The notes beneath the pieces were generated by a model. It was not told the origin of the DNA and made no database searches. It saw nothing but the letters and a program-made list of their open reading frames with translations. A DNA stretch of 64,000 bases from Candidatus Woesearchaeota archaeon. GTDB lineage: Archaea > Nanobdellota > Nanobdellia > Woesearchaeales > WAPJ01. The position numbers and the translations under genes were made by a program. The stretch covers positions 10,016 through 74,015 of the forward strand of contig JBLKOQ010000001.1 in NCBI GenBank assembly GCA_047602885.1, written 5' to 3'. Position 1 is the stretch's first letter. Each line of letters starts with the position of its first letter. Of the stretch, positions 1-64,000 are shown one piece after another.

Positions 1-1677
1 TTGACAGAAGACTATCATAGCGAGAACAACCATGATACAAGAATACTCACAGTATCAGAAAGACCAAATGTATTGTTGATAAGCTCTAAAAGTCCAAGTC
101 CGTTATCCTTTACGTTGCAGCAGCTATACAATCTTACTACAAGACAAAGCCTTATGGGCATAGACGATGAGAGCCTCGCAGAGCACTATGCGATAATACT
201 GGACGACCAGCCGTTTGCAAGAATAAGAGCATACCAGAATATGATAAGCGATTATGTAATAGATGGCAATGGTCTTGTGGTCGTCGGCGGCAAAGAAAGC
301 TATGAGTTCGGAAGATACAAGGACAGTGTTCTAGAAAAGATACTGCCTGTAAGAGTTGGGGACGCTGAGCCTACAGAACCCACAACTACCAATGTAGCAT
401 TAGTAATAGACATATCAGGAAGCACAGGACTCGCATTCTCTGACGATACAGAGATGACAGTGGTTGAAATGATAAAAAACCTTGCTGTAGGAGTACTAAG
501 AACATTAAGGCCCAATGATTATGTCACTGTAATAGCATTTAACAGGCAATACTTCATGATAGCAGACCTAGCTCAAGTATCTGCGCAGCAAGGACTTGAA
601 GGAAGAATACTGAGACTTCAATTCCACGGAGGCACATCCTTAGCAGTAGGAATGAACAGGGCGATAGACGAGATATCAAGAGCTTCAGGAGACAAGTACG
701 TAATACTGTTTTCTGACGGCATAAGCCAGTCTGAAAGGGCTGACGAGCTCTCAGCATACAGCATGAGAAACGGCGGAATAACACTATACACGGTAGGAGT
801 AGGCGATGGCACCGACGTAGCTCATATGAGAAGACTGGCACAGATTACAGGAGGAACATTCTTCCAGCCCGGAGAAGAGGACAAATTCAAGATACTGTTC
901 AGCCCTCAAGAAGACACTCCTACAGACCCTCAGGCGCCACAAGAGCCCGAAAGATACATGCTATCAGCATGGGACGAGCACCACTTCATATCAAGAGAGC
1001 TTAGGATGCAGAGCTTTGTAGCAGGATACAATAGAGTAGTACCAAAAACAGGAGCTAGAACATTAGTAGTTACAGAACAGAACAATCCCATAGTAACAGC
1101 AGGATTCTTTGGCTTGGGTAGAATAGTTGCCATGAGCACAGACAACGGACAGGAATGGGCAGGAAACATATACGAGAGGAACCCAGAACTAATAGCAAGA
1201 GCAGTAAACTATGCCATAGGAGACCCCGGGGAAAGACAGGAATTATACGTTAAGGCAGAGAATGCGAGGGAAGGGAGGCCTTTTGACATTATGATATTCA
1301 GCAAAGCCCAGATACCATTAAATATCACTATCAGCAATCAGACAGTACAGTTCAGGGAAGAAAGATACGGATTGTACAGGGGAACAGCAATGCTCGAGGC
1401 AGGAGTCCACACCGTATTAGGAAGGAAAATAGCAGTATCATACGATCCGGAATACCAATACAATCCACGAGGAATAAGGAGTGCTGCCATTGCTACGGGA
1501 GGAACAGTATTCGAGATTACAGAGTCAGAAGAAATAATCGAAAAGATAAGACAGGATACGATAAGGACAGAGCAGACTTCAGAATCAGCAGCACACTTCT
1601 TCTTGCTCATAGCAGGAATAATATTCCTGATAGACGTGTGCTGGAGAAGGCTTTCAGAGAACAGGGGGGGAATATGA
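1..1677 (+). CDS. von Willebrand factor A (VWA) domain membrane protein, 5'-partial (BatA-like); MIDAS motif DISGST, C-terminal TM helix
   Basis: ORF runs in from the window edge; VWA fold motifs (DxSxS ... T ... D) around aa 125-300; C-terminal hydrophobic segment; sits with MoxR + DUF58 downstream. Confidence 0.7.
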   Translation: MTEDYHSENNHDTRILTVSERPNVLLISSKSPSPLSFTLQQLYNLTTRQSLMGIDDESLAEHYAIILDDQPFARIRAYQNMISDYVIDGNGLVVVGGKESYEFGRYKDSVLEKILPVRVGDAEPTEPTTTNVALVIDISGSTGLAFSDDTEMTVVEMIKNLAVGVLRTLRPNDYVTVIAFNRQYFMIADLAQVSAQQGLEGRILRLQFHGGTSLAVGMNRAIDEISRASGDKYVILFSDGISQSERADELSAYSMRNGGITLYTVGVGDGTDVAHMRRLAQITGGTFFQPGEEDKFKILFSPQEDTPTDPQAPQEPERYMLSAWDEHHFISRELRMQSFVAGYNRVVPKTGARTLVVTEQNNPIVTAGFFGLGRIVAMSTDNGQEWAGNIYERNPELIARAVNYAIGDPGERQELYVKAENAREGRPFDIMIFSKAQIPLNITISNQTVQFREERYGLYRGTAMLEAGVHTVLGRKIAVSYDPEYQYNPRGIRSAAIATGGTVFEITESEEIIEKIRQDTIRTEQTSESAAHFFLLIAGIIFLIDVCWRRLSENRGGI

Positions 1678-2144
1678 TGCGGTACATAAGGAACAATGTA
1701 AACATACTATTATTGCTCATAATAATCGTAATGGCTGTTACCATGATAGGATACAACAACTACCAGGACAATCTTACAAGGGACATAATGGAAGAGAACA
1801 AGGAGATGAGAAGAGAGCTCACAGAACTAAAAGATGACCTTGGCATGAAAGAAGACAGGCTAAGAGAAACATTCTCGGAACTACAAAGACAGCTCCAGGA
1901 CAGCATACGATTCGAGTCATTATACACTGACATCGCATCAGAGAGAGAGTCTTTGAACAGCAGCCTGTCAGAAATGACAGCAAGATGGCAGGACGAGCAG
2001 AGCAGGAGGCGGGAACTGGAGGTTAGGGCCACATCATTAGAAAACCAGCTTAACAGCAGAACTATAGAACTGCAGGTCGCAGAAGGAGCCCTCGGAGGAT
2101 GCATGGCCTCCCTCACAGCATGCAGAGCCCAGCTCGACAACTAG
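1638..2144 (+). CDS. small membrane-anchored coiled-coil protein (start probably at the internal Met near 1674)
   Basis: N-terminal TM helix then heptad-rich E/R/L sequence; overlaps VWA gene end; native codon usage. Confidence 0.4.
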   Translation: MLEKAFREQGGNMMRYIRNNVNILLLLIIIVMAVTMIGYNNYQDNLTRDIMEENKEMRRELTELKDDLGMKEDRLRETFSELQRQLQDSIRFESLYTDIASERESLNSSLSEMTARWQDEQSRRRELEVRATSLENQLNSRTIELQVAEGALGGCMASLTACRAQLDN

Positions 2145-2171
2145 TGTTAATATTATTAGGATGATGCAATA

Positions 2172-3017
2172 ATGAAAAAGAAGAACAGGCGCGAGGAGAC
2201 AAGAGAACTCCTGATGAGGAATAAGACCAAGAGGAAGGCATTAAGACTTTATGATGAGCTTACTACAGCAAAGAACATGATGATGCTGTTTAGAATAATG
2301 CTTAGTACGTCAGCATGGACTCTTGCAATAATGATAATAGCAAGATTCTTCATGATAAATGCTTGGTATCTCTCGCCCATACCCTTATTATTCATGACTT
2401 TGGGAATAATAAGAATGGCAAGGGTTGACGCTCTAAGAAAGGCCGAAGAAAAGCACAAGGAGTTTAATGAACAACTGACTACGGCAAAAGACAATTTTTT
2501 CAAGGAGAACGAGATGATAGAACAGCTCGAAGAGGACATAGTGATGAGGTCAAGACTATTGACTACAAGCATGTACTTTGAGAGAAAACAAGTATTATTC
2601 TCAATAATAGTCATATGCATAATGCTCTTTGGAACAAGTTACATAGCAGAATATGATGTTAGAGATATACCAAGATTATTCGAGCCAGTAATAGACGCTG
2701 CAGAACAATATTTTCCAAGAACACTAACATGGGCTCAGAGAGTAAGCGTTACGGGAATGGAGGATGCAGGAGACCTTGAAAGTTCAGACGACATATACGG
2801 GGACAGGTCGGAATACATTGAGCGGACAAGAGAAATACCAATAGAACTCCAGACTGCAAGGGACGCACTAGACCTTAGCAGCATCAGGGAAATAGAAGAG
2901 AGGGATTTTGACAATTATGCTCCGAGCGACTTGAGGATAGCAGCAGCAGAGACTTATGAGAATACTATACCATTAGAAAAATACAGCGTGGTAAGAAACT
3001 ATTTTATGATTGACTGA
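2172..3017 (+). CDS. hypothetical membrane protein (2-3 TM helices, acidic C-terminal half)
   Basis: Long ORF with native codon usage, TM segments, between VWA and MoxR genes. Confidence 0.4.
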   Translation: MKKKNRREETRELLMRNKTKRKALRLYDELTTAKNMMMLFRIMLSTSAWTLAIMIIARFFMINAWYLSPIPLLFMTLGIIRMARVDALRKAEEKHKEFNEQLTTAKDNFFKENEMIEQLEEDIVMRSRLLTTSMYFERKQVLFSIIVICIMLFGTSYIAEYDVRDIPRLFEPVIDAAEQYFPRTLTWAQRVSVTGMEDAGDLESSDDIYGDRSEYIERTREIPIELQTARDALDLSSIREIEERDFDNYAPSDLRIAAAETYENTIPLEKYSVVRNYFMID

Positions 3018-3960
3018 GGTGCAAAACAATATGGAAGGATATGACAAGCAATTCGAACCGATATTCAAGGAGATAAGAAAAGTAGTGGTAGGACAGGACG
3101 AAATGATAGAAGGCCTCCTGATAGGGCTTCTAAGCGACGGTAACGTATTATTGGAAGGATACCCTGGACTCGCAAAGACACTAGCGGTGAAGAGTTTTAG
3201 CGAAGCAATGGACTTGGTTTTTAGCAGGATACAGAATACTCCTGACCTAATGCCAACAGACATTACAGGAACACATATAATACAAGAGTCGGGAGGAAAA
3301 AGACAATTTAAGTTTCAGCCAGGCCCAATATTTGCGAACATATTACTGGCGGACGAAATTAACAGGGCGACGCCAAAGACACAGTCAGCACTGCTAGAAG
3401 CGATGCAGGAAAAACAAGTGACAGTAGCAGGAGAGACATTTGCACTGGACCTTCCCTTCTTCGTACTTGCCACACAAAACCCTATAGAACAGGAAGGCAC
3501 TTATCCTTTGCCCGAAGCCCAGGCAGACAGGTTCCTCCTAAAAATAGTATTAGGATATCCGAGCCCTAAAGAAGAGCTAGAGATAGTATCACGGTTTGCT
3601 GAGGAGAGCAAACTGCCAAAGATAAGAAAAGTGGTGAGCAAGAGCGAAATACAAAAAATGCAGGGACAAGCCGAGAAGTTGCCAGTGTCAGAAGAAATCA
3701 AGAAGAAAGCAGTAAAGCTAGCCGCACTAACAAGGATGAGCCAGCACCTCGCATACGGAGCAAGCCCAAGGGCAAGCATAGCACTAGTCAAGACCAGCAA
3801 GGCAAGAGCTCTTATCAGGGGAAGAAAATATGTGAGTACTGAGGATATTGCCGCTATGGCAAAACCAGTATTAAGACATAGAATAATACTCAACTTCGAG
3901 GCTGAAAGACAAGGGCTAACACCCGACACCATAATAGAAGAGATATTAAAGAGCGTTTAA
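3010..3960 (+). CDS. MoxR-family AAA+ ATPase
   Basis: Walker A GYPGLAKT, Walker B LLADEINR, sensor motifs; 316 aa typical MoxR size; followed by DUF58 gene. Confidence 0.85.
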   Translation: MTEVQNNMEGYDKQFEPIFKEIRKVVVGQDEMIEGLLIGLLSDGNVLLEGYPGLAKTLAVKSFSEAMDLVFSRIQNTPDLMPTDITGTHIIQESGGKRQFKFQPGPIFANILLADEINRATPKTQSALLEAMQEKQVTVAGETFALDLPFFVLATQNPIEQEGTYPLPEAQADRFLLKIVLGYPSPKEELEIVSRFAEESKLPKIRKVVSKSEIQKMQGQAEKLPVSEEIKKKAVKLAALTRMSQHLAYGASPRASIALVKTSKARALIRGRKYVSTEDIAAMAKPVLRHRIILNFEAERQGLTPDTIIEEILKSV

Positions 3961-3961
3961 T

Positions 3962-4813
3962 ATGATAAGCACAGAATTCCTAAAGGACCTCGAAAAATTC
4001 TCTCTAATAGTGAGAAAGAAGATATCCTCAAAATACCAGGGTCAGAGGACGAGCAGAGAGCCAGGAAGGGGTATAACATTAAGAGAGCACAGACAATATA
4101 CTTCCCAGGACGATATTAGGACTATAGACTGGAAGGTATATGCGAGGACAGACGACCTCTTCGTAAGAGTGTATGAGGAGGATAAAGACTTATCGGTACA
4201 CTTGATACTAGATGCAACCAAGAGCATGGACTACGGAAATATGATAAGCAAATATGAGTATGCGAGCATGATAGGAGCAGGATTCTTATACCTTGCCATG
4301 AGGAGCAATGAAAGATACAAATACACAATATTGGGTGATGACATGGAAGTTCATCCAATGAAGAGAGGAAGGCATCATTTCGGAGGATACGTGAATACTA
4401 TCAACAAGAGAAAACCCCAAGGTACAATGCAGCTCTCTGATGCCATAGAAGCATACAGGAAGATACTAAAATCTAAGAGCCTAGTCATAATAATAAGCGA
4501 TTTTTTGGAGGACAATGAAAGGATAGATATGATGCTAAGAAGTCTTAGGAAGCATGATGTCAGGATAATACAAGTATTGGACAACGACGAGATAGTGCTG
4601 CCTTTCGAAGGAGACTACAAGTTCGAAGACCCCGAGTCAGGAACGAGGATGAGAACATTCATAGGACAGGGCCCGAGAGCAGAATACATAAGAAAGCTGG
4701 AAAGCCATAATAATAGCATAATGCAGTCATGCGACACCCTAGGATTCGAATACTACCTTGCTAATACGAGCGATCCCATATTCGAGTCTTTCTTTAACAT
4801 AATAAACTATTAA
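3962..4813 (+). CDS. DUF58 domain protein (MoxR/VWA operon partner)
   Basis: DxRxIDWKVYARTDDLFVR signature of DUF58; 2-nt spacing after MoxR gene. Confidence 0.75.
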   Translation: MISTEFLKDLEKFSLIVRKKISSKYQGQRTSREPGRGITLREHRQYTSQDDIRTIDWKVYARTDDLFVRVYEEDKDLSVHLILDATKSMDYGNMISKYEYASMIGAGFLYLAMRSNERYKYTILGDDMEVHPMKRGRHHFGGYVNTINKRKPQGTMQLSDAIEAYRKILKSKSLVIIISDFLEDNERIDMMLRSLRKHDVRIIQVLDNDEIVLPFEGDYKFEDPESGTRMRTFIGQGPRAEYIRKLESHNNSIMQSCDTLGFEYYLANTSDPIFESFFNIINY

Positions 4814-5723
4814 CATAATCATTCACTATGAGAACTGCTTCTTTCTCATTCTCAGCAGTTGTTATTATATGAGAATCATCAGTAACAATAATATTATTGT
4901 GCTTATAGTACTTCTTAGTGTTAATAGAATCATTAATGTAGTTTATTGATAATATTTTATTATAGTGGCTCTTGTCTATTGGTATTCTGTAAGTGTTTCC
5001 TCCGCAATAACGCTCAGGCTTTCCAGACGCAATAATATTGTTGCATTTGCATGAAATTCCAATATTAATACTGTTTATGGTCATGTTTTCTATATTGGTC
5101 CTGTAGAGAGGATTATTGTTATTGCTTTTATCCTTAAGATGCTTCAATAGAAGGTTGCACTGCATCATAGACACTATTCCTGCAATCATAGGATTAATTC
5201 CATTAACAGAACACGATAATGCAGAATGCTTATTATTATGGATGCACTTATAACAGTCATTATCCATGAATAGCTTAGCCTCGCCATAAGAGGATACTGC
5301 AGAGCCGTGAATCCAAGGAACCCTATTCTTTAGAGTGTCATTAACAAAGATTCTTGCGCTAATACTGTCAAGACACTCCATTACAATATCTGAATCTAAT
5401 AATAATATTGGAGTATCATATATATCACTAATATGGTATTGTAGATTAATGCTACTGTTTATCTTTAGAGTTCTATTATAAGCTGCGTGGGCTTTAGGCA
5501 GTCCAATATCAGATTCCAAGTACAATGAGCACCTATGAAGATTAGACTCTTCTACTATGTCACGATCTATAATTACAATGTTATTGCATCCTAGCCTAAC
5601 CAATTGTTCCAATACTCTAGAGCCGAGAGCTCCCAGACCCAGTATTGTTATTCTGGATTCTGACAACAGTCTTTGAACATCCCCGCCTATAACAGGCTCT
5701 TGCCTAATATAACGATTATCCAT
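4794..5723 (-). CDS. ThiF/MoeB/HesA-family E1-like activating enzyme with C-terminal Cys-rich (CxxC...CxC) extension
   Basis: Rossmann motif ILGLGALGS, IIDRDIVEESNLHR; convergent 20-nt overlap with DUF58 gene. Confidence 0.7.
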   Translation of the reverse strand: MDNRYIRQEPVIGGDVQRLLSESRITILGLGALGSRVLEQLVRLGCNNIVIIDRDIVEESNLHRCSLYLESDIGLPKAHAAYNRTLKINSSINLQYHISDIYDTPILLLDSDIVMECLDSISARIFVNDTLKNRVPWIHGSAVSSYGEAKLFMDNDCYKCIHNNKHSALSCSVNGINPMIAGIVSMMQCNLLLKHLKDKSNNNNPLYRTNIENMTINSINIGISCKCNNIIASGKPERYCGGNTYRIPIDKSHYNKILSINYINDSINTKKYYKHNNIIVTDDSHIITTAENEKEAVLIVNDYVNSLLC

Positions 5724-5780
5724 AATTATTTACCCTAATAGGGATATGGGGGTTAGTAAGTCATTATAATAATTAGCCCT

Positions 5781-5921
5781 GGCTCTGTCCTAAATCTCCT
5801 ACTTCGCTTACCAAAACCCTATACTAAAGCATAGGAGCTTGGTAAGCTACGCCGTGCCAGTGCCATTATTGCTGCGCAAAATGACACCAACAATGGCAAC
5901 GACGGAGTCTTAGGACAGAGC
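5781..5921. mobile_element. MITE-like element, copy 4 (same GGCTCTGT termini as the other three copies, different internal sequence), flanked by perfect 10-bp direct repeat AATTAGCCCT
   Basis: 5' end GGCTCTGTCCTAAATCTCC and 3' end reverse-complementary GGAGTCTTAGGACAGAGC; direct repeats at 5771-5780 and 5922-5931; GC-rich and internally hairpinned relative to surroundings. Confidence 0.45.
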
Positions 5922-5970
5922 AATTAGCCCTAAAACGCTTATAAACAATATGGTGTGGTATAGCATCACA

Positions 5971-5977
5971 TTTATAA
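5971..5977 (+). promoter_or_regulatory. archaeal TATA box (TTTATAA) about 27 nt upstream of the crtI start
   Basis: A/T box at canonical archaeal distance from ATG 6001 (leaderless-type spacing). Confidence 0.3.
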
Positions 5978-6000
5978 TATGATTATAGTATTCTCATTCT

Positions 6001-7476
6001 ATGGCAATAAAAGCAATAATAATAGGGGCTGGCTATGGAGGGCTTAGCTGCGCAGCACTCCTGGCTAAGGAAGGATATGACGTTCATGTAATAGACAAGA
6101 TAGAACAAGCAGGAGGAAAAGGAAGCCTGCTCCAAGAGGAAGGATTCTCATTCGATATGGGACCTAGCTGGTACCTAATGCCCGACGTATTCGAAAAGTT
6201 CTTCAGCGAATTTGGGAAGAAGCCTGAAGACTATTATACTATAAAGAGGCTTGACCCGTCATACAGGATATACTTTGGGAAGGATGACAAGATAGACATA
6301 AGCCCGAGAATAGAGGACAATGCAGAACTGTTTGATAAACTGGAAGAGAATGGCAGAAAGAAATTCCTGGATTATTTGGCACAGTCAGAATACCAGTATA
6401 ATGTGGCTATGAAGGACTTCGTATACAAGAGGTACACTAAGATAACCGATTTTTTTAACAAAAGGATGGCTACGGAGGGTATGAAGCTAAAAGTGCTAAA
6501 GAATTTTGATAAGCACGTAAGCACATACTTCAAGAGCGACAAGGCAAAAAAGATACTCGAATACAATATAGTATTTCTTGGAGGAACGCCATACAATACC
6601 CCTGCATTGTACAGCATAATGACTCACGTAGACTTCAACCTTGGAGTATGGTATCCTATAGGAGGACTAAACGCAGTAGCAAAAGGAATAGAAAAACTTG
6701 CTTTAGAGCATAATGCAAAATTCACATATAATCATACTGCAGAAAAGATAATAGTAGAAAACGGCAGAGCAGTAGGAGTGATGACCAACAAGGGGAGGAT
6801 AGATGCTGACATAGTCGTCGTTAATGCTGACATGCCACACGCCGAAATCAGCTTATTGGACAAGAAATACCAGTCTTATAACGAAAAGTATTGGGAGAAG
6901 AAGACTATAGCGCCCTCAGGGTTCATAATGTATCTTGGTGTAAAAAGGAAAGTGAAAGGATTAGAACATCATAATCTATTCCTGGACAATGACTGGATGA
7001 AACACTTCGACCAGATATTCAAGAAGCCCGGATGGCCTGACAATCCATCATACTATGTGTGCGCTCCTACAATAACAGAGCCAGAAACAGCTCCTAACGG
7101 AATGGAAAACCTATTCATACTGGTTCCTGTAGCAGCCGACCTGGAGGACAATAACGACATAAGAGAAGAGTATGCCTCCGACATAATAAGGCATTTGGGA
7201 AGCATAATAGGTGATGATTTCAGCAAAGACATAGTATACAAGAAGATATTCGCCCATAATGATTTCATACAAAGATATAATGCGTATAAAGGTACAGCAC
7301 TAGGATTATCACACACCCTCATGCAGTCAGCACTATTCAGGCCTGACGTTAAGAGCAAGAAAGTAAAATCATTGTATTATACTGGACAATACGTGCATCC
7401 CGGCATAGGAGTGCCCATGGTAATAATAGCATCAGACATACTGCGCGGTGTAATACTAAATGAGCATCCGCTTTGA
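6001..7476 (+). CDS. crtI: phytoene desaturase-family FAD-dependent carotenoid desaturase (CrtI/CrtD)
   Basis: N-terminal dinucleotide-binding motif IIGAGYGGLSCAALLAKEGYDVHVIDK...GG; 491 aa; operon with crtB. Confidence 0.85.
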   Translation: MAIKAIIIGAGYGGLSCAALLAKEGYDVHVIDKIEQAGGKGSLLQEEGFSFDMGPSWYLMPDVFEKFFSEFGKKPEDYYTIKRLDPSYRIYFGKDDKIDISPRIEDNAELFDKLEENGRKKFLDYLAQSEYQYNVAMKDFVYKRYTKITDFFNKRMATEGMKLKVLKNFDKHVSTYFKSDKAKKILEYNIVFLGGTPYNTPALYSIMTHVDFNLGVWYPIGGLNAVAKGIEKLALEHNAKFTYNHTAEKIIVENGRAVGVMTNKGRIDADIVVVNADMPHAEISLLDKKYQSYNEKYWEKKTIAPSGFIMYLGVKRKVKGLEHHNLFLDNDWMKHFDQIFKKPGWPDNPSYYVCAPTITEPETAPNGMENLFILVPVAADLEDNNDIREEYASDIIRHLGSIIGDDFSKDIVYKKIFAHNDFIQRYNAYKGTALGLSHTLMQSALFRPDVKSKKVKSLYYTGQYVHPGIGVPMVIIASDILRGVILNEHPL

Positions 7477-8287
7477 AAAAATATTCAAGAGAGCAAGTAC
7501 AACCTACTATTATAGTAGCATATTCTTTCCTAAAAGAACAAAAATAGATATTTTTGCATTGTATGCTTATGTCAGGACGGCAGACGACTATGTCGATTCC
7601 ACACCGCAAGACAGCAAGGGATTCTTGCAATACAAGAAAGAAACATTCGACATGCTAGACGGAAAAAGAGACTCGGATAATATGATAATAGCCGAGTTTG
7701 TAAGGCTTTCCAAGAGAAAAGGATTTGAGAGGGAATGGATAGTTTCATTCCTTAACGCTATGGAATCAGACCTTACAAAAAAGACTTACGATAATAGTAA
7801 GGAATTGGACTTATACATATACGGCTCTGCCGAAGTAATAGGGCTTATGATATGCAAGATTATAGGAATAAAAAAAGAGTATTATCAAGGCGCAAAAAAA
7901 ATGGGTTATAGCATGCAACTAATCAACTTCATAAGAGACATAGAAGAAGACAATAACCTTGGAAGAACATACATTCCTGAAGAAGAATACAAGAAGCACG
8001 GTTTGAATAGCCTTACAAGAAAGGAAGCTGTAAGAAATGGAGAAGCTTTTGAAAATATCATAAGAGAACAGATAAAAAAGTATAAGAGCATAAAAAAAGA
8101 AGCGCATAAATCATTAAGAGGAATACCTTACAGGCAGAGAATACCTATAAAGACAGCGTCCGACCTTTACAATTGGACTGCAGACCAGATCGATAATAAT
8201 CCCATGATAGTATACAGTAAAAAGGTTAAACCCAAAAAGTCACGAGTAATATTATACATTATAAGAAACGCAATATTTCCATGGTAG
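7460..8287 (+). CDS. crtB: phytoene synthase (squalene/phytoene synthase family)
   Basis: Two Asp-rich motifs YAYVRTADDYVDS and FIRDIEEDNNLGRTYIP; overlaps crtI by 17 nt. Confidence 0.8.
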   Translation: MSIRFEKIFKRASTTYYYSSIFFPKRTKIDIFALYAYVRTADDYVDSTPQDSKGFLQYKKETFDMLDGKRDSDNMIIAEFVRLSKRKGFEREWIVSFLNAMESDLTKKTYDNSKELDLYIYGSAEVIGLMICKIIGIKKEYYQGAKKMGYSMQLINFIRDIEEDNNLGRTYIPEEEYKKHGLNSLTRKEAVRNGEAFENIIREQIKKYKSIKKEAHKSLRGIPYRQRIPIKTASDLYNWTADQIDNNPMIVYSKKVKPKKSRVILYIIRNAIFPW

Positions 8288-8288
8288 A

Positions 8289-9143
8289 TTGATCATAATG
8301 GACATCAAAAGAATAATAAAAATGTCAAGGCCGAGATTCTGGCTATATCTGGCAGGAACATTCATGGTAGGATACGCTTACGGAATAAATGATGTTTCAT
8401 CACTGTTACAACCATCATTCATTATACCATTCCTAATATTCCTGATACCAGCAAACATATTCGTATACGGTATTAATGATATTGCAGACAGGGAGATGGA
8501 CAAGAACAATCCAAAAAAGGATGACAATAAAGAGAGTGCTGTAAGGAAAGGAGAGGAGAAGACTATTGCGATAACAGTATGGGCAAGCCTCATAATAATG
8601 ATAACAGGACTCATGTTTTATACTGACATTACAGGAATGATATTATTGGCTGTATTTATCATATTAGGGGCAGGATATAGCCTAAAACCATTACGTCTTA
8701 AAGAAAAACCTTTCCTGGACTTTCTGTCAAACTCATTCTATATAATCCCAGGAATAATAGGATATTATATAGCATCAAACAGCGTGCCTCCCATGATAAT
8801 ATGGCTTATGGGAATAAGCTGGACGGGAGCAATGCACCTCTACAGTGCAATACCAGACATCATCCCAGACAAGAAGTCAGGAATAATGACCGCTGCAACA
8901 GTACTCGGACACAAGAACAGCCTATTATATTGTTCATTATTATGGAGTCTTTTTGTATTGTCACTCATAATACTTGAGGTACACATAATACTATTATTGG
9001 CAAGCCTTACTTATGTAATAATACCACTAATACTAATGTTCATGCCACAAGAAAGCGTTACGAGAGCATACTGGAAATATCCTTACATCAACGCTTTTAT
9101 AGGGATGCTGTTCTTTCTTAACGCAGTACTAATGATAATATGA
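8289..9143 (+). CDS. UbiA-family prenyltransferase, likely lycopene elongase-type given its carotenoid context
   Basis: NDIADREMD motif (UbiA NDxxDxxxD), about 8 TM helices; immediately after crtB. Confidence 0.6.
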   Translation: MIIMDIKRIIKMSRPRFWLYLAGTFMVGYAYGINDVSSLLQPSFIIPFLIFLIPANIFVYGINDIADREMDKNNPKKDDNKESAVRKGEEKTIAITVWASLIIMITGLMFYTDITGMILLAVFIILGAGYSLKPLRLKEKPFLDFLSNSFYIIPGIIGYYIASNSVPPMIIWLMGISWTGAMHLYSAIPDIIPDKKSGIMTAATVLGHKNSLLYCSLLWSLFVLSLIILEVHIILLLASLTYVIIPLILMFMPQESVTRAYWKYPYINAFIGMLFFLNAVLMII

Positions 9144-9152
9144 GATGATACT

Positions 9153-9932
9153 ATGAACAGGGAAAAGAATGTCATACCAATAATACCCTCATTATTCATA
9201 TTTACCATAATACTAATAGCATTTTCAGGACTTATGACAGGACTAGGATACGAGCTTAGAGGGCATGGCATAATAGCAATGACACTAACATTCCTCATAG
9301 GACTCCCTACCATAATAGCAGTAGGCAAGTATAAGGAAGGAATAAGACTATTGTTAATACTTGGAATATACACTTATATCATAGAATCCATCGGAGTAAT
9401 AACAGGGTATCCTTACGGGAGATTCTATTATGGGGAGATGATGGGATACAACCTATTTGGCATAGTTCCTATAGTACTGCCACTAGCATACATGCCACTA
9501 GCTATAGGCGCATATTATATTGCAGACAAACTATCTCCCAATAAGGCCATGATAATAACACTTAAGATAATGATGCTATTGTTGTTCGATTTAGTTTTGG
9601 ATCCTGGGGCTGCGGCTCTCGGATACTGGATATGGGAAAATTCTGGAGCATACTATGGGATACCACTAACCAATTATATAGGATGGATTATAAGCAGCCT
9701 TATTACAGCACTGATATGCTCATATCATTATAAGAGCATTAGAAAAGCCAATCCTAAACTAATACTTGCAAGCCCATTATTGTTCATGGTATACTGGACA
9801 TTCACAGTAATAGGCCTTGGGATGATAATACCAAGCATTATAGGAATAATAACTATTATAGTATTAGGAGGGTTTATAGTAAGTCCCAAAGCAAGAAGAT
9901 ACCATCATGGCAATACCTTTAAAAGCAAATAA
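9153..9932 (+). CDS. carotenoid-biosynthesis-associated integral membrane protein (CruF-like hydratase candidate)
   Basis: Polytopic membrane protein with TGYPYGRFYYG motif, sited after the UbiA gene as lyeJ-cruF is in haloarchaeal C50 carotenoid clusters; assignment by context. Confidence 0.4.
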   Translation: MNREKNVIPIIPSLFIFTIILIAFSGLMTGLGYELRGHGIIAMTLTFLIGLPTIIAVGKYKEGIRLLLILGIYTYIIESIGVITGYPYGRFYYGEMMGYNLFGIVPIVLPLAYMPLAIGAYYIADKLSPNKAMIITLKIMMLLLFDLVLDPGAAALGYWIWENSGAYYGIPLTNYIGWIISSLITALICSYHYKSIRKANPKLILASPLLFMVYWTFTVIGLGMIIPSIIGIITIIVLGGFIVSPKARRYHHGNTFKSK

Positions 9933-9946
9933 CATATGTTACTATT

Positions 9947-11095
9947 ATGGCATTCAAAGTGACTCCTTGGGAGGTTAAAGGGAACATAAAGTATGACAGG
10001 CTAATAGAACAGTTCGGGCTCTCAAGAATTACAGACAATCATATAGAACGGATAGAGAGAATAGCAGGAGAATCGCATTACATGCTAAGAAGAGGAGTGT
10101 TCATAGCCCACAGAGATTTGGACTGGATACTCGACAATTATGAGAAGGGAAAACCATTCTACTTGTATACTGGGAGGGGACCTTCAGGAGACATTCATAT
10201 AGGGCATGCAATGCCATGGATATTTGTTAAATGGTTACAGGACAAGTTCAATGCAATACTATACTTTCAGTTTACTGATGACGAAAAGTTCCTGTTCAAA
10301 GAAGGATTAGATTTGGCGAAAGTAGAAGAAGCATTATACGAGAACATGCTGGACGTTGCTGCATTCGGCTTTAACCCCGAAAGAACAGTGTTCGTATCAG
10401 ATATTAGGGACATAGAATTATTGTATCCTCACGCGCTAAAAGTATCAAAGAAAATCAATTATAGCACTGCAAAAGCAGTCTTCGGATTCAAGGACGATAC
10501 AAATATTGGACAGTTATTCTTTACGAGCATACAGAGCGTTCCTAGTTTTCTGCACTCGGAGATTACAGGCACTAAAATGCCATGCCTAATACCACACGCT
10601 GTAGACCAGGACCCTCATTTTAGGGTATCACGTGATGTGTTGCCTAAACTCGGGCATTACAAGCCAGCTTCAATACAATGCGTATTCCTCCCGGGACTCG
10701 AAGGGGAAGGGAAGCTGAGCAGCAGCGAAGGCAACATCATAGGATTGCATGATGACGAGAAGACTATAAGAAAAAAAATTAATAAATACGCATATTCGGG
10801 TGGTAGAGACACTGTAGAAGAGCATAGGGCTAAGGGCGGGAGGTCTGAAATGGACATATCATACCAGTATATGAGGATGATGTTCGAGCCAGACGATAAA
10901 GTCTTATCGAGAATAGAGGATGATTATCGCACAGGAAAACTATTGTCTGGAGAGATAAAAAATATGCTGATAGACCGCATAACAAAATACAATAATGCTC
11001 ATAAGGAATCAAGAAAGAAGGCTGAGAAGAACATCAAAGACTATCTTATTACGGAAGAAAAGATAATGCATTTGAAAAGTATAACAAAAAAATAA
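9947..11095 (+). CDS. trpS: tryptophan--tRNA ligase (archaeal/eukaryotic type class I aaRS)
   Basis: HIGH-type motif GDIHIGHAM and KMSKS-type motif KLSSSEG; 382 aa. Confidence 0.75.
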   Translation: MAFKVTPWEVKGNIKYDRLIEQFGLSRITDNHIERIERIAGESHYMLRRGVFIAHRDLDWILDNYEKGKPFYLYTGRGPSGDIHIGHAMPWIFVKWLQDKFNAILYFQFTDDEKFLFKEGLDLAKVEEALYENMLDVAAFGFNPERTVFVSDIRDIELLYPHALKVSKKINYSTAKAVFGFKDDTNIGQLFFTSIQSVPSFLHSEITGTKMPCLIPHAVDQDPHFRVSRDVLPKLGHYKPASIQCVFLPGLEGEGKLSSSEGNIIGLHDDEKTIRKKINKYAYSGGRDTVEEHRAKGGRSEMDISYQYMRMMFEPDDKVLSRIEDDYRTGKLLSGEIKNMLIDRITKYNNAHKESRKKAEKNIKDYLITEEKIMHLKSITKK

Positions 11096-11120
11096 AAGGT
11101 TTTTATCGTACCATACTATA

Positions 11121-13202
11121 TTAGTAGATAGGAATTCCTGCTACAGTTACCTGGTCTAGACTAATCCTATTAACAGTCTCCAAGTCTGATATCCTGTTAA
11201 TCCTCAATAGGTTAGGGCTCTTAGTATACAACAATTCTTCTATATACAAGCTCCTCTCAACACCCATACTCCCACTAGCAGTACCATGGTCTATTAATCC
11301 CCTTAGTCTTATATCGTCACGGCTAATATGGAATACGAGAGCGCCATTATATGACTCTCCTCCAGCCCTATGATCCCAGCTTCTTGCAGGAATAACCAAT
11401 AGGTTCTTGTCTTTAGAGAACAGGAATGCCTTGTGCTCCCACTCTGCAACGCTACTGCTATATCTTCCTTCAAGAGCATAAGTTACTGTTTCTCTAGGAT
11501 TATAAGGATCGGTAACATCGAACAATGATACTTTTAGTCCTAGTATCCTGCCGTCATCAGTACCATCCCTTCCTATTCCTATAATAGTATTCTCGTCATA
11601 AGGATGCAAATATCTGGAGAATCCTGGTATCTTAAGCTCTCCTAACACATTTATGTCATTAGGGTTTGACAGGTCTATAGCAAAGAAAGGGTCAACATCC
11701 CTAAAAGTAACCAGGTATAGCATATCTCCCATGAACCTGCTCGAGAATATTCTTTCCCCGAATGCTATTCCTCTCTCATGGTCCAATATGTCCATATTAT
11801 CGCTGATAGTAAGGACGTGATTCTCTGTATTTATCTGGTCTTGCCATACAATCCTTCTTTCTTCAGGAGTCAGATGAGCAGTCATCATATTAGACGTAGT
11901 AGCTACTCGGAGTATTCCATTATGCTCGTCCATGGCAAACTGGTTGTTAAGCCTTCCAGGAACAGTAACAGTATCTCCAAGGGTTATCCTATTCCTGTCT
12001 ACAGCTACCTTGTGTATTAATGTATAGTCCCTAAACTCATATTTTGAAAGCTCTTCTTTTACAGCGGATTCTATCTTGTCTAGTAGAGCGTCTTGCTCAT
12101 TAGCAGGCAATCCATACAAGTGTCTCATCATTACTTCTCTTCTCTTATGCTCTTTTTCCCATGACGACAGTATTCTGGAATCAACATCGTCTATTAATGA
12201 CAATAGGTTTCTCTCATCTGATGAGAGTCTTGGCATAATCATTTCTACAGTCTTGTCAGTCCTAATATCCCATTCGTTAATATACTGGGTGGTTGCTATA
12301 TAGAGGTTGTCATGAGACATGTATATGGTTTCGCCTCCCTCTACTACTATGGACTTGGAATCTAAATTATGAGAGTCCATGTTAACCATGTGGACAGTAG
12401 CATACTGTGGATTGCGATAAGGCATCCTATAATAGTATATTGAAGAAGGCTCAATCCTAGACTCTATATCGCCAACCCTAATAAAAGGAGTGGGCGTAGG
12501 AAGACTAATATCAGCATGAGACCTTACTATGAGATAAGCATAGTCTCCTATCATCCTCCCTTCAGTATAGTATCCTTCAACCTCATAAGACTCTATAAGA
12601 GCGGGATTACTCCTATCGCTAATATCATATAATTCTATGAAAGTGCTGGTATCATGATAATAACCCCGCCATATGCCAGGACCTCTATCACTATGATGCC
12701 TAAACAATAATAAGGTATCTCCATTAATAAACATTCCTTGGGCACTACTATTCAGTCCTGTTCTTGATATTACTCTAGCATCCTCGCCAGGATAAGCGTC
12801 TATAATGAACAATGTATTCTGAGTTACAGTGTATATATAGTTCCCGTCAGTCTTTATTATGTCCGCTTCATCAACGCCTTCCACCTGTACGTTAGTTTCA
12901 GAAAAATCCCTGGAATCTGAAGCTACAGGAGCCGAGCTTTCCATAACCATGTCCGCTGCTTCACTCCGTAACATAGTGTCAACCCCTGCAATAGAGCCAT
13001 CATCATGCATATATGATGATAAGAATGCAGTGATTTCATCCGAATTCTTAAAAGAGTGTGCCTGAACATTCATTTCAGGCCTAAAAGTCTGTTCATAATC
13101 CACTACTATCCCTGTAGGGGGTTGGCAGGCTGTCGATACGAACAGGAATGCCAGGGCTATAGGAAACAGCCATGTTGTTATACTCTTATTCATAATAATC
13201 AC
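11121..13202 (-). CDS. secreted lipoprotein-like beta-propeller protein
   Basis: N-terminal signal with lipobox-like STAC|Q; long beta-rich sequence with repeated sheet-like segments; 693 aa. Confidence 0.5.
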   Translation of the reverse strand: MIIMNKSITTWLFPIALAFLFVSTACQPPTGIVVDYEQTFRPEMNVQAHSFKNSDEITAFLSSYMHDDGSIAGVDTMLRSEAADMVMESSAPVASDSRDFSETNVQVEGVDEADIIKTDGNYIYTVTQNTLFIIDAYPGEDARVISRTGLNSSAQGMFINGDTLLLFRHHSDRGPGIWRGYYHDTSTFIELYDISDRSNPALIESYEVEGYYTEGRMIGDYAYLIVRSHADISLPTPTPFIRVGDIESRIEPSSIYYYRMPYRNPQYATVHMVNMDSHNLDSKSIVVEGGETIYMSHDNLYIATTQYINEWDIRTDKTVEMIMPRLSSDERNLLSLIDDVDSRILSSWEKEHKRREVMMRHLYGLPANEQDALLDKIESAVKEELSKYEFRDYTLIHKVAVDRNRITLGDTVTVPGRLNNQFAMDEHNGILRVATTSNMMTAHLTPEERRIVWQDQINTENHVLTISDNMDILDHERGIAFGERIFSSRFMGDMLYLVTFRDVDPFFAIDLSNPNDINVLGELKIPGFSRYLHPYDENTIIGIGRDGTDDGRILGLKVSLFDVTDPYNPRETVTYALEGRYSSSVAEWEHKAFLFSKDKNLLVIPARSWDHRAGGESYNGALVFHISRDDIRLRGLIDHGTASGSMGVERSLYIEELLYTKSPNLLRINRISDLETVNRISLDQVTVAGIPIY

Positions 13203-13207
13203 CTTTA

Positions 13208-13903
13208 TTATTCAAAATCCTGAGTATAGACTATAGCCTCATCAATGAATATGTTGACTGAGTCTACTACTGTAGGGATGCTTCCTTCAACCCTCTTTTG
13301 TTCTATGACCTGTATGCATATCATATCATCCTTGGGAGGAATGATTGTTATCATTAGGTCGAGAGTATTACCTGATACTATTTCGTCAACCTCGTAAGAA
13401 TAGCATGGGTTAGGAAGGTTTAGAGTAAAACCATAATCCAGTCCTGAATCATGCCTTGACATCGTAACAGATTCTATTCTCCAGTCATCATTTATTACAG
13501 GGTCCATAATAGCACTATAAGCCTCAGTGTCTTTTAATAGTATCGTAAAGGATGCGGGCTTACTGGAAAGCGGTATGCTTCCTGAAACTTCTACAGAAGT
13601 TACGACTTGAGCGCATACTCCTCCAGTATCCCTCATGACCACATTAACAGCCACTTGCTCGGGGTCTGATTCTAGTATTAATTCTTCTGTCTCAACAGCA
13701 TAACAAGGGGTAGGCGTCTCTACCATGAAAGAATAATGGAAATAGCCATCATCATAATAGTACTCTATGTCCTGGGTCTCGTCAAAATGAGGCGCCAAAA
13801 AATCGTTGCCGTTAGGCTCATCATTTACACAGCTCGCAATAATCAAACTGACCATTACGAGTACGGTTGGCAGCAATATCCTACCTATGTTCATTATCAT
13901 CAT
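13208..13903 (-). CDS. secreted lipoprotein-like hypothetical protein
   Basis: Signal peptide with IIASC|V lipobox-like cysteine; 231 aa; tandem with the upstream secreted protein gene. Confidence 0.45.
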   Translation of the reverse strand: MMIMNIGRILLPTVLVMVSLIIASCVNDEPNGNDFLAPHFDETQDIEYYYDDGYFHYSFMVETPTPCYAVETEELILESDPEQVAVNVVMRDTGGVCAQVVTSVEVSGSIPLSSKPASFTILLKDTEAYSAIMDPVINDDWRIESVTMSRHDSGLDYGFTLNLPNPCYSYEVDEIVSGNTLDLMITIIPPKDDMICIQVIEQKRVEGSIPTVVDSVNIFIDEAIVYTQDFE

Positions 13904-14031
13904 CTCCTTTGTTTTTTGGCATTATGCCATTATAGCTTATGGTATGGTCATATATAAATGGATTTTTTTGTTAAGGCTATAGCCGACATTGGAGCAAATC
14001 ATTTATATAGTAGAGATAGTTTATTACTACT

Positions 14032-14349
14032 GTGAAAACTACAATTTTGATACTATTGGGAGTATTCAGCATATCGATAATATTCTTAATTATTTTAGTA
14101 ATGATGAATCCTGGAATATTCGACTTGGATGATAGATGGGACGCTGGATTGGAAGAAGCCTGCGAGAAGCATGGAGGAGAATGGTCATCATTATATAAAG
14201 AATGTTCAACTTATGATTCTGGAGCAGACATAGAAGGTTTTTGCTTATTATATGGCGGAATGTATAATGGTTGCGCGTCTGCATGCAGGCACGCATTATT
14301 ATCAGTTGGATGCATAGATGTATGCGTACAGGTATGCGAATTGTCATGA
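14032..14349 (+). CDS. small cysteine-rich secreted/membrane-anchored protein (10 Cys in about 75 mature residues)
   Basis: N-terminal hydrophobic signal anchor then Cys-rich domain; no homolog recognised. Confidence 0.3.
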   Translation: MKTTILILLGVFSISIIFLIILVMMNPGIFDLDDRWDAGLEEACEKHGGEWSSLYKECSTYDSGADIEGFCLLYGGMYNGCASACRHALLSVGCIDVCVQVCELS

Positions 14350-14361
14350 TACCTAAACAGA

Positions 14362-14814
14362 TTATTGATTCTTAATCCATTCGATAACATTCTGGGAATG
14401 GGTTTTAGGACTAACATTCTCCCAAACCATCAATATCTTTCCATTGTCAACTGCAAAAGTAGTCCTGGAGACGCCTTTAAACAGCTTTCCATAAAGGCTT
14501 TTTTCCCGAATAACACCAAAAGAATTAGCAGCCAACCTATCAGTATCAGATAATAGCTTATAGGGCAATGAAAGTTTGGAAGCAAAACTATTATGGCTCT
14601 TCCCGCTGTCAGGACTAATGCCCATAATATCCCATCCTAAAGATACTATCTCGGCATAATAGTCGCGCGCATTGCACGCCTGCTGAGTGCATCCAGGAGT
14701 ATTATCCTTAGGATAAAAGAATATAATAGTCTTATTCAATGATGCAAGACTATGATTATTCCCTTCATAGTCCACTATTTTTATGTCAGGAACCTTATCG
14801 TTCTTATTAAGCAC
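14362..14814 (-). CDS. bcp: peroxiredoxin, Bcp/AhpC-TSA family
   Basis: FFYPKDNTPGCTQQAC peroxidatic Cys motif; 150 aa. Confidence 0.8.
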   Translation of the reverse strand: MLNKNDKVPDIKIVDYEGNNHSLASLNKTIIFFYPKDNTPGCTQQACNARDYYAEIVSLGWDIMGISPDSGKSHNSFASKLSLPYKLLSDTDRLAANSFGVIREKSLYGKLFKGVSRTTFAVDNGKILMVWENVSPKTHSQNVIEWIKNQ

Positions 14815-14870
14815 TATATAACACCCCTCGGATAATACACTTCCTAATCATAGAGTTGGGTGTCTCCTTA

Positions 14871-15560
14871 TTAAACTTTATTAGTATTCCCCTTTCGCCT
14901 CTCCATAAAACTCCTGACAACACTGATAATCTGGTCTTCAGAAACTTGCGAAAAACGCTCATAGAACTGTCCTACTGCCATGAACTCTTGAGGAACAAAA
15001 GGGCAATAGACATTAATGTCTCTTTCAGCAAACATTTCTAAAGATTCTTTGGATGATACTGGAGTTGCTATAGAAACCTGCATGGGACCATGACTCCTGC
15101 ATTCAGAAAGAGCGCACAGCATACTAGTGCCGGTAGCAATACCATCATCTACCAATAACACTTTTTTCATGTTCATAACACTATAGTCGAATAGACTGTT
15201 AGCATTATCTCCAATATGGGATATTATATATTCTTTCATCCTATTAATCTTCTTGCGCTCATCCAATACTTTGCTGCCTAAAGTCTCTACTATCACAGAG
15301 TCTTTGGCAGTGATTAGTACATTAGGATTATTCTCTATAATATTCTCTGTAAGGCATGCAATAGCAAACTCCTCATTCTCTACAGGGCCTATCTTTCTTA
15401 CAGGCAATAACAACAGCTTCGCGTTCATACGCTCGGCTATTATGACAGATATTGGCACAGCACCCCTCATTAGGCTTACGACTATGTCAATATCCGCTTT
15501 TTCTCTTTCAAGCATTCCTGCCATGACCTGGCCCGCATGCATTCTGTCAGAGTACATCAT
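14871..15560 (-). CDS. type I phosphoribosyltransferase domain protein
   Basis: PRPP-binding motif VLLVDDGIATGTSM; 229 aa. Confidence 0.7.
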   Translation of the reverse strand: MMYSDRMHAGQVMAGMLEREKADIDIVVSLMRGAVPISVIIAERMNAKLLLLPVRKIGPVENEEFAIACLTENIIENNPNVLITAKDSVIVETLGSKVLDERKKINRMKEYIISHIGDNANSLFDYSVMNMKKVLLVDDGIATGTSMLCALSECRSHGPMQVSIATPVSSKESLEMFAERDINVYCPFVPQEFMAVGQFYERFSQVSEDQIISVVRSFMERRKGNTNKV

Positions 15561-15685
15561 AATATGATGTATGACATACTATTTCATAAATGCTATGCAA
15601 TAATTATTGTTATTTTTATTGTTCCCGAAATATATGCGGTATTATATAGTAAAGGCAGATTAAGAGTGGTTTCATTAATAGTATT

Positions 15686-16324
15686 ATGCAAACCAATATA
15701 AATGATACTATTATAGTATCAATTGATACTAAAATGGAAACGAAATTAAGGATTATAAACAGGATAGACAGGAAAAGCGGCGGAGTGCACATAAGGCAAC
15801 TGGCAAGAGAGGCTAATACAAGCTATAATAATGCAGTAAGAAACATCAGGATACTCGAAAAAGAGAATATTGTAAGAAGAATAAAAGATGCCAACCTCAT
15901 AAAAATATCCCTAAAAGACAATCCTATGACAATAGCATACCTCAAAAAAGTTCATACAGAAAAATACTATAATCTTCCACGAAGAGCAATATTAGCTGTG
16001 AATGAACTAATAAAAGAAATCATCCCAAAACCCCTAATATGCCTAATATTCGGATCATACGCCCGGGGAGATTACCACAAGGATTCGGACATCGACCTGC
16101 TGCTTGTATTCCAGAATGTACAGTCATCAATAAATATAGAAAGACTGGCAAAGGCTATAGGTATGAGAAACAATATAGTTATCAGTCCAATTTACATGAA
16201 CTACAAGGAATATTCTACCAACTTTCTAAACGTAGAACACGATTTCTCTAAAGAAATAAGAAATGACACGATAATAGTTTTAGGACTAGAACACTATTAT
16301 GAGCTATACTGGAGAATATTATAA
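15686..16324 (+). CDS. winged-HTH + minimal nucleotidyltransferase (MNT) domain protein, paralog 1 of 4
   Basis: GSYARGDYHKDSDIDLLLVF polymerase-beta-type NTase motif (GS...DxD) after N-terminal wHTH. Confidence 0.65.
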   Translation: MQTNINDTIIVSIDTKMETKLRIINRIDRKSGGVHIRQLAREANTSYNNAVRNIRILEKENIVRRIKDANLIKISLKDNPMTIAYLKKVHTEKYYNLPRRAILAVNELIKEIIPKPLICLIFGSYARGDYHKDSDIDLLLVFQNVQSSINIERLAKAIGMRNNIVISPIYMNYKEYSTNFLNVEHDFSKEIRNDTIIVLGLEHYYELYWRIL

Positions 16325-16332
16325 TACATTTA

Positions 16333-17187
16333 TTATTTTATCTTAGAATACAGTTTCTTTATCATCACAGCATCGCCCTCAATATTAGGGCTTTCTGATA
16401 TGAAGACGCCTGAAATATTATACTCTTTTAAGACTCCAACCCAGTCCTTATACGCGAAGTCACTCTCTTCCAGCACAAGATGATTCTTCTCTCCTTTAGC
16501 AGTATATTCTATGCCGGAATAATGTACGTGCATATTCTCTAAACCCCTCTTGCCAAGAGACTCTTCTACCATTCCAAAAACCTTCCTGAACTCTTCTATA
16601 GTATTATACGCTCCATTGCTCCTGGCATGAAGATGGGCAAAATCAATACAAGGCATAATCTTCTCTAAACCCTGACTGATATCTAATAATTCTTTTAGAG
16701 TGCCGAACTGTGACTGTTTCCCTGTAGTTTCAGGTCTGATCCAAACATCTAAAGATTCGTCATTAGCAATCCTCTCCATATCAACAATGCTTTTTCTTAT
16801 CTTATCATAAACCCTTGTATGGTCATCCTTAAAATAGTATCCTGGATGATACACTACAGAATATCCTCTAGCATGATTTAGCATCCTGGCAGACTGGAGT
16901 ATCCTATGCTTTGAGGCTTCTATCTTTTCTTGCTCTACAGCATTAAGATTAACATAGTATGGGGCGTGGGCAGTAAGAACAATATCATTATTATCAGCTA
17001 CTAGTCCTGCTTCCATAGCACTACTTTCTTTCAAGAATACGCTATGCACGAATTCCAGTTCCATAGCATCAAGGCCCAATTCTTTTACTTGTATGATTCC
17101 ATTAATCGTATTGGGCTTAACAGTCGATAATGGTATTCCTGCAGTGCCAAACAACAATCCATTAATCTTTTTCATAATCATCCCCAT
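16333..17187 (-). CDS. nfo: endonuclease IV-family AP endonuclease (xylose isomerase-like TIM barrel)
   Basis: TIM-barrel AP-endonuclease 2 family motifs (HAPYYVNL, HxHxS-like metal ligands), 284 aa. Confidence 0.65.
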   Translation of the reverse strand: MGMIMKKINGLLFGTAGIPLSTVKPNTINGIIQVKELGLDAMELEFVHSVFLKESSAMEAGLVADNNDIVLTAHAPYYVNLNAVEQEKIEASKHRILQSARMLNHARGYSVVYHPGYYFKDDHTRVYDKIRKSIVDMERIANDESLDVWIRPETTGKQSQFGTLKELLDISQGLEKIMPCIDFAHLHARSNGAYNTIEEFRKVFGMVEESLGKRGLENMHVHYSGIEYTAKGEKNHLVLEESDFAYKDWVGVLKEYNISGVFISESPNIEGDAVMIKKLYSKIK

Positions 17188-17903
17188 GACTCTGTCTTAA
17201 TCTTATCCATAGGAACGCCCATACCCACCAGTATTTGGACAGACAATGATATGAGTCCTTTAGGCCCGCATATAAAATAGATTTTTTCAGCAGGATTACT
17301 AAACATTCTCATAAAATATTTCTCGTTAATTATGCCCTTAACAATAAAGTCATTAATATCAATATCCTGATTAGTAATAAAATGAGTAACCATCAGATTA
17401 TCCTTATGAGCGCAGTATTCCATAAGCTGTTCTCTATAACAAATATCTCCCATAGTCTTATTGCTAAGTAGCAGGAACATTCTATTATTCTTATTATTGT
17501 CAATATAATATTTTATTAGCGACCTATAAGGCACTACTCCCGAGCCTCCTGCTATCATGACAATATCAGAGTCTATAGACTCATCCCTAATATAGGGGAG
17601 TCCCAACGGTCCTAACACTTCTATCTCATCGCCTACATTAAGCTTGAAGAGGGCATGAGTAAAAGAGCCTACTAGCTTGACACTAATCATAATATTGTCC
17701 TCTGTAGGACTAGTGGCAATGCTATAAGACCTCTTCCCAATATCTTCCTGGCCTTTAATAGTACAATTAATAAAATGCCCCGGCCTATAATCGAATAATG
17801 GAGCGCCATCACTAGGAGAGAGTATGAAACTCTTCATATTATGGGTTTCGTCAACAATACTATTAATAGTATAATATTTTTTGGATACAGGATAGCGTTT
17901 CAC
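17178..17903 (-). CDS. FNR-like FAD/NAD(P)-binding oxidoreductase
   Basis: FAD motif RSYSIATSP and NAD(P) motif MIAGGSGVVP; 241 aa. Confidence 0.65.
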   Translation of the reverse strand: MKRYPVSKKYYTINSIVDETHNMKSFILSPSDGAPLFDYRPGHFINCTIKGQEDIGKRSYSIATSPTEDNIMISVKLVGSFTHALFKLNVGDEIEVLGPLGLPYIRDESIDSDIVMIAGGSGVVPYRSLIKYYIDNNKNNRMFLLLSNKTMGDICYREQLMEYCAHKDNLMVTHFITNQDIDINDFIVKGIINEKYFMRMFSNPAEKIYFICGPKGLISLSVQILVGMGVPMDKIKTESWG

Positions 17904-19744
17904 TAGTCACTCCCTCGCCTAAAAAGGTTCCTGAACCATTCTGCAATCCTGTCAATAAGAGCCCTGGGCCTTTCCCTCTCACGAATGCTTACATCTTTGG
18001 GATCTATTCCTTTGTCATTGACTGCACCATTCCCATTCTCCTCTATGATCTCTATAGGGTCTTCCTCTGCTTCTATTACAGGAGGCGCGGGGGCAACGTA
18101 CTCTACTCCTAATGGAGCAGTCCTTGCTCCAAACCTTACTGTTCCATCTGTTGCAATACTCATGTTTTCCGAGGTCCTAACAGCAGTATAAGAATATAAT
18201 GGTTCATATTGCAGAGCGAATTTGGCAGGCCCAGAAGTAGAGCCTGAAACCCTCTCAGCACCATTAAGCACGTCAGTAATAAGTTCTATGTCTATTCTCG
18301 AATCGACAAGCTTACGACCCCTAACAGTAACAGTGAACTGCTCTCCTATAGCAGGATTCTCAGGATTGATAGTACGGTCAATATCATAAGAGAGCCCTAA
18401 AGGATAAACAGTAACTTTGATATCTCTCTCGTCCCTCTTCGACTCTCTATAGGCTGTCTCATAGTCTATAACAAGTTTAGCAGTAATCTCTGTCTTCTCA
18501 TAGAATGTAGGATAGAATATGCTCTGGGAGAACACGCTGTTGCTCTGGCCTGGAGTAAGAGATTCTATGCTGCTTGTATGAGTATGGAATCCTGACACAT
18601 TAACACGAATGTTTCTGTATGCAAGATCCTTGGTGTTTCTAAGTTCAAGATTAATAAAATCAGTATCTCCTCCAACAACATTCTTCTTGCCTGTCGAGAA
18701 TGACATGTCAATATCAGCAGCGGTAACATCAAGCCTTAAATTCAGAGTCTCATTATACTCTTGATCATTTCTCCTAAAAAAGAACGTCAGGCTGGACTCA
18801 TGGTTGCCTGTATGGTCAGATCTAAGAGTAATAGTGTATTTCTCTTCCTTTCCTGGGGCTAGAGTTAAAGTATTCCCGTCGTTAATAAGCTCATTCATTA
18901 TAGTGCCGCCGTAAGAGACAAGATTATTTCTATCTAACACAGCAGTAATGCTTAGAGGATGAGAACCTACATTTCTTAGTGTAATCTCGCTGTTGACAGT
19001 CTGTCCTACAGAAGCAGGTCTCCTATGATTCAGCCTGATATCATAAGGCTTAATCAGCCTTATTACAGGTCCTGTATATGAAGATGATCCTTCTTGAGAC
19101 CTGTAATGGTAAGTAGAAGACACATTAGTAATAATATCATCTGATGATGCAGCCCTAATCCTAACACTAATTTCTCTTTCCTCATCAACGTTTAGGCTGG
19201 ATAATGTCCATACAAGTCCTGAAGGAACAATCCTGCAGTCAGAACAATACTCTACTATAGTGCCAGGCGTTAACTGAGCAGTAATTCTCACATTCTCGGC
19301 CTGTCTATTGCCGGTATTCTCAACTTTTAGTGTTCCAGTAATTCTGTCATTAATATCCACTCTTGTCGTGTTATAAGCAGTCCTAAAAGTTAACTGTGGG
19401 CCTGTTACATCCATTTCTATACGCATGCCATAGAAAGGATTTCCCATAGTATCAAAACGTATTCTTTTGAAATCCTCCATTTCAACTTCTTTTAAGCATG
19501 TTTGTATGAAATTGTGCTCATGGCATTGTCCAAGGCTGATCAACTGCCTGTAATCGTCAGACTGTACTAATACCCCGTTATTCTGGGTGTTAAGAAAAAA
19601 GAAATAATCGACTTCCTGAAAGTTTACAGAGTCCCCTGAATAAACCCAAGTGTCAATACTGCTTTTGGCCTCAACGGCAACAGTAAGTGCTAATAGTACG
19701 AGCAATCCAAATATTATGATGCGATATCCCATAAGGCTCACCAA
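17903..19744 (-). CDS. large secreted cell-surface protein (repeated beta-sandwich-like domains)
   Basis: Signal peptide MVSLMGYRIIIFGLLVLLALTVAVEA; 613 aa, Thr/Ser/Asn-rich beta-rich sequence. Confidence 0.5.
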   Translation of the reverse strand: MVSLMGYRIIIFGLLVLLALTVAVEAKSSIDTWVYSGDSVNFQEVDYFFFLNTQNNGVLVQSDDYRQLISLGQCHEHNFIQTCLKEVEMEDFKRIRFDTMGNPFYGMRIEMDVTGPQLTFRTAYNTTRVDINDRITGTLKVENTGNRQAENVRITAQLTPGTIVEYCSDCRIVPSGLVWTLSSLNVDEEREISVRIRAASSDDIITNVSSTYHYRSQEGSSSYTGPVIRLIKPYDIRLNHRRPASVGQTVNSEITLRNVGSHPLSITAVLDRNNLVSYGGTIMNELINDGNTLTLAPGKEEKYTITLRSDHTGNHESSLTFFFRRNDQEYNETLNLRLDVTAADIDMSFSTGKKNVVGGDTDFINLELRNTKDLAYRNIRVNVSGFHTHTSSIESLTPGQSNSVFSQSIFYPTFYEKTEITAKLVIDYETAYRESKRDERDIKVTVYPLGLSYDIDRTINPENPAIGEQFTVTVRGRKLVDSRIDIELITDVLNGAERVSGSTSGPAKFALQYEPLYSYTAVRTSENMSIATDGTVRFGARTAPLGVEYVAPAPPVIEAEEDPIEIIEENGNGAVNDKGIDPKDVSIRERERPRALIDRIAEWFRNLFRRGSD

Positions 19745-19787
19745 TACAAAAATATCATAATAGACTTATAAATACTTCTATCAGAAG

Positions 19788-19922
19788 GGCTCTGTTGCAA
19801 ATCTCAGAAAAAGTGTGCTATGCGCCACCCCGCAGGGGGCATCCCCCGGCACATCAGCGTCAAGCGTGAACGTTCGTTCCCGCTCCAGCTGACGGCTGCC
19901 GCACACTATTTGCAACAGAGCC
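19788..19922. mobile_element. MITE-like element copy 1 (GC-rich core, 15-bp inverted termini GGCTCTGTTGCAAAT, TSD TATCAGAAG)
   Basis: Terminal inverted repeats; direct repeats at 19779-19787 and 19923-19931; about 60% GC island in AT-rich DNA; homologous to the copies at 26981 and 52831. Confidence 0.55.
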
Positions 19923-19940
19923 TATCAGAAGATTCAATCC

Positions 19941-22277
19941 ATGCAGAAAAGGTTTATATACCCTAATAATGTTGATTCTGATATGCCTTCAAAAAAGACT
20001 GTACAGGAACAACTAGATTTTCTAAGGCGGGAGGCAGGTAAGAACAACAGATTATTGGAAAAGGTGCTGTCTCAACAAAAAGAGCAGCATAAGAGAATAG
20101 CTGTATTGGAGAAGAAGGTTGGGAGTCCTAATAAGGATACTGTAATAGATGATTCGCCTACAACATTGAATCAGTATGACAATCAGGAAATACCACAATC
20201 AAGCTCTAGCAGCGTTCCTGTCAGCGCAATACTCCTAATAATATTCGGAGCACTATTGACATTAACAGGAATAGGAGCCCTTATAGGAATACCATTAGTA
20301 GTATGGGGCATTATAATAGTATCCAGAAACCAGGAGCAGGAAGGAAGAGCAGAATCTGTTGAAGAAAAGCCAATAAAAGATGATAATCTTAAGATAACTC
20401 CCAAGCCAGTAGAAGAAAAGCCCAAGACTTCATTAGAAGAAGATGTAGGGATAAAATGGTTTGCCAGAATAGGAATAATAGCATTAGTTATAGGAATAGG
20501 ATTCTTCATAAAATATGCTATAGACATGGAATGGATAGGACACTTGACAAGGATACTGCTAGGAGCATTACTGGGCATAGGAATGATTATGGTAGGAAAG
20601 ATATCAAGCATGAAAGAAAGGTATGAGTTATGGGGCAAGACACTCATGGGAGGAGGCATAGCAGTATTATACTTTGCAGTATACGCATCATACCATTTTG
20701 AGGAGTACAGACAAGCGATAGGAATAGGACAATACACCAACATAGTATTGTTAAGCATCATAGTATTAGTGGCAATATGGCTTTCCATAAGAGACAACAG
20801 CCAGATAATAGCGTCAGAATCATTCTTCTTGGGGTTCCTCACAGCACTACTAAGCACAGAATACACTATAATGACTATGATGTATTGCATACTGCTTGCA
20901 TTAGGAATAGTAATAGTTACAGCATACAAGGGATGGATAGGCATAGGAATAGGAGGAGCGATAGCATCATACATATCATATATTGTATGGGCGTATCCAA
21001 GACAAGAATTCATACTCGGAATAATATTCCTGTCAATACTTTACACTGCATTTACGATACAATCAATAATACTGTCCAAGAAAAAAGAGCTGTCCACTTA
21101 TGGGATGATAATATACATTGCAAACAGCATCACCTTCTTCTTCCTGGGGTATTTGAGGGTAGAAGGGTCGTATCCTGAGCATACAGCATTATTACCATTA
21201 GCACTATTCATAATACACTGGATAATAGCATTATACTACAAGATAAAAGACAATAGGCTGATGAGAGATGCCAGCCTATACTTATCAGTATCATACATTG
21301 TAATGACAGTGTTATTGCACTTCAACAATGATTATATTACATTATTATGGGCTATGATAGCAGTAATAACAGCATATGCGTACAAGAGTTCTAAGATACA
21401 TAGTTTAAGATATTCTGCTTACGCATTATCATTATTAGTATTATTAAAGATACTATTATATGACATAATAAACCTGCAGGCCTATACTCCTACAGATATT
21501 ATTGGCAGCATGAGACTGTGGTCTATGCTAGGAGGAATAGGGGCATTATACATTATTAGGAGTATACTGGCGAGCGATAAAAGCATTAGGGAAGGAAAAG
21601 AAAAAAGTATTATAGAAGTGTATTCGTGGACTGCATTATCATTACTTGTAATAATGATACTGCTAGAGTTTTCAAGCCAATACACATTATTCGTTACAAT
21701 AGCGCTAGGAGCACTGTCATTAGCATTGTTGTTCAACAGCAGAGCCAATAATATGATGCTATACCAGGCTACAGCAGTATCAAGTGTTATGATACTAAAA
21801 ATATTATCATACGATACTCTAACGCTAAAAACATATTCTGAACATGTTCTGCTTGCTGAAACTACGCTGTTGGCATATCTTACAGGAATAACAGTATTAT
21901 ACATTCAGAGCAGAATGCTATTAGGCAAGGAGGGCGATGATGCCATAAGGAAATCATTAGGAATAGGATATTCTTACGCTGCAACACTTCTTGGAGTAGT
22001 AATGATAATGATAGAAATGCAGGGTTACTGGATATCTATAGGATGGAGCATATACGCGCTAATACTAATGGCTGTAGGAATAAGCACTGGCGACAAACAA
22101 TTAAGATTCCAAGGAATAATAGTATTTGGCCTTACAATAATCAAAGTGTTCCTATTCGATACGAGGAACTTAGAGACAATATACAGGACCATAAGCTATA
22201 CCGTGCTAGGCGCACTGCTCCTTGCAGTATCATTCCTCTATGCAAGATACAAGGAGAAGCTAAAAGAAATATTGTAG
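19941..22277 (+). CDS. large polytopic membrane protein with N-terminal cytoplasmic coiled-coil (DUF2339-like architecture); start may be 19983
   Basis: About 20 predicted TM helices after a charged N-terminal segment; 778 aa. Confidence 0.5.
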   Translation: MQKRFIYPNNVDSDMPSKKTVQEQLDFLRREAGKNNRLLEKVLSQQKEQHKRIAVLEKKVGSPNKDTVIDDSPTTLNQYDNQEIPQSSSSSVPVSAILLIIFGALLTLTGIGALIGIPLVVWGIIIVSRNQEQEGRAESVEEKPIKDDNLKITPKPVEEKPKTSLEEDVGIKWFARIGIIALVIGIGFFIKYAIDMEWIGHLTRILLGALLGIGMIMVGKISSMKERYELWGKTLMGGGIAVLYFAVYASYHFEEYRQAIGIGQYTNIVLLSIIVLVAIWLSIRDNSQIIASESFFLGFLTALLSTEYTIMTMMYCILLALGIVIVTAYKGWIGIGIGGAIASYISYIVWAYPRQEFILGIIFLSILYTAFTIQSIILSKKKELSTYGMIIYIANSITFFFLGYLRVEGSYPEHTALLPLALFIIHWIIALYYKIKDNRLMRDASLYLSVSYIVMTVLLHFNNDYITLLWAMIAVITAYAYKSSKIHSLRYSAYALSLLVLLKILLYDIINLQAYTPTDIIGSMRLWSMLGGIGALYIIRSILASDKSIREGKEKSIIEVYSWTALSLLVIMILLEFSSQYTLFVTIALGALSLALLFNSRANNMMLYQATAVSSVMILKILSYDTLTLKTYSEHVLLAETTLLAYLTGITVLYIQSRMLLGKEGDDAIRKSLGIGYSYAATLLGVVMIMIEMQGYWISIGWSIYALILMAVGISTGDKQLRFQGIIVFGLTIIKVFLFDTRNLETIYRTISYTVLGALLLAVSFLYARYKEKLKEIL
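19953..19960 (+). promoter_or_regulatory. TATA box (TTTATATA), suggesting the downstream membrane protein gene starts at the Met at 19983
   Basis: Canonical A/T box 23-30 nt upstream of the ATG at 19983. Confidence 0.3.
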
Positions 22278-22363
22278 TAATAATAGCAATATCATCATTT
22301 GTTCTTATAACCGAACTTATTGTTGTAATTTTTGTGGTTGAGTATGTCTAGTATTATTGTTAT

Positions 22364-22654
22364 TTATACTTCCATTCCTTTAGAGATGGCTATTGCAAGC
22401 TTATCGCTGGGATTGTGTATCCATAATATCCCCTTTCTCCCGTCAATAATCTTGCCGCTACTCTCAAGGTATTCGAGTATTAGGTTAAGTGTCTGATGCA
22501 TTATTTTCCGTGGAATCTTCGATTTTAGCTGTTCCCTGGATAAAGGCTTGATAGATTTTTTTAGAACATCTTCTACCATTAATATAGTCTTAAGATTTGG
22601 ATAGTGTATTATATTCTTGTGCTCCATAACAATCAATATTCTATATGTATTCAT
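22364..22654 (-). CDS. small hypothetical protein (possible DNA-binding)
   Basis: 96-aa ORF with basic helix-rich sequence; no overlap conflicts. Confidence 0.3.
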   Translation of the reverse strand: MNTYRILIVMEHKNIIHYPNLKTILMVEDVLKKSIKPLSREQLKSKIPRKIMHQTLNLILEYLESSGKIIDGRKGILWIHNPSDKLAIAISKGMEV

Positions 22655-22743
22655 ATAAGTAATAATATGGATATATATAAATCTTTCTGGGCATTATTGA
22701 TAGGTATTAAAAAATGACTGAGAAAAGCATCTATTATAATAGT

Positions 22744-23562
22744 TCATGGAAATACATATTTCCATGTTAGGCAGTCAAAGAATGGGAGTATCGTCAGCAA
22801 TAGTCCAATAATAAAAAGAGCTATGATCAGATTAATAACTAATGTTCTTTCACTATACTTCTTTTTGCTATGATTGCTTGGCTTAAATTTATCAATGCGA
22901 TTCATAAGCAATGGAACAAAAAACACTTGGATAGCATAGAAAGTACACCATATTGAAGGCGCATCAGTACAGACATTAACACCAAAATAGAAATGACCTA
23001 ATACAACATATATCGTACTTAATATAAAAGAAATGTCAGCGAGCACCAAGAGATATACAAGAATGGTTCTTTTGGAATAATCTTTCAACTCTAAATATAT
23101 CCTGAAGCTCCAAACATGCCAATACACGAATAGGAACATCCATGAAAGAGCCCAAAAGAAAGCTGATTCATGCGACAAGTAGAATGGGCCTTCAGAAAAA
23201 ACCATATTAGAAAACAGTATATGCGCTGATACAATAACTATAATAATTAATGCAATCCAACTATAGACATTCTTTTTAGACAATGATTCTAAAGACCTCA
23301 AAAGAAAATATACAGAGCATATCGATATTATGAGTCCGGTCTTGTAAACCCACTGATTATAAGTTAGCAGTGAGAGGAATTCAAAGAACTGGTGCAGTCC
23401 AATAAAAAAGAATACCATCATACAATAAGCCAAGAACTGGCTCTTCCAAACCTCTTTATCCCTAAACTTATTCTTATAATAGTAGTAGTATGATACTGCA
23501 GAAGCTATAATAATCAGAGAGGTTAGTAACTGGACTTCCAGGCTATAGCACATAAGAGTCAA
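22744..23562 (-). CDS. hypothetical integral membrane protein (7-8 TM)
   Basis: 272-aa ORF rich in aromatic TM segments. Confidence 0.4.
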   Translation of the reverse strand: MTLMCYSLEVQLLTSLIIIASAVSYYYYYKNKFRDKEVWKSQFLAYCMMVFFFIGLHQFFEFLSLLTYNQWVYKTGLIISICSVYFLLRSLESLSKKNVYSWIALIIIVIVSAHILFSNMVFSEGPFYLSHESAFFWALSWMFLFVYWHVWSFRIYLELKDYSKRTILVYLLVLADISFILSTIYVVLGHFYFGVNVCTDAPSIWCTFYAIQVFFVPLLMNRIDKFKPSNHSKKKYSERTLVINLIIALFIIGLLLTILPFFDCLTWKYVFP

Positions 23563-23598
23563 ATGGATGCGCCAATCATAAATCTTTTTCTTTTATAG

Positions 23599-23940
23599 TT
23601 GTTATTCGAAAGGATGTTTAATATGCATGGTCTCAGATGCATTTACCAAAAAATTAATATAGTAGTAAGATTATCTTACTTTATGAATATAACTAAACTT
23701 AGTACCAAAGGACAGGTTGTTATACCTGAAAAGCTGAGAAAAGACTATAATGTCGGAGAATCATTTACAGTATACAAAGTAAAAGAGATGATTGTATTAA
23801 AACCAATAAAAGACCTTACTAAAGAGGAAGAGAAAGAATTGAAAGAGTTAGAGAAGATATGGGCAGAGATAGATCAGGGAAAGGCAAAAAAGTACTCTGA
23901 AAAAGAATTCTTTAAAGCGATGAGCAAATGGCACAAATAA
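23599..23940 (+). CDS. AbrB/SpoVT/MazE-type swapped-hairpin antitoxin
   Basis: LSTKGQVVIPEKLRKDYNVGESF swapped-hairpin motif; overlaps the start of a RelE-like reading frame. Confidence 0.55.
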   Translation: MLFERMFNMHGLRCIYQKINIVVRLSYFMNITKLSTKGQVVIPEKLRKDYNVGESFTVYKVKEMIVLKPIKDLTKEEEKELKELEKIWAEIDQGKAKKYSEKEFFKAMSKWHK

Positions 23941-24175
23941 TTGCTTCAAACTCTTTTATTAAATCCACAAAACGACTAACTAAATCAGAAAATGAGAGGA
24001 TGCAGGCTATATAAAGAGAATAATAGATGACCCTGAATTAGGAAAGCCTCTAAAATACCTGATGGGTGAAAGGGTTGTTAGGATTAAACCGTATAGACTA
24101 GTATACTATTATTCCAAAGATAAAGATATCCTGTACCTTCTCAGATTTGAACACAGAAAAAAAGTTTATGACTAA
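23928..24175 (+). pseudogene. RelE/ParE-family toxin gene interrupted by a frameshift near 24010-24016
   Basis: Frame 1 gives MAQIIASNSFIKSTKRLTKSENERMQAI*. The +2 frame continues KRIIDDPELGKPLKYLMGERVVRIKPYRLVYYYSKDKDILYLLRFEHRKKVYD*, the classic RelE C-terminus. Confidence 0.6.
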
Positions 24176-25078
24176 CTAAATATTTCTTAATCTTCTAATC
24201 CTCTCTTCTATAGGAGGATGGGTTGAGAAAAGGCTGTGGAAGAAGTTCTTTTTTACAGGGTCTTTTATGAACATCTCGCTATTCATGCTCGAAGCGCCTC
24301 TAAGATCAGTCTTGTCATTAGCAATCTTTTCCAGAGCGCTAGCCAATCCTTCAGGATACCTTGTAAGCTGCACCGCAGTGGTGTCAGCCAGATATTCTCT
24401 TTGCCTTGATAATGCGAAACGTGCTATCTGAGCGAATACAGGGGCGAGTATCGCAAATATTATTCCTATGCCAAGCATAGCTAATTTGGCCTGACCACTC
24501 CCACGGCCTCCGCCACCACCAAATATTGCTCCCCTGATTAGAATCTCGGCAAGCATAATAATAACGCCTATCAGTATGGCGGTAATAAGCAATAGCCTAA
24601 TATCATAATTTTTTATATGGGCTACCTCATGAGCCACTACTGCTTTGGTTTCTTCCCTGTTAAGCTTGTCCAAGAGTCCTTGAGTCATGGCTACATGGCC
24701 GTTCTTAGGGTCACGACCAGTAGCAAAAGCATTCATAGCCTGGCTTGGAATAATCCATACTTTAGGCATTGGAATGCCTGCAGATATAACAACTTCTTCT
24801 ACAGTATTATAATATTGTTTTAGCTTTAAGTCCTGAGTATTGGCAGTAACTTCTTTAGCACCTACAGAGCCTAATACCATGCTATGCCCGGCATAATATC
24901 CTATAAAAAAATAGATTATGGATATGAATACAGCGAGGAATATTCCGAAAGAAGGACTGCCAAAAAAGAATCCCAGGACATAACCCATAACAGCTATTAG
25001 CACTACAAAGAAGAACACTATTAAGCCTGAATTCCTCTTGTTCTTCCCTATCTCCGAATGGATATTAAGCCTTGCCAT
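24176..25078 (-). CDS. htpX: HtpX-like M48 zinc metalloprotease
   Basis: HEVAHIKNYD HExxH motif plus downstream EYLADT glutamate; 4 TM helices. Confidence 0.85.
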   Translation of the reverse strand: MARLNIHSEIGKNKRNSGLIVFFFVVLIAVMGYVLGFFFGSPSFGIFLAVFISIIYFFIGYYAGHSMVLGSVGAKEVTANTQDLKLKQYYNTVEEVVISAGIPMPKVWIIPSQAMNAFATGRDPKNGHVAMTQGLLDKLNREETKAVVAHEVAHIKNYDIRLLLITAILIGVIIMLAEILIRGAIFGGGGGRGSGQAKLAMLGIGIIFAILAPVFAQIARFALSRQREYLADTTAVQLTRYPEGLASALEKIANDKTDLRGASSMNSEMFIKDPVKKNFFHSLFSTHPPIEERIRRLRNI

Positions 25079-25101
25079 ACTCTAAACACCTAAAAATGGT
25101 T

Positions 25102-25665
25102 TTAGAATTTTACCTTGACATTCTTCCTCTCTTCAGCAGGGGTCTCTAAAGGCTCCATCCTCCTGGCATTAAACATGCCTGCAAAGACATTATTAGGGAA
25201 TACCTGTATTAGAGTATTGAATTCCATTACCCTATCGTTATAATACTGCCTGGAATGGGCAATCTTATTCTCAGTAGTAGAGAGCTCTTCTTGCAATGAC
25301 AGGAAATTCTGGTTTGCCTTAAGGTCAGGATAATTCTCTGCTACAGCAAAAAGACTCTTTAAGGTTTCCTGCAGTTGATTCCCCGCTCTAGTCTTCTCCT
25401 CTACAGTCTTAGCCGACAAGAACTGCGTCCTAGCCTTAGTCACACTCTCAAGAGTTTCTCTTTCATGCTTAACATATCCTTTGACAGTCTCTATAAGGTT
25501 AGGGATAAGGTCAGCCCTCCTCTTAAGCTGGACATCAATTTGTGCAAAACTATTCTCAACCTGATTCCTAAGTCCTACTATGCGATTGAATATTACTATA
25601 ATCCACAATACCAATACTACAGCAATACCAATACCAATCCACATCCATACCATGATAATCACCAA
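25102..25665 (-). CDS. lemA: LemA family protein
   Basis: N-terminal TM plus conserved LemA helix (NRIVGLRNQVENSFAQIDVQLKRR); commonly paired with HtpX. Confidence 0.8.
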   Translation of the reverse strand: MVIIMVWMWIGIGIAVVLVLWIIVIFNRIVGLRNQVENSFAQIDVQLKRRADLIPNLIETVKGYVKHERETLESVTKARTQFLSAKTVEEKTRAGNQLQETLKSLFAVAENYPDLKANQNFLSLQEELSTTENKIAHSRQYYNDRVMEFNTLIQVFPNNVFAGMFNARRMEPLETPAEERKNVKVKF

Positions 25666-25877
25666 TACAAACGGAGAATAAACCTGTTTTTAAGCCTTTT
25701 GGAAGATAATTATATTTCATATACTGGCCGTAATCCTCTGCATAATAGTCATCCTGCAACAGGATATGATGGAAACTGGGCATATAGTATTTTTCAGTAC
25801 TGATTAGTCAGTAATAATCATTGTAAGCATATCATATTCTAGGAAAACAATATAATACTATCATTAGTCCTAATGCC

Positions 25878-26141
25878 ATGATCAAACTATTAGGGATAAT
25901 GGACTTGTTCGTAGCAGGAGTAATCATAGGAGAGCTGTTCTTGGATATTCCTTGGAGAATAGCATTTGCTGCTGCGATATACTTGTTGATAAAGACATGG
26001 CTGTTCTGGCCTGACATTGCAAGCATACTAGACGGAATAGTAGCAGTAATAATAATCATAGGAATATTCTATACGTGGGATGCCATATCATGGGGAAGCG
26101 CATTCTATATAGGACAAAAAGCTATAGCAGCATTCCTATAA
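25878..26141 (+). CDS. small hypothetical membrane protein (3 TM)
   Basis: 87-aa hydrophobic ORF; weak. Confidence 0.3.
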   Translation: MIKLLGIMDLFVAGVIIGELFLDIPWRIAFAAAIYLLIKTWLFWPDIASILDGIVAVIIIIGIFYTWDAISWGSAFYIGQKAIAAFL

Positions 26142-26164
26142 GAAAAAAATGTTTTTTTTATGAA

Positions 26165-26932
26165 TTATTGCATCTGATACTGCTTTATCAGGTCTTCATA
26201 ATCCATATCCTCATAAGCAGTAGGACTGCTCGGAAGGTCAAAGACTCCTGAAGGAATACTCCTGGAGATGCTTGTAGCTATCATCTCAGACTCTGTAGTC
26301 ATCCCCTCAAACTCCTGCATACTCTTAACATATACGGGAATGCCTTCAGGAGTATAACAATAATCCATAGTACCCATGCCAATAACAGCCCTATAACAAT
26401 TGCTAGTAACCCCTGCTACTGTCTTTGGAGGAAGCCTTGATACTACTCCTTGTTCTATTATGGCTATGCTCTCTTCGTCTACCTGCTCAACACTATCCCC
26501 TACAGGAATACTAGAGTAGTCCATGCAATTCCAAGCGCCCATAATAAGAGTACAAGTATAATAATTATCTCCTAATACGTAAGACCTGGATTCTATGCCC
26601 TGCATAAGAGTATCCACTCTTATCCTGCCATCACTGCTCACATAATAAGTTGCTTTCATATCCTGCTGCACAGGACCAGAGGATATTTTCATATCATATT
26701 CTATATGATAGTTCATAGTCATCTGCCTCCTCATAAGTCCTGCAAGCTCTTGGTTAAGAGCATTGTCTCCACTACTCTCTACCACATTTTGTTCTGGAGT
26801 TTTAGGAACACTATCGTCAATTACTAATTCATTGTCGTCTATAACAATAGGTGCAGGCTGAGTATCATCGTTGCAACCGGCAATAGCCAGTGCAATAACA
26901 GCTAACAATATTATAGCTTTCATAAGATCCAC
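26165..26932 (-). CDS. secreted lipoprotein-like hypothetical protein
   Basis: Signal peptide with IAGC|NDD lipobox-like cysteine; 255 aa. Confidence 0.45.
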   Translation of the reverse strand: MDLMKAIILLAVIALAIAGCNDDTQPAPIVIDDNELVIDDSVPKTPEQNVVESSGDNALNQELAGLMRRQMTMNYHIEYDMKISSGPVQQDMKATYYVSSDGRIRVDTLMQGIESRSYVLGDNYYTCTLIMGAWNCMDYSSIPVGDSVEQVDEESIAIIEQGVVSRLPPKTVAGVTSNCYRAVIGMGTMDYCYTPEGIPVYVKSMQEFEGMTTESEMIATSISRSIPSGVFDLPSSPTAYEDMDYEDLIKQYQMQ

Positions 26933-26980
26933 CCTATACTACAGGCAATAACCATGTTATATATAACTTGTGAATTAAAT

Positions 26981-27115
26981 GGCTCTGTAGAAAATGTCCG
27001 AAAAAATGTGCTATGCGCCACCCCGAAGGGGTCATCCCCCAGCGCATCAGCGTCAAGCAAGAACATATGTTCTTGCTCCAGCTGACGGCTGCCGCACACT
27101 TTTTACTGCAGAATC
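26981..27115. mobile_element. MITE-like element copy 2 (same GC-rich core; TSD GAATTAAAT / GAATCAAAT)
   Basis: GGCTCTGTAGAAAAT ... TTTTACTGCAGAATC inverted termini; imperfect 9-bp direct repeats at 26972-26980 and 27116-27124; core about 85% identical to copies 1 and 3. Confidence 0.55.
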
Positions 27116-27118
27116 GAA

Positions 27119-27871
27119 TCAAATATCTATAATCTTCTCTACTTGGGTAGCAAACACTATCCACAATAACAATCCAGCACTAATCATCAGTCCAATAGCA
27201 TATCCTATAGGAGCATACAGCATGAATATTCCAAACAATCCTACAGCAGCCAGTAATGCCCAGTACATAGGATTATGGTATATAGTATAGAATCCTCCCC
27301 CATTAGGGATTGGAATAACATTAGCAAGACTGGTCCATACCATAGCTACTATAATGGCATTGGTTACAGGATTGCTAAAACCGAATATTATTATGAACAG
27401 CATGGCGATAAAGAGGTTAGAGAGCATACCTGCAAAACCCATCTTGGCATAGTCTGAAAGATTAATGCCGTGCCTGAACTTTCCTGTCCTCTGATACCTC
27501 AATATCTTAGCTTCCATGTCAGGAACGAATATTAACGGTGCAAGGCCTGCAGAGAATATGCCCACAAACAGTCCTGCGGCTATCTTCCAAGGAGAATACA
27601 ATACTTTTACATCAAAACCCTTATGCAAAGCCCAAGCCTTCTGTACCAATACATTAAGATATATTGCTATTCCGGCAGCGATAATTGCAAGCAGCATTGC
27701 CATGGACTGCCTTGCAGGATCAACAGGAAGGAATTCCCTAAAAATATTATAGTCCTCAAAGCCCAATACGAAGCCGCCTACAGCAATAAAAGCTATAATA
27801 ATCTTATTCTCATCCCATCGTGGAATGCAATACTTCTGGTAGTCGTGCCACCATCCTGAAAGGCTGAACAT
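27119..27871 (-). CDS. hypothetical integral membrane protein (6 TM)
   Basis: 250-aa ORF; MITE copy 2 abuts its stop codon. Confidence 0.4.
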   Translation of the reverse strand: MFSLSGWWHDYQKYCIPRWDENKIIIAFIAVGGFVLGFEDYNIFREFLPVDPARQSMAMLLAIIAAGIAIYLNVLVQKAWALHKGFDVKVLYSPWKIAAGLFVGIFSAGLAPLIFVPDMEAKILRYQRTGKFRHGINLSDYAKMGFAGMLSNLFIAMLFIIIFGFSNPVTNAIIVAMVWTSLANVIPIPNGGGFYTIYHNPMYWALLAAVGLFGIFMLYAPIGYAIGLMISAGLLLWIVFATQVEKIIDI

Positions 27872-27954
27872 GAAGATATTATGGTGGTATTGGTTTATAT
27901 GCGTTTTTGTTAATAGCTTAATAATGAATGATTGCTAATGGATAATAAATACAT

Positions 27955-28020
27955 CTGTCTACAGACTGAGAGCAGTTTCGACCATTAACTCCAATAACAC
28001 GTCCTTTAATGCGGTGTTGT
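27955..28020. repeat. short (about 60 bp) repeat, family 2, copy A (AGCAGTTTCGACCATTAACTCCAATAACACGTCCTTTAATGCGGTGTTG)
   Basis: About 80% identical to 53166-53225; preceded by CTACAGAC, which resembles the MITE terminus. Confidence 0.3.
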
Positions 28021-28024
28021 GAAT

Positions 28025-28525
28025 TTACAATAATAATATCTCTTGGGTTTTGTTCATAAATCCTATGACTTTGCTCTCATATTCTAATATCTTATCATTC
28101 CTAAAACCTATATTAGTGTTATAACTCGCTTTATGCCTGTCATATTTTAAGTCATAATACAATTGTGCGTCCTCCCTATTGATAGACAATTCGTATAATA
28201 AGTCCGCTTCATCTCTTGTCACAAGATACTCTTTTATGAGTATGAGCATAGTCGCATAGTGGTTTTTGGAATAATATCTTCTGTTGGTAATTAAGCTCAG
28301 TGCGCAATGGTAGAATGCATAATACAATATTACTATGAGCCAGTCTGCAAAATTGGTATGGATTTTGTTTATACTATAAAACCTCATATTGTGCTTGGCC
28401 TTATTAGCATGCGAAAAAGCAAGTTCCTTATTCTCCTTAATAATCCTAATCTGTTTTTGCGATTGCAGTATGCTTATCTCGGTCTCCAGATAATGTTTGT
28501 CTGCAAATAGTCGTTCGATATTCAT
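28025..28525 (-). CDS. HEPN-like helical protein, putative toxin partner of the upstream MNT gene
   Basis: 166 aa, 4-nt overlap with the NTase gene; Rx4-6H-like RRYYSKNH; homologous to 61571..62074 (YYAxY...S.NH..T.L). Confidence 0.4.
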   Translation of the reverse strand: MNIERLFADKHYLETEISILQSQKQIRIIKENKELAFSHANKAKHNMRFYSINKIHTNFADWLIVILYYAFYHCALSLITNRRYYSKNHYATMLILIKEYLVTRDEADLLYELSINREDAQLYYDLKYDRHKASYNTNIGFRNDKILEYESKVIGFMNKTQEILLL

Positions 28526-29088
28526 TCTATAATCGCCTCATAAAAATTCTGTTCCTTGTGTATTGGAAAACCTGTCTTTTTTGCCTGTATTATTATATCG
28601 TCATTACTTCGAATAAACTGCTCTGCAGAACAATAGAAGAGCGAGAGAGGATATTTTGAGGTTATCTCAGCCTCTTTCCTGCGCTTATCAAGGTCAGTTT
28701 TTTTATAGTACACTATGAGGAGGTCTATATCGCTGTTTTGATTCTGATCTCCGGTCGATGCAGAACCGAACAGAACTATAGTGTATATGCTTATGGGCAA
28801 GTCTTTGAGGAATGTCCTGAGAGGGCTCTTAACACCAATATTTAATGAATTGAATTTGCGTATTGCTATCTCTGAGAACTTGATTGCAATAATCTTTTTA
28901 TCACTAATAGAATAGTATACGTTTTGCCTGGTCTTTTCAGTTTTTAGTATGCCTTGCCTACTCATTCTGGCAAGAGTGTTCTGCAAAGAACTATGTGATA
29001 GCATAGTAGTTTCCTTAATCTGGTTATAGTACATCTTTTCTCCCTTCTGCACAAAGTATGCGTTGTATATTCTGTCTTCCGGTTTCAT
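28522..29088 (-). CDS. winged-HTH + minimal nucleotidyltransferase (MNT) protein, paralog 2
   Basis: LFGSASTGDQNQNSDIDLLIVY NTase motif, N-terminal wHTH. Confidence 0.65.
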   Translation of the reverse strand: MKPEDRIYNAYFVQKGEKMYYNQIKETTMLSHSSLQNTLARMSRQGILKTEKTRQNVYYSISDKKIIAIKFSEIAIRKFNSLNIGVKSPLRTFLKDLPISIYTIVLFGSASTGDQNQNSDIDLLIVYYKKTDLDKRRKEAEITSKYPLSLFYCSAEQFIRSNDDIIIQAKKTGFPIHKEQNFYEAIIE

Positions 29089-29184
29089 GAAAACGGTGTT
29101 GTTATATTGCCTTAAATAGTTTACCTTTTTTTGGTAATATTTTACCTATTTTTGGTATATTGTGATTGTTTTGTTAATAATCTT

Positions 29185-31230
29185 TTAATGTACCATTCCC
29201 ATGGCCCTGTCAAAAGCATCCTTGGCCAGAGAATATCCTCCCTGAGGATGGTTAAAAGAGCCCCATGACAAGGAATAGACATTGTTGGGAGTGGAAAGTA
29301 TTCTCGCATGACTGGTACATTGATCCCTACATCCCTTGTCAATAATATCAAGTGTTATCCTATTCGCATTATTATCATAATATAATAATGCATCATAATT
29401 GTCTAATTCCAACAATAATTCAATATCACTATTATTATTTCCAAGGTATCCTAACAGTCTTAATGCGCTATTATCATAAGTATCATTGTTGTTAATGCTG
29501 ACATTGTTTTCATACCCCCTAATTATTCCTTCAAGCCTTGCAATCTCATTTTCATTATCCCTAATTATGGACTCGTAAGAGCTAATCAAATTATCTTGGT
29601 CTTCTAAAGCACTGGTAAGATTGTTTAATCCTGAAAGCTGGACTTCTAAAGACGTTATAGTGGATTGCTGGTCTCTTATGATAGTACGGTATTCTGATAA
29701 TTGGCCTGCATTATCATTATTTTGAGTCCTCTCATGATTAAGCGCCTGTTCCAGCTCTTCTATAGTATTGTCTTTCTCGCTTATCGTGGATTCGTAAGAA
29801 GCAATCATTTTTTCCTGTTCTTCAACAATCACAATAATCTCGCCCATAGTAGAAAACAGTCCTTCGTAATATGCTATGCTGGCAGCCTGGTCATTAATAA
29901 TAACAGAATACTCTGAAAGTCGCCTAGCACTATCATTATTATGGGCTTTCTCATTATTGAGGGCTTGTTCGAGTCCTTCTATAGTATTATTTCTCTGTGA
30001 TATTATCCTTTCATATTCCGAGATAGTATCATCACCAATACTGCTTGTTAGTATATTGTCAATATCATCTTCAAGCCTACTAATAATATCATCCTTCTCT
30101 CTTATCATAGACTCATAGGAAATAATGAGGCTATTTTTCTCTTCTAAGACATCAGTCATGCCCGATAATGACGATAGCTGTATTTCAAGAGATGATATTG
30201 TAGACTGCTGATCAGTTATTATAGCGTTATATTCTGACATTTGAACAGAATAGTCATGATTATTTCTTCTCTTACTTTCAAGAGCCTGCTCGAGACTTAG
30301 AATAGTACTATCATAATCGCCTAGTTGGCTCCTAAGATTATGAACAGAAGCCTCTAATGAAACTATCCTAGTGTTCTTTGATGCTATTATACCCTCATAA
30401 TGAGACACAATATTAGTAGTGTCAGAATCCTCTAATAATGATGCAATATCGTTTTCTAGCCTGCTAATAGTATTATCCCTATCCCATACCATGGAATTGT
30501 ACTGATCTAGCAAAGACTCATTATCACTGATTATTGCATTAAGATTGTGCACAGTATTCTCAAGCGATGATATAGTAATATTATGCTCATTAATAATCCT
30601 CTCATAATCAGTGGTTGAAGATGACATCCTTACAATCATATCATTATGCTCTGCAATAACACTTTCATAGTCAGCTATAGTAGCTTTTAAGGAATCATTC
30701 TCTGCTGTCAAAGCATCTATTCTTGACAATGATTCGGAATGGCTGGAGCGCAGCGATATTAGTTCGTTACTCCTCCTAGTATCAATCTGCTGGGCATTAA
30801 TAATCCTAGCATTAAGAGATTCGTTTTCAATAGACAAAACATTAATCCTATCAAGAGCATTCTCATAATCAGACAATGCAGTCTTTACAACATGGGACTC
30901 TCCAGCCCTTTCCATACCAATCCTATAATGATGAATGCCCTCAAGAGCCATAGTCAAAGCCCCTATGCCTACAGCCAATGTTATAGAGCCTCCTAATAAT
31001 GTTTTTTTATGCCTCGCATAAGCCTTAGACAATCTCCTACCAAATCCCATGCCCTTATTATCATTAGGAGACATCTCTTTAATCCTGCGCTCATAATCCG
31101 TATCAAATATATTGTCATCCATAAAGAACAGAATATCATCAGTATTAATAAGAAAAACGTGGAATAATCCGAAAATATCACGATGGAGTACTAGAAGATT
31201 TCTTGAATATTTCTTTAAGACCGGGAGCAT
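29185..31230 (-). CDS. membrane-anchored long coiled-coil protein with about 115-aa tandem repeats and a Cys-containing C-terminal globular domain
   Basis: TM helix near aa 85-105; about 450 aa of repeated ...LSEYxxIIxDQQSTIxSLExQLSxL...YESxIxEKDxxIxxLE... units. Confidence 0.55.
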   Translation of the reverse strand: MLPVLKKYSRNLLVLHRDIFGLFHVFLINTDDILFFMDDNIFDTDYERRIKEMSPNDNKGMGFGRRLSKAYARHKKTLLGGSITLAVGIGALTMALEGIHHYRIGMERAGESHVVKTALSDYENALDRINVLSIENESLNARIINAQQIDTRRSNELISLRSSHSESLSRIDALTAENDSLKATIADYESVIAEHNDMIVRMSSSTTDYERIINEHNITISSLENTVHNLNAIISDNESLLDQYNSMVWDRDNTISRLENDIASLLEDSDTTNIVSHYEGIIASKNTRIVSLEASVHNLRSQLGDYDSTILSLEQALESKRRNNHDYSVQMSEYNAIITDQQSTISSLEIQLSSLSGMTDVLEEKNSLIISYESMIREKDDIISRLEDDIDNILTSSIGDDTISEYERIISQRNNTIEGLEQALNNEKAHNNDSARRLSEYSVIINDQAASIAYYEGLFSTMGEIIVIVEEQEKMIASYESTISEKDNTIEELEQALNHERTQNNDNAGQLSEYRTIIRDQQSTITSLEVQLSGLNNLTSALEDQDNLISSYESIIRDNENEIARLEGIIRGYENNVSINNNDTYDNSALRLLGYLGNNNSDIELLLELDNYDALLYYDNNANRITLDIIDKGCRDQCTSHARILSTPNNVYSLSWGSFNHPQGGYSLAKDAFDRAMGMVH

Positions 31231-31897
31231 GCCCTTTTCCTACTACTACGAGTATCCTGTCATAATGCTTAGAGAGCCTTTTGACATTGGATGCCATTAC
31301 ATGATTCCTCTCATCTACTAATATGCTATAGAATGCAGGATACCTATCCTTCATAATGCCAAGCACCATATCAACCAGTTCATCAGCAGGAACTTTTCTT
31401 AAGTCAATCTTTTTCATCTTCTTGTCAGCCATTCTCCCAGTAATAATATCAAAAAAGAACCTCCACTTTTCCCTCGTAGGAATCCTCTTGAGCCTTGCAA
31501 GAGTAATCCTGATATCACGATCTATTAGGGCGATAGGAATATTATTGGACTTGGCAATATTCATAGCATGAATCATGTCAGAGCCAGGCTTTATTCCAAG
31601 ACTGTCCCCTATCCTTTCCTGCAATATCCTGCCAATACTATAGAAGAGTCCTGCAAACAGTCCTGCATGCCTTGCAACCTCCCAAAAAGAAGCTTTTTTG
31701 CTGGAGTTAAGAGAGTCTACACGCCCCTTGTCAAGCTCTATAGCAATAACGTCAGGATTAAACTTGTTTACGGCTTCACTGACCATCATTAAAGACTCTT
31801 CAGCAACATGACTGGTTCCTACGAGCATTACAGCACTAGGACTCTTCCTTACATGAGAATTGCCTGTTTTGACATCAATATTGTCAGCCATAACCAT
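31178..31897 (-). CDS. TraB/PrgY family protein
   Basis: VMLVGTSHVAEESL ... IAIELD motifs typical of TraB/GumN; overlaps the start of the coiled-coil gene. Confidence 0.6.
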   Translation of the reverse strand: MVMADNIDVKTGNSHVRKSPSAVMLVGTSHVAEESLMMVSEAVNKFNPDVIAIELDKGRVDSLNSSKKASFWEVARHAGLFAGLFYSIGRILQERIGDSLGIKPGSDMIHAMNIAKSNNIPIALIDRDIRITLARLKRIPTREKWRFFFDIITGRMADKKMKKIDLRKVPADELVDMVLGIMKDRYPAFYSILVDERNHVMASNVKRLSKHYDRILVVVGKGHAPGLKEIFKKSSSTPS

Positions 31898-31963
31898 TGG
31901 TGCAAAGAAAACTTTAAATAGTTAATCAGACTTTACATGGTGTAATCATGGAGGGGTTACGAA

Positions 31964-32227
31964 ATGCTTAGGATGAAGAAGATAACAGAAACATATAGTA
32001 TGAAGGTATACACTGACGAAGGAGATTTCTTTGGAGAAGTAGAAGAATCGGTTATGAGCTCCACAAAAGTATTCTCTTGGAAGATAAAAGCTTCTAGAGG
32101 AAGCTATCTTGGCAAGGTATTGGGAGGGGCAAAAGGAGTGATAGTGCCTCATGGACTCGTAAAGAGCATAGGAGACGTTATGATAATATCAAGGAATGCC
32201 GCTCCGGCACTCCCTGACGATGAATAA
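31964..32227 (+). CDS. PRC-barrel domain protein
   Basis: 87-aa archaeal PRC-barrel-like pattern (VYTDEGDFFGEVEE ... GKV ... IISRNA). Confidence 0.5.
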   Translation: MLRMKKITETYSMKVYTDEGDFFGEVEESVMSSTKVFSWKIKASRGSYLGKVLGGAKGVIVPHGLVKSIGDVMIISRNAAPALPDDE

Positions 32228-32321
32228 CTGATAAGCTCATTAGTGTCTTGTCCTGTACAGTTTCTATTATTATAGAAGCGTCTATCGCCATATATTACGA
32301 TGAATGATATTCTTTAATAGG

Positions 32322-32903
32322 CTATCTTATCATCTCATAGAAATATTCCGTTCCGTGCAATATAATATTATTATTAATCGCTTCTGAGCCCACAGTAAAT
32401 TCTTTAGACATACTCATAGACTTGAATTCTGTTTCATTAAAAACGTTGATATGTAGAGGCAGTGGTATAGTGGATGATATGCTCATTATTTCTTTATTCA
32501 TAATTTCTTCTAGACCATCGGGTATGATGAACAATAGATCAATATCAGAATGTCTTGTTGGGTTTCTTTTAGCATAACTTCCAAAAAGCAACAATACGAA
32601 GAATACAGTACTCATATTATTATAATAGCTTAAAACTGCTCTTATCGTCTTATTTCTTAGGATATCTTCTCTTCTATTATGCTCTGCTTCAAATATGTAG
32701 GGGTGCGGTTTTTTTACTAGTGTGACTTTGTGGGCATTTCCAAAAGGCTCTAATACTACTATGTTATTGTTTGCTAATCTCATAATTATATTATGCATGT
32801 TCTTATAATCCTTTTTTAGTATCTTGGCCAGTCCTCTAATGCTCAATCTCAGGTTATTGTAGTCCAATAATGCCTGGATAACTTTTACATCTGCTTTTTG
32901 CAT
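32322..32903 (-). CDS. winged-HTH + minimal nucleotidyltransferase (MNT) protein, paralog 3 (no HEPN partner)
   Basis: LFGSYAKRNPTRHSDIDLLFII NTase motif. Confidence 0.6.
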   Translation of the reverse strand: MQKADVKVIQALLDYNNLRLSIRGLAKILKKDYKNMHNIIMRLANNNIVVLEPFGNAHKVTLVKKPHPYIFEAEHNRREDILRNKTIRAVLSYYNNMSTVFFVLLLFGSYAKRNPTRHSDIDLLFIIPDGLEEIMNKEIMSISSTIPLPLHINVFNETEFKSMSMSKEFTVGSEAINNNIILHGTEYFYEMIR

Positions 32904-33149
32904 GTAAATATCACCATAATTTTATGTATATAATTACATATTTATATTTTTTTTTGTATGCTTAAGCGCACAATACCAGATTGTTAGTGTTTTATGGTAT
33001 GATACATTAGCAAAATAATGATTAATAGGAGTGCACAGAAACCTATACAAGATAACGGTCTATAGGCTATACATAGATAATAATCTCTTTATATATGTCA
33101 TTATAAACCATTATAAATCCGTAGCGTATTCATAGGTTAGTGATACTAT

Positions 33150-34559
33150 ATGCACATAAGCGTTGTTTCCAGAAAGACTCATGAAAAGAAAGATACATTG
33201 TTCATACCATATACTCATAACATGACACAACTACTCGAGAGATTCAACGACAAGGACGCTAAGTATATAGAAGAATATGCCAAGGATACCGGCTTTGGAA
33301 TGGAAGACTGCGAGTTAATAAAACTGCCTGAGATGGGCAATACAGTGTTATTATGCGGCATTAAAGAAATGATGCACAGCATAGCATCAGGAATAAGAAA
33401 ATATCATCATAGGATTACTACTATAGTATATGACATGGAAATACTCAAGGCAATGAATATCGACGATGAGATGCTCGCAAGAATAATAACCAATGCTACT
33501 GTACTAGGATCATATGATGCTCAAGAGACTGAAGGATACGAAGAATCAAGCGGACTCACAAAGATGATAATAAACGTGGCTGACGACAAGATAGAATGGT
33601 ACAGGAAACTATATGACATAGCGTACGAGAACGCCAAGTCAACACTCGATGCAAGGATATTAAGTAATAGTAGCATAGTCTTAGAAGGAACCGATAAGAT
33701 AATGGAAGCTGTAAGAAAGGCTTTAGGAAGAAAGTTCAAAACCAAAATATACAGGGCCAAAGACTTTAAGTTATACAAGTACAGGGGGATAGCAGAGCTT
33801 TCAGAATATTCTAAAGAAGAGCCTGTCATGATAATAGCAGAGCACAAGGCAGAAAGAGGCAAGACCATAGCATTATGCGCCTCGTTACTATTGCATCCTT
33901 TTCAGACGACAAGCTCATTAAAAAAACAGATGCTGCCATTAGGAATAGCAACCGCTATAGCCAATATTCATACGAATACAGAAAAAGACACTAGCCTATT
34001 AATAGTAATATCAATAGCCAACCTTAAAGAGACATCATCACTAATACAAAAGCCTATAAGACTTGGATGCGGGAGCTCTTACGAGCTAGAAAGCAGGGAT
34101 ACTATCAGTTTAATACCATTATCAGACACAATATACGCTGCCTCGAAATACAAGCCGAGACAGATAATAAGCCTTAACAGCGATACCATAGGATTTAGCA
34201 GTTTTCTTGGTACAGGAAGAGCAGCATACCTCTCAAACAGTGATGTAAGCACACAATTATTGGATGATGCTGGAAAGAACGCCTTAGAAAAAGTGTATAG
34301 GCTGCCATTAGAATATTCTGAAGAAGTGCATACAGGCATTAGAAAGAACTATAGGCTTATAGGAAGCGATAATATGGAAAGCTGGATACACAATGCGAGG
34401 ATGCTAGAAGTTAACAGTTCAGGATACCCGTGGATGCATATAGATTTATCTGCATGCAATCATACCACAAGTTCTTACGGGATAATGAGCAGGGGCAGTA
34501 CAGGATACGGCGCAGCACTAATAAATGAGTACTTAAAGATACTGGAAAATAAGGGATGA
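33150..34559 (+). CDS. M17 leucyl-aminopeptidase-like protein with divergent active-site motifs
   Basis: C-terminal half aligns to M17 landmarks: HTNTEKDT (cf. NTDAEGRL), YRLPLEY (cf. WRLPL), WMHIDLSA (cf. WAHLDIAG). Confidence 0.4.
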   Translation: MHISVVSRKTHEKKDTLFIPYTHNMTQLLERFNDKDAKYIEEYAKDTGFGMEDCELIKLPEMGNTVLLCGIKEMMHSIASGIRKYHHRITTIVYDMEILKAMNIDDEMLARIITNATVLGSYDAQETEGYEESSGLTKMIINVADDKIEWYRKLYDIAYENAKSTLDARILSNSSIVLEGTDKIMEAVRKALGRKFKTKIYRAKDFKLYKYRGIAELSEYSKEEPVMIIAEHKAERGKTIALCASLLLHPFQTTSSLKKQMLPLGIATAIANIHTNTEKDTSLLIVISIANLKETSSLIQKPIRLGCGSSYELESRDTISLIPLSDTIYAASKYKPRQIISLNSDTIGFSSFLGTGRAAYLSNSDVSTQLLDDAGKNALEKVYRLPLEYSEEVHTGIRKNYRLIGSDNMESWIHNARMLEVNSSGYPWMHIDLSACNHTTSSYGIMSRGSTGYGAALINEYLKILENKG

Positions 34560-34563
34560 TACG

Positions 34564-35142
34564 CTATTTAGCTTTTTTACGCACTACAAATATCTTATAA
34601 GCAATATAGAATGGGAGGAGTATAATGATTCCTAATCCAAATAGTCCATATCTTATATTAGGATGAACTTCAGAGACATTAAATATCCCTGTAACACCTG
34701 ATACTATAAAGAATAAACCAAGATAGAGACATGAAATACCAACTATACCTATTCTAGGAATCATTCTTGGCAATATAAGACCTTGAACAATGTCGCCTTT
34801 AGCGGTTTTGTCAAAATCGAAAACATATGCTGTCATCATCCATCCAAAGAAGTTATTATTAATCTCGGGTACTATCCTTTCTGAGCTCATTATCATCCTA
34901 TCATTAGGACGAAACGAGCCAAGGATAAATGATGCGATAAGGCTTATGAATATCAGAGGGAGTGATACCATTAATACTGGTAATAGCAGCAAAGCAATAG
35001 AGATAATAATAAGACCTTCTCCAAACAATAAGAAAGCAATACCAAGCAATATTGTAGATGAGAGATATGTGATACTGGCATAAAGTAATATCCGGGTTGC
35101 TATAACAAAATATTTGTATTGCTTATCATCCATAGACAACAA
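34564..35142 (-). CDS. hypothetical integral membrane protein (5-6 TM)
   Basis: 192-aa hydrophobic ORF divergent from the giant gene. Confidence 0.4.
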   Translation of the reverse strand: MLSMDDKQYKYFVIATRILLYASITYLSSTILLGIAFLLFGEGLIIISIALLLLPVLMVSLPLIFISLIASFILGSFRPNDRMIMSSERIVPEINNNFFGWMMTAYVFDFDKTAKGDIVQGLILPRMIPRIGIVGISCLYLGLFFIVSGVTGIFNVSEVHPNIRYGLFGLGIIILLPFYIAYKIFVVRKKAK

Positions 35143-35421
35143 TTAAAGTCTATGATTTATAATCTTTTTCTAATATTATTGGCAGTGGATCATGTTATTT
35201 ATTGAATATATTAGTTGTTAAGATGATAAACATTGTTTTATGATGGGAATATCGGCTAACTCATAAGAGACAATTTTACAGGGCTTATAATACATAAAGT
35301 CATAGTGACTAGAAAAAGGAGCTGTATAATCCTTTCGATAATAGTGCTAAGCATAGTCTTTATAGTCGTTACATTTATAAAGGACTCTTGTTTAAAAATT
35401 ATGATATAAACATATCGGGGT

Positions 35422-38400
35422 TTGGGCTTGAAACAAGTTGTAGTGCAAGTAACGATAGTAGTAGTTATAATAGCTGCGCTTATATTCACATTCTTTAGTA
35501 TTGGAGAGCCTACAATTACAGGTTATGCTGTATTTGAGAGCAGTGTTAGTAATGTCAGTTATGACGTGGAAAGGGTAGTGTTGCCACAAGAAACTTATAC
35601 TATTCAGTTGGAAGATAATGTTGTTGTAAGAGGAATAGTAATTAATGGTTATTATATTGCAAGCAAAGATTCTAGTATTATTGCAAGGCTTGATGAAGGG
35701 ACTATTAGTCATGAATTGAGGTTGAGAAGCAATGTTATTACTGGCATGGCTATCGGTGCTGGAGAAGTTGAGAGTGGTATGATAGAAGAAGACTTGGCTA
35801 ATAGGACTTTGTTGAGGTATGGTGATGGTCCTTATGATATCGATAATGATGGAATGGTAGGGAGACAAGGAGCAGTAGACTATTATGTTGAAACTAATGC
35901 TTCTTGTGTATTATGGAGTATTGTAGGGGATGATGTTGACCTATTCTGTCAGGGAACAATAGAATGCTGTGACAGTTATCTATTGGAGAGCATGGATGAC
36001 AATCCCAATTATTTAGTGTTGGATAGGCAAAGAGCAGGTGCTGACAGAGGAGAAGTATTGGCCAAAGCTGACGGTTATGATTTTAGTAGAATGTTGCCTT
36101 ATGATTTTACTGGTGCTGAGGAGAGACTGGTAAGATTGGATGATGTTTGTTTGGGAAGTTGTAATGTTAGGATGCAGAGCAGTAGTATAAGGATAGAGAG
36201 CAGTGCTTATTTGCATATAGACAGGATTATAGTATATTATGATGATTTGCCAGACGATGAGATATTTGATACAGAGGATGGCAACATAATAGAAGAAGTA
36301 TTACCAGAAAAAAGAGTCATAAGAGAAGAGATGATAGAATATATAGTGTATGAGTCAGAAGGAGGTATTATTGGAAGAACCGTCTCAGAACTAAAAAGTC
36401 ATTATGGTCTTAGCAGGGCATCTGAACGTTCAGCAAAGATATTTTCAATGGATTATGAGCATATCAGTGAAGAGGAAGAAACAGAGTATACCGAAGGGAT
36501 TAATGCTCATATAATTAGAGTATCATCAGAGCTTCTAAATCTAGTAACAGAAGAAAGCGTAAGAATCATAATATTAAATGAATCAGGAATATACTCAGAA
36601 TACGCCAATAATTTATCAGAGCTAAACGAAATACTACACTCTAAAGAAGTTATAACAGCTAGTATCGACAGACAAATAGAATTGTTAACACAAGATACTC
36701 TTAATGCATCAGGGTTTATATCAGTATATAATGAGTATGAGGTTTCTGGTTCTGGTGTTCGTGTATGTATTGTAGATACGGGTGTATCGGGTCATGTGGT
36801 TGAGAATATATCATATACTGGTGTCAATGTTCTTGATGGTACCGATGACATAATGGATTACCATGGCCATGGTACTCTTGTTTCGTACCCTTTGATTCGT
36901 GCATTACCTGATGCCCATTATGTGATTGTAAAGGCTTTGGATGATACTGGGATAGGATATGAGTCTGATGTTATTTCTGGATTGGATGCGTGTGCTGAAC
37001 ATGATGTTGATGTTGTTTCTCTTTCTATAGGAGCTGGATTGTATGATGGGTACTGTGATACTAACCTTGTATCAGAGCGTGTGAATGAACTTGTGTCTGA
37101 AGGAGTCTTGGTAGTTTCTGCTGCAGGTAATGAGGCTGGTCCTTATTTGAAGGCTCCTTCATGCGCTTCCTCTGCTCTTGCAGTTATTGCTTACACTGAT
37201 GATTCGTTATGGTATCAGTCTTCATACTTGGAAGGTCATGCAGTATTTGCCGCTCCTGGTGTTGTTGAGACTATTGGTCCTGATGGTTCTGTGGTTTTAT
37301 CTTCTGGTACGTCTATGAGTGTTCCTTTTGTTAGTGCAGCTGCTGGTTTATTGGTTGAGTATACTAATGACACGGGACTAGTGTTACGTAACAGACTGGT
37401 TGGCACAGGTGATCTGCTTGGTGATGAGTTCTTGTTTTCTCGTCTGAATGTTTCGAGGGCTTTTTCGGGTGAGATTACGAATGAGTTGTTGTATAATATT
37501 AGCGAGGGCGTTGAGGTAGAGGGGACTGTATATTATCGTGGTACGAGTTTTATTGCAGGAACTATCACCACAGGAAATGGGCATTCGTGTGGTATTCGTG
37601 CTGTTGATGGTCGTGTTTTGTGCTGGGGTAGGAATAACGTGGGTCAAATTGGCGATGGTACAACTGCAGGTCCTCGTACGAATCCTACTTTAACTACTGA
37701 TACTTCTGCATATACTTTTATTTCATCAGGCGAACAACATTCGTGTGGTATTCGTGCTAATGATTCTCGTGTTTTGTGCTGGGGTAGTAACGGGAATGGT
37801 GTGCTTGGTGATGGTACTACTGTTCAGCGTGAAAATCCTACTTTGATTAATGATTCTTCAGCGTATCTTACACTTGGGTTAGGTCAAGGTCATTCGTGTG
37901 GTATTCGTGCTAATGATTCTCGTGTTTTGTGCTGGGGTTGGAATGGGAATGGTCGACTTGGTGACGGTACGGATGAAGCTCGTTGGAATCCTACATTGAC
38001 TTCTGATACTTCTGCATACAGCGGAATAACTGCAGGTGCCCACTACTCGTGTGGTATTCGTGCTAATGATTCTCGTGTTTTGTGCTGGGGCACTAATAAT
38101 TATGGTCAGCTTGGTGATGGTACAGATGTTGTTCGTTGGAATCCTACATTGACTTCTGATACTTCCGCTTACCTACATGTTTCTGGAGGAGGTTGGCATT
38201 CGTGTGGTATTCGTGCTAGTGATTCTCGTGTTTTGTGCTGGGGTAGGAATAACGTGGGTCAGATTGGCGATGGTACTACCACCACTCCTCGATTGAATCC
38301 CACTTTAACTACTAACACGTCTGCGCATGGTACTGTTTCTGCTGGAAACGATTATTCGTGTGGTATTCGTGTCAATGATTCTCGTGTTTTGTGCTGGGGT

Positions 38401-41400
38401 GCTAATGATTATGGTCGGCTTGGTGATGGTACTACTACAGGTCCTCGTACAAATCCCACTTTGACTGCAGACTCTTCTGCATATGTAGCCGTTTCAGCGG
38501 GGGATTGGCACACTTGTGGTATAAGATCTTACGATGGTCGTGTGTTGTGTTGGGGGTATAACGAGTTCGGTCAGATTGGCGATGGTACCACTACGACTCC
38601 ACGTCAAAATCCAACGCTTACAAGCAACATGGCTCCATTCGCCGAAATTCCTTGGGTCTTTACAACATGCGAAGCAACTGGTCGCACTGGTCCTACTCAA
38701 GGTATGTGTGACGATGCATACGAATACTCTTATCTGAACAATAGTGTAACTGTATCTTCAGGCATACAATCATGGACTGTTCCTGAGACGGGATGGTATA
38801 ATGTTACTGCAGTTGGAGCTCAAGGAGGATACGGTGGGAGAACGGGTGTTGGGGGATACGGCGCTCTCATTTCAGGTGCTTTCTACTTCGAAGAGGGAGA
38901 GACAATCAATGTTCTCGTTGGTCAGAAAGGTGGAGATAACTCGTTTCGACCGGCAGGTGGTGGTGGAAGTGCAGTGTGGAAGGATACTGGAACCGAACTC
39001 CTCATCGTCGCTGGAGGTGGAGGAGCGTATGCAGTTGGAACAACGACCACCTACCAGGACCGAGCACACGCGAGCAACACAACAAGTGGGAAGGATGGAT
39101 TTGGTGCCACGGCTCAGAGCGTGGGTGGAACCGGAGGTCTTGGAGGTGCCGGAACAGGTAACCGAGCCTCTGGTGGTGGAGGATGGTTTACTGATGGTGG
39201 ACAGGGCACGACGGCTGACAGTCGTGGCCGATCCCTCTCAGGAGGGGGTCTTGGAGGTGGTGGTGCTGTAGCTGACGGTGGATTTGGTGGTGGCGGAGCG
39301 ACCGATAGCACGACGACATGGGGTGCTGCTTCTGGTGGTGGTGGGTACTCTGGTGGTGGGGGTGGGTATTCTAACACAAACGATGCTGAAGGAGCTGGGG
39401 GCGGTGGAGGATCATACAATTCTGGGTTGTTCCAGTATAACGTCGGAGGAGAGAACGCTGATCATGGCTTGGTCATTATCGAGCCATACGGTGATGTCTC
39501 ATTACTCACCGTGGGAGTTACTCCTTCTCCCGAAGCGAACGCTACCGATGATCTTCTTGGATATTGTACGAGTGATGTCATCGATGGATTCGACCGGATC
39601 GACTATGAGTGGAGACGTGACGGCATAGTCGAGTACATGGGAACGTACTTTAGAGCAGATACGATCACAGCGCATGAAGCTCACACTTGTGGTATTCGTG
39701 CTAATGATTCTCGTGTGTTATGTTGGGGACGCGCGGGTAGTGGTGAGATTGGGAATGGAAGCAAGCTACCACAAGTGCTTAATCCAACACTCACCTCTGA
39801 TACTGATCCTTACCTTCAAGTGAGCGTCGGATTCACTCATTCGTGTGGTATCCGCTATGACGGAAGAGTGCTCTGCTGGGGAAACAACGCTGAAGGGCAG
39901 TTGGGAACAAACGATACGACTGAACGACTCGTTCCTACTTTGATTGCGGATGATGCTGCCTACCATTCCCTCAGCGCAGGATACCGGATGAATTGTGCGA
40001 TACGTGCTAATGATTCTCGTGTGTTATGTTGGGGTGACAATGTATTCTCTCAACTCGGCAGTGGAGGTGGATCGGTGAGCGTTCCGAGGCTCATCAATGA
40101 TACCGCTTCCTACCTGATGGTTTCCACTTACAAGTACCACGCGTGTGGTATTCGTGCTAATGATTCTCGTGTGTTGTGCTGGGGGATGAACTGGTACGGT
40201 CAGGGTGGTAATGGAACAACTGACGAGTTCGTGTCATCCGAGACTCCGACCCTCACGACCGATAGTTCACCATATGTAATGGTAACAACAGGTGCCTCTC
40301 ATACGTGTGGTATTCGTGCTAGTGATTCTCGCGTGTTGTGCTGGGGTCGTAATAATAATGGGCAGCTTGGAATCGGTTCGAGCGGTACAAATGTCGGTAA
40401 CCCCACAACGACTTCAGATTCATCTGCATATCACTACATAGATGCTGGTTGGCAGTTCTCATGTGGCATCAGATCGTCTGATAATAGAGGTCTTTGTTGG
40501 GGGGATAATGGTGAGGATAAACTTGGTATCGGAACGACCGGTAATCGTGAAAACCCTACACTTATATCTGCTTCGTTTGCGATATCGTTGATTACTGCTG
40601 GTGAACGCCATGGGTGTGTGGTTCGCTCTTCGAATGGGCGTGTGTACTGCTGGGGACAAACTGCTGAAGGACGTACAGGAGATGGGGTAGGTATTGGTAC
40701 TGAGCACACACCGACGCTCACAACAGACACTTCCTCGTATGCGTACTTACCTGCTATTGCCTCTGGCGTGCAGTATAACCTCTCAACACTTGACTCAACG
40801 ATAACGAATGGTGGAGACTCATGGACGTTCTCATGCCGGATTACAGACGGTCGAACGACCTATCCATACGAGGAGAGTGCTACGATAACGATTGCAAACA
40901 TTATTCCGATTTATTCAAAGTTTGATGGTTCAACAACGAACTTTTCTGATGCTAGTGTTGTTCCTGACCTTTCAAGCGTGAGCAATCCGATTCTTGAGAT
41001 ATCCACGTTCGGACGCATCACATGGAAAGGTATGGTAAACGTTCCTAGTTCAGATTATGATTCTCATGTGCATATTGGTTATCGGTACATTTTTGTTAAT
41101 AGTAGCGCGTTGCATTCATCTCATGATTCGGGTTCGAATTTGAGCTTTTATGATACGGGCTTCGTGCATGCTCCTGTCATCCTCAAAGATAGTTCTGTGT
41201 GTGAACAACCCTTGTGTAACATGACTGGATTTGTTGATGGTTACGTGAATTACTCAGTGGCTGGTTTCTCAAACTACACGCTTGATTCTAATAGTCGATT
41301 GGAGATCTGGGATGGTACTGATCCTCAAGGAGGAAATAATTCGTATGAGGTTGGTGAATCGGTGCCTTTCTATGCAAATTATTCGAATCTGACTTCTGGT

Positions 41401-44400
41401 GAACCGATTTCGGGTTCGGGGAACGATTGTGAGATCCAATTTGATACTGGGAGCGGGTATGGGAGTTTTATAGAGATGGAATTTAACGCAACAAGTAACT
41501 TGTACGAGTACAACACCACATTTGGATCTGCAGGGACGTTCAGTTATAACGTGAGTTGCACTAGCACCCAAGGATATGAGAACCTGAGCGTGACTAATGA
41601 GTTCACATACAATCCTGCAAACTGTTTTGACAATTCGACGAGTCCTATACCAATTTGTACATGTACTGATCTTAGCAGGATGTGGGAGAACCTTACAGCA
41701 AACTATGAATTGCAGAATAATATAGACTGTAGTGATACTATTAATTGGAATGATGATGAGGGATGGCTGCCTGTAGGGACAACAGGTACGGGTTTTAGTG
41801 GTACGCTGGATGGGCAGGGATATAATATTACTGACTTGTTCATTGCTCGAAATAATGTTGGTTATCAAGGTTTGTTTGGTCAGTTAACTACAGGAGGAAG
41901 CATTACTGATTTAGGTTTGGTGAATGCGAATATCACCATAAAAGACACACTCAGTATAGTGACTCCATATATTGGGATTCTTGTAGGATATATCGATGGA
42001 GGCAGTGTCTCTGGATCTTATGTCACAAATAGTATTCTCTATAGTGATTTTCCCTCTACTGGTGGTCTTATAGGAGAAATGAGTGGTGGTAGTGTTGTCT
42101 CATCTTCTTTTGTTAGTGGTTCTAGTGTTTCTTCTTCTACTAGTAATGTTGGTGGTCTTATAGGAAGAATGAGTGGTGGTAGTGTGTCATCTTCTTATAC
42201 GGTGGATTCTAGTGTTTCTTCTACTGGTAGTAGTGTTGGTGGTCTTGTAGGATATATGCTGAGTGGTAGTGTTGTTTCATCGTCTTATACTATTGGTTCT
42301 AATGTTTCTTCTACTAGTACTCGGGTTGGTGGTCTCGTAGGAAGAATGTGGAGTGGTTCTAGTATTGTTGATTCTTACAGTACTAGTAATGTTTATGCTC
42401 TTGCAGGAGAAAACTTACAATATCATGGTGGACTAGTAGGACAAAACTATAGGGGAGTGATAAACAATTCTTATAGTACAGGAATAGTTAATAGTACACA
42501 TGATGATAGTGGTGGTTTTGTAGGAAGCGTAGATACAGGAGCTGCGACTTATGGTATGTATGGTAACTTCTGGGATAACCAGACAAGCGGTCGTAGTACT
42601 AGTGCTGGTGATAATGTAACAGGACTTACTACAGCGCAGATGTATAATATCAGTCAGTTCTTAGCGGCAGATTGGAATATTAGTGAGATTAGCGGTTATA
42701 ATAATGAGACTTGGTTTATTGATGATGGTAATGATTATCCTAGATTATGGTTTGAGTTTGATCTTGCTTTATTGGATATTGAGTCTGTAGGCATTATTCC
42801 AAGTCCTTTTGCTTTGGATGATGAGAATCTCGTAGGGTATTGTAGTGCTACTGGTAGTGAGAATTTTACGAGGTTGGATTATTTGTGGTATAAGGATGAT
42901 GTAGTGGAGTATGGGGGTGCTTATTTCAAGGAAGGAAGTATTAGTGCTGGTGGGGAGTTTTCTTGTGGTGTTCGTGCTAATGATTCTCGTTTGTTGTGTT
43001 GGGGTGCTAATTTTGTTGGTAAGTTGGGTATTGGTAATACTACTCATATGTATAGTCCTGTTTTGGTTGATTCTTCTGATGCTTTTTTGAGTGTTTCTGT
43101 GGGTGTTTCTCATTCTTGTGGTGTTCGTGCTAATGATTCTCGTGTTTTGTGTTGGGGGCTAAATAGTGAGGGGCAGTTGGGTATTGGTAATACTACTGAT
43201 ATGTTTAGTCCTGTTTTGGTTGATTCTTCTGATGCTTTTTTGAGTGTTTCTTTAGGTAGTTTTCATTCTTGTGGTGTTCGTGCTAATGATTCTCGTGTTT
43301 TGTGCTGGGGTGGTAATATTTATGGTCAGTTGGGTGTTGGTAATACTACTGATATGTTTAGTCCTGTTTTGGTTGATTCTTCTGATGCTTTTTTGAGTGT
43401 TTCTTTAGGTAGTTTTCATTCTTGTGGTGTTCGTGCTAATGATTCTCGTGTTTTGTGTTGGGGTGGTAATTGGGTTGGTCAGTTGGGTGTTGGTAGCGCT
43501 GTTTATGATTCGTGTTTTGATGGTTATGAATATTACGATTGTAGTTTGAATCCTGTTTTGGTTGATTCTTCTGATGCTTTTTTGAGTGTTATGGTGGGTG
43601 TTTCTCATTCTTGTGGTGTTAGGGCGAGTGATTCTCGTTTGTTGTGTTGGGGTGCTAATGCTAATGGTCAGTTGGGTGTTGGTAATACTACTGATATGTT
43701 TAGTCCTGTTTTGGTTGATTCTTCTGATGCTTTTTTGAGTGTTGGTCTTGGTTTTGGACATTCTTGTGGTGTTAGGGCGAGTGATTCTCGTGTTTTGTGT
43801 TGGGGACGTAATTTTGGAGGTCAGTTGGGTGTTGGTAATACTACTAGTCCTATTATGGTTCCTGTTTTGGTTGATTCTTCTGATGCTTTTTTGAGTGTTG
43901 ATGGTGGTTTTGGTGGTGGTTTTGGTGAGCAGCATACGTGTGGTGTTCGTGCTGTTGATGGTCGTGTTTTGTGTTGGGGTGATGGTTCTTTTGGTGCTTT
44001 GGGAACAGGCAATACTAGTTCTCAGTTGAGTCCGACTCTTACTATTGATTCGAGCAGTTATCTTAGGGGGCTTTCTCCGCAGACGACTTATAATGTTTCT
44101 TTGATAGGGAGTGGGTTGACTAGTTTGGGGGAGGAGTGGAAGCTTAGTTGTCGCGCTGTAAATGTTACTAGTGCGGGGGATTTTGTTAATTCTACTGTTA
44201 CTACGATTGATGAGGGTGAAGAGGGTTTGGATTGTGGTGTTATCGATGAGCCTGGAGAGTATATTATGAATGGCGACCTTGCGGCTACCGGAACTTGTAT
44301 TACTATTAATGTTAGTGATGTTTCATTAGATTGTCAGGGTCATACGATCAACTACTCTACAAACGATGACGAGGGCTACGGTATCCTGATATGGAGCCAG

Positions 44401-47400
44401 AGCGGGACGGTCGAAAACGTGAGTATCGCGAACTGTAACATCATCAAAGAGAGTCCTGGAGGGAGCTCAGGGAGTAGGCGCCCAGCTATCCTCGGATACG
44501 GCTACTCAGGTACTCCTTCAGGAGGTTTCACAAAATCAGGTGATGAGCATACTGTTGAGCAAGTAAATATATCGAACGTTACTATCACGACCGAGGGAGA
44601 TTATGCTCGAGGCATATTTGTCTTAAGTGGTCATACTTGGAGTGTCGAAGATGTCTCTATCACAACGTATGGAGATGATGCCCGAGGAATCTACAGCGAG
44701 AACTCTGATCATTGGAGTCTCAGGAGAGTTGATATCACGACCTTTGGAACTGTAGGGATAGGACTGTATACGATCGATGCAAACCACTACTATCTCAAGG
44801 ACATCGATATCACTGCTGCGAGCGCAGGCATGTGGATCCGCACGGGAAGTTCGAACTGGCGGGCAGAGAACATTTCGATAAATGCTACGCTTCAAGGTAT
44901 CGCGACATCGGACGGAGGTATGGCTCACATGAGTTTTTACAACTCTACGATCCACTCATCAGGAAGCCGGGGATTAGATACCAATCAAGGTACAGATAAC
45001 ATCAGCTTCTACGATTCTATTATCACCGCTCCATCAAGTGACGATGTATACATGCGTCTTGGTGATGCGAGTCGGCGTGTTACGTTCGTCAACGTGACTT
45101 TCAACCCTTCCAGTGTCACGTTCCATGACTCGACCTCAGGATTCCTCGACGTTGGATGGTACGTCGACTTTCTCGTAAACGATACTCTAAGTTATCGAGT
45201 TGAGAATGCTAATATTAGTTGGCAGGATTCTGGTGTTATGAGCAGTTTGAACCCTAACAGTACTGGTTGGAAATTAACTGATAGTGGTGGATTGTCTCTA
45301 AGAAATATATTGTATGAGTACTCGCAGAACCAAACTGCTAGGTACTATCATACTAACTATAGCTTCGACATAAGTAGCCCATCATACGCTTCCCTTGTTG
45401 GAGCGTCTAGGAACTTCACTACAAATACACAATTGGATTTTACTATAGAGCCATTGTCGTTGGAGTGTGGTGTTATTAGCGAGCCTGGCTCTTATGTTAT
45501 GACTACTAATCTTACTGCTACAGGCACGTGTTTCACTATTAATGTTAGTGATGTAATACTGGATTGTCAGGATTATACTATTAATTATTCGACTGCTGAT
45601 GAGGGTTATGGTATTTTGATTTGGAGTCAGTCTTCTAATGTGGATAATGTTACGATACAGAACTGTGTTGTTGTGCAGGGTTCTGGTGAGGGTGATGTGA
45701 ATAGTGCGCGTCCTGGTATTTTGGGTTGGGGTGTTAATAATGGTCCGAGTGGTGGTTTGTCGAGTGTTAGTGGTATTTTTTATGAGGTTACTAATGTTTT
45801 GGTTGTGGATTCTAGTATAGTAACATTGGGTGATCGTTCGGATGCTATTAGGGGTGCGGTTTCGTATGACTGGGATGTTGTGGGTGTGAATGTTTCTACT
45901 GCTGGTCAGCTTGCTTCGGGTGTTTTTGGTACTTTTACGGGGGGTTGGTTGTTGTCTGGTGTTGATTCTTTTACTACCGGTGATAATTCTAGGGGTTTTG
46001 CTAGTTGGGATTCTGTTGATTGGGAGATTGTGGATTCTCGTTCTGAGGTTACTACTTTTTATTCTTATCCTATTCGTGCTGAGGAGGGTTCTCATGGATG
46101 GGTTCTGTCCAATGTTTCTCTTATCTCTGATGGTTTTGAGTCTGATGGGCTTCATGTGATTGATTCGGATAATTGGATGGTTGAGGGTCTTTTTGTTTCA
46201 TCATCGGGCACTCAGGCTGATGCTTTTTATTTAGAGGATTCTGATGGTTGGATGGTTTATGATTCTGATTTGTCTAGTGGGTCTGCGTTTGATGTTGTTC
46301 TTAATCTTAGTGATTCTTCGTATCGTGTTGGTTTTGTGAATACGAGTTTTGATCATTCTAGCGTGTCTCTTCTTACTCCGGGCTGGCTTGATAGGGGTTG
46401 GTGGGTGGATGCGTATGTGAATGATAGTCTTGGCAGTCCTGTAGAGGATGCTAATGTCTCTTGGAATGATGCTGGTATTATTAGTGGGAATCCTAGTAGT
46501 AGTGGTTGGAATGTTACTGATGATAGTGGACTTAGTGTTAGGAATGTCTTGTTTGAATATTCTGAGAATCAAACTGCGAGATATTATAATACTAATTATA
46601 CTATTAATGTTAGTCATGAGGATTATGATGATCTTATAGGAGAGTCAAGGAATTTTACGGGTAATACGCAGTTGAACTTTACTTTTTTGGGTGAGTCTTT
46701 AGAGTGCGGTGTTATTAGTGAGCCTGGCGAGTATGTTATGACTTCTGACTTGTCTGCTGCTGGTACTTGTTTTACTATTAATGTTTCTGATGTTAGTTTG
46801 GATTGTGGGGGTCATACGATTAACTATAGTACTGGTGAGGAGGGTTATGGTATTTTGATTTGGAGCCAGGGTGGGTTGGTTGAGAATGTGAATGTTAGTA
46901 ATTGTAATATTGTTAAGGATAGTGAGGAAGGTAATAGTTCGAGTCTTAGGCCTGCCTTACTTGTTTATGGTCGTAGTGCTGTTCCTAGTGGTTCTATTAG
47001 TGGTATTGCGGGTACTGCTCATTATGTAGATAATGTGTCTATTAATAATGTTAATGCTAGTAGTAAGGGAAATTATAGTAGTGGGATTTTTATAGTGCGA
47101 GGATGGTATTCTTCTATTAGTAATGTTATGGTTGATACTGATGGTAATTGGAGTTTTGGGATATGGGGCGATTACTCTTCTTATTGGAATATTTATAATA
47201 CTAGTATTTTTTCGTTAGGGCTGTTTAATGTTGGTCTGTATGGGGTGGATTCTAATTTTTGGGTTTTAGATAGTTTAAATGTAGATGTTGAGTTCAATGA
47301 TGGTCATGGTATTATTGGTTTTCGGTCAAATTCTTGGATTCTTTATAATGTTACTGTTATTGCTGACGGTTCTACAGTTAGGGGAATATCTCTATGGGAT

Positions 47401-48882
47401 CTTAATAACTGGACTGTTATAGACTCTTTTATTGATAGTACTTTTTATGATATTAATATGGAGTTAGATCATAGTACTCGTCAAGCTTTTTTTATTAATA
47501 CAAGCTTTAATAAGAGTAGTGTGTATTTTACTAATGCTAATGCTGGTTGGCTTAATCGTGGTTGGTGGGTTGATTCGTATGTTAATGATACTATAGGGAA
47601 TCCAATTAGTGGTGCTAATGTGAGTTGGGTGGATAATGGTAGTCTTGCAAGCAATCCTTCTGCTAGTGGTTATAGTTTGACTTTGGTTGATGGGACGGTG
47701 AGGAATGCCATATTCGAATATTCTCAGAACCAGACTCATACGTTTGAGCATAATAATTATACTTTTAATGCGAGCAAGGAAGGATTCTTACATAGTGATA
47801 TTGTTCAAAATATAACTGATAATGCCTTCATTTACTTTACATTAGAAACCGATGACATTGATCCTCCGACATGGTCTGATCCTTGGGATAACAGTACTGA
47901 TACTAGCCCTAGGATTAATGAGAATATAAGGATGAACTTAACACTAAACGATGATGTTGACTTGTTCAGCTATACTTTTAGTTGGAATGGTACTGGTTCA
48001 TGGACTAATGATAGTATACAGTTAATATCAGGCACAGAGCATATTTTAAGCGTTATTAAGCAAGTAGGATTGCCTAGAGACAATACTATAGGATGGAGAG
48101 TATACTTTAATGACAGTGCAGAAAAGACAAACATCTCTGATATATTCACATTCACTGTAAAGAACACTCCTCCTGATGTTCCTATACTAAATTATCCTCT
48201 AAACGACAGTGATATTTACAATAGAACGCCATTATTCAACTGGACGGGATTCGATGCAGACTCTGATGAATTAACATACAACCTCACGATATACTGCATA
48301 GGAGGATGCAGTGCTGACAACAGGCATTATCAAGGAATAACAACTAACGAATTCCAGCTTGAAGAAGAACTCCAGTTCCTATACGATGACGGATACTCAT
48401 ACTTGTGGAGCGTTAATGCATGCGACCAATATGAATGCTCAGAATACTCCCAAAACAACACGTTCACTCTCTCAAGCCTCTTATCAGTCAGATTCACACA
48501 AAACGATTCGGACTTCGGCATGATGCAGCTCGGACAAACCAATAGTACTGAGGATAACAGCCCAAACCCTCTTGTACTGGTAAACGAAGGAAACGTAAAA
48601 GTAAATATTAGCTTCTACGCCCAAACCCCGTTATTTGAAAGAGCTGCACTGCCAAGCCCATTCTTTGAGGCAAGAATAAGGCCATTAATAGGAAATTATG
48701 GCATAGACACTAATACGAGCTGGTTTGACCTGGACGATTCAGAAAACCCTGCTCACATGCTAAGAAAACTAAATTATACAACAGACAATAATGCCACTAT
48801 AGACTTAAGAGTAACAGTTCCTATAGACGAGCCTCCAGCAGAGAGGAGCAGTACTATTACAGCAATGGTGGTGATGTCATGA
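35422..48882 (+). CDS. giant secreted multidomain surface protein (4486 aa): signal anchor, S8 subtilase, RCC1 block 1, ALK-like glycine-rich domain, RCC1 block 2, GLUG repeats, RCC1 block 3, three tandem beta-helix modules, fn3-like C-terminus
   Basis: Uninterrupted 13.46-kb ORF; apparent TTG start (in-frame stop just upstream). Catalytic triad motifs IVDTG / HGHGT / GTSMSVPFVSAAAG. More than 20 copies of an HSCG(I/V)RANDSRVLCWG...G.LG.G motif. Three about 410-aa modules each starting L(D/E)CGVI(D/S)EPG.Y(I/V)M. Confidence 0.85.
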   Translation: MGLKQVVVQVTIVVVIIAALIFTFFSIGEPTITGYAVFESSVSNVSYDVERVVLPQETYTIQLEDNVVVRGIVINGYYIASKDSSIIARLDEGTISHELRLRSNVITGMAIGAGEVESGMIEEDLANRTLLRYGDGPYDIDNDGMVGRQGAVDYYVETNASCVLWSIVGDDVDLFCQGTIECCDSYLLESMDDNPNYLVLDRQRAGADRGEVLAKADGYDFSRMLPYDFTGAEERLVRLDDVCLGSCNVRMQSSSIRIESSAYLHIDRIIVYYDDLPDDEIFDTEDGNIIEEVLPEKRVIREEMIEYIVYESEGGIIGRTVSELKSHYGLSRASERSAKIFSMDYEHISEEEETEYTEGINAHIIRVSSELLNLVTEESVRIIILNESGIYSEYANNLSELNEILHSKEVITASIDRQIELLTQDTLNASGFISVYNEYEVSGSGVRVCIVDTGVSGHVVENISYTGVNVLDGTDDIMDYHGHGTLVSYPLIRALPDAHYVIVKALDDTGIGYESDVISGLDACAEHDVDVVSLSIGAGLYDGYCDTNLVSERVNELVSEGVLVVSAAGNEAGPYLKAPSCASSALAVIAYTDDSLWYQSSYLEGHAVFAAPGVVETIGPDGSVVLSSGTSMSVPFVSAAAGLLVEYTNDTGLVLRNRLVGTGDLLGDEFLFSRLNVSRAFSGEITNELLYNISEGVEVEGTVYYRGTSFIAGTITTGNGHSCGIRAVDGRVLCWGRNNVGQIGDGTTAGPRTNPTLTTDTSAYTFISSGEQHSCGIRANDSRVLCWGSNGNGVLGDGTTVQRENPTLINDSSAYLTLGLGQGHSCGIRANDSRVLCWGWNGNGRLGDGTDEARWNPTLTSDTSAYSGITAGAHYSCGIRANDSRVLCWGTNNYGQLGDGTDVVRWNPTLTSDTSAYLHVSGGGWHSCGIRASDSRVLCWGRNNVGQIGDGTTTTPRLNPTLTTNTSAHGTVSAGNDYSCGIRVNDSRVLCWGANDYGRLGDGTTTGPRTNPTLTADSSAYVAVSAGDWHTCGIRSYDGRVLCWGYNEFGQIGDGTTTTPRQNPTLTSNMAPFAEIPWVFTTCEATGRTGPTQGMCDDAYEYSYLNNSVTVSSGIQSWTVPETGWYNVTAVGAQGGYGGRTGVGGYGALISGAFYFEEGETINVLVGQKGGDNSFRPAGGGGSAVWKDTGTELLIVAGGGGAYAVGTTTTYQDRAHASNTTSGKDGFGATAQSVGGTGGLGGAGTGNRASGGGGWFTDGGQGTTADSRGRSLSGGGLGGGGAVADGGFGGGGATDSTTTWGAASGGGGYSGGGGGYSNTNDAEGAGGGGGSYNSGLFQYNVGGENADHGLVIIEPYGDVSLLTVGVTPSPEANATDDLLGYCTSDVIDGFDRIDYEWRRDGIVEYMGTYFRADTITAHEAHTCGIRANDSRVLCWGRAGSGEIGNGSKLPQVLNPTLTSDTDPYLQVSVGFTHSCGIRYDGRVLCWGNNAEGQLGTNDTTERLVPTLIADDAAYHSLSAGYRMNCAIRANDSRVLCWGDNVFSQLGSGGGSVSVPRLINDTASYLMVSTYKYHACGIRANDSRVLCWGMNWYGQGGNGTTDEFVSSETPTLTTDSSPYVMVTTGASHTCGIRASDSRVLCWGRNNNGQLGIGSSGTNVGNPTTTSDSSAYHYIDAGWQFSCGIRSSDNRGLCWGDNGEDKLGIGTTGNRENPTLISASFAISLITAGERHGCVVRSSNGRVYCWGQTAEGRTGDGVGIGTEHTPTLTTDTSSYAYLPAIASGVQYNLSTLDSTITNGGDSWTFSCRITDGRTTYPYEESATITIANIIPIYSKFDGSTTNFSDASVVPDLSSVSNPILEISTFGRITWKGMVNVPSSDYDSHVHIGYRYIFVNSSALHSSHDSGSNLSFYDTGFVHAPVILKDSSVCEQPLCNMTGFVDGYVNYSVAGFSNYTLDSNSRLEIWDGTDPQGGNNSYEVGESVPFYANYSNLTSGEPISGSGNDCEIQFDTGSGYGSFIEMEFNATSNLYEYNTTFGSAGTFSYNVSCTSTQGYENLSVTNEFTYNPANCFDNSTSPIPICTCTDLSRMWENLTANYELQNNIDCSDTINWNDDEGWLPVGTTGTGFSGTLDGQGYNITDLFIARNNVGYQGLFGQLTTGGSITDLGLVNANITIKDTLSIVTPYIGILVGYIDGGSVSGSYVTNSILYSDFPSTGGLIGEMSGGSVVSSSFVSGSSVSSSTSNVGGLIGRMSGGSVSSSYTVDSSVSSTGSSVGGLVGYMLSGSVVSSSYTIGSNVSSTSTRVGGLVGRMWSGSSIVDSYSTSNVYALAGENLQYHGGLVGQNYRGVINNSYSTGIVNSTHDDSGGFVGSVDTGAATYGMYGNFWDNQTSGRSTSAGDNVTGLTTAQMYNISQFLAADWNISEISGYNNETWFIDDGNDYPRLWFEFDLALLDIESVGIIPSPFALDDENLVGYCSATGSENFTRLDYLWYKDDVVEYGGAYFKEGSISAGGEFSCGVRANDSRLLCWGANFVGKLGIGNTTHMYSPVLVDSSDAFLSVSVGVSHSCGVRANDSRVLCWGLNSEGQLGIGNTTDMFSPVLVDSSDAFLSVSLGSFHSCGVRANDSRVLCWGGNIYGQLGVGNTTDMFSPVLVDSSDAFLSVSLGSFHSCGVRANDSRVLCWGGNWVGQLGVGSAVYDSCFDGYEYYDCSLNPVLVDSSDAFLSVMVGVSHSCGVRASDSRLLCWGANANGQLGVGNTTDMFSPVLVDSSDAFLSVGLGFGHSCGVRASDSRVLCWGRNFGGQLGVGNTTSPIMVPVLVDSSDAFLSVDGGFGGGFGEQHTCGVRAVDGRVLCWGDGSFGALGTGNTSSQLSPTLTIDSSSYLRGLSPQTTYNVSLIGSGLTSLGEEWKLSCRAVNVTSAGDFVNSTVTTIDEGEEGLDCGVIDEPGEYIMNGDLAATGTCITINVSDVSLDCQGHTINYSTNDDEGYGILIWSQSGTVENVSIANCNIIKESPGGSSGSRRPAILGYGYSGTPSGGFTKSGDEHTVEQVNISNVTITTEGDYARGIFVLSGHTWSVEDVSITTYGDDARGIYSENSDHWSLRRVDITTFGTVGIGLYTIDANHYYLKDIDITAASAGMWIRTGSSNWRAENISINATLQGIATSDGGMAHMSFYNSTIHSSGSRGLDTNQGTDNISFYDSIITAPSSDDVYMRLGDASRRVTFVNVTFNPSSVTFHDSTSGFLDVGWYVDFLVNDTLSYRVENANISWQDSGVMSSLNPNSTGWKLTDSGGLSLRNILYEYSQNQTARYYHTNYSFDISSPSYASLVGASRNFTTNTQLDFTIEPLSLECGVISEPGSYVMTTNLTATGTCFTINVSDVILDCQDYTINYSTADEGYGILIWSQSSNVDNVTIQNCVVVQGSGEGDVNSARPGILGWGVNNGPSGGLSSVSGIFYEVTNVLVVDSSIVTLGDRSDAIRGAVSYDWDVVGVNVSTAGQLASGVFGTFTGGWLLSGVDSFTTGDNSRGFASWDSVDWEIVDSRSEVTTFYSYPIRAEEGSHGWVLSNVSLISDGFESDGLHVIDSDNWMVEGLFVSSSGTQADAFYLEDSDGWMVYDSDLSSGSAFDVVLNLSDSSYRVGFVNTSFDHSSVSLLTPGWLDRGWWVDAYVNDSLGSPVEDANVSWNDAGIISGNPSSSGWNVTDDSGLSVRNVLFEYSENQTARYYNTNYTINVSHEDYDDLIGESRNFTGNTQLNFTFLGESLECGVISEPGEYVMTSDLSAAGTCFTINVSDVSLDCGGHTINYSTGEEGYGILIWSQGGLVENVNVSNCNIVKDSEEGNSSSLRPALLVYGRSAVPSGSISGIAGTAHYVDNVSINNVNASSKGNYSSGIFIVRGWYSSISNVMVDTDGNWSFGIWGDYSSYWNIYNTSIFSLGLFNVGLYGVDSNFWVLDSLNVDVEFNDGHGIIGFRSNSWILYNVTVIADGSTVRGISLWDLNNWTVIDSFIDSTFYDINMELDHSTRQAFFINTSFNKSSVYFTNANAGWLNRGWWVDSYVNDTIGNPISGANVSWVDNGSLASNPSASGYSLTLVDGTVRNAIFEYSQNQTHTFEHNNYTFNASKEGFLHSDIVQNITDNAFIYFTLETDDIDPPTWSDPWDNSTDTSPRINENIRMNLTLNDDVDLFSYTFSWNGTGSWTNDSIQLISGTEHILSVIKQVGLPRDNTIGWRVYFNDSAEKTNISDIFTFTVKNTPPDVPILNYPLNDSDIYNRTPLFNWTGFDADSDELTYNLTIYCIGGCSADNRHYQGITTNEFQLEEELQFLYDDGYSYLWSVNACDQYECSEYSQNNTFTLSSLLSVRFTQNDSDFGMMQLGQTNSTEDNSPNPLVLVNEGNVKVNISFYAQTPLFERAALPSPFFEARIRPLIGNYGIDTNTSWFDLDDSENPAHMLRKLNYTTDNNATIDLRVTVPIDEPPAERSSTITAMVVMS
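36700..37450 (+). other. subtilisin-like S8 peptidase domain within the giant protein
   Basis: Asp near 36775 (CIVDTG), His at 36868-36870 (HGHGT), Ser at 37312-37314 (GTSMS). Confidence 0.7.
37560..38620 (+). repeat. RCC1 block 1: seven tandem about 150-156-bp repeats (CATTCGTGTGGTATTCGTGCTAATGATTCTCGTGTTTTGTGCTGGGGT core), CGT/GGT/GTT codon regime
   Basis: Core recurs at 37582, 37738, 37891, 38041, 38206, 38352, 38509. Confidence 0.75.
38740..39500 (+). other. glycine-rich domain resembling the ALK/LTK-type glycine-rich domain (Pfam Gly_rich-like): VLVGQKGG ... LLIVAGGGGAY plus poly-Gly tracts
   Basis: Motifs INVLVGQKGGD, GGGGSAVW, LLIVAGGGGAYA, multiple GGGG(Y/S); GC-richer codon regime. 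Confidence 0.45.
39530..40740 (+). other. RCC1 block 2 (about 8 repeats) preceded by a linker homologous to the one before block 3; GC-richer codon regime
   Basis: Repeats HTCGIRANDSRVLCWG ...; linker VTPSPEANATDDLLGYCTSD ... parallels IIPSPFALDDENLVGYCSAT ... at 42790. Confidence 0.6.
41790..42750 (+). other. GLUG-motif repeat region (GGL(I/V)G(R/E/Y)M(S/L/W)GGSV ... x6)
   Basis: Repeated VGGLIGRMSGGSVSSS-type units about 25 aa long; opening GTLDGQGYNITDLF is typical of GLUG domains. Confidence 0.5.
42950..44010 (+). repeat. RCC1 block 3: seven tandem about 153-180-bp repeats; units at 43216-43371 and 43372-43527 are nearly identical
   Basis: CATTCTTGTGGTGTTCGTGC core at 42958, 43111, 43264, 43426, 43606, 43759, 43934; GATTCTTCTGATGCTTTTTTGAGTGTT recurs 6 times. 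Confidence 0.75.
44200..47830 (+). other. three tandem about 1.2-kb homologous modules (A 44200-45430, B 45430-46690, C 46690-47830) with right-handed beta-helix (pectate-lyase-like) character
   Basis: Each begins L(D/E)CGVI(D/S)EPG(E/S)Y(I/V)M ... TINVSDV(S/I)LDC(Q/G)(G/D)(H/Y)TINYST ... EGYGILIWSQ and ends ... ARYY(H/N)TNY. Module A is in the GC-richer regime, B and C in the GT-rich regime. Confidence 0.55.
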
Positions 48883-50057
48883 AAAAAGCACTGCTATTGC
48901 TGATAATACTATTAACTGCAATCATGATAATAGAAGAATCAGTAGCATTCGGAGTGAGTCCAGGCAGAAAACAGTATGACTACCAGCCACAACTAGACGG
49001 TTACATAAACATCATAAACAGCCATAAGGAATCAGGAGAACTCATAATAGTCGCTAGAGGAGAATTATCAGAATACGTAATATTCAGCGAAAGGACAATA
49101 AAACTGGATCCCAACGTCCACGAAAATAGGGTTCATTATACTGTAAGAGTGCCCCAAGACAAGTTAGAGCCAGGCTCCAACGAAATAGATGTTTATATAA
49201 TGCCGATGACATTCGATACAGACCAGTCCACAGTATCAGCGCAGGCAGGAATAATCTTTAGAATAATAGTAAACCTTCCTTACGACGGGGCTCATGCTAC
49301 AGGAAGAATAGACTATAACAGCAGAACTAACACCATAATAATACCCGTAACAAATGTAGGAACACAAAGAATAGAAGATGCAAGAGCATCAGTAAGCATT
49401 ATAGGGCCTACAGGAGATATCATATCATCAAAATCGTCATCATCCAAAACCATAGGAATAAGAGAAACCATAGAATACAACATACCTTTAGATGGCATTA
49501 GCAACGGGCATTATCTTGCAAGAGCAACCATAGAATATGACAATAAAATACTAGTAATAGAAAGGAATATAGCGGTGGGAACAGCATTAATAGCAGTGCA
49601 ATCGATAGAAATGCCTGAATTCAGGTATGGTCATATAAATAGGATAGACATTAACGTAAAGAGCGAGTGGAACCAAGTAATAGAGGACGCTTATGCCATG
49701 ATAGAAATAATAGGACCTGCAGGAACACTAATAGAAAGGATAAAAACACCAGGAGAAAGAATAGAGCCTTACAGGACAAGCATACTAAGAGGATACTGGG
49801 ACACTGCAGGAATAACTCCAGGAGACCACCAGATAATAGCCACAGCAGTAGGAGAAGGAGGAAATGATACCAAAAGAACCATGGTTACCATAACCCCTAC
49901 AGGAATAGTAATGCAACAGCCTACAGGAAGAGTCGCAGGAGAAGGGGGGATGGGAATACTAGGAGTAGCACTCGCATTCCTGATAATAGCAAACATTATA
50001 CTGTTTGCGATAATACTATCAGGAAGAAACAAAAACAAAAAGAATAAAAAGCAGTAA
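48879..50057 (+). CDS. secreted protein with C-terminal TM anchor and basic tail, translationally coupled to the giant gene
   Basis: ATGA overlap with the giant ORF stop; N-terminal signal; C-terminal GMGILGVALAFLIIANIILFAIILSGRNKNKKNKKQ. Confidence 0.55.
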   Translation: MKKALLLLIILLTAIMIIEESVAFGVSPGRKQYDYQPQLDGYINIINSHKESGELIIVARGELSEYVIFSERTIKLDPNVHENRVHYTVRVPQDKLEPGSNEIDVYIMPMTFDTDQSTVSAQAGIIFRIIVNLPYDGAHATGRIDYNSRTNTIIIPVTNVGTQRIEDARASVSIIGPTGDIISSKSSSSKTIGIRETIEYNIPLDGISNGHYLARATIEYDNKILVIERNIAVGTALIAVQSIEMPEFRYGHINRIDINVKSEWNQVIEDAYAMIEIIGPAGTLIERIKTPGERIEPYRTSILRGYWDTAGITPGDHQIIATAVGEGGNDTKRTMVTITPTGIVMQQPTGRVAGEGGMGILGVALAFLIIANIILFAIILSGRNKNKKNKKQ

Positions 50058-50073
50058 CCAAAAAGGCATTATA

Positions 50074-50346
50074 ATGGTAGCAAATAAGACTACTAAAGCA
50101 AAAAAAACAACCAAAAAGAAGGTAGTGCATCCTAAGCCATATTCCGACCTCACGTTCTACCAGAAGAAGATGAGAGAAGAAATAAGAAAACTGCATGACG
50201 CTACAGAAACATTCGTAAGAATAGCAGTAAACAAGACGGCAAAAGAAAACAAGATACACGAGATAGAAGAACACATACTAGAGATAGGAAGAAATATTGA
50301 CGAACTAGAAGACCTACTGCATGATATTAGCAAGGGGAAAGTATGA
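50074..50346 (+). CDS. small lysine-rich helical protein (paralog A)
   Basis: 90 aa, KKTTKKK N-terminus, shares an (I/L)RKLH(D/K) core with the next ORF. Confidence 0.4.
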   Translation: MVANKTTKAKKTTKKKVVHPKPYSDLTFYQKKMREEIRKLHDATETFVRIAVNKTAKENKIHEIEEHILEIGRNIDELEDLLHDISKGKV

Positions 50347-50606
50347 TGACAACAAGAAAGAAAAGCAGGACAATAAGCAAGACTAAGAGCAGAAAAAGAA
50401 CTGTTGCTAATAAGAAGGATCAGGACATTACTATAGCATTAAGAAAGCTCCATAAGGACATGGAAGACAGTCTAAAAAGGATGGAGTCACTAATAGGAAA
50501 GATAGAGGATGACAAAGCCAAGCCAAAAATAAAGAAAGCCATAACAAGGTTTCATAAGAAACAAAAAGAACAATTAACAAAAGTAGTGAAAACAACAAAA
50601 AAATGA
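50343..50606 (+). CDS. small lysine-rich helical protein (paralog B)
   Basis: 87 aa, 4-nt overlap with paralog A, LRKLHKDMEDSL core, K-rich both ends. Confidence 0.4.
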   Translation: MMTTRKKSRTISKTKSRKRTVANKKDQDITIALRKLHKDMEDSLKRMESLIGKIEDDKAKPKIKKAITRFHKKQKEQLTKVVKTTKK

Positions 50607-50987
50607 TTATTCATTCCGAAGTATACCATCCATAACAGTTCTTAAGTCCTCGCCATTATAGATAAATGCTCCTTCTCTCAAGCCCATATTAGCATCTCTT
50701 GCGAGCTTCTTAGCTGTTATCATATCGCCAGTATTGTAATGGCTAATAGCCTTTAATCCCATAATGCACGAGCGATGGTCCTCCAAAGAGCGTATCTTCT
50801 CTACGAGAGCATTACCAACCCTTGGGGGAAGATCGATATCACTAGCAGCATCCCTTAAAGTCTCTATAGCCCTATAATAATCGTCAGGCGTTCTTCTCAT
50901 CTCGAAACCAATAGATTGGCTGTACCTGTCCCCAAAATCAACATCCTTAACGGCATACGTCCTTAATATGTTCTCATATTCTTTCAT
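50607..50987 (-). CDS. hypothetical protein
   Basis: 126-aa ORF with native composition; no motif recognised. Confidence 0.35.
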   Translation of the reverse strand: MKEYENILRTYAVKDVDFGDRYSQSIGFEMRRTPDDYYRAIETLRDAASDIDLPPRVGNALVEKIRSLEDHRSCIMGLKAISHYNTGDMITAKKLARDANMGLREGAFIYNGEDLRTVMDGILRNE

Positions 50988-51073
50988 AATACCACCTTAT
51001 AATAGCAATGAGATACTAGTATAAATTAGTAACGCTTATAAAACCGTTCTGCCGAATAATAGTAGATGATAAT

Positions 51074-51568
51074 ATGACCAAAATAATAGTAATGCTAGCA
51101 ATAATATTATTGGCTGTAGGGGCATGCCAGTCAGAAGAGCCCCCAACACAGGACACTACAGTGCCAGTAGACACTACTAATGATAATGACCTGCAAGAAG
51201 AACATGATGATAGTGATGAATATTATGACTGGGATGATTATGAAGACTGGGAAGAATACGACAATTACTGGGATGACGATTGGGATGACGAATACGAATA
51301 CTATGACTACGATGAATATGATTATGAGGATTACATCACAATAGAAGAGCTCTCAACACATAATACCCTTGATGATTGCTGGATAGCATACGAAGGAGAA
51401 GTCTATGACATAACACTATACTTATCAAGACATCCTGGAGGGGCAGGGGCAATAATCCCATACTGCGGGACAGCAGGAGAGTTTGAAGAAGCCTTTGACG
51501 GCCAGCATGGTCCAACTCAGTACCAAACACTATTAAGAGAAGCAGTATTTGTAGGAATGCTAGTATGA
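51074..51568 (+). CDS. secreted cytochrome b5-like heme-binding domain protein with an extreme Asp/Glu/Tyr/Trp-rich tract
   Basis: Signal peptide; acidic-aromatic tract DDSDEYYDWDDYEDWEEYDNYWDDDWDDEYEYYDYDEYDYEDY; cyt-b5 motif AYEGEVYDITLYLSRHPGG. Confidence 0.55.
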   Translation: MTKIIVMLAIILLAVGACQSEEPPTQDTTVPVDTTNDNDLQEEHDDSDEYYDWDDYEDWEEYDNYWDDDWDDEYEYYDYDEYDYEDYITIEELSTHNTLDDCWIAYEGEVYDITLYLSRHPGGAGAIIPYCGTAGEFEEAFDGQHGPTQYQTLLREAVFVGMLV

Positions 51569-51999
51569 TAATACTAAGAACATTAGGCGAAAAACTGGAA
51601 TACTATTCCAAAGCAGTATTAAGGATAGGAATATCAATAGTATTCTTATGGTTGGGAGTATTGCAGTTAACTGACAGCCAATTATGGAAAGAATATGTTC
51701 CTGACATAATAATAGGAATAATCGCCAATCCAGAATTACTAGTGGTCATTAACGGAACAGTCCACATAGTACTAGGCACACTATTATTGGCAGGAGGATT
51801 CACTAGAATAACAGCGTGGGCATTATCAGCAAACCTAATAATAATATTATTAGGGATAGGATATGACATTATAGGAATACTAACACTCGGAATGCTCGCA
51901 GGAACAATAAGCATAGCAATGACAAGTAACGATCCTCTAAGAATAGACAATAGGATAAGACTATTCAGAAAAAAGAAAGATCCTATAAGCTTCGACTAG
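51565..51999 (+). CDS. DoxX-like small membrane protein (4 TM)
   Basis: 144 aa, 4 TM topology; 4-nt overlap with the cyt b5-like gene. Confidence 0.4.
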   Translation: MIILRTLGEKLEYYSKAVLRIGISIVFLWLGVLQLTDSQLWKEYVPDIIIGIIANPELLVVINGTVHIVLGTLLLAGGFTRITAWALSANLIIILLGIGYDIIGILTLGMLAGTISIAMTSNDPLRIDNRIRLFRKKKDPISFD

Positions 52000-52784
52000 T
52001 ATGATATATCAAAGAGTATAGGATAATGGTCTGACGCCCAGTTGGTATGCTTGTCTTTAGGAACAATCCCAGATAATACTTTAATATCCTTGGATACAAA
52101 CAAGTGGTCTATCCTAATCCCAGACTTCTTATTAATACTAGCATAATCTGTAGGAATAGTATAAGTCCTATTCATCCTGGGCATGGCATCCCTAAGACCA
52201 TAACGCCTAAGCATAGGAATAAGCTTAGGACTTAACAGCTCTTCAGCCTTCCTCTCAGGCTCATGATTGGCAAGAGAATAAAAAGCATCTATAATAGCAT
52301 TAATATCGTACTTGTCATGGTCTGAAACGGCATTAAAATCTCCCGTAATAATATAAGGATGTTTCTTAGCCTTCATAAGAGGTCTTACACTCTCGGCTCT
52401 CACAGACTCACTGATATTAGGAGAGGCATGATATACGTCAACATACAACTTCTTCCTCCCAGTCCTAACCATCCCAGTAATAGCAGTCCTGTCAACAAGC
52501 TTGATTACACGAGCATCTATAGGATAACGAGACAATAAGCAAGAGCCCCACTCATGGTCCCCCCAAAAGCCAAAAAAACCATGTTCGTAACCAAATATCC
52601 TCTGATAGTCCACATATATTCCAGTATGATTATAACCTCCATAACAAGCCTCGCATAATACCAGTATGTCAGGATTATGTATTCTTACAGCTTTTTTGGC
52701 ATGGTTAAGCCTAGCCCTGTCAAGAATATGCTCATTAGAATGAAACCCGTGCAGTATATTATAAGTCATTATCCTAATCTTCAT
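51996..52784 (-). CDS. endonuclease/exonuclease/phosphatase (EEP) family protein
   Basis: N-terminal IMTYNILHGF, C-terminal SDHYPILFDI motifs. Confidence 0.7.
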   Translation of the reverse strand: MKIRIMTYNILHGFHSNEHILDRARLNHAKKAVRIHNPDILVLCEACYGGYNHTGIYVDYQRIFGYEHGFFGFWGDHEWGSCLLSRYPIDARVIKLVDRTAITGMVRTGRKKLYVDVYHASPNISESVRAESVRPLMKAKKHPYIITGDFNAVSDHDKYDINAIIDAFYSLANHEPERKAEELLSPKLIPMLRRYGLRDAMPRMNRTYTIPTDYASINKKSGIRIDHLFVSKDIKVLSGIVPKDKHTNWASDHYPILFDISY

Positions 52785-52830
52785 AAACAGCCATGATAGA
52801 ATGATATTATTTAATACTATCCCTTAGATT

Positions 52831-52966
52831 GGCTCTCTAGTAAATGTCTGTAAAAGTGTGCTATGCGCCACCCCGTAGGGGCCATCCCCCGGCGGCATCA
52901 GCGTCAAGCAAGAACAGGTGTTCTTGCTCCAGCTGACGGCTGTCGCACACTTTTACTACAATGCCT
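52831..52966. mobile_element. MITE-like element copy 3 (same GC-rich core) 47 bp upstream of the EEP gene start
   Basis: GGCTCTCTAGTAAAT ... TTTTACTACAATGCC termini; imperfect direct repeats CTTAGATT / TTCAGATT at the flanks. Confidence 0.5.
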
Positions 52967-53111
52967 TCAGATTACATAATAGTCATCGTGGTATAATGAG
53001 GATAGAGATCCAATTCTGAGCTTGTCTATAATCCTAGTAGGGTCTTTAGGCCTAAGAATATTGTCATACATCAGCATCTCGATAATACTCGATAATGGTG
53101 TGCTAGGATAG

Positions 53112-53225
53112 ACAGGCTCTATGCCACTATTATGATTGTTAATGGGTCGGGTACATACCTCGGTCTTTAGGTCGATAGCAGTTTAACCATTAACTCCAAC
53201 ATACCGCGCCCTTTAGGGCGGGGTT
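53112..53225. repeat. family-2 short repeat copy B, preceded by a GGCTCTATGCC MITE-terminus-like sequence
   Basis: AGCAGTTTAACCATTAACTCCAACATACCGCGCCCTTTAGGGCGGGGTTG is about 80% identical to 27964-28017. Confidence 0.25.
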
Positions 53226-53463
53226 GTTGATTATGATAATAGAAATAGTATGCGTAGGGCGCATTATCATCATCACAATCCTTGATAAAAAAGAATGTAG
53301 GAAAATCCCCAATATTACTGCATACTTCATGATACTTGTATCCTGCCTCGCTAATCAGCCTGACATTGCCAAGAGCATCATAATACATTCTATTGAGGAT
53401 GCGTTTCTCATCCAATCCAATGCGATTAGAGTAGTCTACGGGTTGCATGATAATGATTGACAA
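53167..53463 (-). CDS. hypothetical protein
   Basis: 98-aa ORF; its 3' end overlaps the family-2 repeat; weak. Confidence 0.3.
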   Translation of the reverse strand: MSIIIMQPVDYSNRIGLDEKRILNRMYYDALGNVRLISEAGYKYHEVCSNIGDFPTFFFIKDCDDDNAPYAYYFYYHNQQPRPKGRGMLELMVKLLST

Positions 53464-53874
53464 TCATATAGGATATGGTCCCCTGTGAAGCCTTTCATAA
53501 GGCAAAGCGCCCCTAACCCTCTCTTCAAGGAAGGACGGCATATCATCTAAAGGCTTATGCTTAAGATCACTTTCCTTAATCATATTATAAATGCTCTCTG
53601 CCTCAGGACTATAAGCTGGTATGGGGTGCAATCCTCCCTGTTTGCCGTCAAAAGCAATGTATACTGCTACAGGATGGCCGTTAGGACTCATAAGAAAATC
53701 GTGATTCACCAAGTAGAATGATGGTTCATCCCCTTTAGGATTAATCTTGTCATAAAGATTATAGCCATTATCCCTTAACAGTGCAATCTGCTCAAGGACA
53801 GATACAACCCTGCTCTCTACAATCTTATCGTCTTTAGGGTTCTTTTTTCCGTTATTCTGTTTCTTTGATGCCAT
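53464..53874 (-). CDS. hypothetical protein
   Basis: 136-aa ORF with native codon usage, adjacent to 53167..53463. Confidence 0.4.
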   Translation of the reverse strand: MASKKQNNGKKNPKDDKIVESRVVSVLEQIALLRDNGYNLYDKINPKGDEPSFYLVNHDFLMSPNGHPVAVYIAFDGKQGGLHPIPAYSPEAESIYNMIKESDLKHKPLDDMPSFLEERVRGALPYERLHRGPYPI

Positions 53875-53987
53875 ACCAATCCCTCATAAATACACATTGT
53901 TATCACTATGGAGTGATATTAGTGTATTTAAACTTATCTAAGTAGATTTCTTTTACACGATGACATTTATAAAGGTAATGTTTAGAA

Positions 53988-54737
53988 TCAGTTATCCTGA
54001 GGATTATTAATCTCATTAGCATAACGCTGATGAGCGGCAATAGCCATCCTTTCATACTTGTCACGCTCGTCACTAGTCTCAGCATTCTGCATCCTATAAT
54101 TATAATAGTCAATCTGCATCCTAAAAACATCCTCTTCAGAATCAATATAAGCTGAATGTGCTTTCTCATGGTCGTATACGAACTCCACTGCTTCATCATC
54201 ATAAAGCCCATGAGCACGGGCAAAATATGGGATTATAGCATCATAATTCTCGTTAGCAATAATAATGCCTTCACGCTCATTCCTCCTAATAGCAGCCACT
54301 ACTTTAGGACCGAGAGTAGCGGATGATACGCCCTTAATCTCCACAGTATCCAATCCTTTACTGTCAAGATATTCTTCAAAAATCCTGCCAGGACCACTCA
54401 TATAATCATTATAAGAGGTTGATACTGCTTCTACTTCATTGTCTCTCTCAACAATATCATCAACACTTACAGTACCACTACTATAATACTCTTTGGTACC
54501 ATCATTATACTTTATTGCTTCAGCATAAGGAATAGTACTGTTAGTAAAATAATGATTTATTGTATCATCATTATTAGGAACAACATAAACAGAATATCTT
54601 CCCAAAACATTATCAATATTCTCTTTGGTACTCATAATATATGATTCCATACTTGAAATCACACTGATAATCCGCTCTAACATGAAACATGTCGATACAA
54701 TGTTATTAAAAAACTTTACGATATTAGGATTAGTCAC
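53988..54737 (-). CDS. hypothetical protein with a C-terminal HExxH (HEKAH) motif, a possible minimal zincin-like hydrolase; true start probably an internal Met
   Basis: 249-aa ORF; FVYDHEKAHSAYIDSEED near the C-terminus; 4-nt overlap with the P-type ATPase gene. Confidence 0.3.
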   Translation of the reverse strand: MTNPNIVKFFNNIVSTCFMLERIISVISSMESYIMSTKENIDNVLGRYSVYVVPNNDDTINHYFTNSTIPYAEAIKYNDGTKEYYSSGTVSVDDIVERDNEVEAVSTSYNDYMSGPGRIFEEYLDSKGLDTVEIKGVSSATLGPKVVAAIRRNEREGIIIANENYDAIIPYFARAHGLYDDEAVEFVYDHEKAHSAYIDSEEDVFRMQIDYYNYRMQNAETSDERDKYERMAIAAHQRYANEINNPQDN

Positions 54738-57361
54738 TCATCAAAGTCTAAATAGCGATACTTGTTATTGAGATACTTTATGATATCAAATATGAGTATC
54801 ATCATCATAGCAAGACCTATAGGAACAAGCCAGTATAATATTGGTACTGGCAGCGTTTCAAAAACGGGGTTAAGAGCAGGAATATATACTATTGATATGA
54901 GCAACAACAATGACAGAGTACTAGTGCCTACAAGGTAAGGGTTTACGAAAGGACTCCTGTTAAGCACTCCCTTCCTAAAACTCCTAAAGATAAATGCTTT
55001 TCCAAGGCCCATTATTACTATGGTCATAAGAGCCATTGTTCTTGCAAACTCTAAAGAGGCTCCACGCTCATTAATAAGATAGTTGAACACTAATAGAGGG
55101 CCTACAGTCATAATAATACCCGCAACTAATATCAGTATAATAAGATCCTTATTTAATATAAAACTCTTCTTTCTCGGCTTTACCTTCATAATATCATCAG
55201 ACGACTTGTTAAAACCAAGAGTAATAGCATTAACCTCATCAGACAATAAGTTCATGAACAGTATCTGGAGTGCAATAAGAGGCAAAGGAAGATTAAGCAT
55301 TACAGAAACAAATATTAATGATAGCTGTGCAATATTGGTTGATATCTGGAAAGAAGTAAACTTACGAATATTATTAAATATTGTCCGTCCTTCCTCTACA
55401 CTGCATACTATAGTAGCAAAATTATCATCCTTAAGAGTAATATCCGCTACTTCTCTAGTAACATCAGTGCCATTCTTTCCCATAGCAATACCAATATGGG
55501 ACTCTTTTAGTGCAGGAGCATCATTAACACCATCACCAGTCATAGCCACTATCTCACCAGTACTCTTAAGATTCTTAACAATCCTAAGCTTATGCTCTGG
55601 TTTGACACGTGCAAAAACGCCTGCCTTAACTAATACTTTAGACAATTCCTCTTCAGTCATGTCATCAATCTCAAAGCCCTCAAGCACATTGCCCTTAATC
55701 CCAATCTCCCTTGCTATTGCCTTAGCAGTCTCCTTATTATCACCTGTAAGCATTATTACTCTGATGCCCGCAGTATCGCACTGCTTAATACTATTCTTAA
55801 CCTCTGGCCTGGGAGGGTCTTCAAGACCCAATATTCCTATTAATACTAGTTTTTCTTCAAAAGAAGCCTTCGTTTTGGACACTGATTTTTTATATGCTAC
55901 TGCAATAGTCCTATAGCCCTGAGTAGTAAGGGATTCATTGGCTTTCATAATAGCCTTCCTCTCAGCCTGAGATAATTTATCAATCCTGCTACCCTTATAA
56001 TGATGAGTACAATGAGGAAGTACAAATTCCAATGCTCCTTTAGTATAAACATAATAATCGGACTTTTCTTTAGTCAATACTGACATCATCTTCCTATGGC
56101 TGTTGAAAGGAATTTCTTCTTTGCGAACAGCATTAATATCCTCCAAATATATGTTGGCTTTAGCTCCCAGTATCATCAATGCTCCTTCAGTAGGAGAGCC
56201 TATAACATGATATTCGTCAATATCTTCACTGCGCTCTATTTTGGAATCATTGCATAATACTGATGCTTTGATAAGAAGATGAAGGTGACTGGTAGGCTTA
56301 ATATCAACATTCTTCCTGTTATGCAAGAATCTTCCTTCAGAAGAAAACCCTGCTCCTTCCACATCATAAAACTTATAGTCGCTCCAAATCTTCTTGACAG
56401 TCATCTCACCCCTGGTAAGAGTGCCTGTCTTATCAGTGCATATAACTGTAGCTTCTCCTAAAGCCTCTATTACAGACATCCTATTAACTATGGCATTCTT
56501 TACAGCCATCCTACGAGCGCCAGCAGCAAGAGTCGTAATAAGCACCACAGGAAGGCCTTCAGGAATGCTCGCTACGCTAATAGCAATAACCACTATTAAT
56601 ATTTCTATAAGTTCGGGTGCAATCCACTCTACCCTGGTAAGCATAGTTATACCTGTAAGAAATGATACTGATAGCGCTATAATAGCAAGATATTTAGTTA
56701 ATAAGTTGACCTTCTTTTGCAACGGAAGCTCTTTCTCGGCAGTTCCTATAAGATCAGCTATTTTTCCGAACTCTGTATCCATACCAGTCTTTAGAACTCT
56801 GGCTGTAGCCCTACCATTAACAATATAAGTGCCCATAAAAATATGGTTTTCTGGCTTTTCCTTCTTCTTATAAGCAGTCTTCCTAATCTCCTTAGACTCC
56901 CCTGTAAGAACAGCCTCATTAAGCCTCAATTCCTTCTCATCCAATACTACGCAGTCGGCAGGAACCCTCTCGCCGGTCCTCAACATTACAATATCACCAG
57001 GAACTAATAGTCTGGATTCTACCTCTTTTTGCTTACCATCCCTAAGCACTACAGTCTTGGGCATAATCATGCTCTTTAACGCTTTAATAGACTGCTCAGC
57101 CCTATACTCCTGAAAGAATCCCACACCAATAACTATTAGTATCACAACGACCAAAGCCCATCCTGTAAGCTGCTTTTCAGGAACAAGAAAAGATATTATC
57201 ATAGCAAAAGTAAGAAGGTAGACCATGCTGTTCTTCTTAACCTGCCTAAATAGTATTTTTAGGGGGCTTACCTTCAATACTTCCTGCAACTCATTAGGAC
57301 CATGCTCTTCTAAGAGCTTATCAGCCTCTCTACTAGTAAGACCCCGTAACACCATTAACAA
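54734..57361 (-). CDS. P-type cation-transporting ATPase, P2 (SERCA/PMCA-like, Ca2+/Mg2+-type)
   Basis: DKTGTLT phosphorylation site, PEGLP, TGDNKETAKAIA, GDGVNDAPAL, 10 TM; 875 aa. Confidence 0.9.
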   Translation of the reverse strand: MLMVLRGLTSREADKLLEEHGPNELQEVLKVSPLKILFRQVKKNSMVYLLTFAMIISFLVPEKQLTGWALVVVILIVIGVGFFQEYRAEQSIKALKSMIMPKTVVLRDGKQKEVESRLLVPGDIVMLRTGERVPADCVVLDEKELRLNEAVLTGESKEIRKTAYKKKEKPENHIFMGTYIVNGRATARVLKTGMDTEFGKIADLIGTAEKELPLQKKVNLLTKYLAIIALSVSFLTGITMLTRVEWIAPELIEILIVVIAISVASIPEGLPVVLITTLAAGARRMAVKNAIVNRMSVIEALGEATVICTDKTGTLTRGEMTVKKIWSDYKFYDVEGAGFSSEGRFLHNRKNVDIKPTSHLHLLIKASVLCNDSKIERSEDIDEYHVIGSPTEGALMILGAKANIYLEDINAVRKEEIPFNSHRKMMSVLTKEKSDYYVYTKGALEFVLPHCTHHYKGSRIDKLSQAERKAIMKANESLTTQGYRTIAVAYKKSVSKTKASFEEKLVLIGILGLEDPPRPEVKNSIKQCDTAGIRVIMLTGDNKETAKAIAREIGIKGNVLEGFEIDDMTEEELSKVLVKAGVFARVKPEHKLRIVKNLKSTGEIVAMTGDGVNDAPALKESHIGIAMGKNGTDVTREVADITLKDDNFATIVCSVEEGRTIFNNIRKFTSFQISTNIAQLSLIFVSVMLNLPLPLIALQILFMNLLSDEVNAITLGFNKSSDDIMKVKPRKKSFILNKDLIILILVAGIIMTVGPLLVFNYLINERGASLEFARTMALMTIVIMGLGKAFIFRSFRKGVLNRSPFVNPYLVGTSTLSLLLLISIVYIPALNPVFETLPVPILYWLVPIGLAMMMILIFDIIKYLNNKYRYLDFDE

Positions 57362-57400
57362 ATCTTAAGGCAATGCATTTTTAAATATTACGCTAAACTA

Positions 57401-57757
57401 ATGAGTATTATGAGAGAAGAACAAGAACTAGCAGAGCTTATAGAAGAACTGATGGAATATTCTGCTGATTATCCTATAATAGTAGAAGGGCCCAAAGACG
57501 TTAAAGCATTGGATAGAGCAGGAATAAAAAGCATTCCATACGAAGGATCGATAATAGAATACTCTGAAAAGATAAAAGAAAAGCATCCTAACACTAATAG
57601 AGTGCTGATACTAACAGATTATGATAAGGCAGGAGAAGAACTCAGAATAATGCTAAAGAACGCATTATCAAGACTAGGAATAGAAGAGGATATCAAACTG
57701 AGACTAAAATTCAAGAGAATCACAAGGCTCAGCCACATAGAAGGGTTTAGGATATGA
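57401..57757 (+). CDS. small Toprim-domain protein
   Basis: E...DxD pattern: PIIVEGPKD ... VLILTDYDKAGEEL, typical of standalone archaeal Toprim proteins. Confidence 0.5.
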   Translation: MSIMREEQELAELIEELMEYSADYPIIVEGPKDVKALDRAGIKSIPYEGSIIEYSEKIKEKHPNTNRVLILTDYDKAGEELRIMLKNALSRLGIEEDIKLRLKFKRITRLSHIEGFRI

Positions 57758-57759
57758 GA

Positions 57760-58041
57760 CTAGTCCATACTATCGATATTAGATTGTGTCTTGGATATAT
57801 TATTCATCTCTTCATTTGACAACTCATGTTTTCTAACCCAATAGACTCCCTTATAAGAGTCTTTGTATAAATAATTAAAGTTTACAAGCTCTCTTCTGAT
57901 AAGAACATAATCATCCACATCAAAACTTATGATTATATCATTAACCTCTGACTCTTGGTATATCCTTCCTACATTAAACTTTCTGGATATCATAGAGAGT
58001 ATTTTCTGCTTATCCAGGTCATCACGAGGCAATTTTATCAT
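57760..58041 (-). CDS. hypothetical protein
   Basis: 93-aa ORF overlapping the kinase gene start by 4 nt. Confidence 0.3.
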   Translation of the reverse strand: MIKLPRDDLDKQKILSMISRKFNVGRIYQESEVNDIIISFDVDDYVLIRRELVNFNYLYKDSYKGVYWVRKHELSNEEMNNISKTQSNIDSMD

Positions 58042-59009
58042 AATAGACCCTCAAATAAAGATACTTTTTTGTTAGAAACTAAGCCTAGTTTCCTGCATTC
58101 ATTCAGGCAATGATAAGCATAGTCAGTATGATGCTTTATGGGCTCTTTGTCTTGAATATCTTTAGAAACAATCCCTTTCTTAATCTCATATACATGCATA
58201 ACACTCCAACAAAAAGTCTCAAACATTTTCAATGGAATGAATGCCTCAACCCTTTTTTTTAGAGTGGTATCGCTCCTGTGCTTTAGGTATTCATCATAAA
58301 AGATTTCCTGATGATTCTTATACAATCTCTTTCCAAAACCAGTAAAAACATCAGCAATATCGTAGGCAGGATCAGATACTCCACAACTCTCAAAATCGAT
58401 AAACTTTAACTCATTATTAGTATCATAAATCATGTTTTGCTCACAAATATCACCATGCGTAATAGAAACTACATTATCCGGTCCACTTATTATTAGTCTT
58501 GGTAGGCATTCTAATAAGAACACACTGTCTTTTGCTCCACCATATTTCTTGGCAAGCCTAATATATCTTACTATGCTTTTTTTGACATCAGAATAAGTCA
58601 TCCTAAAAAAAGGGATATTCTTGCCTATAGGAATAGAATGCAGTGTAGCGGTTACTCTGGCAATATCCCTTATCATACTGCTTGATAATCTCATCCTTTT
58701 AAGGTCCTGTCCAGGAATGTATTCTATAATCAGATAGTCTTGTGGAATAATTCTCTTAGTAGTGTCCTTAGTGTAAGGAGTGGGGCTAATGTTATATGGC
58801 TGCAGGTATTTCAACACTCTGTATTCTTTACTGATCTTGTGTTTTTCTTTGAGATCAGCGTTTACCCTAACAATGTATTTATCATCTACCAAAAAGTTAG
58901 TATTGCTCTCACCTGAACCTAACTTCTTAATTATAGGTCTAGTCAAGTGCAAATGAGTCTTTACTGCCTTTCTGACATCAGACACCTTGATATTCATAGT
59001 ATAAACCAC
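58038..59009 (-). CDS. aminoglycoside/choline-kinase-like phosphotransferase (APH fold)
   Basis: Brenner motif HGDICEQNMIYD and DFE metal-binding motif. Confidence 0.6.
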   Translation of the reverse strand: MVYTMNIKVSDVRKAVKTHLHLTRPIIKKLGSGESNTNFLVDDKYIVRVNADLKEKHKISKEYRVLKYLQPYNISPTPYTKDTTKRIIPQDYLIIEYIPGQDLKRMRLSSSMIRDIARVTATLHSIPIGKNIPFFRMTYSDVKKSIVRYIRLAKKYGGAKDSVFLLECLPRLIISGPDNVVSITHGDICEQNMIYDTNNELKFIDFESCGVSDPAYDIADVFTGFGKRLYKNHQEIFYDEYLKHRSDTTLKKRVEAFIPLKMFETFCWSVMHVYEIKKGIVSKDIQDKEPIKHHTDYAYHCLNECRKLGLVSNKKVSLFEGLL

Positions 59010-59091
59010 TAACTTAAACGTGTTTATAAATAGTATGCATATTATTTTGTCAGTAACTAATAAACATTAGAAGAACTATCTATTACACGCA

Positions 59092-59220
59092 TTATAAAAG
59101 ATTTATGAATTCCTCTCTCGTAAGCCCTGCCTGTCTTATTATTGCTCTTAGAGTTCCTATTCCTATTAATTTATGATTCTCATAATCTTCATTAGTTTTT
59201 TCCCAGAAATAATAGGAAGT
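59092..59220 (-). pseudogene. HicA-family toxin remnant (C-terminal about 35 codons only), immediately 3' of hicB
   Basis: Reverse-strand translation ...EKTNEDYENHKLIGIGTLRAIIRQAGLTREEFINLL* matches the HicA C-terminal GTL..I.KQAGL motif; no start codon or N-terminal half. Confidence 0.35.
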
Positions 59221-59433
59221 TTAGGCATTAATCTCCACCACTTCCTCATCAATAGAAGGGGGTATAGGCTCATTATGCTTATCTAAGCTTGCGATATATC
59301 CTTTAATAGCATCCTTAATATTAGTGATAGCTTCACTTCTGCTCTTTCCTTGGGAAATGCAGCCAGGAAGTGCAGGACATTCTGCTATAAATGCTCCGCT
59401 CTCGTCAACCTCTATAACAATACGGTATTTCAT
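59221..59433 (-). CDS. hicB: HicB-family (UPF0150) antitoxin
   Basis: MKYRIVIEVDESGAFIAECPALPGCISQGKSRSEAITNIKDAI, the characteristic HicB N-terminal fold. Confidence 0.6.
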   Translation of the reverse strand: MKYRIVIEVDESGAFIAECPALPGCISQGKSRSEAITNIKDAIKGYIASLDKHNEPIPPSIDEEVVEINA

Positions 59434-59507
59434 AATTATCCCAACATAAAGATAATAACCATTGTATATAAATTAAATTTAATAAGAGCCGATCTTTTAA
59501 TAGAGTC

Positions 59508-59786
59508 CTAAGACACAACAATACTATTAGTATCATCATCATTTTCATTCCATTCGAACTCTAATTCAAGCTCATGCTTGCCCTTATCATTAACCTCATA
59601 CTTTATCTCTAATGATATACTGCCTTTGGGTGTTACACGCACATCATTATTATTATTGGTTACGAGATTAAAATATCCTTGTGACTTGAGCTTATTGCCT
59701 AACTCCAATAATAGATCGCCTACTTCTCCTACAGTCTTAATGTCATTGCCTTTATACAATATTTTGTCCATAATATCATCCCCCAT
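59508..59786 (-). CDS. small acidic protein resembling amphi-Trp domain proteins
   Basis: ...SISLEIKYEVNDKGKHELELEFEWNEND; recalled family pattern, not verified. Confidence 0.3.
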   Translation of the reverse strand: MGDDIMDKILYKGNDIKTVGEVGDLLLELGNKLKSQGYFNLVTNNNNDVRVTPKGSISLEIKYEVNDKGKHELELEFEWNENDDDTNSIVVS

Positions 59787-59841
59787 GAATGATAGGGATT
59801 AGAATTTCATTAATAAATGGTTATGAATCATTATTGTATTA

Positions 59842-60918
59842 TCATACCCATTCGCGCCTCCTAAAATAGTATAGCATTCCGATCATAATCATAGCCATAA
59901 TCCCGAGTATCATAAAATAGCCGTACTGCCATTCGAGTTCAGGCATATTAACAAAATTCATTCCGTAAACACCTGCAATAAAAGTTAAAGGGATAAAAAT
60001 GGTTGCTATAACAGTTAGCACTTTCATAACCTCTCCCATCCTATTACTTATAGTAGTAAGGTATATGTCATGAAGGCTTGATAATATGTCCCTATAAGAT
60101 TCTATAGCATCAATAACCTGTACGCAATGATCATAAGCATCCCTAATATAAACTCTGGTATCATCACTGATAATACTGCCTTCTAACTTAGACAACCTGC
60201 TAATAACCTCTCTTGCAGGCCATACACTCCTCCTAATCATAATAATCTCTCTTTTAAGAGAATGCATATCAGACAACGCTTTCTTAGTAGGATTGTCAGA
60301 TATCATTTCCTCCAATAATTCGAGCCTATCACCATAATCCTCTAATACCACGAAATATTCGTCTATAATAATGTCTATCATCCTATAAGCAAGATAGTCT
60401 GCCTTCCTCCTCCTAAGCCTACTGTCAGGCTTTTGCAGACCATTGCTAAGCACACTAAAAATATCATAGTCCTCTTCCTGAAATGACAATACGAATCCAT
60501 TGCCCATAATAATGCTTACCTGCATAGGATTATGATTATTGGATATGCCTCTCAATACAATATAAGAGTATCCTTCATACTCTTCTATTTTGGGCCTCTG
60601 AGAAGTATTCATAATATCCTCCAATACTAGAGGATGGATATTAAACAGGGATCCTATCCTCGATAATACATCCTTATCATGAACGCCTCTAACATCAAGC
60701 CAATACTGTTTCTTCTTGCGAGGTTTATACTCTAATTTTGTTATGTCATCAACATGCAAAGTATCAATATTCTTATCAGAATATTCTGTTACAATAATGC
60801 TGACAGGCTTATTAGTCTTAGTTCCGGTATGAACCAGTGAGCCTGGAGGCAGCCCTTTCTTAGAACCCGTAACAATCCTATACTTAGGCTTCCTGACAAT
60901 ACTCCTGATACTAACCAT
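59842..60918 (-). CDS. corA: CorA-family Mg2+/Co2+ transporter
   Basis: C-terminal two TM helices with YGMNF (GMN) signature; 358 aa. Confidence 0.85.
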   Translation of the reverse strand: MVSIRSIVRKPKYRIVTGSKKGLPPGSLVHTGTKTNKPVSIIVTEYSDKNIDTLHVDDITKLEYKPRKKKQYWLDVRGVHDKDVLSRIGSLFNIHPLVLEDIMNTSQRPKIEEYEGYSYIVLRGISNNHNPMQVSIIMGNGFVLSFQEEDYDIFSVLSNGLQKPDSRLRRRKADYLAYRMIDIIIDEYFVVLEDYGDRLELLEEMISDNPTKKALSDMHSLKREIIMIRRSVWPAREVISRLSKLEGSIISDDTRVYIRDAYDHCVQVIDAIESYRDILSSLHDIYLTTISNRMGEVMKVLTVIATIFIPLTFIAGVYGMNFVNMPELEWQYGYFMILGIMAMIMIGMLYYFRRREWV

Positions 60919-61041
60919 AAAATGGTAGTATTAACAGTAATTATAAACTATTACTCAAACTCTGCAAACCAAGGCTGGTTCTTATAAGAGTTCCTTACAA
61001 GTATAGAAAGACATATAAACATTGTTTTATTTTCAGAACAT

Positions 61042-61662
61042 ATGTTGCAAAAATCGAACAATATTGCGCTTGATATCATAGAATTATTGGTTGTAAAAGA
61101 CTTACACCTAAGAGCAATATCAAGAACACTATCATATAATCCAAGCACAGTACTAAGCAAACTGAATAGCCTGATGGAAGACAACATATTAGACTATAGG
61201 AGAGAAGGCAAAAACAAGATATTCTTCCTCAAAAAGAACCAATGGACAAAAAACTATCTTGTCCAAATGGAATGCCACAAAGCACTCAAATTTTTCCGAA
61301 AAAAACAGGAATTCAGCGTAATTTTTGAGGAAATACTAATGAAAACTGATGCGCAATTAGTATTATTGTTCGGAAGCTATGCGAAAGGCACAGAAAAAGG
61401 CAACAGTGACATAGACATATACGCAAATACCAAAAACATCCGAGATGTCAAGGAGATAAGAAGCATCCATGCCAGAATAAGGGCTACTATAGGAGAACTA
61501 CAAAAGGATACGGAACTATTCAATGAGATCATGAACAACCATATTGTCATAAGAGGAGCTGAAAAACTGTATGAGGAATACTGGTTTCCTGAAAAAACTG
61601 GCAAGAGAACACAAAATAAGCATCTTAGAACCCTCAAAAAACCTAACAAGAGCATACCTTAA
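61042..61662 (+). CDS. winged-HTH + minimal nucleotidyltransferase (MNT) protein, paralog 4
   Basis: LLFGSYAKGTEKGNSDIDIY NTase motif. Confidence 0.65.
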   Translation: MLQKSNNIALDIIELLVVKDLHLRAISRTLSYNPSTVLSKLNSLMEDNILDYRREGKNKIFFLKKNQWTKNYLVQMECHKALKFFRKKQEFSVIFEEILMKTDAQLVLLFGSYAKGTEKGNSDIDIYANTKNIRDVKEIRSIHARIRATIGELQKDTELFNEIMNNHIVIRGAEKLYEEYWFPEKTGKRTQNKHLRTLKKPNKSIP

Positions 61663-62074
61663 CAAGGCGCAAGACTGCTATGAGAGCGCAGCACTGCTAA
61701 GAACGAATCGTCACTATCAAAACTCAATAATAATGTCATACTATGCAATGTACAACAGCATAACCTCAATATTATATATGAACGGAATAAAATCGTCAAA
61801 CCATTCCGGCACCATAATGTTATTTGACCTATTATATGAGGAGAAAGAGATATGCGATATTATAATAGGAGCAAAAAAGAGCAGGGTAGAAAACCAGTAC
61901 AGTCCAAATAAACATAATGAGGAAGTAATGAGCGAGCTCTCAGAAGAATTAATAATGGCTTCGGGTATGATAATAAGACGGATAAAAACACTAATACAGG
62001 CAAACAAGCAGGATGATACAGAACAAAGAAGAAAAACCCTCTTAAAAGTCCTAAATGTGAGCAATGACAAATGA
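61571..62074 (+). CDS. HEPN-like helical protein, homolog of 28025..28525, partner of the MNT gene
   Basis: Shares YYAMY...SSNHSGTIML with the other HEPN-like ORF; overlaps the NTase gene (the start codon may be non-ATG). Confidence 0.4.
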   Translation: MRNTGFLKKLAREHKISILEPSKNLTRAYLNKAQDCYESAALLRTNRHYQNSIIMSYYAMYNSITSILYMNGIKSSNHSGTIMLFDLLYEEKEICDIIIGAKKSRVENQYSPNKHNEEVMSELSEELIMASGMIIRRIKTLIQANKQDDTEQRRKTLLKVLNVSNDK

Positions 62075-62100
62075 TGCCTCTGCCCATACTGCCTAAACCA

Positions 62101-62107
62101 ATATAAA
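62101..62107 (+). promoter_or_regulatory. TATA box (ATATAAA) about 26 nt upstream of the primase start
   Basis: Canonical spacing to ATG 62130. Confidence 0.3.
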
Positions 62108-62129
62108 CAAGACAATAATACACTGTAGC

Positions 62130-63734
62130 ATGCACCCAATATTACTAAAGAGCATAGCTGTAAAGCATTATTTTAGGAGTATAATCAGCGATGCGATTGC
62201 AGAAGAATGTATGAATAGAGAAGTAGCAGTAAAATATTCTTATGGGTTCGGCAAGAGGCCTGAAATGATAGAGACAGGCGCAGAAATAAGGCAATTGGCA
62301 CTCCAAGGATCTACAAGCTATCATATAAGCGAAGAACTATGGGAAAACCCGTTAGACATTAAGACTGGGATGACAGAAAAAGAATACAACAATATAAGGA
62401 TAGGATGGGACCTCATAATAGACATAGACGCTCCCGACTGGAGGTTCTGCAAGGTAGTATGCGCTACTATGATAAGAGTACTAAAAGACCTGGGAATAAA
62501 AACTATAAGAGTGAAGTTTTCGGGCAACAAAGGATTCCACATAGGAGTGCCATGGGAATCATTTCCTAAAGAAGCATCATACAACAATAATACTGCAGAA
62601 CTATCATCATTATTCCCTCAACTTCCTAGAGAGATAGCAAGAATCATGATAGCAGAAGCTGACAAAAACCATATAAGAATAGACGACCAAGGAAAAATAA
62701 TATTTTTGGAAGAACACTATTTTGAAAGAGAAGAAATAAAAGAGATACTCGGAATAGAAGACAACGAACTCCTAGTAAAAAAGTGCGAGTCATGCAACAA
62801 TATCTATGAAGAGGACAAGACTAGAGTATACGAGTGCCCGAACTGCATGGCAAGAAGAGTATCAGAAGAAGAATACCTAAAATGCACAAACTGCAATATA
62901 GACATGAACATAATAACAAAAGTTCCGAGATGCGAATGCGGCAACACCACTTTTTATACAGCACTAAATGTAGAGAGAATACTCCATTTAGACACGCTCC
63001 TAATAAGTCCCAGGCACTTATATAGAAGTCCGTACAGCATCCACGAGAAATCAGGACTATGCAGCATACCTATAGACAAGGATACAGTACTGGGATTTGA
63101 GAAGCATTATGCAAGACCAGAATACATAGCAAAAATAATACCTTTCATTAATAGTGAGATAAGAGAGGGTGCTAACAGCAAAGAAGGAGTAAGACTCATA
63201 AGAATGGCACTGGACAATATACAAGAGCCTCTAAAAGAAACATCCTACGAAGAAATAGATGTTCCTAAAGAAGCCCTAGGAGAAGAACATTATCCTCCGT
63301 GCATAAAGAATGCATTGCAGGGAATAAAAGACGGCAAGAAGAGAACAGTACTGATAATGTCAAGCTATCTTAGGAGCATAGGATGGGATAAGAGCAGCGC
63401 AGAAAAGATAATATACTCGTGGAACAATAAGAACGAAGAGCCTCTAAGAGAAGTGTACATTAAAGGACAATTAAGACATGCATTCCAAGGAAAACCTATG
63501 CTGCCGCCGAACTGCGACCACAAGGACTATATGAAAGACATAGGACTATGCACTCCCGACGAGTTCTGCATGACCATAAGAAATCCCGCCCAATACTCAA
63601 AGAAGAAGCACGAGATGAAAAAGACTATAAGAAAGGGAAGGAAAAAGAAGGATGCCAACAAAGAAAAAAAGAAAGAAAAGAAAGAGGAAAAGACTCATAA
63701 TAAAGAGGAAAACAATAATGAGAATAACACCTGA
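62130..63734 (+). CDS. archaeo-eukaryotic DNA primase with fused domains: PriS catalytic domain with Zn-ribbon insert plus C-terminal 4-Cys PriL-CTD-like domain
   Basis: AEP motif I LIIDIDAPD, motif II FSGNKGFHIGVPW, motif III DTLLISPRHLYRSPYSIHEKSG; CxxC...CxxC ... CxC zinc ribbon; C-terminal Cys in PPCIKNAL, PNCDHKDY, LCTPDEFC; K/E-rich tail. Confidence 0.65.
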   Translation: MHPILLKSIAVKHYFRSIISDAIAEECMNREVAVKYSYGFGKRPEMIETGAEIRQLALQGSTSYHISEELWENPLDIKTGMTEKEYNNIRIGWDLIIDIDAPDWRFCKVVCATMIRVLKDLGIKTIRVKFSGNKGFHIGVPWESFPKEASYNNNTAELSSLFPQLPREIARIMIAEADKNHIRIDDQGKIIFLEEHYFEREEIKEILGIEDNELLVKKCESCNNIYEEDKTRVYECPNCMARRVSEEEYLKCTNCNIDMNIITKVPRCECGNTTFYTALNVERILHLDTLLISPRHLYRSPYSIHEKSGLCSIPIDKDTVLGFEKHYARPEYIAKIIPFINSEIREGANSKEGVRLIRMALDNIQEPLKETSYEEIDVPKEALGEEHYPPCIKNALQGIKDGKKRTVLIMSSYLRSIGWDKSSAEKIIYSWNNKNEEPLREVYIKGQLRHAFQGKPMLPPNCDHKDYMKDIGLCTPDEFCMTIRNPAQYSKKKHEMKKTIRKGRKKKDANKEKKKEKKEEKTHNKEENNNENNT

Positions 63735-64000
63735 AGAATTATCACAATTCTTTCAAGATAAAGACCTGTTAGTGCTAATGGAATCCTTATTGGAAGGAGA
63801 GGATATTGGAAATGATAATGAGCAACACATAGTCGATGCTCTAAGAGATGGTGTCAGAGAATCTGTTAAGGAAGGAGAAAAGCCATTATTCACAACCAAA
63901 GAGACGTACAGGTATAGCACGAGAGAATCATACATTAAAGAACTAATAGGACTATTAAGAGAAAAAATAGAAGGAAGCATAATAACAGACGCTACATGTG
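63718..64000 (+). CDS. hypothetical protein, 3'-partial (runs off the window), translationally coupled to the primase gene
   Basis: ATG at 63718 inside the primase stop region (ATGA-type overlap); open frame to the window end with native codon usage. Confidence 0.35.
   Translation, partial: MRITPEELSQFFQDKDLLVLMESLLEGEDIGNDNEQHIVDALRDGVRESVKEGEKPLFTTKETYRYSTRESYIKELIGLLREKIEGSIITDATC

Follow-up and report, generated by a model that had tools for sequence, protein, structure and literature searches.

WxLIP proteins are TM-anchored tandems of Ig domains which bind the C-terminal WxL domain of both small and large surface proteins (PMC10599100; PDB 9i25). In Sulfolobus, SlaA is anchored by SlaB, a protein with three beta-sandwiches and a C-terminal TM segment, the 1424-aa SlaA contacting SlaB through its own C-terminal domain (PMC10903991). 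Giant surface proteins of DPANN archaea have been described as the SPEARE proteins of Nanohaloarchaeota, which carry serine-protease and adhesion domains and are thought to mediate host contact (PMC6642349). The window analysed here, a stretch of 64,000 nucleotides from a Candidatus Woesearchaeota archaeon, contains a gene for a giant protein followed by that of a smaller protein, hereafter the partner, with likenesses to these three systems. The features of the locus are as follows:

35374..35381, + strand: TATA-box-like TTTATAAA, about 40-50 nt 5' of the giant ORF (sequence reading)
35422..48882, + strand: giant ORF, 4486 aa from TTG at 35422 (ORF list, Pfam, hydropathy)
35422..35520, + strand: giant N-terminal hydrophobic segment, aa 1-33, ending in FFSIGEPTITGYA before VFESS, putative cleavage site (hydropathy)
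36748..37377, + strand: subtilase (Peptidase_S8) domain, giant aa ~443-652 (Pfam E 2.8e-21)
48172..48474, + strand: fn3-like domain, first half of the C-terminal module, giant aa ~4251-4351 (conservation, AF2, Foldseek)
48475..48879, + strand: terminal beta-sandwich (CTD), giant aa ~4352-4486, presumed docking tag (HMMs, AF2)
48867..48875, + strand: Shine-Dalgarno-like GGTGGTGAT, within the 3' end of the giant ORF (sequence)
48879..48882, + strand: ATGA start/stop overlap, translational coupling (sequence; conserved in loci L001, L051, L057, L018, L082 and L026)
48879..50057, + strand: partner ORF, 392 aa, type I membrane protein (unnamed DPANN family)
48879..48947, + strand: partner signal peptide, aa 1-23, predicted cleavage between SVA and FG (sequence, conservation, hydropathy)
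48948..49286, + strand: ectodomain D1, aa 24-136, PapD/ASH-like beta-sandwich
49287..49586, + strand: ectodomain D2, aa 137-236, CARDB / WxLIP_HBD-like (profile match to PDB domains; Pfam in relatives)
49587..49916, + strand: ectodomain D3, aa 237-346, membrane-proximal (YWDTAG motif; AF2)
49950..50018, + strand: TM helix, aa 358-380, with conserved L368, N372 and F376 (hydropathy, AF2 helix 360-388)
50019..50054, + strand: basic cytoplasmic tail SGRNKNKKNKKQ (sequence)

The giant reading frame closes with GTG ATG TCA TGA, so that the partner ATG (48879-48881) and the giant TGA (48880-48882) share the 4-nt ATGA overlap described in the first-pass annotation. Of the 9 loci whose partner gene directly abuts the upstream one, 7 have this arrangement. 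The Shine-Dalgarno-like GGTGGTGAT ends 3 nt 5' of the partner ATG, and a comparable GGTG motif is found ahead of the partner start in L001, L057, L051 and L018. The recurring overlap, the annotation of an identical protein in one Candidatus Woesearchaeota MAG and the recovery of a family by profile search establish that the partner ORF is no chance reading frame. The family is large and unnamed and belongs to the DPANN archaea, which are tiny symbionts; at E<=1e-3 the profile recovered 4467 representative clusters, 1771 of them still at E<=1e-30. The window partner itself has no Pfam family match; among its relatives the most frequent one is WxLIP_HBD (35/115 members, best 2e-8).

The partner is a type I membrane protein consisting of a Sec signal, three Ig-like sandwiches, a short linker, a TM helix and a Lys-rich tail; the signal sequence, C-terminal helix and tail that had been read from the letters are thus borne out by hydropathy, AlphaFold2 and sequence. 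Its N-terminus, MKKALLLLIILLTAIMIIEESVA followed by FGVSPGR, combines a basic n-region with a hydrophobic core of 15 aa and ends in SVA, a site of the small-x-small type, with A-x-G-[IV]-[ST]-P-G-R conserved in relatives directly after the signal peptide. Kyte-Doolittle hydropathy detects hydrophobic segments only at aa 1-28 and 352-385, and AlphaFold2 places helices at aa 2-17 and 360-388, the linker between the ectodomains and the TM helix spanning ~13 aa in the model. Among PDB entries, the family profile matched the CARDB-like domains of 2kl6 and 3idu with E values of about 5e-5, and YWDTAG (aa 306-311, D3) is the motif most conserved across the family. Within the TM helix, N372 is kept in 97% of 67 relatives, a conservation suggesting that the putative dock may oligomerise or touch another TM protein; all relatives have a cytoplasmic tail of positive net charge, on average +5.

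The giant, a candidate secreted multidomain glycoprotein, has Pfam matches to Peptidase_S8, RCC1 repeats and GLUG, 84 Cys, and 136 N-X-S/T sequons (2.3x the composition-based expectation). An alternative TTG start lies at 35428 (MKQVVV...), and the upstream TTTATAAA could possibly, if weakly, be taken for the operon promoter. Hydropathy gives aa 1-33 as its sole hydrophobic segment, in agreement with the earlier statement that the protein has no C-terminal anchor. This segment is likely a signal peptide or signal anchor, and the giant shares a motif composed of a hydrophobic stretch plus (L/I)TG(Y/F)A with small CTD proteins encoded in other loci.

The C-terminal ~250 aa of the giant form a module whose first half, the fn3-like domain, is kept in all upstream proteins (AF2 pLDDT >90); tandem FN3 structures were matched by Foldseek, and Pfam Ig_Rha78A_N in 17/68 relatives. 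Its second half, the CTD of ~135 aa, was matched at giant aa 4348-4483 (E 1.5e-10) by an HMM from stand-alone ~200-aa proteins. The CTD has no Pfam, NCBIfam or WxL match; Pfam WxL was likewise absent from 68 CTDs, and no WxL structure appeared among the 50 Foldseek matches listed.

Using a CTD HMM built from 6 giants on a set of 82 non-redundant loci, we found a same-strand protein with the CTD at its extreme C-terminus directly upstream of a partner-family member in 75 of them, 0-7 residues following the CTD in 71 of these 75. The remaining 7 loci sit at contig ends or have just 1.8 kb of upstream sequence. In the reverse direction, a partner was found downstream in all 4 loci chosen from CTD-protein matches. 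Conserved synteny, which had been suggested as a check, is therefore found in relatives, the opposite of the missing co-occurrence that would have refuted the first proposal. With lengths between 215 and 4486 aa, the upstream proteins have unrelated bodies on a common tail, so the association is with the CTD and not with size; of the original claim that the partner belongs to a giant protein, the near-universal upstream companion stands and gigantism does not. A third component is encoded in most loci, namely an N-anchored protein of ~160 aa. A second module of a small CTD protein followed by a partner paralogue is also frequent, with stand-alone CTD proteins between the paralogues, just upstream of the second, in 32 of the 41 loci with two. 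Both the third component and the second module are absent from the window.

The divergence of the CTD correlates with that of the partner ectodomains (r=0.71), D3 being the ectodomain with the top distance correlation (r 0.69). As controls, the fn3-like domain against the partner gave r=0.41 and the CTD against its own fn3-like domain r=0.46; the bootstrap 95% CIs of both differences exclude 0, although such distance-matrix values are confounded by shared phylogeny, which the fn3-like control removes only partly. On these grounds we consider that the partner probably serves CTD-bearing surface proteins as a non-covalent membrane dock, a reading to which we give a probability of about 0.55. The membrane-anchor or adaptor role first proposed is thus favoured by architecture, synteny and module duplication, whereas physical binding, its stoichiometry and anchoring as opposed to a chaperone or assembly function are what we infer from them. 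Besides the absence of WxL matches in the CTD and of Pfam matches in the window partner, and the profile result for WxLIP given below, two observations count against a dock: the ectodomains and the CTD are all acidic, offering no obvious charge complementarity, and the N-terminal segment of the giant might be retained and do the anchoring, so that no second anchor would be needed.

The closest parallel is the WxLIP (DUF916+DUF3324+TM) of the WxL/Csc clusters of Lactobacillales and Listeria, which has in common with the partner the signal peptide, tandem Ig-like ectodomains, C-terminal TM and basic end, besides the WxLIP_HBD matches. WxL clusters also encode large multidomain surface proteins that all end in one conserved domain, together with small proteins consisting of a signal peptide and that domain only. 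However, the WxLIP ectodomain has two domains instead of three, and DUF916 with its NQIDKxxxYFDLK motif is absent from the partner family (2/115 weak matches), whose profile gave no match at E<10 to the WxLIP sequence of known structure. The cargo tail differs as well, being an fn3-like plus beta-sandwich module without WxL motifs. WxLIP TM helices are reportedly without homology, whereas that of the partner is conserved in sequence, and most partner loci have the extra N-anchored component. Furthermore, the DPANN hosts are wall-less or peptidoglycan-free, which excludes anchoring by peptidoglycan binding. The SlaB/SlaA S-layer of Sulfolobales is similar in that a smaller protein holds a large secreted, heavily glycosylated one via the C-terminal domain of the latter. 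Nonetheless, SlaB forms trimers and has a 132-aa coiled-coil stalk in place of the short linker, and SlaA is a lattice protein, unlike the highly variable enzyme/adhesin arrays of the upstream CTD proteins; neither a sequence nor a fold match to SlaA/SlaB was obtained in any search of this analysis.

It is conceivable, though unlikely, that the partner is instead a membrane-tethered PapD-like chaperone or assembly factor, capping the CTD transiently by beta-strand complementation and providing no permanent anchor. CTD-bearing subunits would then polymerise into a fibre or lattice, with small CTD proteins as major subunits and large proteins as tip adhesins. Many loci do have 1-3 stand-alone CTD proteins next to a second partner paralogue, and the ~160-aa protein resembles a truncated CTD module. 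A disordered D1 hairpin of WxLIP is predicted to complete the WxL sandwich, and D1 of the partner, too, contains a loop (aa 112-122) that was modelled with low confidence. However, the CTD is modelled as a full sandwich of 8 strands (pLDDT ~90), none of them missing, and the window locus and 8 others consist of the large protein and the partner only, leaving no small subunit for a polymer. The conserved TM helix and basic tail favour permanent membrane residence; in contrast to chaperone-usher pili, the partner is membrane-anchored and three-domained, no usher-like component was seen and there is no outer membrane.

Still less probable is an independent envelope protein (a stalk, an S-layer-like protein or an adhesin Ig-tandem) that shares the operon without binding the CTD, even if archaeal envelope proteins commonly combine tandem Ig-like ectodomains and a C-terminal TM, the Haloferax S-layer protein 7ptp is among the Foldseek matches, and the CTD-partner interaction is a putative one. 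Against it stand the near-universal adjacency to one C-terminal domain whatever the upstream body, the co-duplication of [CTD protein -> partner] modules, a CTD-partner correlation exceeding the intra-protein fn3-like control, and the conserved ATGA coupling. A role as inhibitor of the subtilase domain, or in immunity to it, prompted by a likeness to BsuPI-like Ig-fold protease inhibitors (weak Pfam BsuPI matches in 7/115 family members) and by Peptidase_S8 in the window giant, is hardly credible, as the association tracks the CTD rather than the protease and holds in protease-free loci: the majority of upstream CTD proteins have no protease domain, those of 404-437 aa that were looked up being without any Pfam match on record and others having RCC1/Laminin_G or beta-helix bodies.

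Returning to the proposed membrane dock, the giant would be exported by Sec, its N-terminal signal being lost or providing only a weak hold, and its CTD would come out last, near the membrane. The partner, made in step with the giant from one mRNA through the ATGA-coupled start, would capture the CTD non-covalently with its ectodomain, and its TM helix would tether the protease/RCC1/beta-helix giant to the archaeal surface. SPEARE are likewise giant DPANN surface proteins with a serine-protease domain, but they possess a TM of their own close to the C-terminus, besides a cytoplasmic restriction-enzyme domain, both lacking in the window giant. Unlike SPEARE, this giant appears to hand anchoring over to a separate gene.

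The 392-residue partner encoded directly after the giant is best interpreted as a membrane dock that would tether the giant through the latter's C-terminal domain (CTD, a terminal beta-sandwich of about 135 aa preceded by an fn3-like domain), with both topology and binding predicted. The first-pass annotation had proposed the partner as a candidate membrane anchor for the giant; architecture and gene order support this proposal in part and refine it, the binding step being the portion that we infer.

Features of the giant-partner region of the window
35422..48882 (+): giant, ORF of 4486 aa
35422-35520: N-terminal segment of the giant, with ITGYA
48867-48875: Shine-Dalgarno-like GGTGGTGAT before the partner start
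48879-48881 and 48880-48882: partner ATG and giant TGA, overlapping as ATGA
48879..50057 (+): partner, ORF of 392 aa
49950-50018: TM helix of the partner (aa 358-380)
50074-50346: small ORF of 90 aa (basic coiled-coil product), beginning 17 nt past the partner stop
50343-50606: small ORF of 87 aa

The structural features first annotated for the pair are all found in the sequence. These include the ATGA overlap, which recurs in 7 of the 9 loci where the two genes abut; the signal sequence of the partner (MKKALLLLIILLTAIMIIEESVA followed by FGVSPGR, with predicted cleavage between the two); and its C-terminal TM helix and tail (ending in ...MGILGVALAFLIIANIILFAIILSGRNKNKKNKKQ). Kyte-Doolittle profiles place the hydrophobic segments of the partner at aa 1-28 and 352-385 only, and that of the giant at aa 1-33 only, so the giant has no C-terminal anchor of its own. 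A pattern of about 20 hydrophobic residues, a few further residues and (L/I)TG(Y/F)A is common to the giant and to proteins consisting of a stand-alone CTD; as judged from this pattern, the N-terminal segment of the giant may be a cleaved signal and the motif a lineage-typical signal-peptidase site. The giant carries 136 N-X-S/T sequons, or 3.0 per 100 aa against 1.33 expected (2.3x), and 84 Cys; the partner has no Cys and one sequon only, against 0.67 per 100 aa expected. A hypothetical protein annotated in a Candidatus Woesearchaeota MAG is identical to the partner. The 90- and 87-aa ORFs encode no TM segment and are kept in the closest relative, L001, at 73% and 37% identity, respectively. 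Scans of the window for tRNAs and Rfam families were empty. The window also holds further genes of putative envelope or possibly structural type:

1-1677 (+): VWA-domain protein, putative envelope, interrupted by the window start
11121-13202 (-): 693-aa PF09826 beta-propeller protein, putative envelope
17903-19744 (-): 613-aa DUF11/HYDIN-like-Ig/CARDB protein, putative envelope
29185-31230 (-): 681-aa ORF matching only coiled-coil-type Pfam entries (ATG16, crescentin rod), whose product may be cytoskeletal or structural

The window partner belongs to no family in Pfam or NCBIfam. A profile of 13 homologues matched 4467 representative clusters (50% identity level) at E<=1e-3, of which 1771 also pass E<=1e-30; almost all of them are 385-430 aa long and align over their full length. 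A genome scan yielded 77 loci. Most carry the titles Woese-, Pace-, Nano- or Aenigmatarchaeota or Parvarchaeum, and a few labelled 'Methanosarcinales' or 'bacterium' may reflect binning errors. The AlphaFold2 model of the partner (13-sequence alignment, mean pLDDT 82) consists of a signal helix, three beta-sandwich domains, a 13-residue linker and the TM helix.

Ectodomains of the partner in the AlphaFold2 model
D1: aa 24-136, beta-sandwich
D2: aa 137-236, beta-sandwich
D3: aa 237-346, beta-sandwich

Conservation extends to both ends of the family, with an N-terminal A-x-G-[IV]-[ST]-P-G-R motif, conserved YWDTAG residues in D3, a cytoplasmic tail that is basic in all relatives, and a TM helix in which L368, N372 (97%), W/L375 and F376 are conserved. 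An Asn at such a place, in a helix that crosses the membrane once, suggests that the helix oligomerises or touches a further TM protein.

On the side of the giant, the conserved part is a tail of about 250 aa, comprising the fn3-like domain (motifs NRTPxFxW, D.DGD.LTY and YYW.V) and the CTD (FG, P.P, N.GN and VP..E..G). For the C-terminal 250 aa of the giant, AlphaFold2 (alignment of 27 sequences, pLDDT 90.5, pTM 0.78) gave the fn3-like domain followed by a complete 8-strand sandwich. Residues F129, N152, G154, P231 and E234, numbered within these 250 aa, are among those conserved. Pfam recognizes the first domain as Ig_Rha78A_N/fn3, and neither Pfam nor NCBIfam has a family for the CTD or for the small CTD proteins and the protein of about 160 aa found in other loci. 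A search with the single window sequence of the CTD retrieved one protein only, an alignment query being needed for more. A basic motif of about 35 aa, MVYKKYIKRNGKxYGPYxY....GKV.T.YLG, opens many CTD proteins, ahead of their TM segment, and is missing from the window giant.

Features of the loci of other genomes (locus:positions)
Cassettes inserted between CTD protein and partner: L002:7433-10004, L007:5405-6455, L012:7931-9938, L021:1358-2700, L024:2529-5634
Gene of the ~160-aa protein (examples): L008:9471-9938, L002:8604-9089, L006:8955-9500
Stand-alone CTD protein with the (L/I)TG(Y/F)A pattern (example): L002:11485-12114
Extended clusters downstream of the partner, with no gene annotated: L002:11306-20757, L008:11265-20548
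Radical-SAM genes, five to six in a row, lying a few kb past the partner (two related loci): L006:12186-20704, L007:11767-18176
CTD proteins with the ~35-aa basic motif: L008:152-, L030:2755-, L055:1499-, L056:1775-, L073:987-, L074:7437-, L078:7202-, L084:1890-

HMMs built from the locus proteins were run against all six-frame ORFs of 86 sources. The nearest same-strand protein upstream of the partner has the CTD at its end in 75 of 82 non-redundant loci, with only 0-7 residues beyond it in 71 of these 75 proteins; six of the seven exceptions have less than 400 nt of upstream sequence and the seventh 1.8 kb. In the reverse direction, each of four independently found CTD proteins (404-437 aa) is followed by a partner, encoded two or three genes further on (HMM E-values 1e-101 to 1e-136). 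The co-occurrence in other genomes on which the first-pass annotation had made its pairing depend is thus found both ways. What did not hold is a link to giants as such: complete upstream proteins span 215 to 4486 aa, the window giant being the longest seen, and their bodies are unrelated (Peptidase_S8, RCC1, laminin-G, FG-GAP or beta-helix; in the giant itself a Peptidase_S8 subtilase domain, RCC1 propellers and GLUG motifs), so that the association is with the shared tail module and not with size. Since it also holds in loci without proteases, a role of the partner as a protease inhibitor is unlikely. The junction of CTD protein and partner has repeatedly received nucleotidyltransferase/HEPN toxin-antitoxin pairs and Bro-N genes, and seems to be a preferred site for mobile cassettes.

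Many loci are fuller than that of the window. The distance between CTD protein and partner is 300-700 nt in 45 loci, the size of a conserved gene of about 160 codons that is present in 69 of 86 sources and absent from the window and from the other loci where the CTD protein and partner genes abut or overlap. Its product has a TM segment at the N-terminus, an fn3-like domain with 'YYWKV', a short stretch resembling the CTD and an end of the type ..EG.Q; from its sequence it resembles a miniature of the giant's tail provided with an N-terminal anchor. Its fusion into the window giant was ruled out, as its HMM has no match in the window and only a weak paralogous one in L001; loci without the gene do not form one clade either, their partners being only about 25% identical to each other. 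A second partner paralogue occurs in 41 loci, 32 of which have, between the paralogues, one to three proteins of about 200 aa made of a signal sequence and a stand-alone CTD, whose HMM matches aa 4348-4483 of the giant (E 1.5e-10). This repetition of the CTD protein-partner unit argues for a pairwise function. The extended clusters contain a pair of 60-aa and ~210-aa (stand-alone CTD) proteins, sometimes doubled, a second partner paralogue of about 385 aa, and further on proteins of about 146, 134, 660, 55 and 1300 aa (e.g. 659, 1274), ending with a MoxR-type (bpMoxR/AAA_3) ATPase.

Pairwise-distance matrices over 67 syntenic pairs gave a correlation of r=0.71 between CTD and partner ectodomain (Mantel p<=5e-4). 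For the fn3-like domain of the same upstream proteins it was 0.41 with the partner and 0.46 with their own CTD, the bootstrap differences in r being 0.28 (95% CI 0.12-0.46) and 0.24 (0.07-0.41). By partner domain, the correlation with the CTD was 0.69 for D3, 0.64 for D1 and 0.61 for D2. These values would fit CTD-partner co-evolution, for which they are indirect evidence, as the control for phylogeny and alignment quality is only partial. Given this correlated divergence and the conserved gene order, it is unlikely that the partner is an envelope protein unrelated to the giant and merely sharing its operon. A search for complementary charges on CTD and partner found none, every domain being acidic.

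The main rival explanation is a membrane-tethered PapD-like chaperone or assembly factor. The fold of D1 speaks for it, a PapD-type Ig fold being present in the partner, as do the small CTD proteins of other loci; against it, the window has no small subunits and the CTD fold is complete. PapD-type chaperones are soluble two-domain periplasmic proteins that work with an outer-membrane usher on subunits missing a beta-strand, whereas the partner is archaeal, TM-anchored and three-domained, and the CTD is modelled as a complete sandwich; the loci inspected showed no gene resembling an usher. As a membrane dock, the partner would bind the terminal CTD of the giant with its ectodomain and thereby hold an otherwise anchor-less secreted glycoprotein at the archaeal membrane, translational coupling keeping the synthesis of the two matched. 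SPEARE giants combine a serine protease with adhesion domains, a TM segment of their own close to the C-terminus and a restriction-endonuclease domain on the cytoplasmic side; the window giant has Peptidase_S8, no hydrophobic segment past aa 33 and no endonuclease domain.

Two known systems resemble the proposed arrangement. In Sulfolobus, SlaB, with three beta-sandwiches and a C-terminal TM helix, holds SlaA via the C-terminal domain of the latter (PMC10903991). The partner, as modelled, likewise has a signal peptide, three beta-sandwiches and a C-terminal TM helix and adjoins the gene of a large protein, but a 13-aa linker between D3 and the TM helix stands where SlaB has a trimeric coiled-coil stalk of about 130 aa; SlaB was not among the PDB sequence-search results nor the fold matches listed. 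Firmicute WxL/WxLIP clusters encode large and small proteins with a common C-terminal domain together with a TM-anchored Ig-tandem binder (PMC10599100, PMC9772566; PDB 9i25). WxLIP itself (PF06030 WxLIP_PGBD, PF11797 WxLIP_HBD and a TM helix) is similar to the partner in three dimensions and, with a predicted cleavable N-terminal signal peptide and a C-terminal TM helix in the latter, in architecture. When 115 family members were run singly against Pfam, WxLIP_HBD (DUF3324) was the commonest match (35 members at E<=0.01, best 2e-8; P0009 scored 28.8 bits at a cut-off of 28.9), followed by CARDB (15) and WxLIP_PGBD (DUF916; 2 at E<=0.01, best 4.9e-4). The window partner matched neither WxLIP domain and lacks DUF916/PGBD with its NQIDKxxxYFDLK motif, A-x-G-[IV]-[ST]-P-G-R being the conserved N-terminal motif instead. 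The resemblance, which rests on fold, weak profile matches and architecture, is remote, since a search with the family profile did not recover the sequence of the solved WxLIP at E<10. Proteins with a WxL domain (dual Trp-x-Leu motifs, C-terminal) are not encoded with the partner, their place being taken by an analogous, not homologous, C-terminal domain: identity of the CTD with WxL was ruled out, as Pfam WxL is missing from 68 CTDs, and from the small CTD proteins, and Foldseek with the giant tail model returned generic tandem FN3 matches only, with no WxL structure among the 50 listed. With DUF916, the WxL domain and the SlaB coiled coil all absent, membership of the partner in either family is not established. 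The literature that we covered, which is a part of the whole, does not link DUF916, DUF3324 or WxLIP to archaea and does not describe this cluster.

It is tempting to speculate, at roughly one chance in three, that the window holds the minimal form of an undescribed DPANN-wide modular display system of a tag and TM-anchored three-Ig docks, possible WxLIP homologues. The tag (fn3-like domain plus beta-sandwich) would then mark diverse secreted proteins from 215 to more than 4400 aa, including proteases, RCC1 propellers, beta-helix and laminin-G proteins and FG-GAP arrays, and the fuller forms would also include the N-anchored mini-CTD protein of about 160 aa, a second dock paralogue accompanied by stand-alone CTD proteins, and large proteins beside a MoxR ATPase. 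Remote homology of the docks to Firmicute WxLIP, if real, would point to an ancient cross-domain display principle rebuilt on another cargo tag without peptidoglycan, and the logic of the WxL/WxLIP clusters of Gram-positive bacteria would extend to archaea. Most DPANN archaea are uncultured episymbionts, and it is poorly understood how they attach to their hosts and retain surface proteins that are very large and lack an anchor on a membrane perhaps without a classical wall. A dock and tag would explain giants without their own anchor and offer a defined two-protein interaction testable in vitro without culture. Naming the components would improve the annotation of a family of more than 4000 clusters (50% identity), since Pfam and NCBIfam have no entry for any of them. 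With a dock and its tag, a single pair of profile models would find surface-displayed proteins in thousands of DPANN genomes, and searches for the tag would lead to the surface proteins by which these archaea contact their hosts.

Follow-up and report, generated by a model that had tools for sequence, protein, structure and literature searches.

A candidate cell-surface redox module of a tethered cytochrome b5 and a DoxX-family membrane protein in a Woesearchaeota archaeon

The b5-DoxX locus

The DNA analysed here, a stretch of 64 kb that is called the window throughout, belongs to a metagenome-assembled genome (MAG) of Candidatus Woesearchaeota, and all positions are counted from its first letter. 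Two neighbouring genes on its forward strand encode proteins that are both exact matches to NCBI records, where they are named 'cytochrome b5 domain-containing protein' (ORF1) and 'DoxX family membrane protein' (ORF2). The locus comprises the following features:

50607-50987, opposite direction to the b5-DoxX pair: divergent gene upstream of the b5 gene
51018-51044, forward strand: conserved upstream block AGTATAAATTAGTAACGCTTATAAAAC with two TATA-like boxes; 27 of 27 nt identical in the relative L003
51074-51568, forward strand: ORF1, gene of the predicted b5 lipoprotein, 164 aa; an ORF, exact match to an NCBI Woesearchaeota MAG protein, Pfam Cyt-b5
51074-51127, forward strand: predicted signal peptide with lipobox, MTKIIVMLAIILLAVGA followed by C18; by sequence inspection, and modelled as a hydrophobic helix over aa 2-16
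51128-51205, forward strand: polar/acidic linker QSEEPPTQDTTVPVDTTNDNDLQEEH, aa 19-44; pLDDT 57-67, without secondary structure
51206-51334, forward strand: acidic-aromatic low-complexity tract DDSDEYYDWDDYEDWEEYDNYWDDDWDDEYEYYDYDEYDYEDY, aa 45-87; by composition and tandem units, predicted disordered
51335-51565, forward strand: cytochrome b5 haem-binding domain, aa 88-164; Pfam match at aa 89-163, PDB sequence matches, AF2, Foldseek
51565-51999, forward strand: ORF2, gene of the DoxX-family protein with four transmembrane (TM) helices, 144 aa; Pfam DoxX, AF2 model
51996-52784, reverse strand: convergent Exo_endo_phos gene closing the locus

As an earlier note on this DNA had stated, the two genes overlap by 4 nt, in the sequence ATGA at 51565-51568, through which ORF2 is predicted to be translationally coupled to the b5 gene. 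The arrangement, 4-nt overlap included, is kept in L003 (78% identical), and the comparison with this relative gives dN/dS values of 0.37 for the b5 gene and 0.12 for the DoxX gene, both of which are under purifying selection. The intergenic sequence that flanks the block at 51018-51044 diverges in L003, unlike the block itself; since the block lies about 30 nt upstream of the ATG, it is likely to be the archaeal promoter region of the b5-DoxX operon and of the divergent gene. A link of the Exo_endo_phos gene to the module was also considered, as such genes occur near b5 in L016 and L069 too, and was treated as a coincidence because the three proteins share superfamily-level similarity alone (BLASTP E of 0.001 or weaker). 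The window also encodes a carotenoid cluster with a UbiA-type prenyltransferase, a peroxiredoxin and an FNR-like flavoprotein.

A bona fide b5 domain with a predicted lipid anchor

The N-terminus of the b5 protein (MTK, then IIVMLAIILLAVGA, then C18) consists of a positively charged n-region, a hydrophobic h-region and a stretch that by inspection fits the lipobox pattern [LVI][ASTVIG][GAS]C. The lipobox itself, LAVGA-C18, is the same in the homolog P0002. The earlier note had taken the protein to be secreted, and the signal peptide agrees with export, but not with free release: with the lipobox, the mature protein should be a membrane-tethered lipoprotein, anchored by lipid at Cys18 on the outer face of the membrane.

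The C-terminal domain is matched by Pfam Cyt-b5 (PF00173) with 60.2 bits against a cut-off of 23.7 (E = 2.1e-16) over profile positions 1-73 of 74. The axial His pair is formed by His120 in HPGG (51431-51433) and His145 in GQHG (51506-51508), both of which align with His residues of 3lf5 in the comparison with PDB sequences; in that comparison the domain finds 3lf5 (Ncb5or b5) and 1cxy (Ectothiorhodospira b558) with E about 1e-12. The AF2 model of the domain has a pLDDT of about 95, and the top 50 Foldseek matches in the PDB are all b5 domains, with a target-normalised TM of about 0.78 and an rmsd of 1.8 A. Among 64 homologs C102, Y111, H120, P121, G122, G123 and C131 are invariant, and H145 is conserved in at least 90%. 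The HPGG haem-binding domain that the earlier note had read here, tying it to profile searches and conserved His ligands, is confirmed on both counts and also by its fold; judged by these matches the assignment is bona fide, and the domain would be expected to load haem. Cys102 and Cys131 probably form a disulfide, since the periplasmic bacterial b5 has a matching Cys pair, and such a bond would fit an extracytoplasmic domain.

The b5 fold includes, according to the Pfam family description, non-redox binders of haem and steroids of the MAPR type, in which the axial His pair is absent; because both His are present, and conserved, the window protein was not filed as MAPR-like. These residues also weigh on a different account of the locus, by which the b5-like domain would be a non-redox module binding haem or a ligand, with which a haem-auxotrophic symbiont captures or holds scavenged haem at its surface, and DoxX would be a membrane receptor or handover partner. 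Besides the existence of non-redox members of the fold, this account can draw on the concentration of the family in CPR and DPANN lineages, which are generally considered unable to make haem. However, a conserved pair of axial His is what electron carriers typically have and MAPR proteins lack, the nearest relatives of known structure belong to the redox b5 domains, the NOX-type reductases and cupredoxins found as partners (see below) are electron-transfer contexts, and DoxX is not a known transporter; we consider haem capture distinctly unlikely.

The acidic-aromatic tract as a probable tether

The tract between linker and b5 domain had been described in the earlier note as 43 residues of Asp, Glu, Tyr and Trp only. 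The tract is real, at aa 45-87, although 'only' has to be given up: 41 of the 43 residues are of these four kinds (17 D, 12 Y, 8 E and 4 W, with 1 S and 1 N), giving a net charge of -25 and 16 aromatics. Against the background of the window proteins, in which D+E+Y+W make up 17.9%, a stretch of 43 with at least 41 such residues has a probability of 1.4e-28 per position, and a search of all six frames of the 64-kb window returned no second tract of the kind. An acidic proteome of the halophile type was considered as the source of the tract and rejected, since the window background is about 12% D+E and the window holds no further acidic tract.

In the AF2 model aa 19-87 have no predicted secondary structure and a pLDDT of 57-67, and the segment is predicted to be disordered. 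The DNA of the tract is made of tandem units, one of 18 nt repeated 2.4 times (imperfect) and one of 12 nt repeated 1.9 times (perfect), and P0002 lacks exactly 12 of the tract residues (EEYDNYWDDDWD), an in-frame indel with respect to the window protein. Because of these tandem units and of the 12-residue indel, the tract is judged to grow and shrink through micro-duplication. At the same position most homologs carry an uncharged linker rich in T, S, P and N, and among the approximately 190 members of the b5 family surveyed most have this T/S/P/N linker and no acidic tract. Acidic linkers, or short acidic and sometimes aromatic C-terminal tails, are found sporadically across the family and its distant relatives; examples are P0003 (DDDDDEYEEEHEDEDDEDEEWDDD), P0076 and L008, and, for the tails, P0005 (GDDDEYEYEDD), P0191 (GDDDEWDD) and L009/L010 (RGDDDDDD). 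From its sequence context the tract is most plausibly a form of the low-complexity tether of the b5 family that has turned acidic in this lineage, a flexible tether being the simplest reading because most homologs have an uncharged T/S/P/N linker there.

The substitutions in the tract with respect to L003 are few, 2 nonsynonymous and 3 synonymous, counts too small for a reliable dN/dS, and conservative (Y to F, D to E). With these conservative changes and the recurrence of acidic and aromatic tails in mind, we consider a more specific role conceivable: the composition looks selected and may matter beyond simple spacing. A rival idea would make the tract itself the functional element, either as a segment that binds mineral or divalent or trivalent cations (Ca2+, Fe3+) or as a Tyr/Trp electron-hopping wire, bringing metal or electrons to the b5 haem. 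Its extreme composition (charge -25, 16 aromatics, P about 1e-28), the few and conservative substitutions, the acidic or acidic-aromatic tracts or tails of the distant P0003, P0076, L008, P0005 and P0191, and the pairing of some b5 relatives with proteins of the ferric-reductase type all speak for such a function. They are opposed by the uncharged linkers of most of the approximately 190 family members, by the difference of 12 residues in length between proteins that are 78% identical, with its origin in micro-duplication, by the predicted disorder of the segment and by the smallness of the substitution counts. Moreover, the search of solved structures (E up to 10) returned no metal-binding motif and no solved homolog of the tract. 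We regard this function as unlikely, and the divalent-cation or mineral-binding role suggested in the earlier note is not supported, given the homologs with an uncharged linker, the predicted disorder and the length variation between close relatives.

In the literature searched, work on 'acidic-aromatic' segments concerns eukaryotic activation domains and nanopore engineering and nothing else. Eukaryotic acidic activation domains, which bind their targets loosely (PMC8426559; bioRxiv 10.1101/2023.06.18.545482), are likewise disordered with D/E interspersed with aromatics, a resemblance of composition alone; they are nuclear, whereas the tract would lie outside an archaeal cell, and no homology was found between the two.

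A divergent member of a DoxX subfamily

The neighbour that the earlier note had described as a DoxX-like protein with four TM helices proves to be one by profile, hydropathy and model. Pfam DoxX (PF07681) matches ORF2 with 31.0 bits against a cut-off of 23.6 (E = 4.1e-7), hydropathy gives four TM helices, and the AF2 model (pLDDT 93.5, pTM 0.83) places helices at 2-36, 56-76, 80-98 and 102-119, plus two short ones in loop 1. The abundance of K/R at both termini points to an N-in/C-in topology, in which the conserved loop 1 (W..YVP) would face outward. In the PDB the fold finds non-significant matches alone, NACHO/TMEM35A (TM about 0.6, E = 0.6) and the membrane domain of the vitamin-K gamma-carboxylase (E above 1), which are leads at most.

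An exhaustive HMMER search with the window DoxX against 1.84 billion representatives returned 333 relatives at E <=1e-3, most of them of 120-150 aa; the window protein is 37-39% identical to the members of this subfamily (E about 1e-18). Several members of the subfamily and fusions also score on DoxD, with 22-29 bits. Membership of the window protein itself in the TQO/DoxD family (PF04173) was considered and rejected, its score being 10.8 bits against a cut-off of 22.7 (E = 0.47), and no DoxA-type partner was found among the neighbouring ORFs scanned.

Four polar residues, E67, H90, R106 and D107, are conserved in 87-97% of the subfamily and present in every CPR homolog linked to a b5 or a cupredoxin. 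In the window and in L003 they are replaced, E67 by H, H90 by N, R106 by L and D107 by T, and this replacement of all four is confined to these two in a comparison that covered 17 homologs with a b5 or cupredoxin link and 60 members of the subfamily; a second DPANN homolog, P0130, also has N90. The archaeal DoxX is a divergent member of the subfamily that may have a modified site, and if the four residues form an active or cofactor site, it may work differently or as a scaffold alone. The biochemistry of DoxX is itself poorly defined.

The same four replacements could be taken to mean that the archaeal pair is a relic, in which DoxX has lost its ancestral chemistry and now serves as a scaffold or in an unrelated role, while b5 uses another partner. 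Such decay is at odds with the strong purifying selection on DoxX (dN/dS 0.12), with the 4-nt overlap kept in L003 and with the intact remainder of the conserved scaffold (R20, W29, G31, Q34, P46, N63, G64, G77, R81 and G99); in addition, a His is gained at 67 as one is lost at 90, which could be relocation, not loss. We hold a relic to be very unlikely.

Conserved pairing, natural fusions and alternative partners

The b5 side was surveyed in GTDB species genomes, in JGI metagenomes and by look-ups of the context of exact proteins. The b5 family counts 288 matches at E <=1e-5, most of them from CPR and of 120-140 aa, built of an N-terminal anchor, a low-complexity linker and the b5 domain. In seven CPR-type bacterial or metagenomic lineages a homologous b5 gene is followed on the same strand by a gene for a homolog of the window DoxX, at distances of 2-131 nt (L006/L018; L007, Paceibacterota; L014, Nomurabacteria; L015; L023; L070; L072). 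A conserved third gene 3' of DoxX was considered and rejected, the ORFs of 121-158 aa found there in L014, L015 and L072 being mutually unrelated. In L070 a convergent gene of an NDH-2-type NADH:quinone oxidoreductase lies beside DoxX.

Six natural fusions (L012, P0146, P0150, P0165, P0191 and P0240) join the two proteins in a single chain, in which DoxX is followed by a fifth TM helix and then by one to three b5 domains. The fusion of L012 (Saccharibacteria), of 743 aa, consists of DoxX, the fifth TM helix, three b5 domains, an Ig domain and a weak cupredoxin-like C-terminus. Counted from the DoxX side, by the exhaustive HMMER search and independently of the b5-side survey, all five DoxX hits of at least 345 aa have the fused DoxX-TM-b5 architecture, with a single b5 domain or two (P0146, P0150, P0165, P0191, P0240). 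The fifth TM helix puts the b5 domains on the side of the membrane opposite to the K/R-rich DoxX termini, in agreement with the export signal on the window b5.

Other membrane proteins take the place of DoxX beside some members of the family. Near-identical CPR b5 genes lie directly downstream of a transmembrane NAD(P)H oxidoreductase of the NOX/ferric-reductase type (L037, L071), proteins of the PepSY_TM/DUF4405/b561-like type with two TM helices are encoded downstream of b5 in L053, L009, L004 and L010, and in L026 b5 is fused to a DUF2231 membrane domain. Conversely, DoxX homologs without a b5 adjoin homologous cupredoxins in L073 (Nanoarchaeia) and L074 (Lloydbacteria); the L074 cupredoxin is full-length and has an N-terminal membrane anchor, and the L073 copy is cut by the end of the contig. 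What these loci share, as read from their sequences, is a small redox domain that faces outward, is tethered wherever the N-terminus is readable, and has a small membrane redox protein as partner; it is because of this recurring theme that we propose an exchange of electrons between DoxX and the tethered b5.

The linkage is not universal. Many family members have no DoxX neighbour, including P0003 (Minisyncoccia), the closest non-archaeal relative, and a general b5-DoxX linkage was rejected, as most metagenomic b5 loci of other subclades lack DoxX. On the loci compared, the pairing is clade-restricted, mainly to CPR bacteria. The earlier note had suggested looking for co-occurrence of b5 and DoxX in archaea: the pair does recur, mainly in CPR bacteria, but among archaea it was found in the window's lineage only, and in the second DPANN archaeon the partner of the DoxX homolog is a cupredoxin. 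The small extracytoplasmic electron-transfer module that the same note had proposed gains considerable strength from the conserved adjacency and the natural fusions, the transfer itself being what these would suggest.

Searches for DoxX together with cytochrome b5, or for b5 together with Patescibacteria/CPR, Woesearchaeota or DPANN, returned nothing relevant in the literature searched. Taken one by one, both genes are unremarkable representatives of known families, and the conserved module of tethered b5 and DoxX appears to be undescribed in that literature.

Comparison with known systems

The soluble periplasmic b558 of Ectothiorhodospira vacuolata (1cxy) is, like the window b5, an exported prokaryotic b5 with an HPGG-equivalent motif and the same two Cys (DDCW...WCG), and the two match in sequence (E 3e-12) and structure (Foldseek TM 0.78); b558, however, is free in the periplasm and has neither a lipid anchor, nor a long low-complexity tether, nor a described DoxX partner. 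Eukaryotic b5 and Ncb5or (3lf5, 1cyo) share the fold and the bis-His haem ligands, and 3lf5 is the best match both in structure and in sequence (38% identity, rmsd 1.8 A over 79 residues). Microsomal b5 is tethered to the membrane through a flexible linker, as the window b5 is predicted to be, but the eukaryotic tether is a C-terminal TM helix, whereas that of the window protein would be N-terminal and lipid-based; the window b5 would also face the outside, with DoxX as partner instead of a flavoprotein reductase or P450.

The systems known for DoxX offer a similar mixture of likeness and difference. DoxX of M. tuberculosis, MexG of P. aeruginosa and the DoxX of bufferin/MNIO clusters are likewise bundles of four TM helices encoded beside an extracytoplasmic protein that handles redox or metal chemistry (PMC7907618, PMC5477026, PMC12452194). 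MexG binds quinolone through its DoxX domain (PMC5477026), DoxX of M. tuberculosis, as cited in PMC7907618, forms a membrane thiol-oxidoreductase complex with SodA and SseA, and copper-chelating bufferin/MNIO clusters include DoxX genes (PMC12452194); the published support for DoxX chemistry is loose. The window DoxX differs from all of these in belonging to a distinct CPR/DPANN subfamily whose partners are a tethered b5 or a cupredoxin, in the lack of genes for SodA/SseA, an RND pump or MNIO in the window, and in lacking E67, H90, R106 and D107. A distant sequence relationship exists with DoxDA (DoxD, PF04173), the thiosulfate:quinone oxidoreductase of Acidianus. DoxDA is a membrane quinone-linked oxidoreductase, whereas the window DoxX falls below the DoxD cut-off, has no DoxA partner and gives no sign of thiosulfate chemistry.

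Ferric reductases of the NOX/FRE type provide the last comparison. In L037 and L071 the b5 gene is immediately downstream of that of a protein with Ferric_reduct, FAD_binding_8 and NAD_binding_1 domains, an arrangement that suggests that b5 is there the outward-facing electron acceptor of a membrane reductase, and DoxX may fill the same slot as the NOX reductase. DoxX, unlike NOX, contains neither pairs of haem ligands nor a flavin or NAD domain, and it cannot on its own carry electrons across the membrane as NOX does.

A proposed surface redox module and its meaning

From the domain identities, ligand residues, topology, operon structure, pair conservation and fusions, all of which are computed, we infer a two-gene operon for a cell-surface redox module, in which a tethered b5 would have DoxX as its membrane redox partner, and we lean, by a modest measure, towards this reading of the locus. 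The b5 would be exported, anchored by lipid at Cys18 and held outside by a disordered, strongly polyanionic tether of about 70 residues, and its domain would carry bis-His-ligated haem b. DoxX, embedded in the membrane with both termini in the cytoplasm, would contact b5 and exchange electrons between it and a lipophilic or membrane-associated carrier, which could be quinone-like or thiol-based. In turn, b5 would give electrons to, or take them from, an extracellular substrate, the flow being conceivable in either direction, and possible ends of this traffic are defence against oxidative stress, repair of the envelope or reduction of metals. Through the tract the haem domain would stay extended and mobile, and electrostatic docking may be a further contribution.

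Against this reading stand the four replaced residues of the archaeal DoxX, the many b5 family members with no DoxX neighbour and the poorly defined biochemistry of DoxX. In addition, haem and quinone biosynthesis is generally regarded as missing from DPANN and CPR organisms; both cofactors would have to be scavenged. No haem or quinone biosynthesis genes are recognisable within the 64-kb window.

A wider proposal, which we consider speculative and rather unlikely, is that the tethered b5 with DoxX and its sibling, the cupredoxin with DoxX, represent an unrecognised minimal surface redox module of ultra-small episymbionts, in CPR and some DPANN, by which electrons would be exchanged with the outside in cells devoid of respiration, the polyanionic Tyr/Trp-rich tether of the archaeal form adding docking, cation binding or electron hopping. 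If this were true, the uses for an episymbiont would be access to the quinone pool of the host, reduction of extracellular metals or detoxification of oxidants.

At the level of the proteins, the tether would be a compact and uncommon case of a low-complexity segment under selection in a surface protein of an archaeon, the pairing would supply the DoxX family, which is poorly understood, with a definite protein partner, and the natural fusions are ready-made constructs for biochemistry. The usual picture of CPR bacteria and DPANN archaea is that of fermenting symbionts in which membrane electron transport is scarce or absent, and the conserved and repeatedly fused pairing of b5 and DoxX would be a concrete candidate for redox chemistry at their cell surface.

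Partners of the Tethered Cytochrome b5 Family and of DoxX

Members of the tethered-b5 family are paired with, or fused to, membrane proteins of other types.

L037 1018-2328, NOX/ferric-reductase-type transmembrane reductase, paired with tethered b5
L071 618-1985, NOX/ferric-reductase-type transmembrane reductase, paired with tethered b5
L053 3171-3485, two-TM PepSY_TM/DUF4405/b561-like protein, paired with tethered b5
L009 3651-3986, two-TM PepSY_TM/DUF4405/b561-like protein, paired with tethered b5
L026 1982-2728, family member fused to a DUF2231 membrane domain

DoxX homologs, in turn, are found without b5 and adjoining a cupredoxin at two loci.

L073 1-1124, DoxX homolog and cupredoxin, Nanoarchaeia archaeon
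L074 2501-3529, DoxX homolog and cupredoxin, Lloydbacteria bacterium

The two cupredoxins are homologous (38% identity), and that of L073 contains the CuA-like motif CSVFCGRGHSTM. An ArsR/TrmB-type regulator is also encoded at L073, and MsrA lies near the DoxX-cupredoxin pair in L074.

The DoxX protein of the window (51565-51999) carries H, N, L and T at residues 67, 90, 106 and 107, respectively, where its subfamily is nearly invariant for E, H, R and D. A histidine has been gained in TM2 (67) and one lost from TM3 (90), which may represent the relocation of a functional residue.

Acidic C-Terminal Tails

The 'GGSGSHS' subclade of the b5 family repeatedly shows short acidic C-terminal tails, some of which include aromatic residues.

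P0005, GDDDEYEYEDD
P0091, GRGDGEYEDEREDDD
P0191, GDDDEWDD
L009/L010 (3654 end), RGDDDDDD
L046/L053, EREEEDDD

Genes Around the b5-DoxX Locus

50074-50346, +, very lysine-rich, coiled-coil-like ORF, 90 aa, weak Pfam matches
50343-50606, +, very lysine-rich, coiled-coil-like ORF, 87 aa, weak Pfam matches
51996-52784, -, Exo_endo_phos-family gene
54734-57361, -, type-II P-type cation ATPase (Cation_ATPase_N/C)
59842-60918, -, CorA Mg2+ channel

The two lysine-rich ORFs overlap and lie directly upstream of a divergent gene (50607-50987) for which the Pfam scan returned no family match. The cation ATPase and CorA are both less than 9 kb downstream of the b5-DoxX locus. The Exo_endo_phos-family gene is convergent on the b5 locus, as at L016 (2888-3754, -) and L069 (3032-3733, -), and this arrangement occurs in three unrelated lineages, the window archaeon, Tessaracoccus and a CPR bacterium. 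A conserved link was rejected, since these are not orthologous proteins, with BLASTP E-values among the three no better than 0.001, and the convergence is probably a coincidence.

Other Gene Sets of the Window

6001-9932, +, carotenoid cluster, four genes
17178-17903, -, FNR-type flavoprotein, 241 aa (FAD_binding_6 and NAD_binding_1)
35422-48882, +, giant ORF, 4486 aa, mostly RCC1-like beta-propeller repeats
48879-50057, +, 392-aa protein with signal peptide, C-terminal TM helix and KNKKNKKQ tail

The flavoprotein, which is cytoplasmic, shares its superfamily with the cytochrome b5 reductases and is unlinked to the b5 gene, 33 kb away. In the giant ORF, Pfam detects WD40_RLD (533 bits) and 17 RCC1 repeats; the 392-aa protein that follows it gave no family match in the Pfam scan. 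The giant ORF probably encodes a DPANN surface protein, with the 392-aa protein as its partner. The carotenoid cluster encodes a phytoene desaturase-like protein (Amino_oxidase), a phytoene synthase (SQS_PSY), a UbiA prenyltransferase and a CruF-like Caroten_synth protein, and resembles the gene set of C50/bacterioruberin-type pathways, which is unexpected for a Woesearchaeote.

Follow-up and report, generated by a model that had tools for sequence, protein, structure and literature searches.

The nuclease locus and its element

The locus lies in a 64-kb window, the whole stretch of Woesearchaeota DNA analysed here, and centres on an endonuclease/exonuclease/phosphatase-family (EEP) nuclease gene that is intact, of full length and 78–81% identical to its orthologues in two relatives (protein identity of 81% in L036 and 78% in L035). 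Its product shows 100% identity to a protein assigned by NCBI to a Candidatus Woesearchaeota MAG. A TATA-like box sits between this gene and a short GC-rich element, which lies ~14 nt upstream of the box, and a further gene follows on the other side of the element (Table 1). The original prediction placed a MITE-like copy at 52831-52966, 47 bp upstream of the EEP gene. Its left end and the distance are correct, the left tip being 47 nt away from the first base of the ATG, whereas the right tip is at 52965. The termini given for this copy are indeed GGCTCTCTAGTAAAT and TTTTACTACAATGCC, and its flanking repeats, described as imperfect, are degenerate: CCTTAGATT and TTCAGATTA agree at 6/8 positions ungapped or at 8/9 with one indel. 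No ORF of at least 40 aa is listed in 52831-52965. On the side of the upstream gene, the flanking duplication supplies the stop codon of that gene (TGA at 52967-52969, minus strand), and on the nuclease side the minus-strand AATCTAAGG runs on into the flank that is common to the empty sites of the relatives.

Table 1. Positions of the nuclease locus features and of the small repeated elements in the window
Feature	Position	Strand	Description
EEP (endonuclease/exonuclease/phosphatase-family) gene	51996..52784	-	Pfam Exo_endo_phos, E 3.8e-19
TATA-like box TATTAAATA	52808..52816	-	-32 to -24 from the EEP ATG
Family A copy 3, left target-site duplication copy CCTTAGATT	52822..52830		minus strand = AATCTAAGG; degenerate
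Family A copy 3 (probable MITE)	52831..52965	+	135 bp; 56% GC vs 39% GC in the window
Copy 3, left terminal inverted repeat GGCTCTCTAGTAAAT	52831..52845	n/a	IS6/IS26-type tip, GG...G7
Copy 3, core hairpin B region	52865..52896		GCGCCACCCCGNAGGGGNCATCCCCC...
Copy 3, core hairpin A	52897..52937		ATCAGCGTCAAGC AAGAAC .... GTTCTT GCTCCAGCTGAC
Copy 3, right terminal inverted repeat TTTTACTACAATGCC	52951..52965		reverse complement = GGCATTGTAGTAAAA
Copy 3, right target-site duplication copy TTCAGATTA	52966..52974		degenerate; includes the stop codon of the upstream gene
Upstream gene	52967..53448	-	paralogous to the adjacent 136-aa gene; interrupted by a family C element
Family C element C1	53132-53232		101 nt, inside the upstream gene
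Family A copy 1	19788..19922	+	both tips GGCTCTGTTGCAAAT; perfect 9-bp duplication TATCAGAAG at 19779-19787 / 19923-19931
Family A copy 2	26981..27115	+	duplication GAATTAAAT / GAATCAAAT, 8/9
Family B element	5781..5921	+	tips GGCTCTGTCCTAAA ... TTAGGACAGAGC; interior unrelated to family A

Three families of small elements in the window

Formal alignment groups the element with two others into family A, three 135-bp copies in one orientation. It bears out the GC-rich core that had been proposed to be common to copies 1–3, and the homology to copies 1 and 2 on which that proposal depended extends over the full 135 bp at 83–87% identity. The core motif GGGGNCATCCCCC occurs three times in the window against 0.08 expected from dinucleotide shuffles, and the terminal inverted repeat (TIR) motif four times against 0.09 expected from the same kind of shuffles. 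All family A copies have the same layout, in which an outer inverted repeat of 14–15 bp and an asymmetric spacer of ~10 nt are followed by a 7-bp GTGTGC/GCACAC stem and two internal hairpins, giving a Y shape; runs of T4–T6 follow the GCACAC stem on either strand of the element. Copy 1 carries GGCTCTGTTGCAAA at both ends and its outer stem is perfect. Copies 2 and 3 show decayed tips, at 2–3 mismatches per 14 bp, and it is doubtful that these two copies would still be mobile. Copies 1 and 2 are positioned like copy 3: the minus-strand gene that comes next has a TATA-like box, and the copy is found a few nucleotides upstream of it. In the case of copy 2 there is, in addition, an overlap with the stop codon of the preceding gene (27119..27871), which is carried by the right copy of the duplication.

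Family B is represented in the window by one element, flanked by a 9/9 duplication ATTAGCCCT (10/10 with the preceding A). Its interior is as structured as that of family A, with an unrelated sequence. Since the tips are common to families A and B and the interiors differ, a single transposase seems to serve at least two families of passengers. The genes flanking the family B element encode a ThiF-family protein and a CrtI-like oxidase. The region 6001-9932 holds a carotenoid-type cluster in this DPANN host, comprising genes for an amine-oxidase/CrtI-like protein, a squalene/phytoene synthase, a UbiA prenyltransferase and a Caroten_synth family protein.

Family C is of another kind. Removal of 101 nt (~53132-53232) from the gene upstream of copy 3 restores a 126-aa ORF, and tblastn with the L036 orthologue matches this gene in two frames. 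A second copy, at 27928-28025, is 73% identical to the 53132-53232 insert. Elements of this family are ~100 nt long, without TIRs and with one hairpin near each end. Judged by these features, family C is a third, different small mobile element, and it could be an IS200/IS605-style palindromic element. The gene pair 28025..29088 is missing from the syntenic position in L037, which suggests a possible inserted toxin-antitoxin-like module. Four nucleotidyltransferase (NTP_transf_2/Polbeta) genes are present in the window (15686-16324, 28522-29088, 32322-32903 and 61042-61662). Another conspicuous feature is a single 4486-aa ORF at 35422-48882, composed mostly of ~51-aa (153-nt) RCC1-like repeats together with other tandem units, the counterparts of which in relatives span 4127–4679 aa. 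A 15-nt exact match to the copy 1 tip within a giant gene of L038 was dismissed as chance (E 0.025, no partner end). A phage origin of the window was likewise rejected, since a DNA comparison with 50,697 phage records gave no match and the genes are those of a cellular archaeon.

The source is a metagenome assembly, and short-read contigs break within the element, as might be expected of a chance repeat or an assembly artefact. Such an origin is exceedingly improbable, given that three diverged copies (83–87% identity) occupy different, otherwise unique contexts, each with a duplication of its own, and that two independent Logan assemblies contain the first 51 nt of the element without a difference. 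In the Logan assemblies of two sequencing runs the same genes are found at 100% identity, and the contigs break within each of the four elements that were checked, with ends placed in A3 (52881), A2 (27075) and B (5834). The samples SRR32456880 and SRR32456869 contain this organism. Contig ends inside elements imply k-mers common to copies elsewhere, so that the families are multicopy; the break in family B implies further copies elsewhere in the genome, despite the one copy in the window.

Empty sites in relatives

Five syntenic relative loci (L035–L039, ~71 kb; L037 and L038 cover largely one region) were available for comparison. Neither BLAST nor the covariance model found a family A element in any of them. 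As the model was derived from the three copies, their own scores carry no independent weight; it identified no further full family A copy in the window either. Gene order is conserved in L036 and L035 (P-type ATPase, 259 aa, 137 aa, 137/131 aa, EEP nuclease and DoxX). The comparison with genomes lacking the insertion that had been proposed as a check reveals an empty site in both: the distance from the upstream stop to the annotated nuclease start codon is only 27 nt in L036 and 31 nt in L035. The empty site of L036, TAAGGGATAATATTAAATATTATCATTCC, and the minus-strand flank of the window element, AATCTAAGGGATAGTATTAAATAATATCATTC, match continuously. These short matching spacers indicate that the stop codon of the upstream gene was the exact point of insertion.

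The sites of copies 1 and 2 in L037–L039 are also without the element, but the surrounding context differs there. Between the 250-aa and 254-aa genes, the window has 41 nt plus MITE copy 2, while the spacer measures ~265–294 nt in L037 (10754-10936) and L039 (897-1161) and, in L037, includes an ORF of 60 aa that is called on the other strand. Because of these differences, the copy 2 site is not alignable base for base.

Relationship to IS6/IS26-type elements

The 14-bp consensus of IS6/IS26 ends is GGTTCTGTTGCAAA, in which G1, G2 and G7 are invariant and positions 3–4 vary most (PMC6807381). The copy 1 tip GGCTCTGTTGCAAA agrees with this consensus at 13/14 positions and, again at 13/14, with the real IS26 ends in plasmid NZ_CP023725, where GGCACTGTTGCAAA is found at both ends, 820 bp apart. 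G1, G2 and G7 are kept in the intact tips, as in IS6/IS26 insertion sequences and MITEs, and G10 is present in all family A ends. Having G10, the tips are closer to the bacterial consensus than to archaeal IS6-like TIRs as published. Like IS6/IS26 MITEs, family A is non-coding and has both IS-type ends. The IS6-family MITEs of ISfinder, MITEBth2 and MITEHarch3, are 227 and 336 bp long, respectively (PMC7986276, PMC6807381), and families A and B, at 135–141 bp, are shorter than both.

The element at 52831-52965 is very likely a MITE, a DNA transposon of the non-autonomous type, with IS6/IS26-type TIRs around a 105-bp GC-rich Y-shaped interior. The MITE-like reading of the original prediction is upheld by the small size, the lack of coding capacity, the TIRs and duplications, the several copies and the empty site in two syntenic relatives. 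Presumably, the GG...CTGT...AAA tips served as recognition sites for a DDE transposase whose gene lies elsewhere in the genome, and a staggered cut at insertion would have duplicated ~9 bp of target. Formal membership in the IS6/IS26 family is a separate matter. The duplication is 9/9 in copy 1, 8/9 in copy 2 and 9/9 in family B, so that a length of 9 bp fits three elements out of four; if 8 bp is assumed, one more tip base is required at each element. For IS6/IS26 elements the target duplication is 8 bp (PMC7986276). Furthermore, no transposase domain, including Pfam DDE_Tnp_IS240, was detected among ~50 larger window ORFs, of which ~40 were scanned with Pfam and three were assessed via the annotation of relatives or contigs, several ORFs <170 aa being left out. 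Because of the 9-bp rather than 8-bp duplication and the lack of a transposase in the scanned ORFs, we refrain from assigning the elements to the family. Besides the duplication length, they differ from IS6/IS26 elements in their unrelated GC-rich Y-shaped interior and in their DPANN archaeal host.

The IS1 family, with ends GGnnnTG and direct repeats of 8–9 bp (ISfinder table 8 in PMC10425158), resembles the elements in that their tips also read GGnnnTG and their duplication is 9 bp long, the comparison with IS1 ends covering the GGnnnTG part. The tip part TGTTGCAAA is an IS6/IS26 signature.

The strong folding of the element as single-stranded DNA, together with the occurrence of family C in the same window, without TIRs and with hairpins near both ends, would also be in keeping with a REP/BIME-like or IS200/IS605-derived palindrome moved as ssDNA by a Y1 (HUH) transposase. 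Elements mobilised by HUH enzymes make no target duplications, and REPs are ~20–40 nt long; palindromic elements of this type are short, have no TIR and carry a conserved tetranucleotide. Families A and B, by contrast, have full-length IS6/IS26-type TIRs and 9-bp duplications, and such a palindrome is a very improbable account of them.

As far as can be told, family A is newly described, although its kind is well known; it was set beside the archaeal MITE catalogue by published description only. Archaeal MITEs have been catalogued in Sulfolobus, Halobacterium and Haloquadratum, and in a 2024 census of 8220 archaeal genomes one Woesearchaea genome was among the densest, with 105 MITEs/Mb (PMC10969869, PMC11602168). 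The elements described here share with the catalogued ones their small size, TIR boundaries, intergenic location, multiple copies and strong folding, and their density, four per 64 kb (~60/Mb), falls inside the range reported for DPANN. Among bacteria, structured MITEs that affect expression include Correia/NEMIS of Neisseria and SPRITE/BOX/RUP of pneumococcus, and QMITE2 of Coxiella combines 7–9 bp repeats, 23–29 bp TIRs and a 113–145 bp core (PMC10969869). The likeness to these lies in the TIR stem with a structured core, the site just outside coding sequence and the terminator-like stem with a T-run. There is no sequence kinship, however, and the host is an archaeon with its own promoter and terminator rules; the comparison on our side is one of sequence.

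The structured core

Folding of family A exceeds that of shuffled controls on both strands (RNA z -4 to -8; ssDNA z -6 to -8). It is conceivable, if rather unlikely, that the GC-rich core is a functional structured RNA with its sense on the window minus strand, spread or duplicated within the genome, the TIRs being incidental or a vehicle. The element would then be an exapted or cargo-carrying one, with a small chance in our estimation of providing a regulatory or stabilising RNA beside promoters. Equally tentatively, the 105-bp Y-shaped interior might be a selectively maintained module (a minus-strand RNA) spread by the IS6-type ends to positions just upstream of promoters.

Several features of the alignment point in this direction. 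Variable columns number 16/98 in the core and 11/29 in the tips (16% vs 38%; Fisher p = 0.02), and a core that is better conserved than the tips is at odds with simple neutral decay of a dead MITE. Yet this contrast (p about 0.02) and the other signals in the alignment are weak, as they come from n=3 sequences. Within the core, 9/28 unpaired columns vary as against 7/70 paired ones. Compensatory changes are found in three pairs; one stem pair of hairpin A, for example, differs between copies 1 and 3 by a compensatory A-U to G-C change. In the minus-strand CCCCGNAGGGG, the sole variable base falls at position N of a C(UNCG)G-type loop, which reads UACG, UUCG or UGCG. Several one-sided changes remain paired as G-U on the minus strand, but the pair-keeping one-sided changes are near balanced between the strands, 5 vs 4. 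Likewise, the minus-strand fold is better by 5–9 kcal/mol in family A and by 19 kcal/mol in family B, while folding as ssDNA is equally significant. The three family A copies share their orientation relative to the gene immediately downstream, which runs in the same direction as the minus strand; no promoter-like TATA box is found within or directly upstream of the element. Moreover, the element is missing from syntenic relatives that retain both neighbour genes, and its TIRs and duplications prove insertion by transposition.

Rfam 15 gave no match at either threshold: there was none at gathering score in the whole window, E > 9 noise alone was returned for 52700-53100, and none was obtained in L034, a contig of a different Woesearchaeota lineage. 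A tRNA, tmRNA or known ncRNA was rejected, with ARAGORN and Rfam both negative. A hammerhead-like reading of the junction CUGAUG was also rejected, because GAAA and other core elements are absent and the Rfam ribozyme models do not match.

Recurrence outside the window takes the form of a single partial relative. A scan of genome contigs with a gapped 22-base pattern returned 26 chance matches, mostly in GC-rich bacteria, and none of them aligned past the pattern. The plasmid scan revealed no relative, and viral contigs yielded nothing or chance 20-mers only. The sole real partial relative from the metagenome scan is L034, of a 52% GC Woesearchaeota lineage, in which 43 nt of intergenic sequence (5286-5328) are ~90% identical to hairpin B, as would favour a functional core. 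This segment belongs to a hairpin-rich spacer of 310 nt that precedes a response-regulator gene, and no convincing TIRs or duplications surround it. Contigs of this lineage from different samples are with or without a 43-nt insert, which is located exactly in the loop of a GGGGG-ATG-CCCCC hairpin and bounded by ATG/ATG; the matching segment in L040 is at ~2821-2863. An archaeal bulge-helix-bulge (BHB) intron was rejected as an account of this indel, since no BHB can be drawn on either strand.

Possible effect on the nuclease gene

The TATA-like box TATTAAATA is conserved in both relatives (L035 and L036), and the insertion leaves it intact. By archaeal promoter rules, a box 24–32 nt before the ATG has a spacing that would suit a leaderless transcript. 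With the box intact between the element and the gene, any influence of the element on EEP expression, as suggested in the original prediction, would be one of insulation from, or termination of, upstream transcription and not of promoter disruption. Of the possible side effects, the likeliest would be that the stable stem with its T-run (T4–T6 on either strand) ends or insulates upstream transcription before the EEP promoter.

The MITE insertion hit the stop codon of the upstream gene. A stop was retained in one copy of the duplication, and the other copy adjoins the BRE/TATA-like region that is conserved ahead of the EEP gene. The end of the upstream frame and the EEP core promoter thus both survive, and this probably explains how so compact a genome could tolerate the insertion. 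The placing of the copies at stop-codon/promoter boundaries is explained most simply by survivorship, other insertions destroying something where spacers are ~30–40 nt. At present the element most likely resides passively in the genome.

Significance

The current understanding of MITEs is unchanged by these elements, and only two points would be of wider interest, namely that the core may be under selection and that it recurs in a second lineage. If the core were functional, it would represent a prokaryotic analogue of a functional SINE, or a 'cargo MITE', in ultra-compact DPANN genomes; the interior would supply terminators, insulators or regulatory RNA, and hairpin B would be common to distant, GC-richer Woesearchaeota. 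For annotation, the elements are of value in that they account for contig breaks and GC-rich islands in such metagenome-assembled genomes. The IS6/IS26 transposase family is best known for the spread of antibiotic resistance in bacteria, and the combination of IS6/IS26-type tips with a duplication of 9 bp hints that this family has an archaeal relative yet to be described. Overall, a streamlined Woesearchaeota (DPANN) genome with 30–40-nt spacers still holds at least three families of miniature mobile elements, the surviving insertions of which are either placed at a stop-codon/promoter boundary or gene-killing.

Follow-up and report, generated by a model that had tools for sequence, protein, structure and literature searches.

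Iyer et al. are said to have noted in 2005 that the primase subunits PriS and PriL are fused in Nanoarchaeum equitans. In 2014 Nanohaloarchaea and Parvarchaeota were added to the lineages known to have it (PMC3914693), and the fusion is described as a synapomorphy of DPANN Cluster 2 together with Undinarchaeota/Naiadarchaea, Woesearchaea included (PMC7414124; bioRxiv 10.64898/2026.06.17.729505). Surveys of Cluster 2 DPANN archaea report the fused primase gene only (PMC7414124), and a primase tree that includes Woesearchaea points to vertical inheritance and reaffirms the fusion (bioRxiv 10.64898/2026.06.17.729505). Independent PriS-PriL fusions are found on plasmids such as pTN2 (PMC3973330, PMC3914693); these mobile-element fusions lack sequence similarity to the DPANN primases and are of independent origin (PMC3914693). 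The fusion in Woesearchaeota and related DPANN archaea is already known, indeed a hallmark of these lineages, and finding it here is ordinary. An earlier note on this DNA had limited it to Nanoarchaeum-like lineages, which is too narrow, as it is documented across DPANN Cluster 2 and Undinarchaeota/Naiadarchaea, as well as on plasmids.

The closest described enzyme is NEQ395 of N. equitans (AAR39242.1, 393 aa), characterized as a functional monomer by Schneider, Bergsch and Lipps in 2023 (PMC10250227). According to that study, in which the essential residues were mapped by mutagenesis, a D87/D89 double mutant is inactive, the Fe-S cluster is dispensable in vitro, the enzyme is not complemented in trans, and its linker is flexible and protease-sensitive (PMC10250227).

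We analyzed a stretch of 64,000 nucleotides, here called the window, and the primase gene lying near its end. The region from 62130 to 63734 on the plus strand is a single uninterrupted open reading frame of 534 aa running from ATG to TGA, with coordinates as the earlier note had placed them, and the three cysteine-containing strings quoted there (PPCIKNAL, PNCDHKDY and LCTPDEFC) are all found in the translation. The features of the gene are as follows.

62130..63734, plus strand: complete gene for a predicted monomeric PriS-PriL(CTD) primase, 534 aa and a TGA stop.
62130..63164, plus strand: PriS-type AEP catalytic domain, residues 1-345 (from PF01896 at residues 101-316, Foldseek and pLDDT).
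62409..62429, plus strand: AEP motif I, DLIIDID, residues 94-100, with D98 and D100 as predicted metal ligands.
62520..62540, plus strand: AEP motif II, SGNKGFH, residues 131-137, with S131, K134 and H137.
62784..62939, plus strand: double zinc-ribbon module, residues 219-270, eight cysteines inside an insertion specific to the clade between motifs II and III (from the Cys pattern).
62988..63026, plus strand: AEP motif III, LD, residues 287-288 (D288), followed by H296 and R299, predicted to bind nucleotide.
63165..63293, plus strand: interdomain linker, residues 346-388, with a helix (354-363) and a flexible low-confidence stretch (367-373).
63294..63605, plus strand: PriL C-terminal (Fe-S) domain, with C391, C462, C474 and C480 as putative ligands.
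63606..63731, plus strand: Lys-rich low-complexity C-terminal tail, residues 493-534, 17 K+R in 42 aa.

One chain thus carries a PriS catalytic core fused to a PriL-CTD-type Fe-S domain. In Pfam searches, PF01896 (DNA_primase_S) matched residues 101-316 with 36.8 bits against a cut-off of 26.8, and PF04104 (DNA_primase_lrg) matched residues 368-499 with 26.0 bits against a cut-off of 22.4, the latter spanning only positions 87-230 of the 266 in the profile. The NCBIfam PriL equivalogs likewise aligned over their C-terminal halves only, e.g., positions 196-358 of 360. Because the PriL profiles are matched by their C-terminal part alone, the N-terminal domain by which PriL docks onto PriS is absent; the profile ranges and the AlphaFold2 model together place a covalent linker where this PriS-binding domain would otherwise be. 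The model has a pLDDT of 88.1 for the whole protein, with values mostly above 90 in the AEP domain, low confidence in the linker and values below 50 at residues 367-373. In terms of sequence, the motif and domain matches lie far above chance level.

The PriS catalytic core proposed earlier is borne out by PF01896 above its cut-off and by Foldseek matches to solved PriS structures, the PriS half grouping with human Pri1, Pyrococcus PriS and Sulfolobus PriS; human PRIM1 also aligned around motif III when phmmer was run against the PDB. AEP motifs I to III, which had been noted as present, were located as DLIIDID, SGNKGFH and LD and are unchanged in all 120 homologues compared, where H65, D98, D100, S131, K134, H137, D288, H296 and R299 are invariant. 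A stand-alone canonical PriS of the arCOG04110 type was considered and rejected, given the fused PriL-CTD and the lack of a four-ligand zinc knuckle after motif I; the NCBIfam PriS equivalog scored 20.9 against a cut-off of 326.

Several lines of evidence agree on the C-terminal domain, in which C391 lies in PPCIKNAL, C462 in PNCDHKDY, and C474 and C480 in LCTPDEFC. The best sequence match in the PDB by phmmer was Pyrococcus abyssi PriL (9f26_B, E=7e-7), to which the PPC and PPNC...LCTPD..C blocks align; a profile built from the CTD alone (24 sequences) improved this match to E=5.9e-9 and found S. solfataricus PriL weakly. A fold search with the CTD matched PriX, yeast PriL-CTD and human p58, and also listed photolyases, followed by helix-bundle domains from the NrS-1, RepB' and pRN1 primases. 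The earlier suggestion of a four-cysteine domain resembling PriL-CTD is supported by PF04104, NCBIfam PriL, the P. abyssi PriL alignment and the fold matches alike; a C-terminal domain structurally unlike PriL-CTD, named beforehand as grounds for refutation, was not what the fold search returned. The four cysteines are kept in 115 of the 120 homologues, in register in 110 and with the third cysteine two residues off in five. An apparent loss of the third Fe-S cysteine in these five (CCKC) was rejected, as it is an alignment shift. The CTD most likely carries a [4Fe-4S] cluster on C391, C462, C474 and C480, as this cysteine pattern would predict. Its second helix bears K403, K404, R405 and L408. 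Beyond the domain, the tail finishes in an N/E-rich stretch; tails across the clade are unconserved in sequence and recur in composition, with a median of 32 aa beyond residue 495 and 36% K+R, a character from which any function of the tail could only be surmised.

We compared the window protein with NEQ395, drawing the correspondence from the published residue numbers. By this numbering, D87/D89 of NEQ395 correspond to D98/D100, S119/K122/H125 to S131/K134/H137 (identical 3+3 spacing), D194/H202/R205 to D288/H296/R299 (identical +8/+3 spacing), C289 with R301, R303 and F306 (+12, +14, +17) to C391 with K403, R405 and L408, and C364-x11-C376 to C462-x11-C474. For every NEQ395 residue that mutagenesis has shown to matter, the published numbering thus gives a matching residue here, spaced in the same or nearly the same way, and the two proteins have in common the spacings DxD, S-x2-K-x2-H, D-x7-H-x2-R, C-x11-(R/K)-x-R-x2-(F/L) and C-x11-C. 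Both consist of a single chain with a PriS domain, a helical or flexible linker and a four-Cys PriL-CTD, both belong to the same DPANN clade, and the low-confidence stretch in the window linker parallels the flexible linker of NEQ395. Two positions differ, with Lys in place of R301 and Leu in place of F306. The latter, position 408, is the one exception to invariance of the catalytic and initiation residues among the 120 closest homologues, being Phe in 113 and Leu in 7, with the window protein on the side of Leu.

The window protein is 141 aa longer than NEQ395. The largest difference lies between motifs II and III, which are 151 aa apart in the window protein versus 69 aa in NEQ395 (+82 aa, comprising the two zinc ribbons); further additions are the Lys-rich tail (+45 aa), the linker (+8 aa) and the N terminus (+11 aa), and these segments, with small differences elsewhere, fully explain the excess. 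NEQ395 has no basic tail and ends 9 aa beyond its last cysteine. The organisms also differ, the window coming from a mesophile of low G+C content, unlike the source of NEQ395.

The heterodimeric PriS/PriL enzymes of P. abyssi (9f26/9f28), P. furiosus (1g71) and S. solfataricus (1zt2/5of3) have the same AEP fold and motifs as the window protein, and archaeal PriL of this kind has an Fe-S CTD with PPC...PPNC...C...C blocks that can be aligned to the window CTD, as for P. abyssi. In contrast to these heterodimers, the window primase is a single polypeptide without the PriL N-terminal PriS-docking domain, and its zinc ribbons lie between motifs II and III, whereas the canonical PriS knuckle follows motif I. 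The eukaryotic PRIM1/PRIM2 proteins (human p49/p58C, yeast Pri1/Pri2) are 13-21% identical in sequence to the window protein, which, unlike them, is fused, far smaller and without the Pol alpha-binding apparatus; its CTD spans about 105 aa versus about 190 aa in the eukaryotic primase.

Altogether, we consider it about 90% probable that the product of the window gene primes replication of the chromosome in a Woesearchaeal archaeon (DPANN Cluster 2), working by an NEQ395-like mechanism. This reading builds on the observed architecture, conservation, fold and distribution of the protein, and takes from NEQ395 its monomeric action, its short RNA primers and the part of the CTD in initiation. A single polypeptide would do the work of the PriS/PriL heterodimer. 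In the AEP domain, D98, D100 and D288 would form a two-metal active site that, with H137, makes the phosphodiester bond, while H65, S131, K134, H296 and R299 would form the pocket for the elongating NTP. The flexible linker would tether the helical domain of PriL-CTD type, most likely with its [4Fe-4S] cluster, and by analogy with NEQ395 and human p58C, the basic residues K403, K404 and R405 and the hydrophobic L408 would bind both the nucleotide that initiates synthesis and the primer's 5' end. The CTD would swing onto the active site for synthesis of the first dinucleotide, and the two domains would part as the primer grows, so limiting primer length. The double zinc ribbon and the Lys-rich tail probably add contacts with ssDNA or the template, although this is speculative. 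Because the cluster is dispensable in NEQ395 in vitro, the mechanistic role of the Fe-S cluster would be uncertain here as well.

The distribution of the family bears on this reading. The window protein has a 100% identical counterpart at NCBI, in a Candidatus Woesearchaeota MAG. Of the more than 2,250 homologues, the 120 best listed each align across 90% or more of its length, and relatives occur in at least 576 GTDB species genomes. An exhaustive HMMER scan of 1.84 billion representatives gave 700 clusters (50% identity) at E<=1e-3, with 278 at the stricter limit of E<=1e-30. Where the titles of the best 80 loci are informative, they read Woesearchaeota, Nanoarchaeota or Nanobdellota. Both the identity to the MAG protein and the DPANN titles of homologous loci uphold the affiliation that had been proposed from the fusion, and by its sequence the window primase can be assigned to the monomeric PriS-PriL(CTD) group of DPANN Cluster 2/Undinarchaeota ('Nanostetteria'), of which NEQ395 is the prototype.

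Some titles are anomalous. About half of the best 80 loci (L001-L080) are titled 'uncultured Methanosarcinales archaeon', likely through mislabelling or bin contamination. Bacterial labels are found on locus L071 (Alphaproteobacteria) and NCBI protein P0111 (candidate division KSB1 bacterium); on such primases, bacterial labels have been put down to contamination (bioRxiv 10.64898/2026.06.17.729505).

An alternative is that the gene belongs to an integrated plasmid or virus and encodes a primase-polymerase such as PolpTN2 or pRN1 ORF904, replicating a mobile element rather than the chromosome. The architecture itself invites the comparison, as PolpTN2 (from Thermococcus nautilus pTN2), pRN1 ORF904 and RepB' likewise join an AEP domain, by a covalent tether, to a helical domain for initiation; fusions of this type, however, sit on mobile elements, usually together with a helicase or another replication module, and mostly lack the four-Cys Fe-S cluster, whereas the window gene sits in a chromosomal context. 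The surrounding genes are ordinary cellular ones, coding for CorA, a P-type ATPase, a kinase, an M17 peptidase and a VWA protein, and no helicase, integrase or other mobile-element gene was detected near the primase, nor any helicase domain within the 534-aa protein. The presence of orthologues in so many species genomes and the vertical inheritance in the published phylogeny (bioRxiv 10.64898/2026.06.17.729505) argue against a mobile element as well, as does the search of 2.9 million viral contigs, among which no relative was found; structural matches in BFVD were generic AEPs at 10-15% identity. We regard this alternative as very unlikely.

A role as a repair or translesion PrimPol, or as a LigD-type polymerase in NHEJ, would draw on matches to such enzymes: PF21686 (LigD_Prim-Pol) scored 25.4 bits, below its cut-off of 27.4, NCBIfam ligD_pol (TIGR02778) scored 19.8 against 214.7, also below threshold, and Prim-PolC and LigD polymerase domains were among the Foldseek matches. 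These reflect generic likeness of the AEP fold, PriS scoring higher and above threshold, whereas the Fe-S domain of PriL-CTD type is missing from LigD and Prim-PolC enzymes, and neither Ku nor a ligase gene was detected among the neighbours examined, which makes such a role exceedingly improbable. No more credible is that the fused primase is not truly monomeric and still works with a second protein, PriL- or PriX-like, from another part of the genome, since no second PriS- or PriL-like ORF was found in the 64-kb window by a family-profile search of its six-frame translation, the gene overlapping it downstream resembles methyltransferases and adjoins the primase in just 1 of 80 related loci, NEQ395 functions as a monomer for which complementation in trans fails (PMC10250227), and the fused gene alone is reported in Cluster 2 DPANN (PMC7414124).

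That downstream gene, of 377 aa, starts at 63718, shares 17 nt with the end of the primase gene, stop codon included, runs to 64000 on the plus strand and continues in L081:2085-3218; its matches to SAM-methyltransferases (TRM5/TYW2, RNA cap guanine-N2 MTase) are weak and below threshold, and its candidacy as a partner subunit was rejected. Immediately upstream of the primase lies an overlapping pair on the plus strand, a nucleotidyltransferase at 61042..61662 (PF18765/PF01909) and a HEPN protein at 61571..62074 (PF05168), which resembles an MNT/HEPN toxin-antitoxin module. In the 80 related loci, neither this pair nor CorA is a conserved neighbour of the primase.

Elsewhere in the window, a giant plus-strand ORF at 35422..48882 (4,486 aa) consists of RCC1 or RCC1-like beta-propeller repeats, with PF25390 at 532.9 bits and PF00415 in 13 stretches; GC skew in this region is extreme (+0.2 to +0.46) and AT skew negative. 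Its product is probably a very large surface or adhesion protein of the kind typical of DPANN episymbionts. Rfam and tRNA scans detected no tRNA, rRNA or other Rfam family in positions 1..64000, so the window holds no RNA marker for taxonomy; their absence from 64 kb of a small DPANN genome is unremarkable.

The insertion between motifs II and III deserves separate comment. A CxxC/CxxC insertion had been claimed earlier, and such an insertion is indeed present, but it is larger than was thought: four cysteine pairs, C219xxC222-x13-C236xxC239 and C252xxC255-x12-C268xC270, give eight cysteines in all and make two zinc ribbons. All eight are kept in 75 of the 120 homologues, with a shifted CxxC in most others, and the region gave a weak Pfam match to the DUF7129 zinc ribbon; from this pattern, we infer that the module binds metal. 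Across the family, two architectures can be told apart among the 98 scorable representatives. The long form, to which the window protein belongs, has a motif II-III gap of at least 130 aa with at least 7 Cys (50 of 98), and the compact form has a gap of less than 90 aa with 0-2 Cys (32 of 98). The distance from motif I to motif II is 29-40 aa with 0-3 Cys throughout, and the canonical four-Cys PriS zinc knuckle after motif I was found in no family member scored.

The NEQ395 paper speaks of no zinc module (PMC10250227), and a literature search for one in Woesearchaeal primases found no description, which is absence of evidence only; the distinction between long forms with two zinc ribbons and compact forms seems not to have been described before. 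A role of the module in template binding is plausible. The zinc-binding domain of the bacterial DnaG and T7 primases offers an analogue for priming-site specificity or ssDNA affinity. As the family lacks the PriS zinc knuckle and the compact, NEQ395-type members lack any such module, the double zinc ribbon might tentatively be read as an undescribed template-recognition module that sets one or the other of these properties, although we think this rather doubtful. If true, the Woesearchaeal long-form clade would stand apart in mechanism from other monomeric primases, as a variant of its own.

Other variants are found among the homologues. In five proteins 43% identical to the window protein (P0009-P0013), all four Fe-S cysteines are replaced together (by S/T, Y, Y and E) and an insert of about 7 aa has been gained after the position of the first ligand, yet none of the catalytic or initiation residues has been lost; these proteins would represent a natural cluster-free variant and bear on the debate over the need for the primase Fe-S cluster. 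Inteins with Intein_splicing and LAGLIDADG homing endonuclease domains occur in members of about 900-1,000 aa. The motif positions of P0155 and P0201 place the intein after AEP motif I and before motif II. P0220 and P0260 are compatible with this site, as their intein is N-terminal to the portion of the PriS match that spans motifs II and III. P0176 has its intein between the PriS match and the PriL-CTD match.

The window gene itself tells nothing new about primase evolution. As a reliable taxonomic marker, the fused primase places the window in DPANN Cluster 2 ('Nanostetteria'), and the fused-domain assignment corrects the public annotation, 'DNA primase small subunit domain-containing protein', which names the small-subunit domain only. 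The minor new points concern the family, namely its long and compact forms, the subclade without Fe-S ligands and the intein-bearing members, and these variants could guide the choice of constructs for work on the roles of the primase Fe-S cluster and zinc modules.
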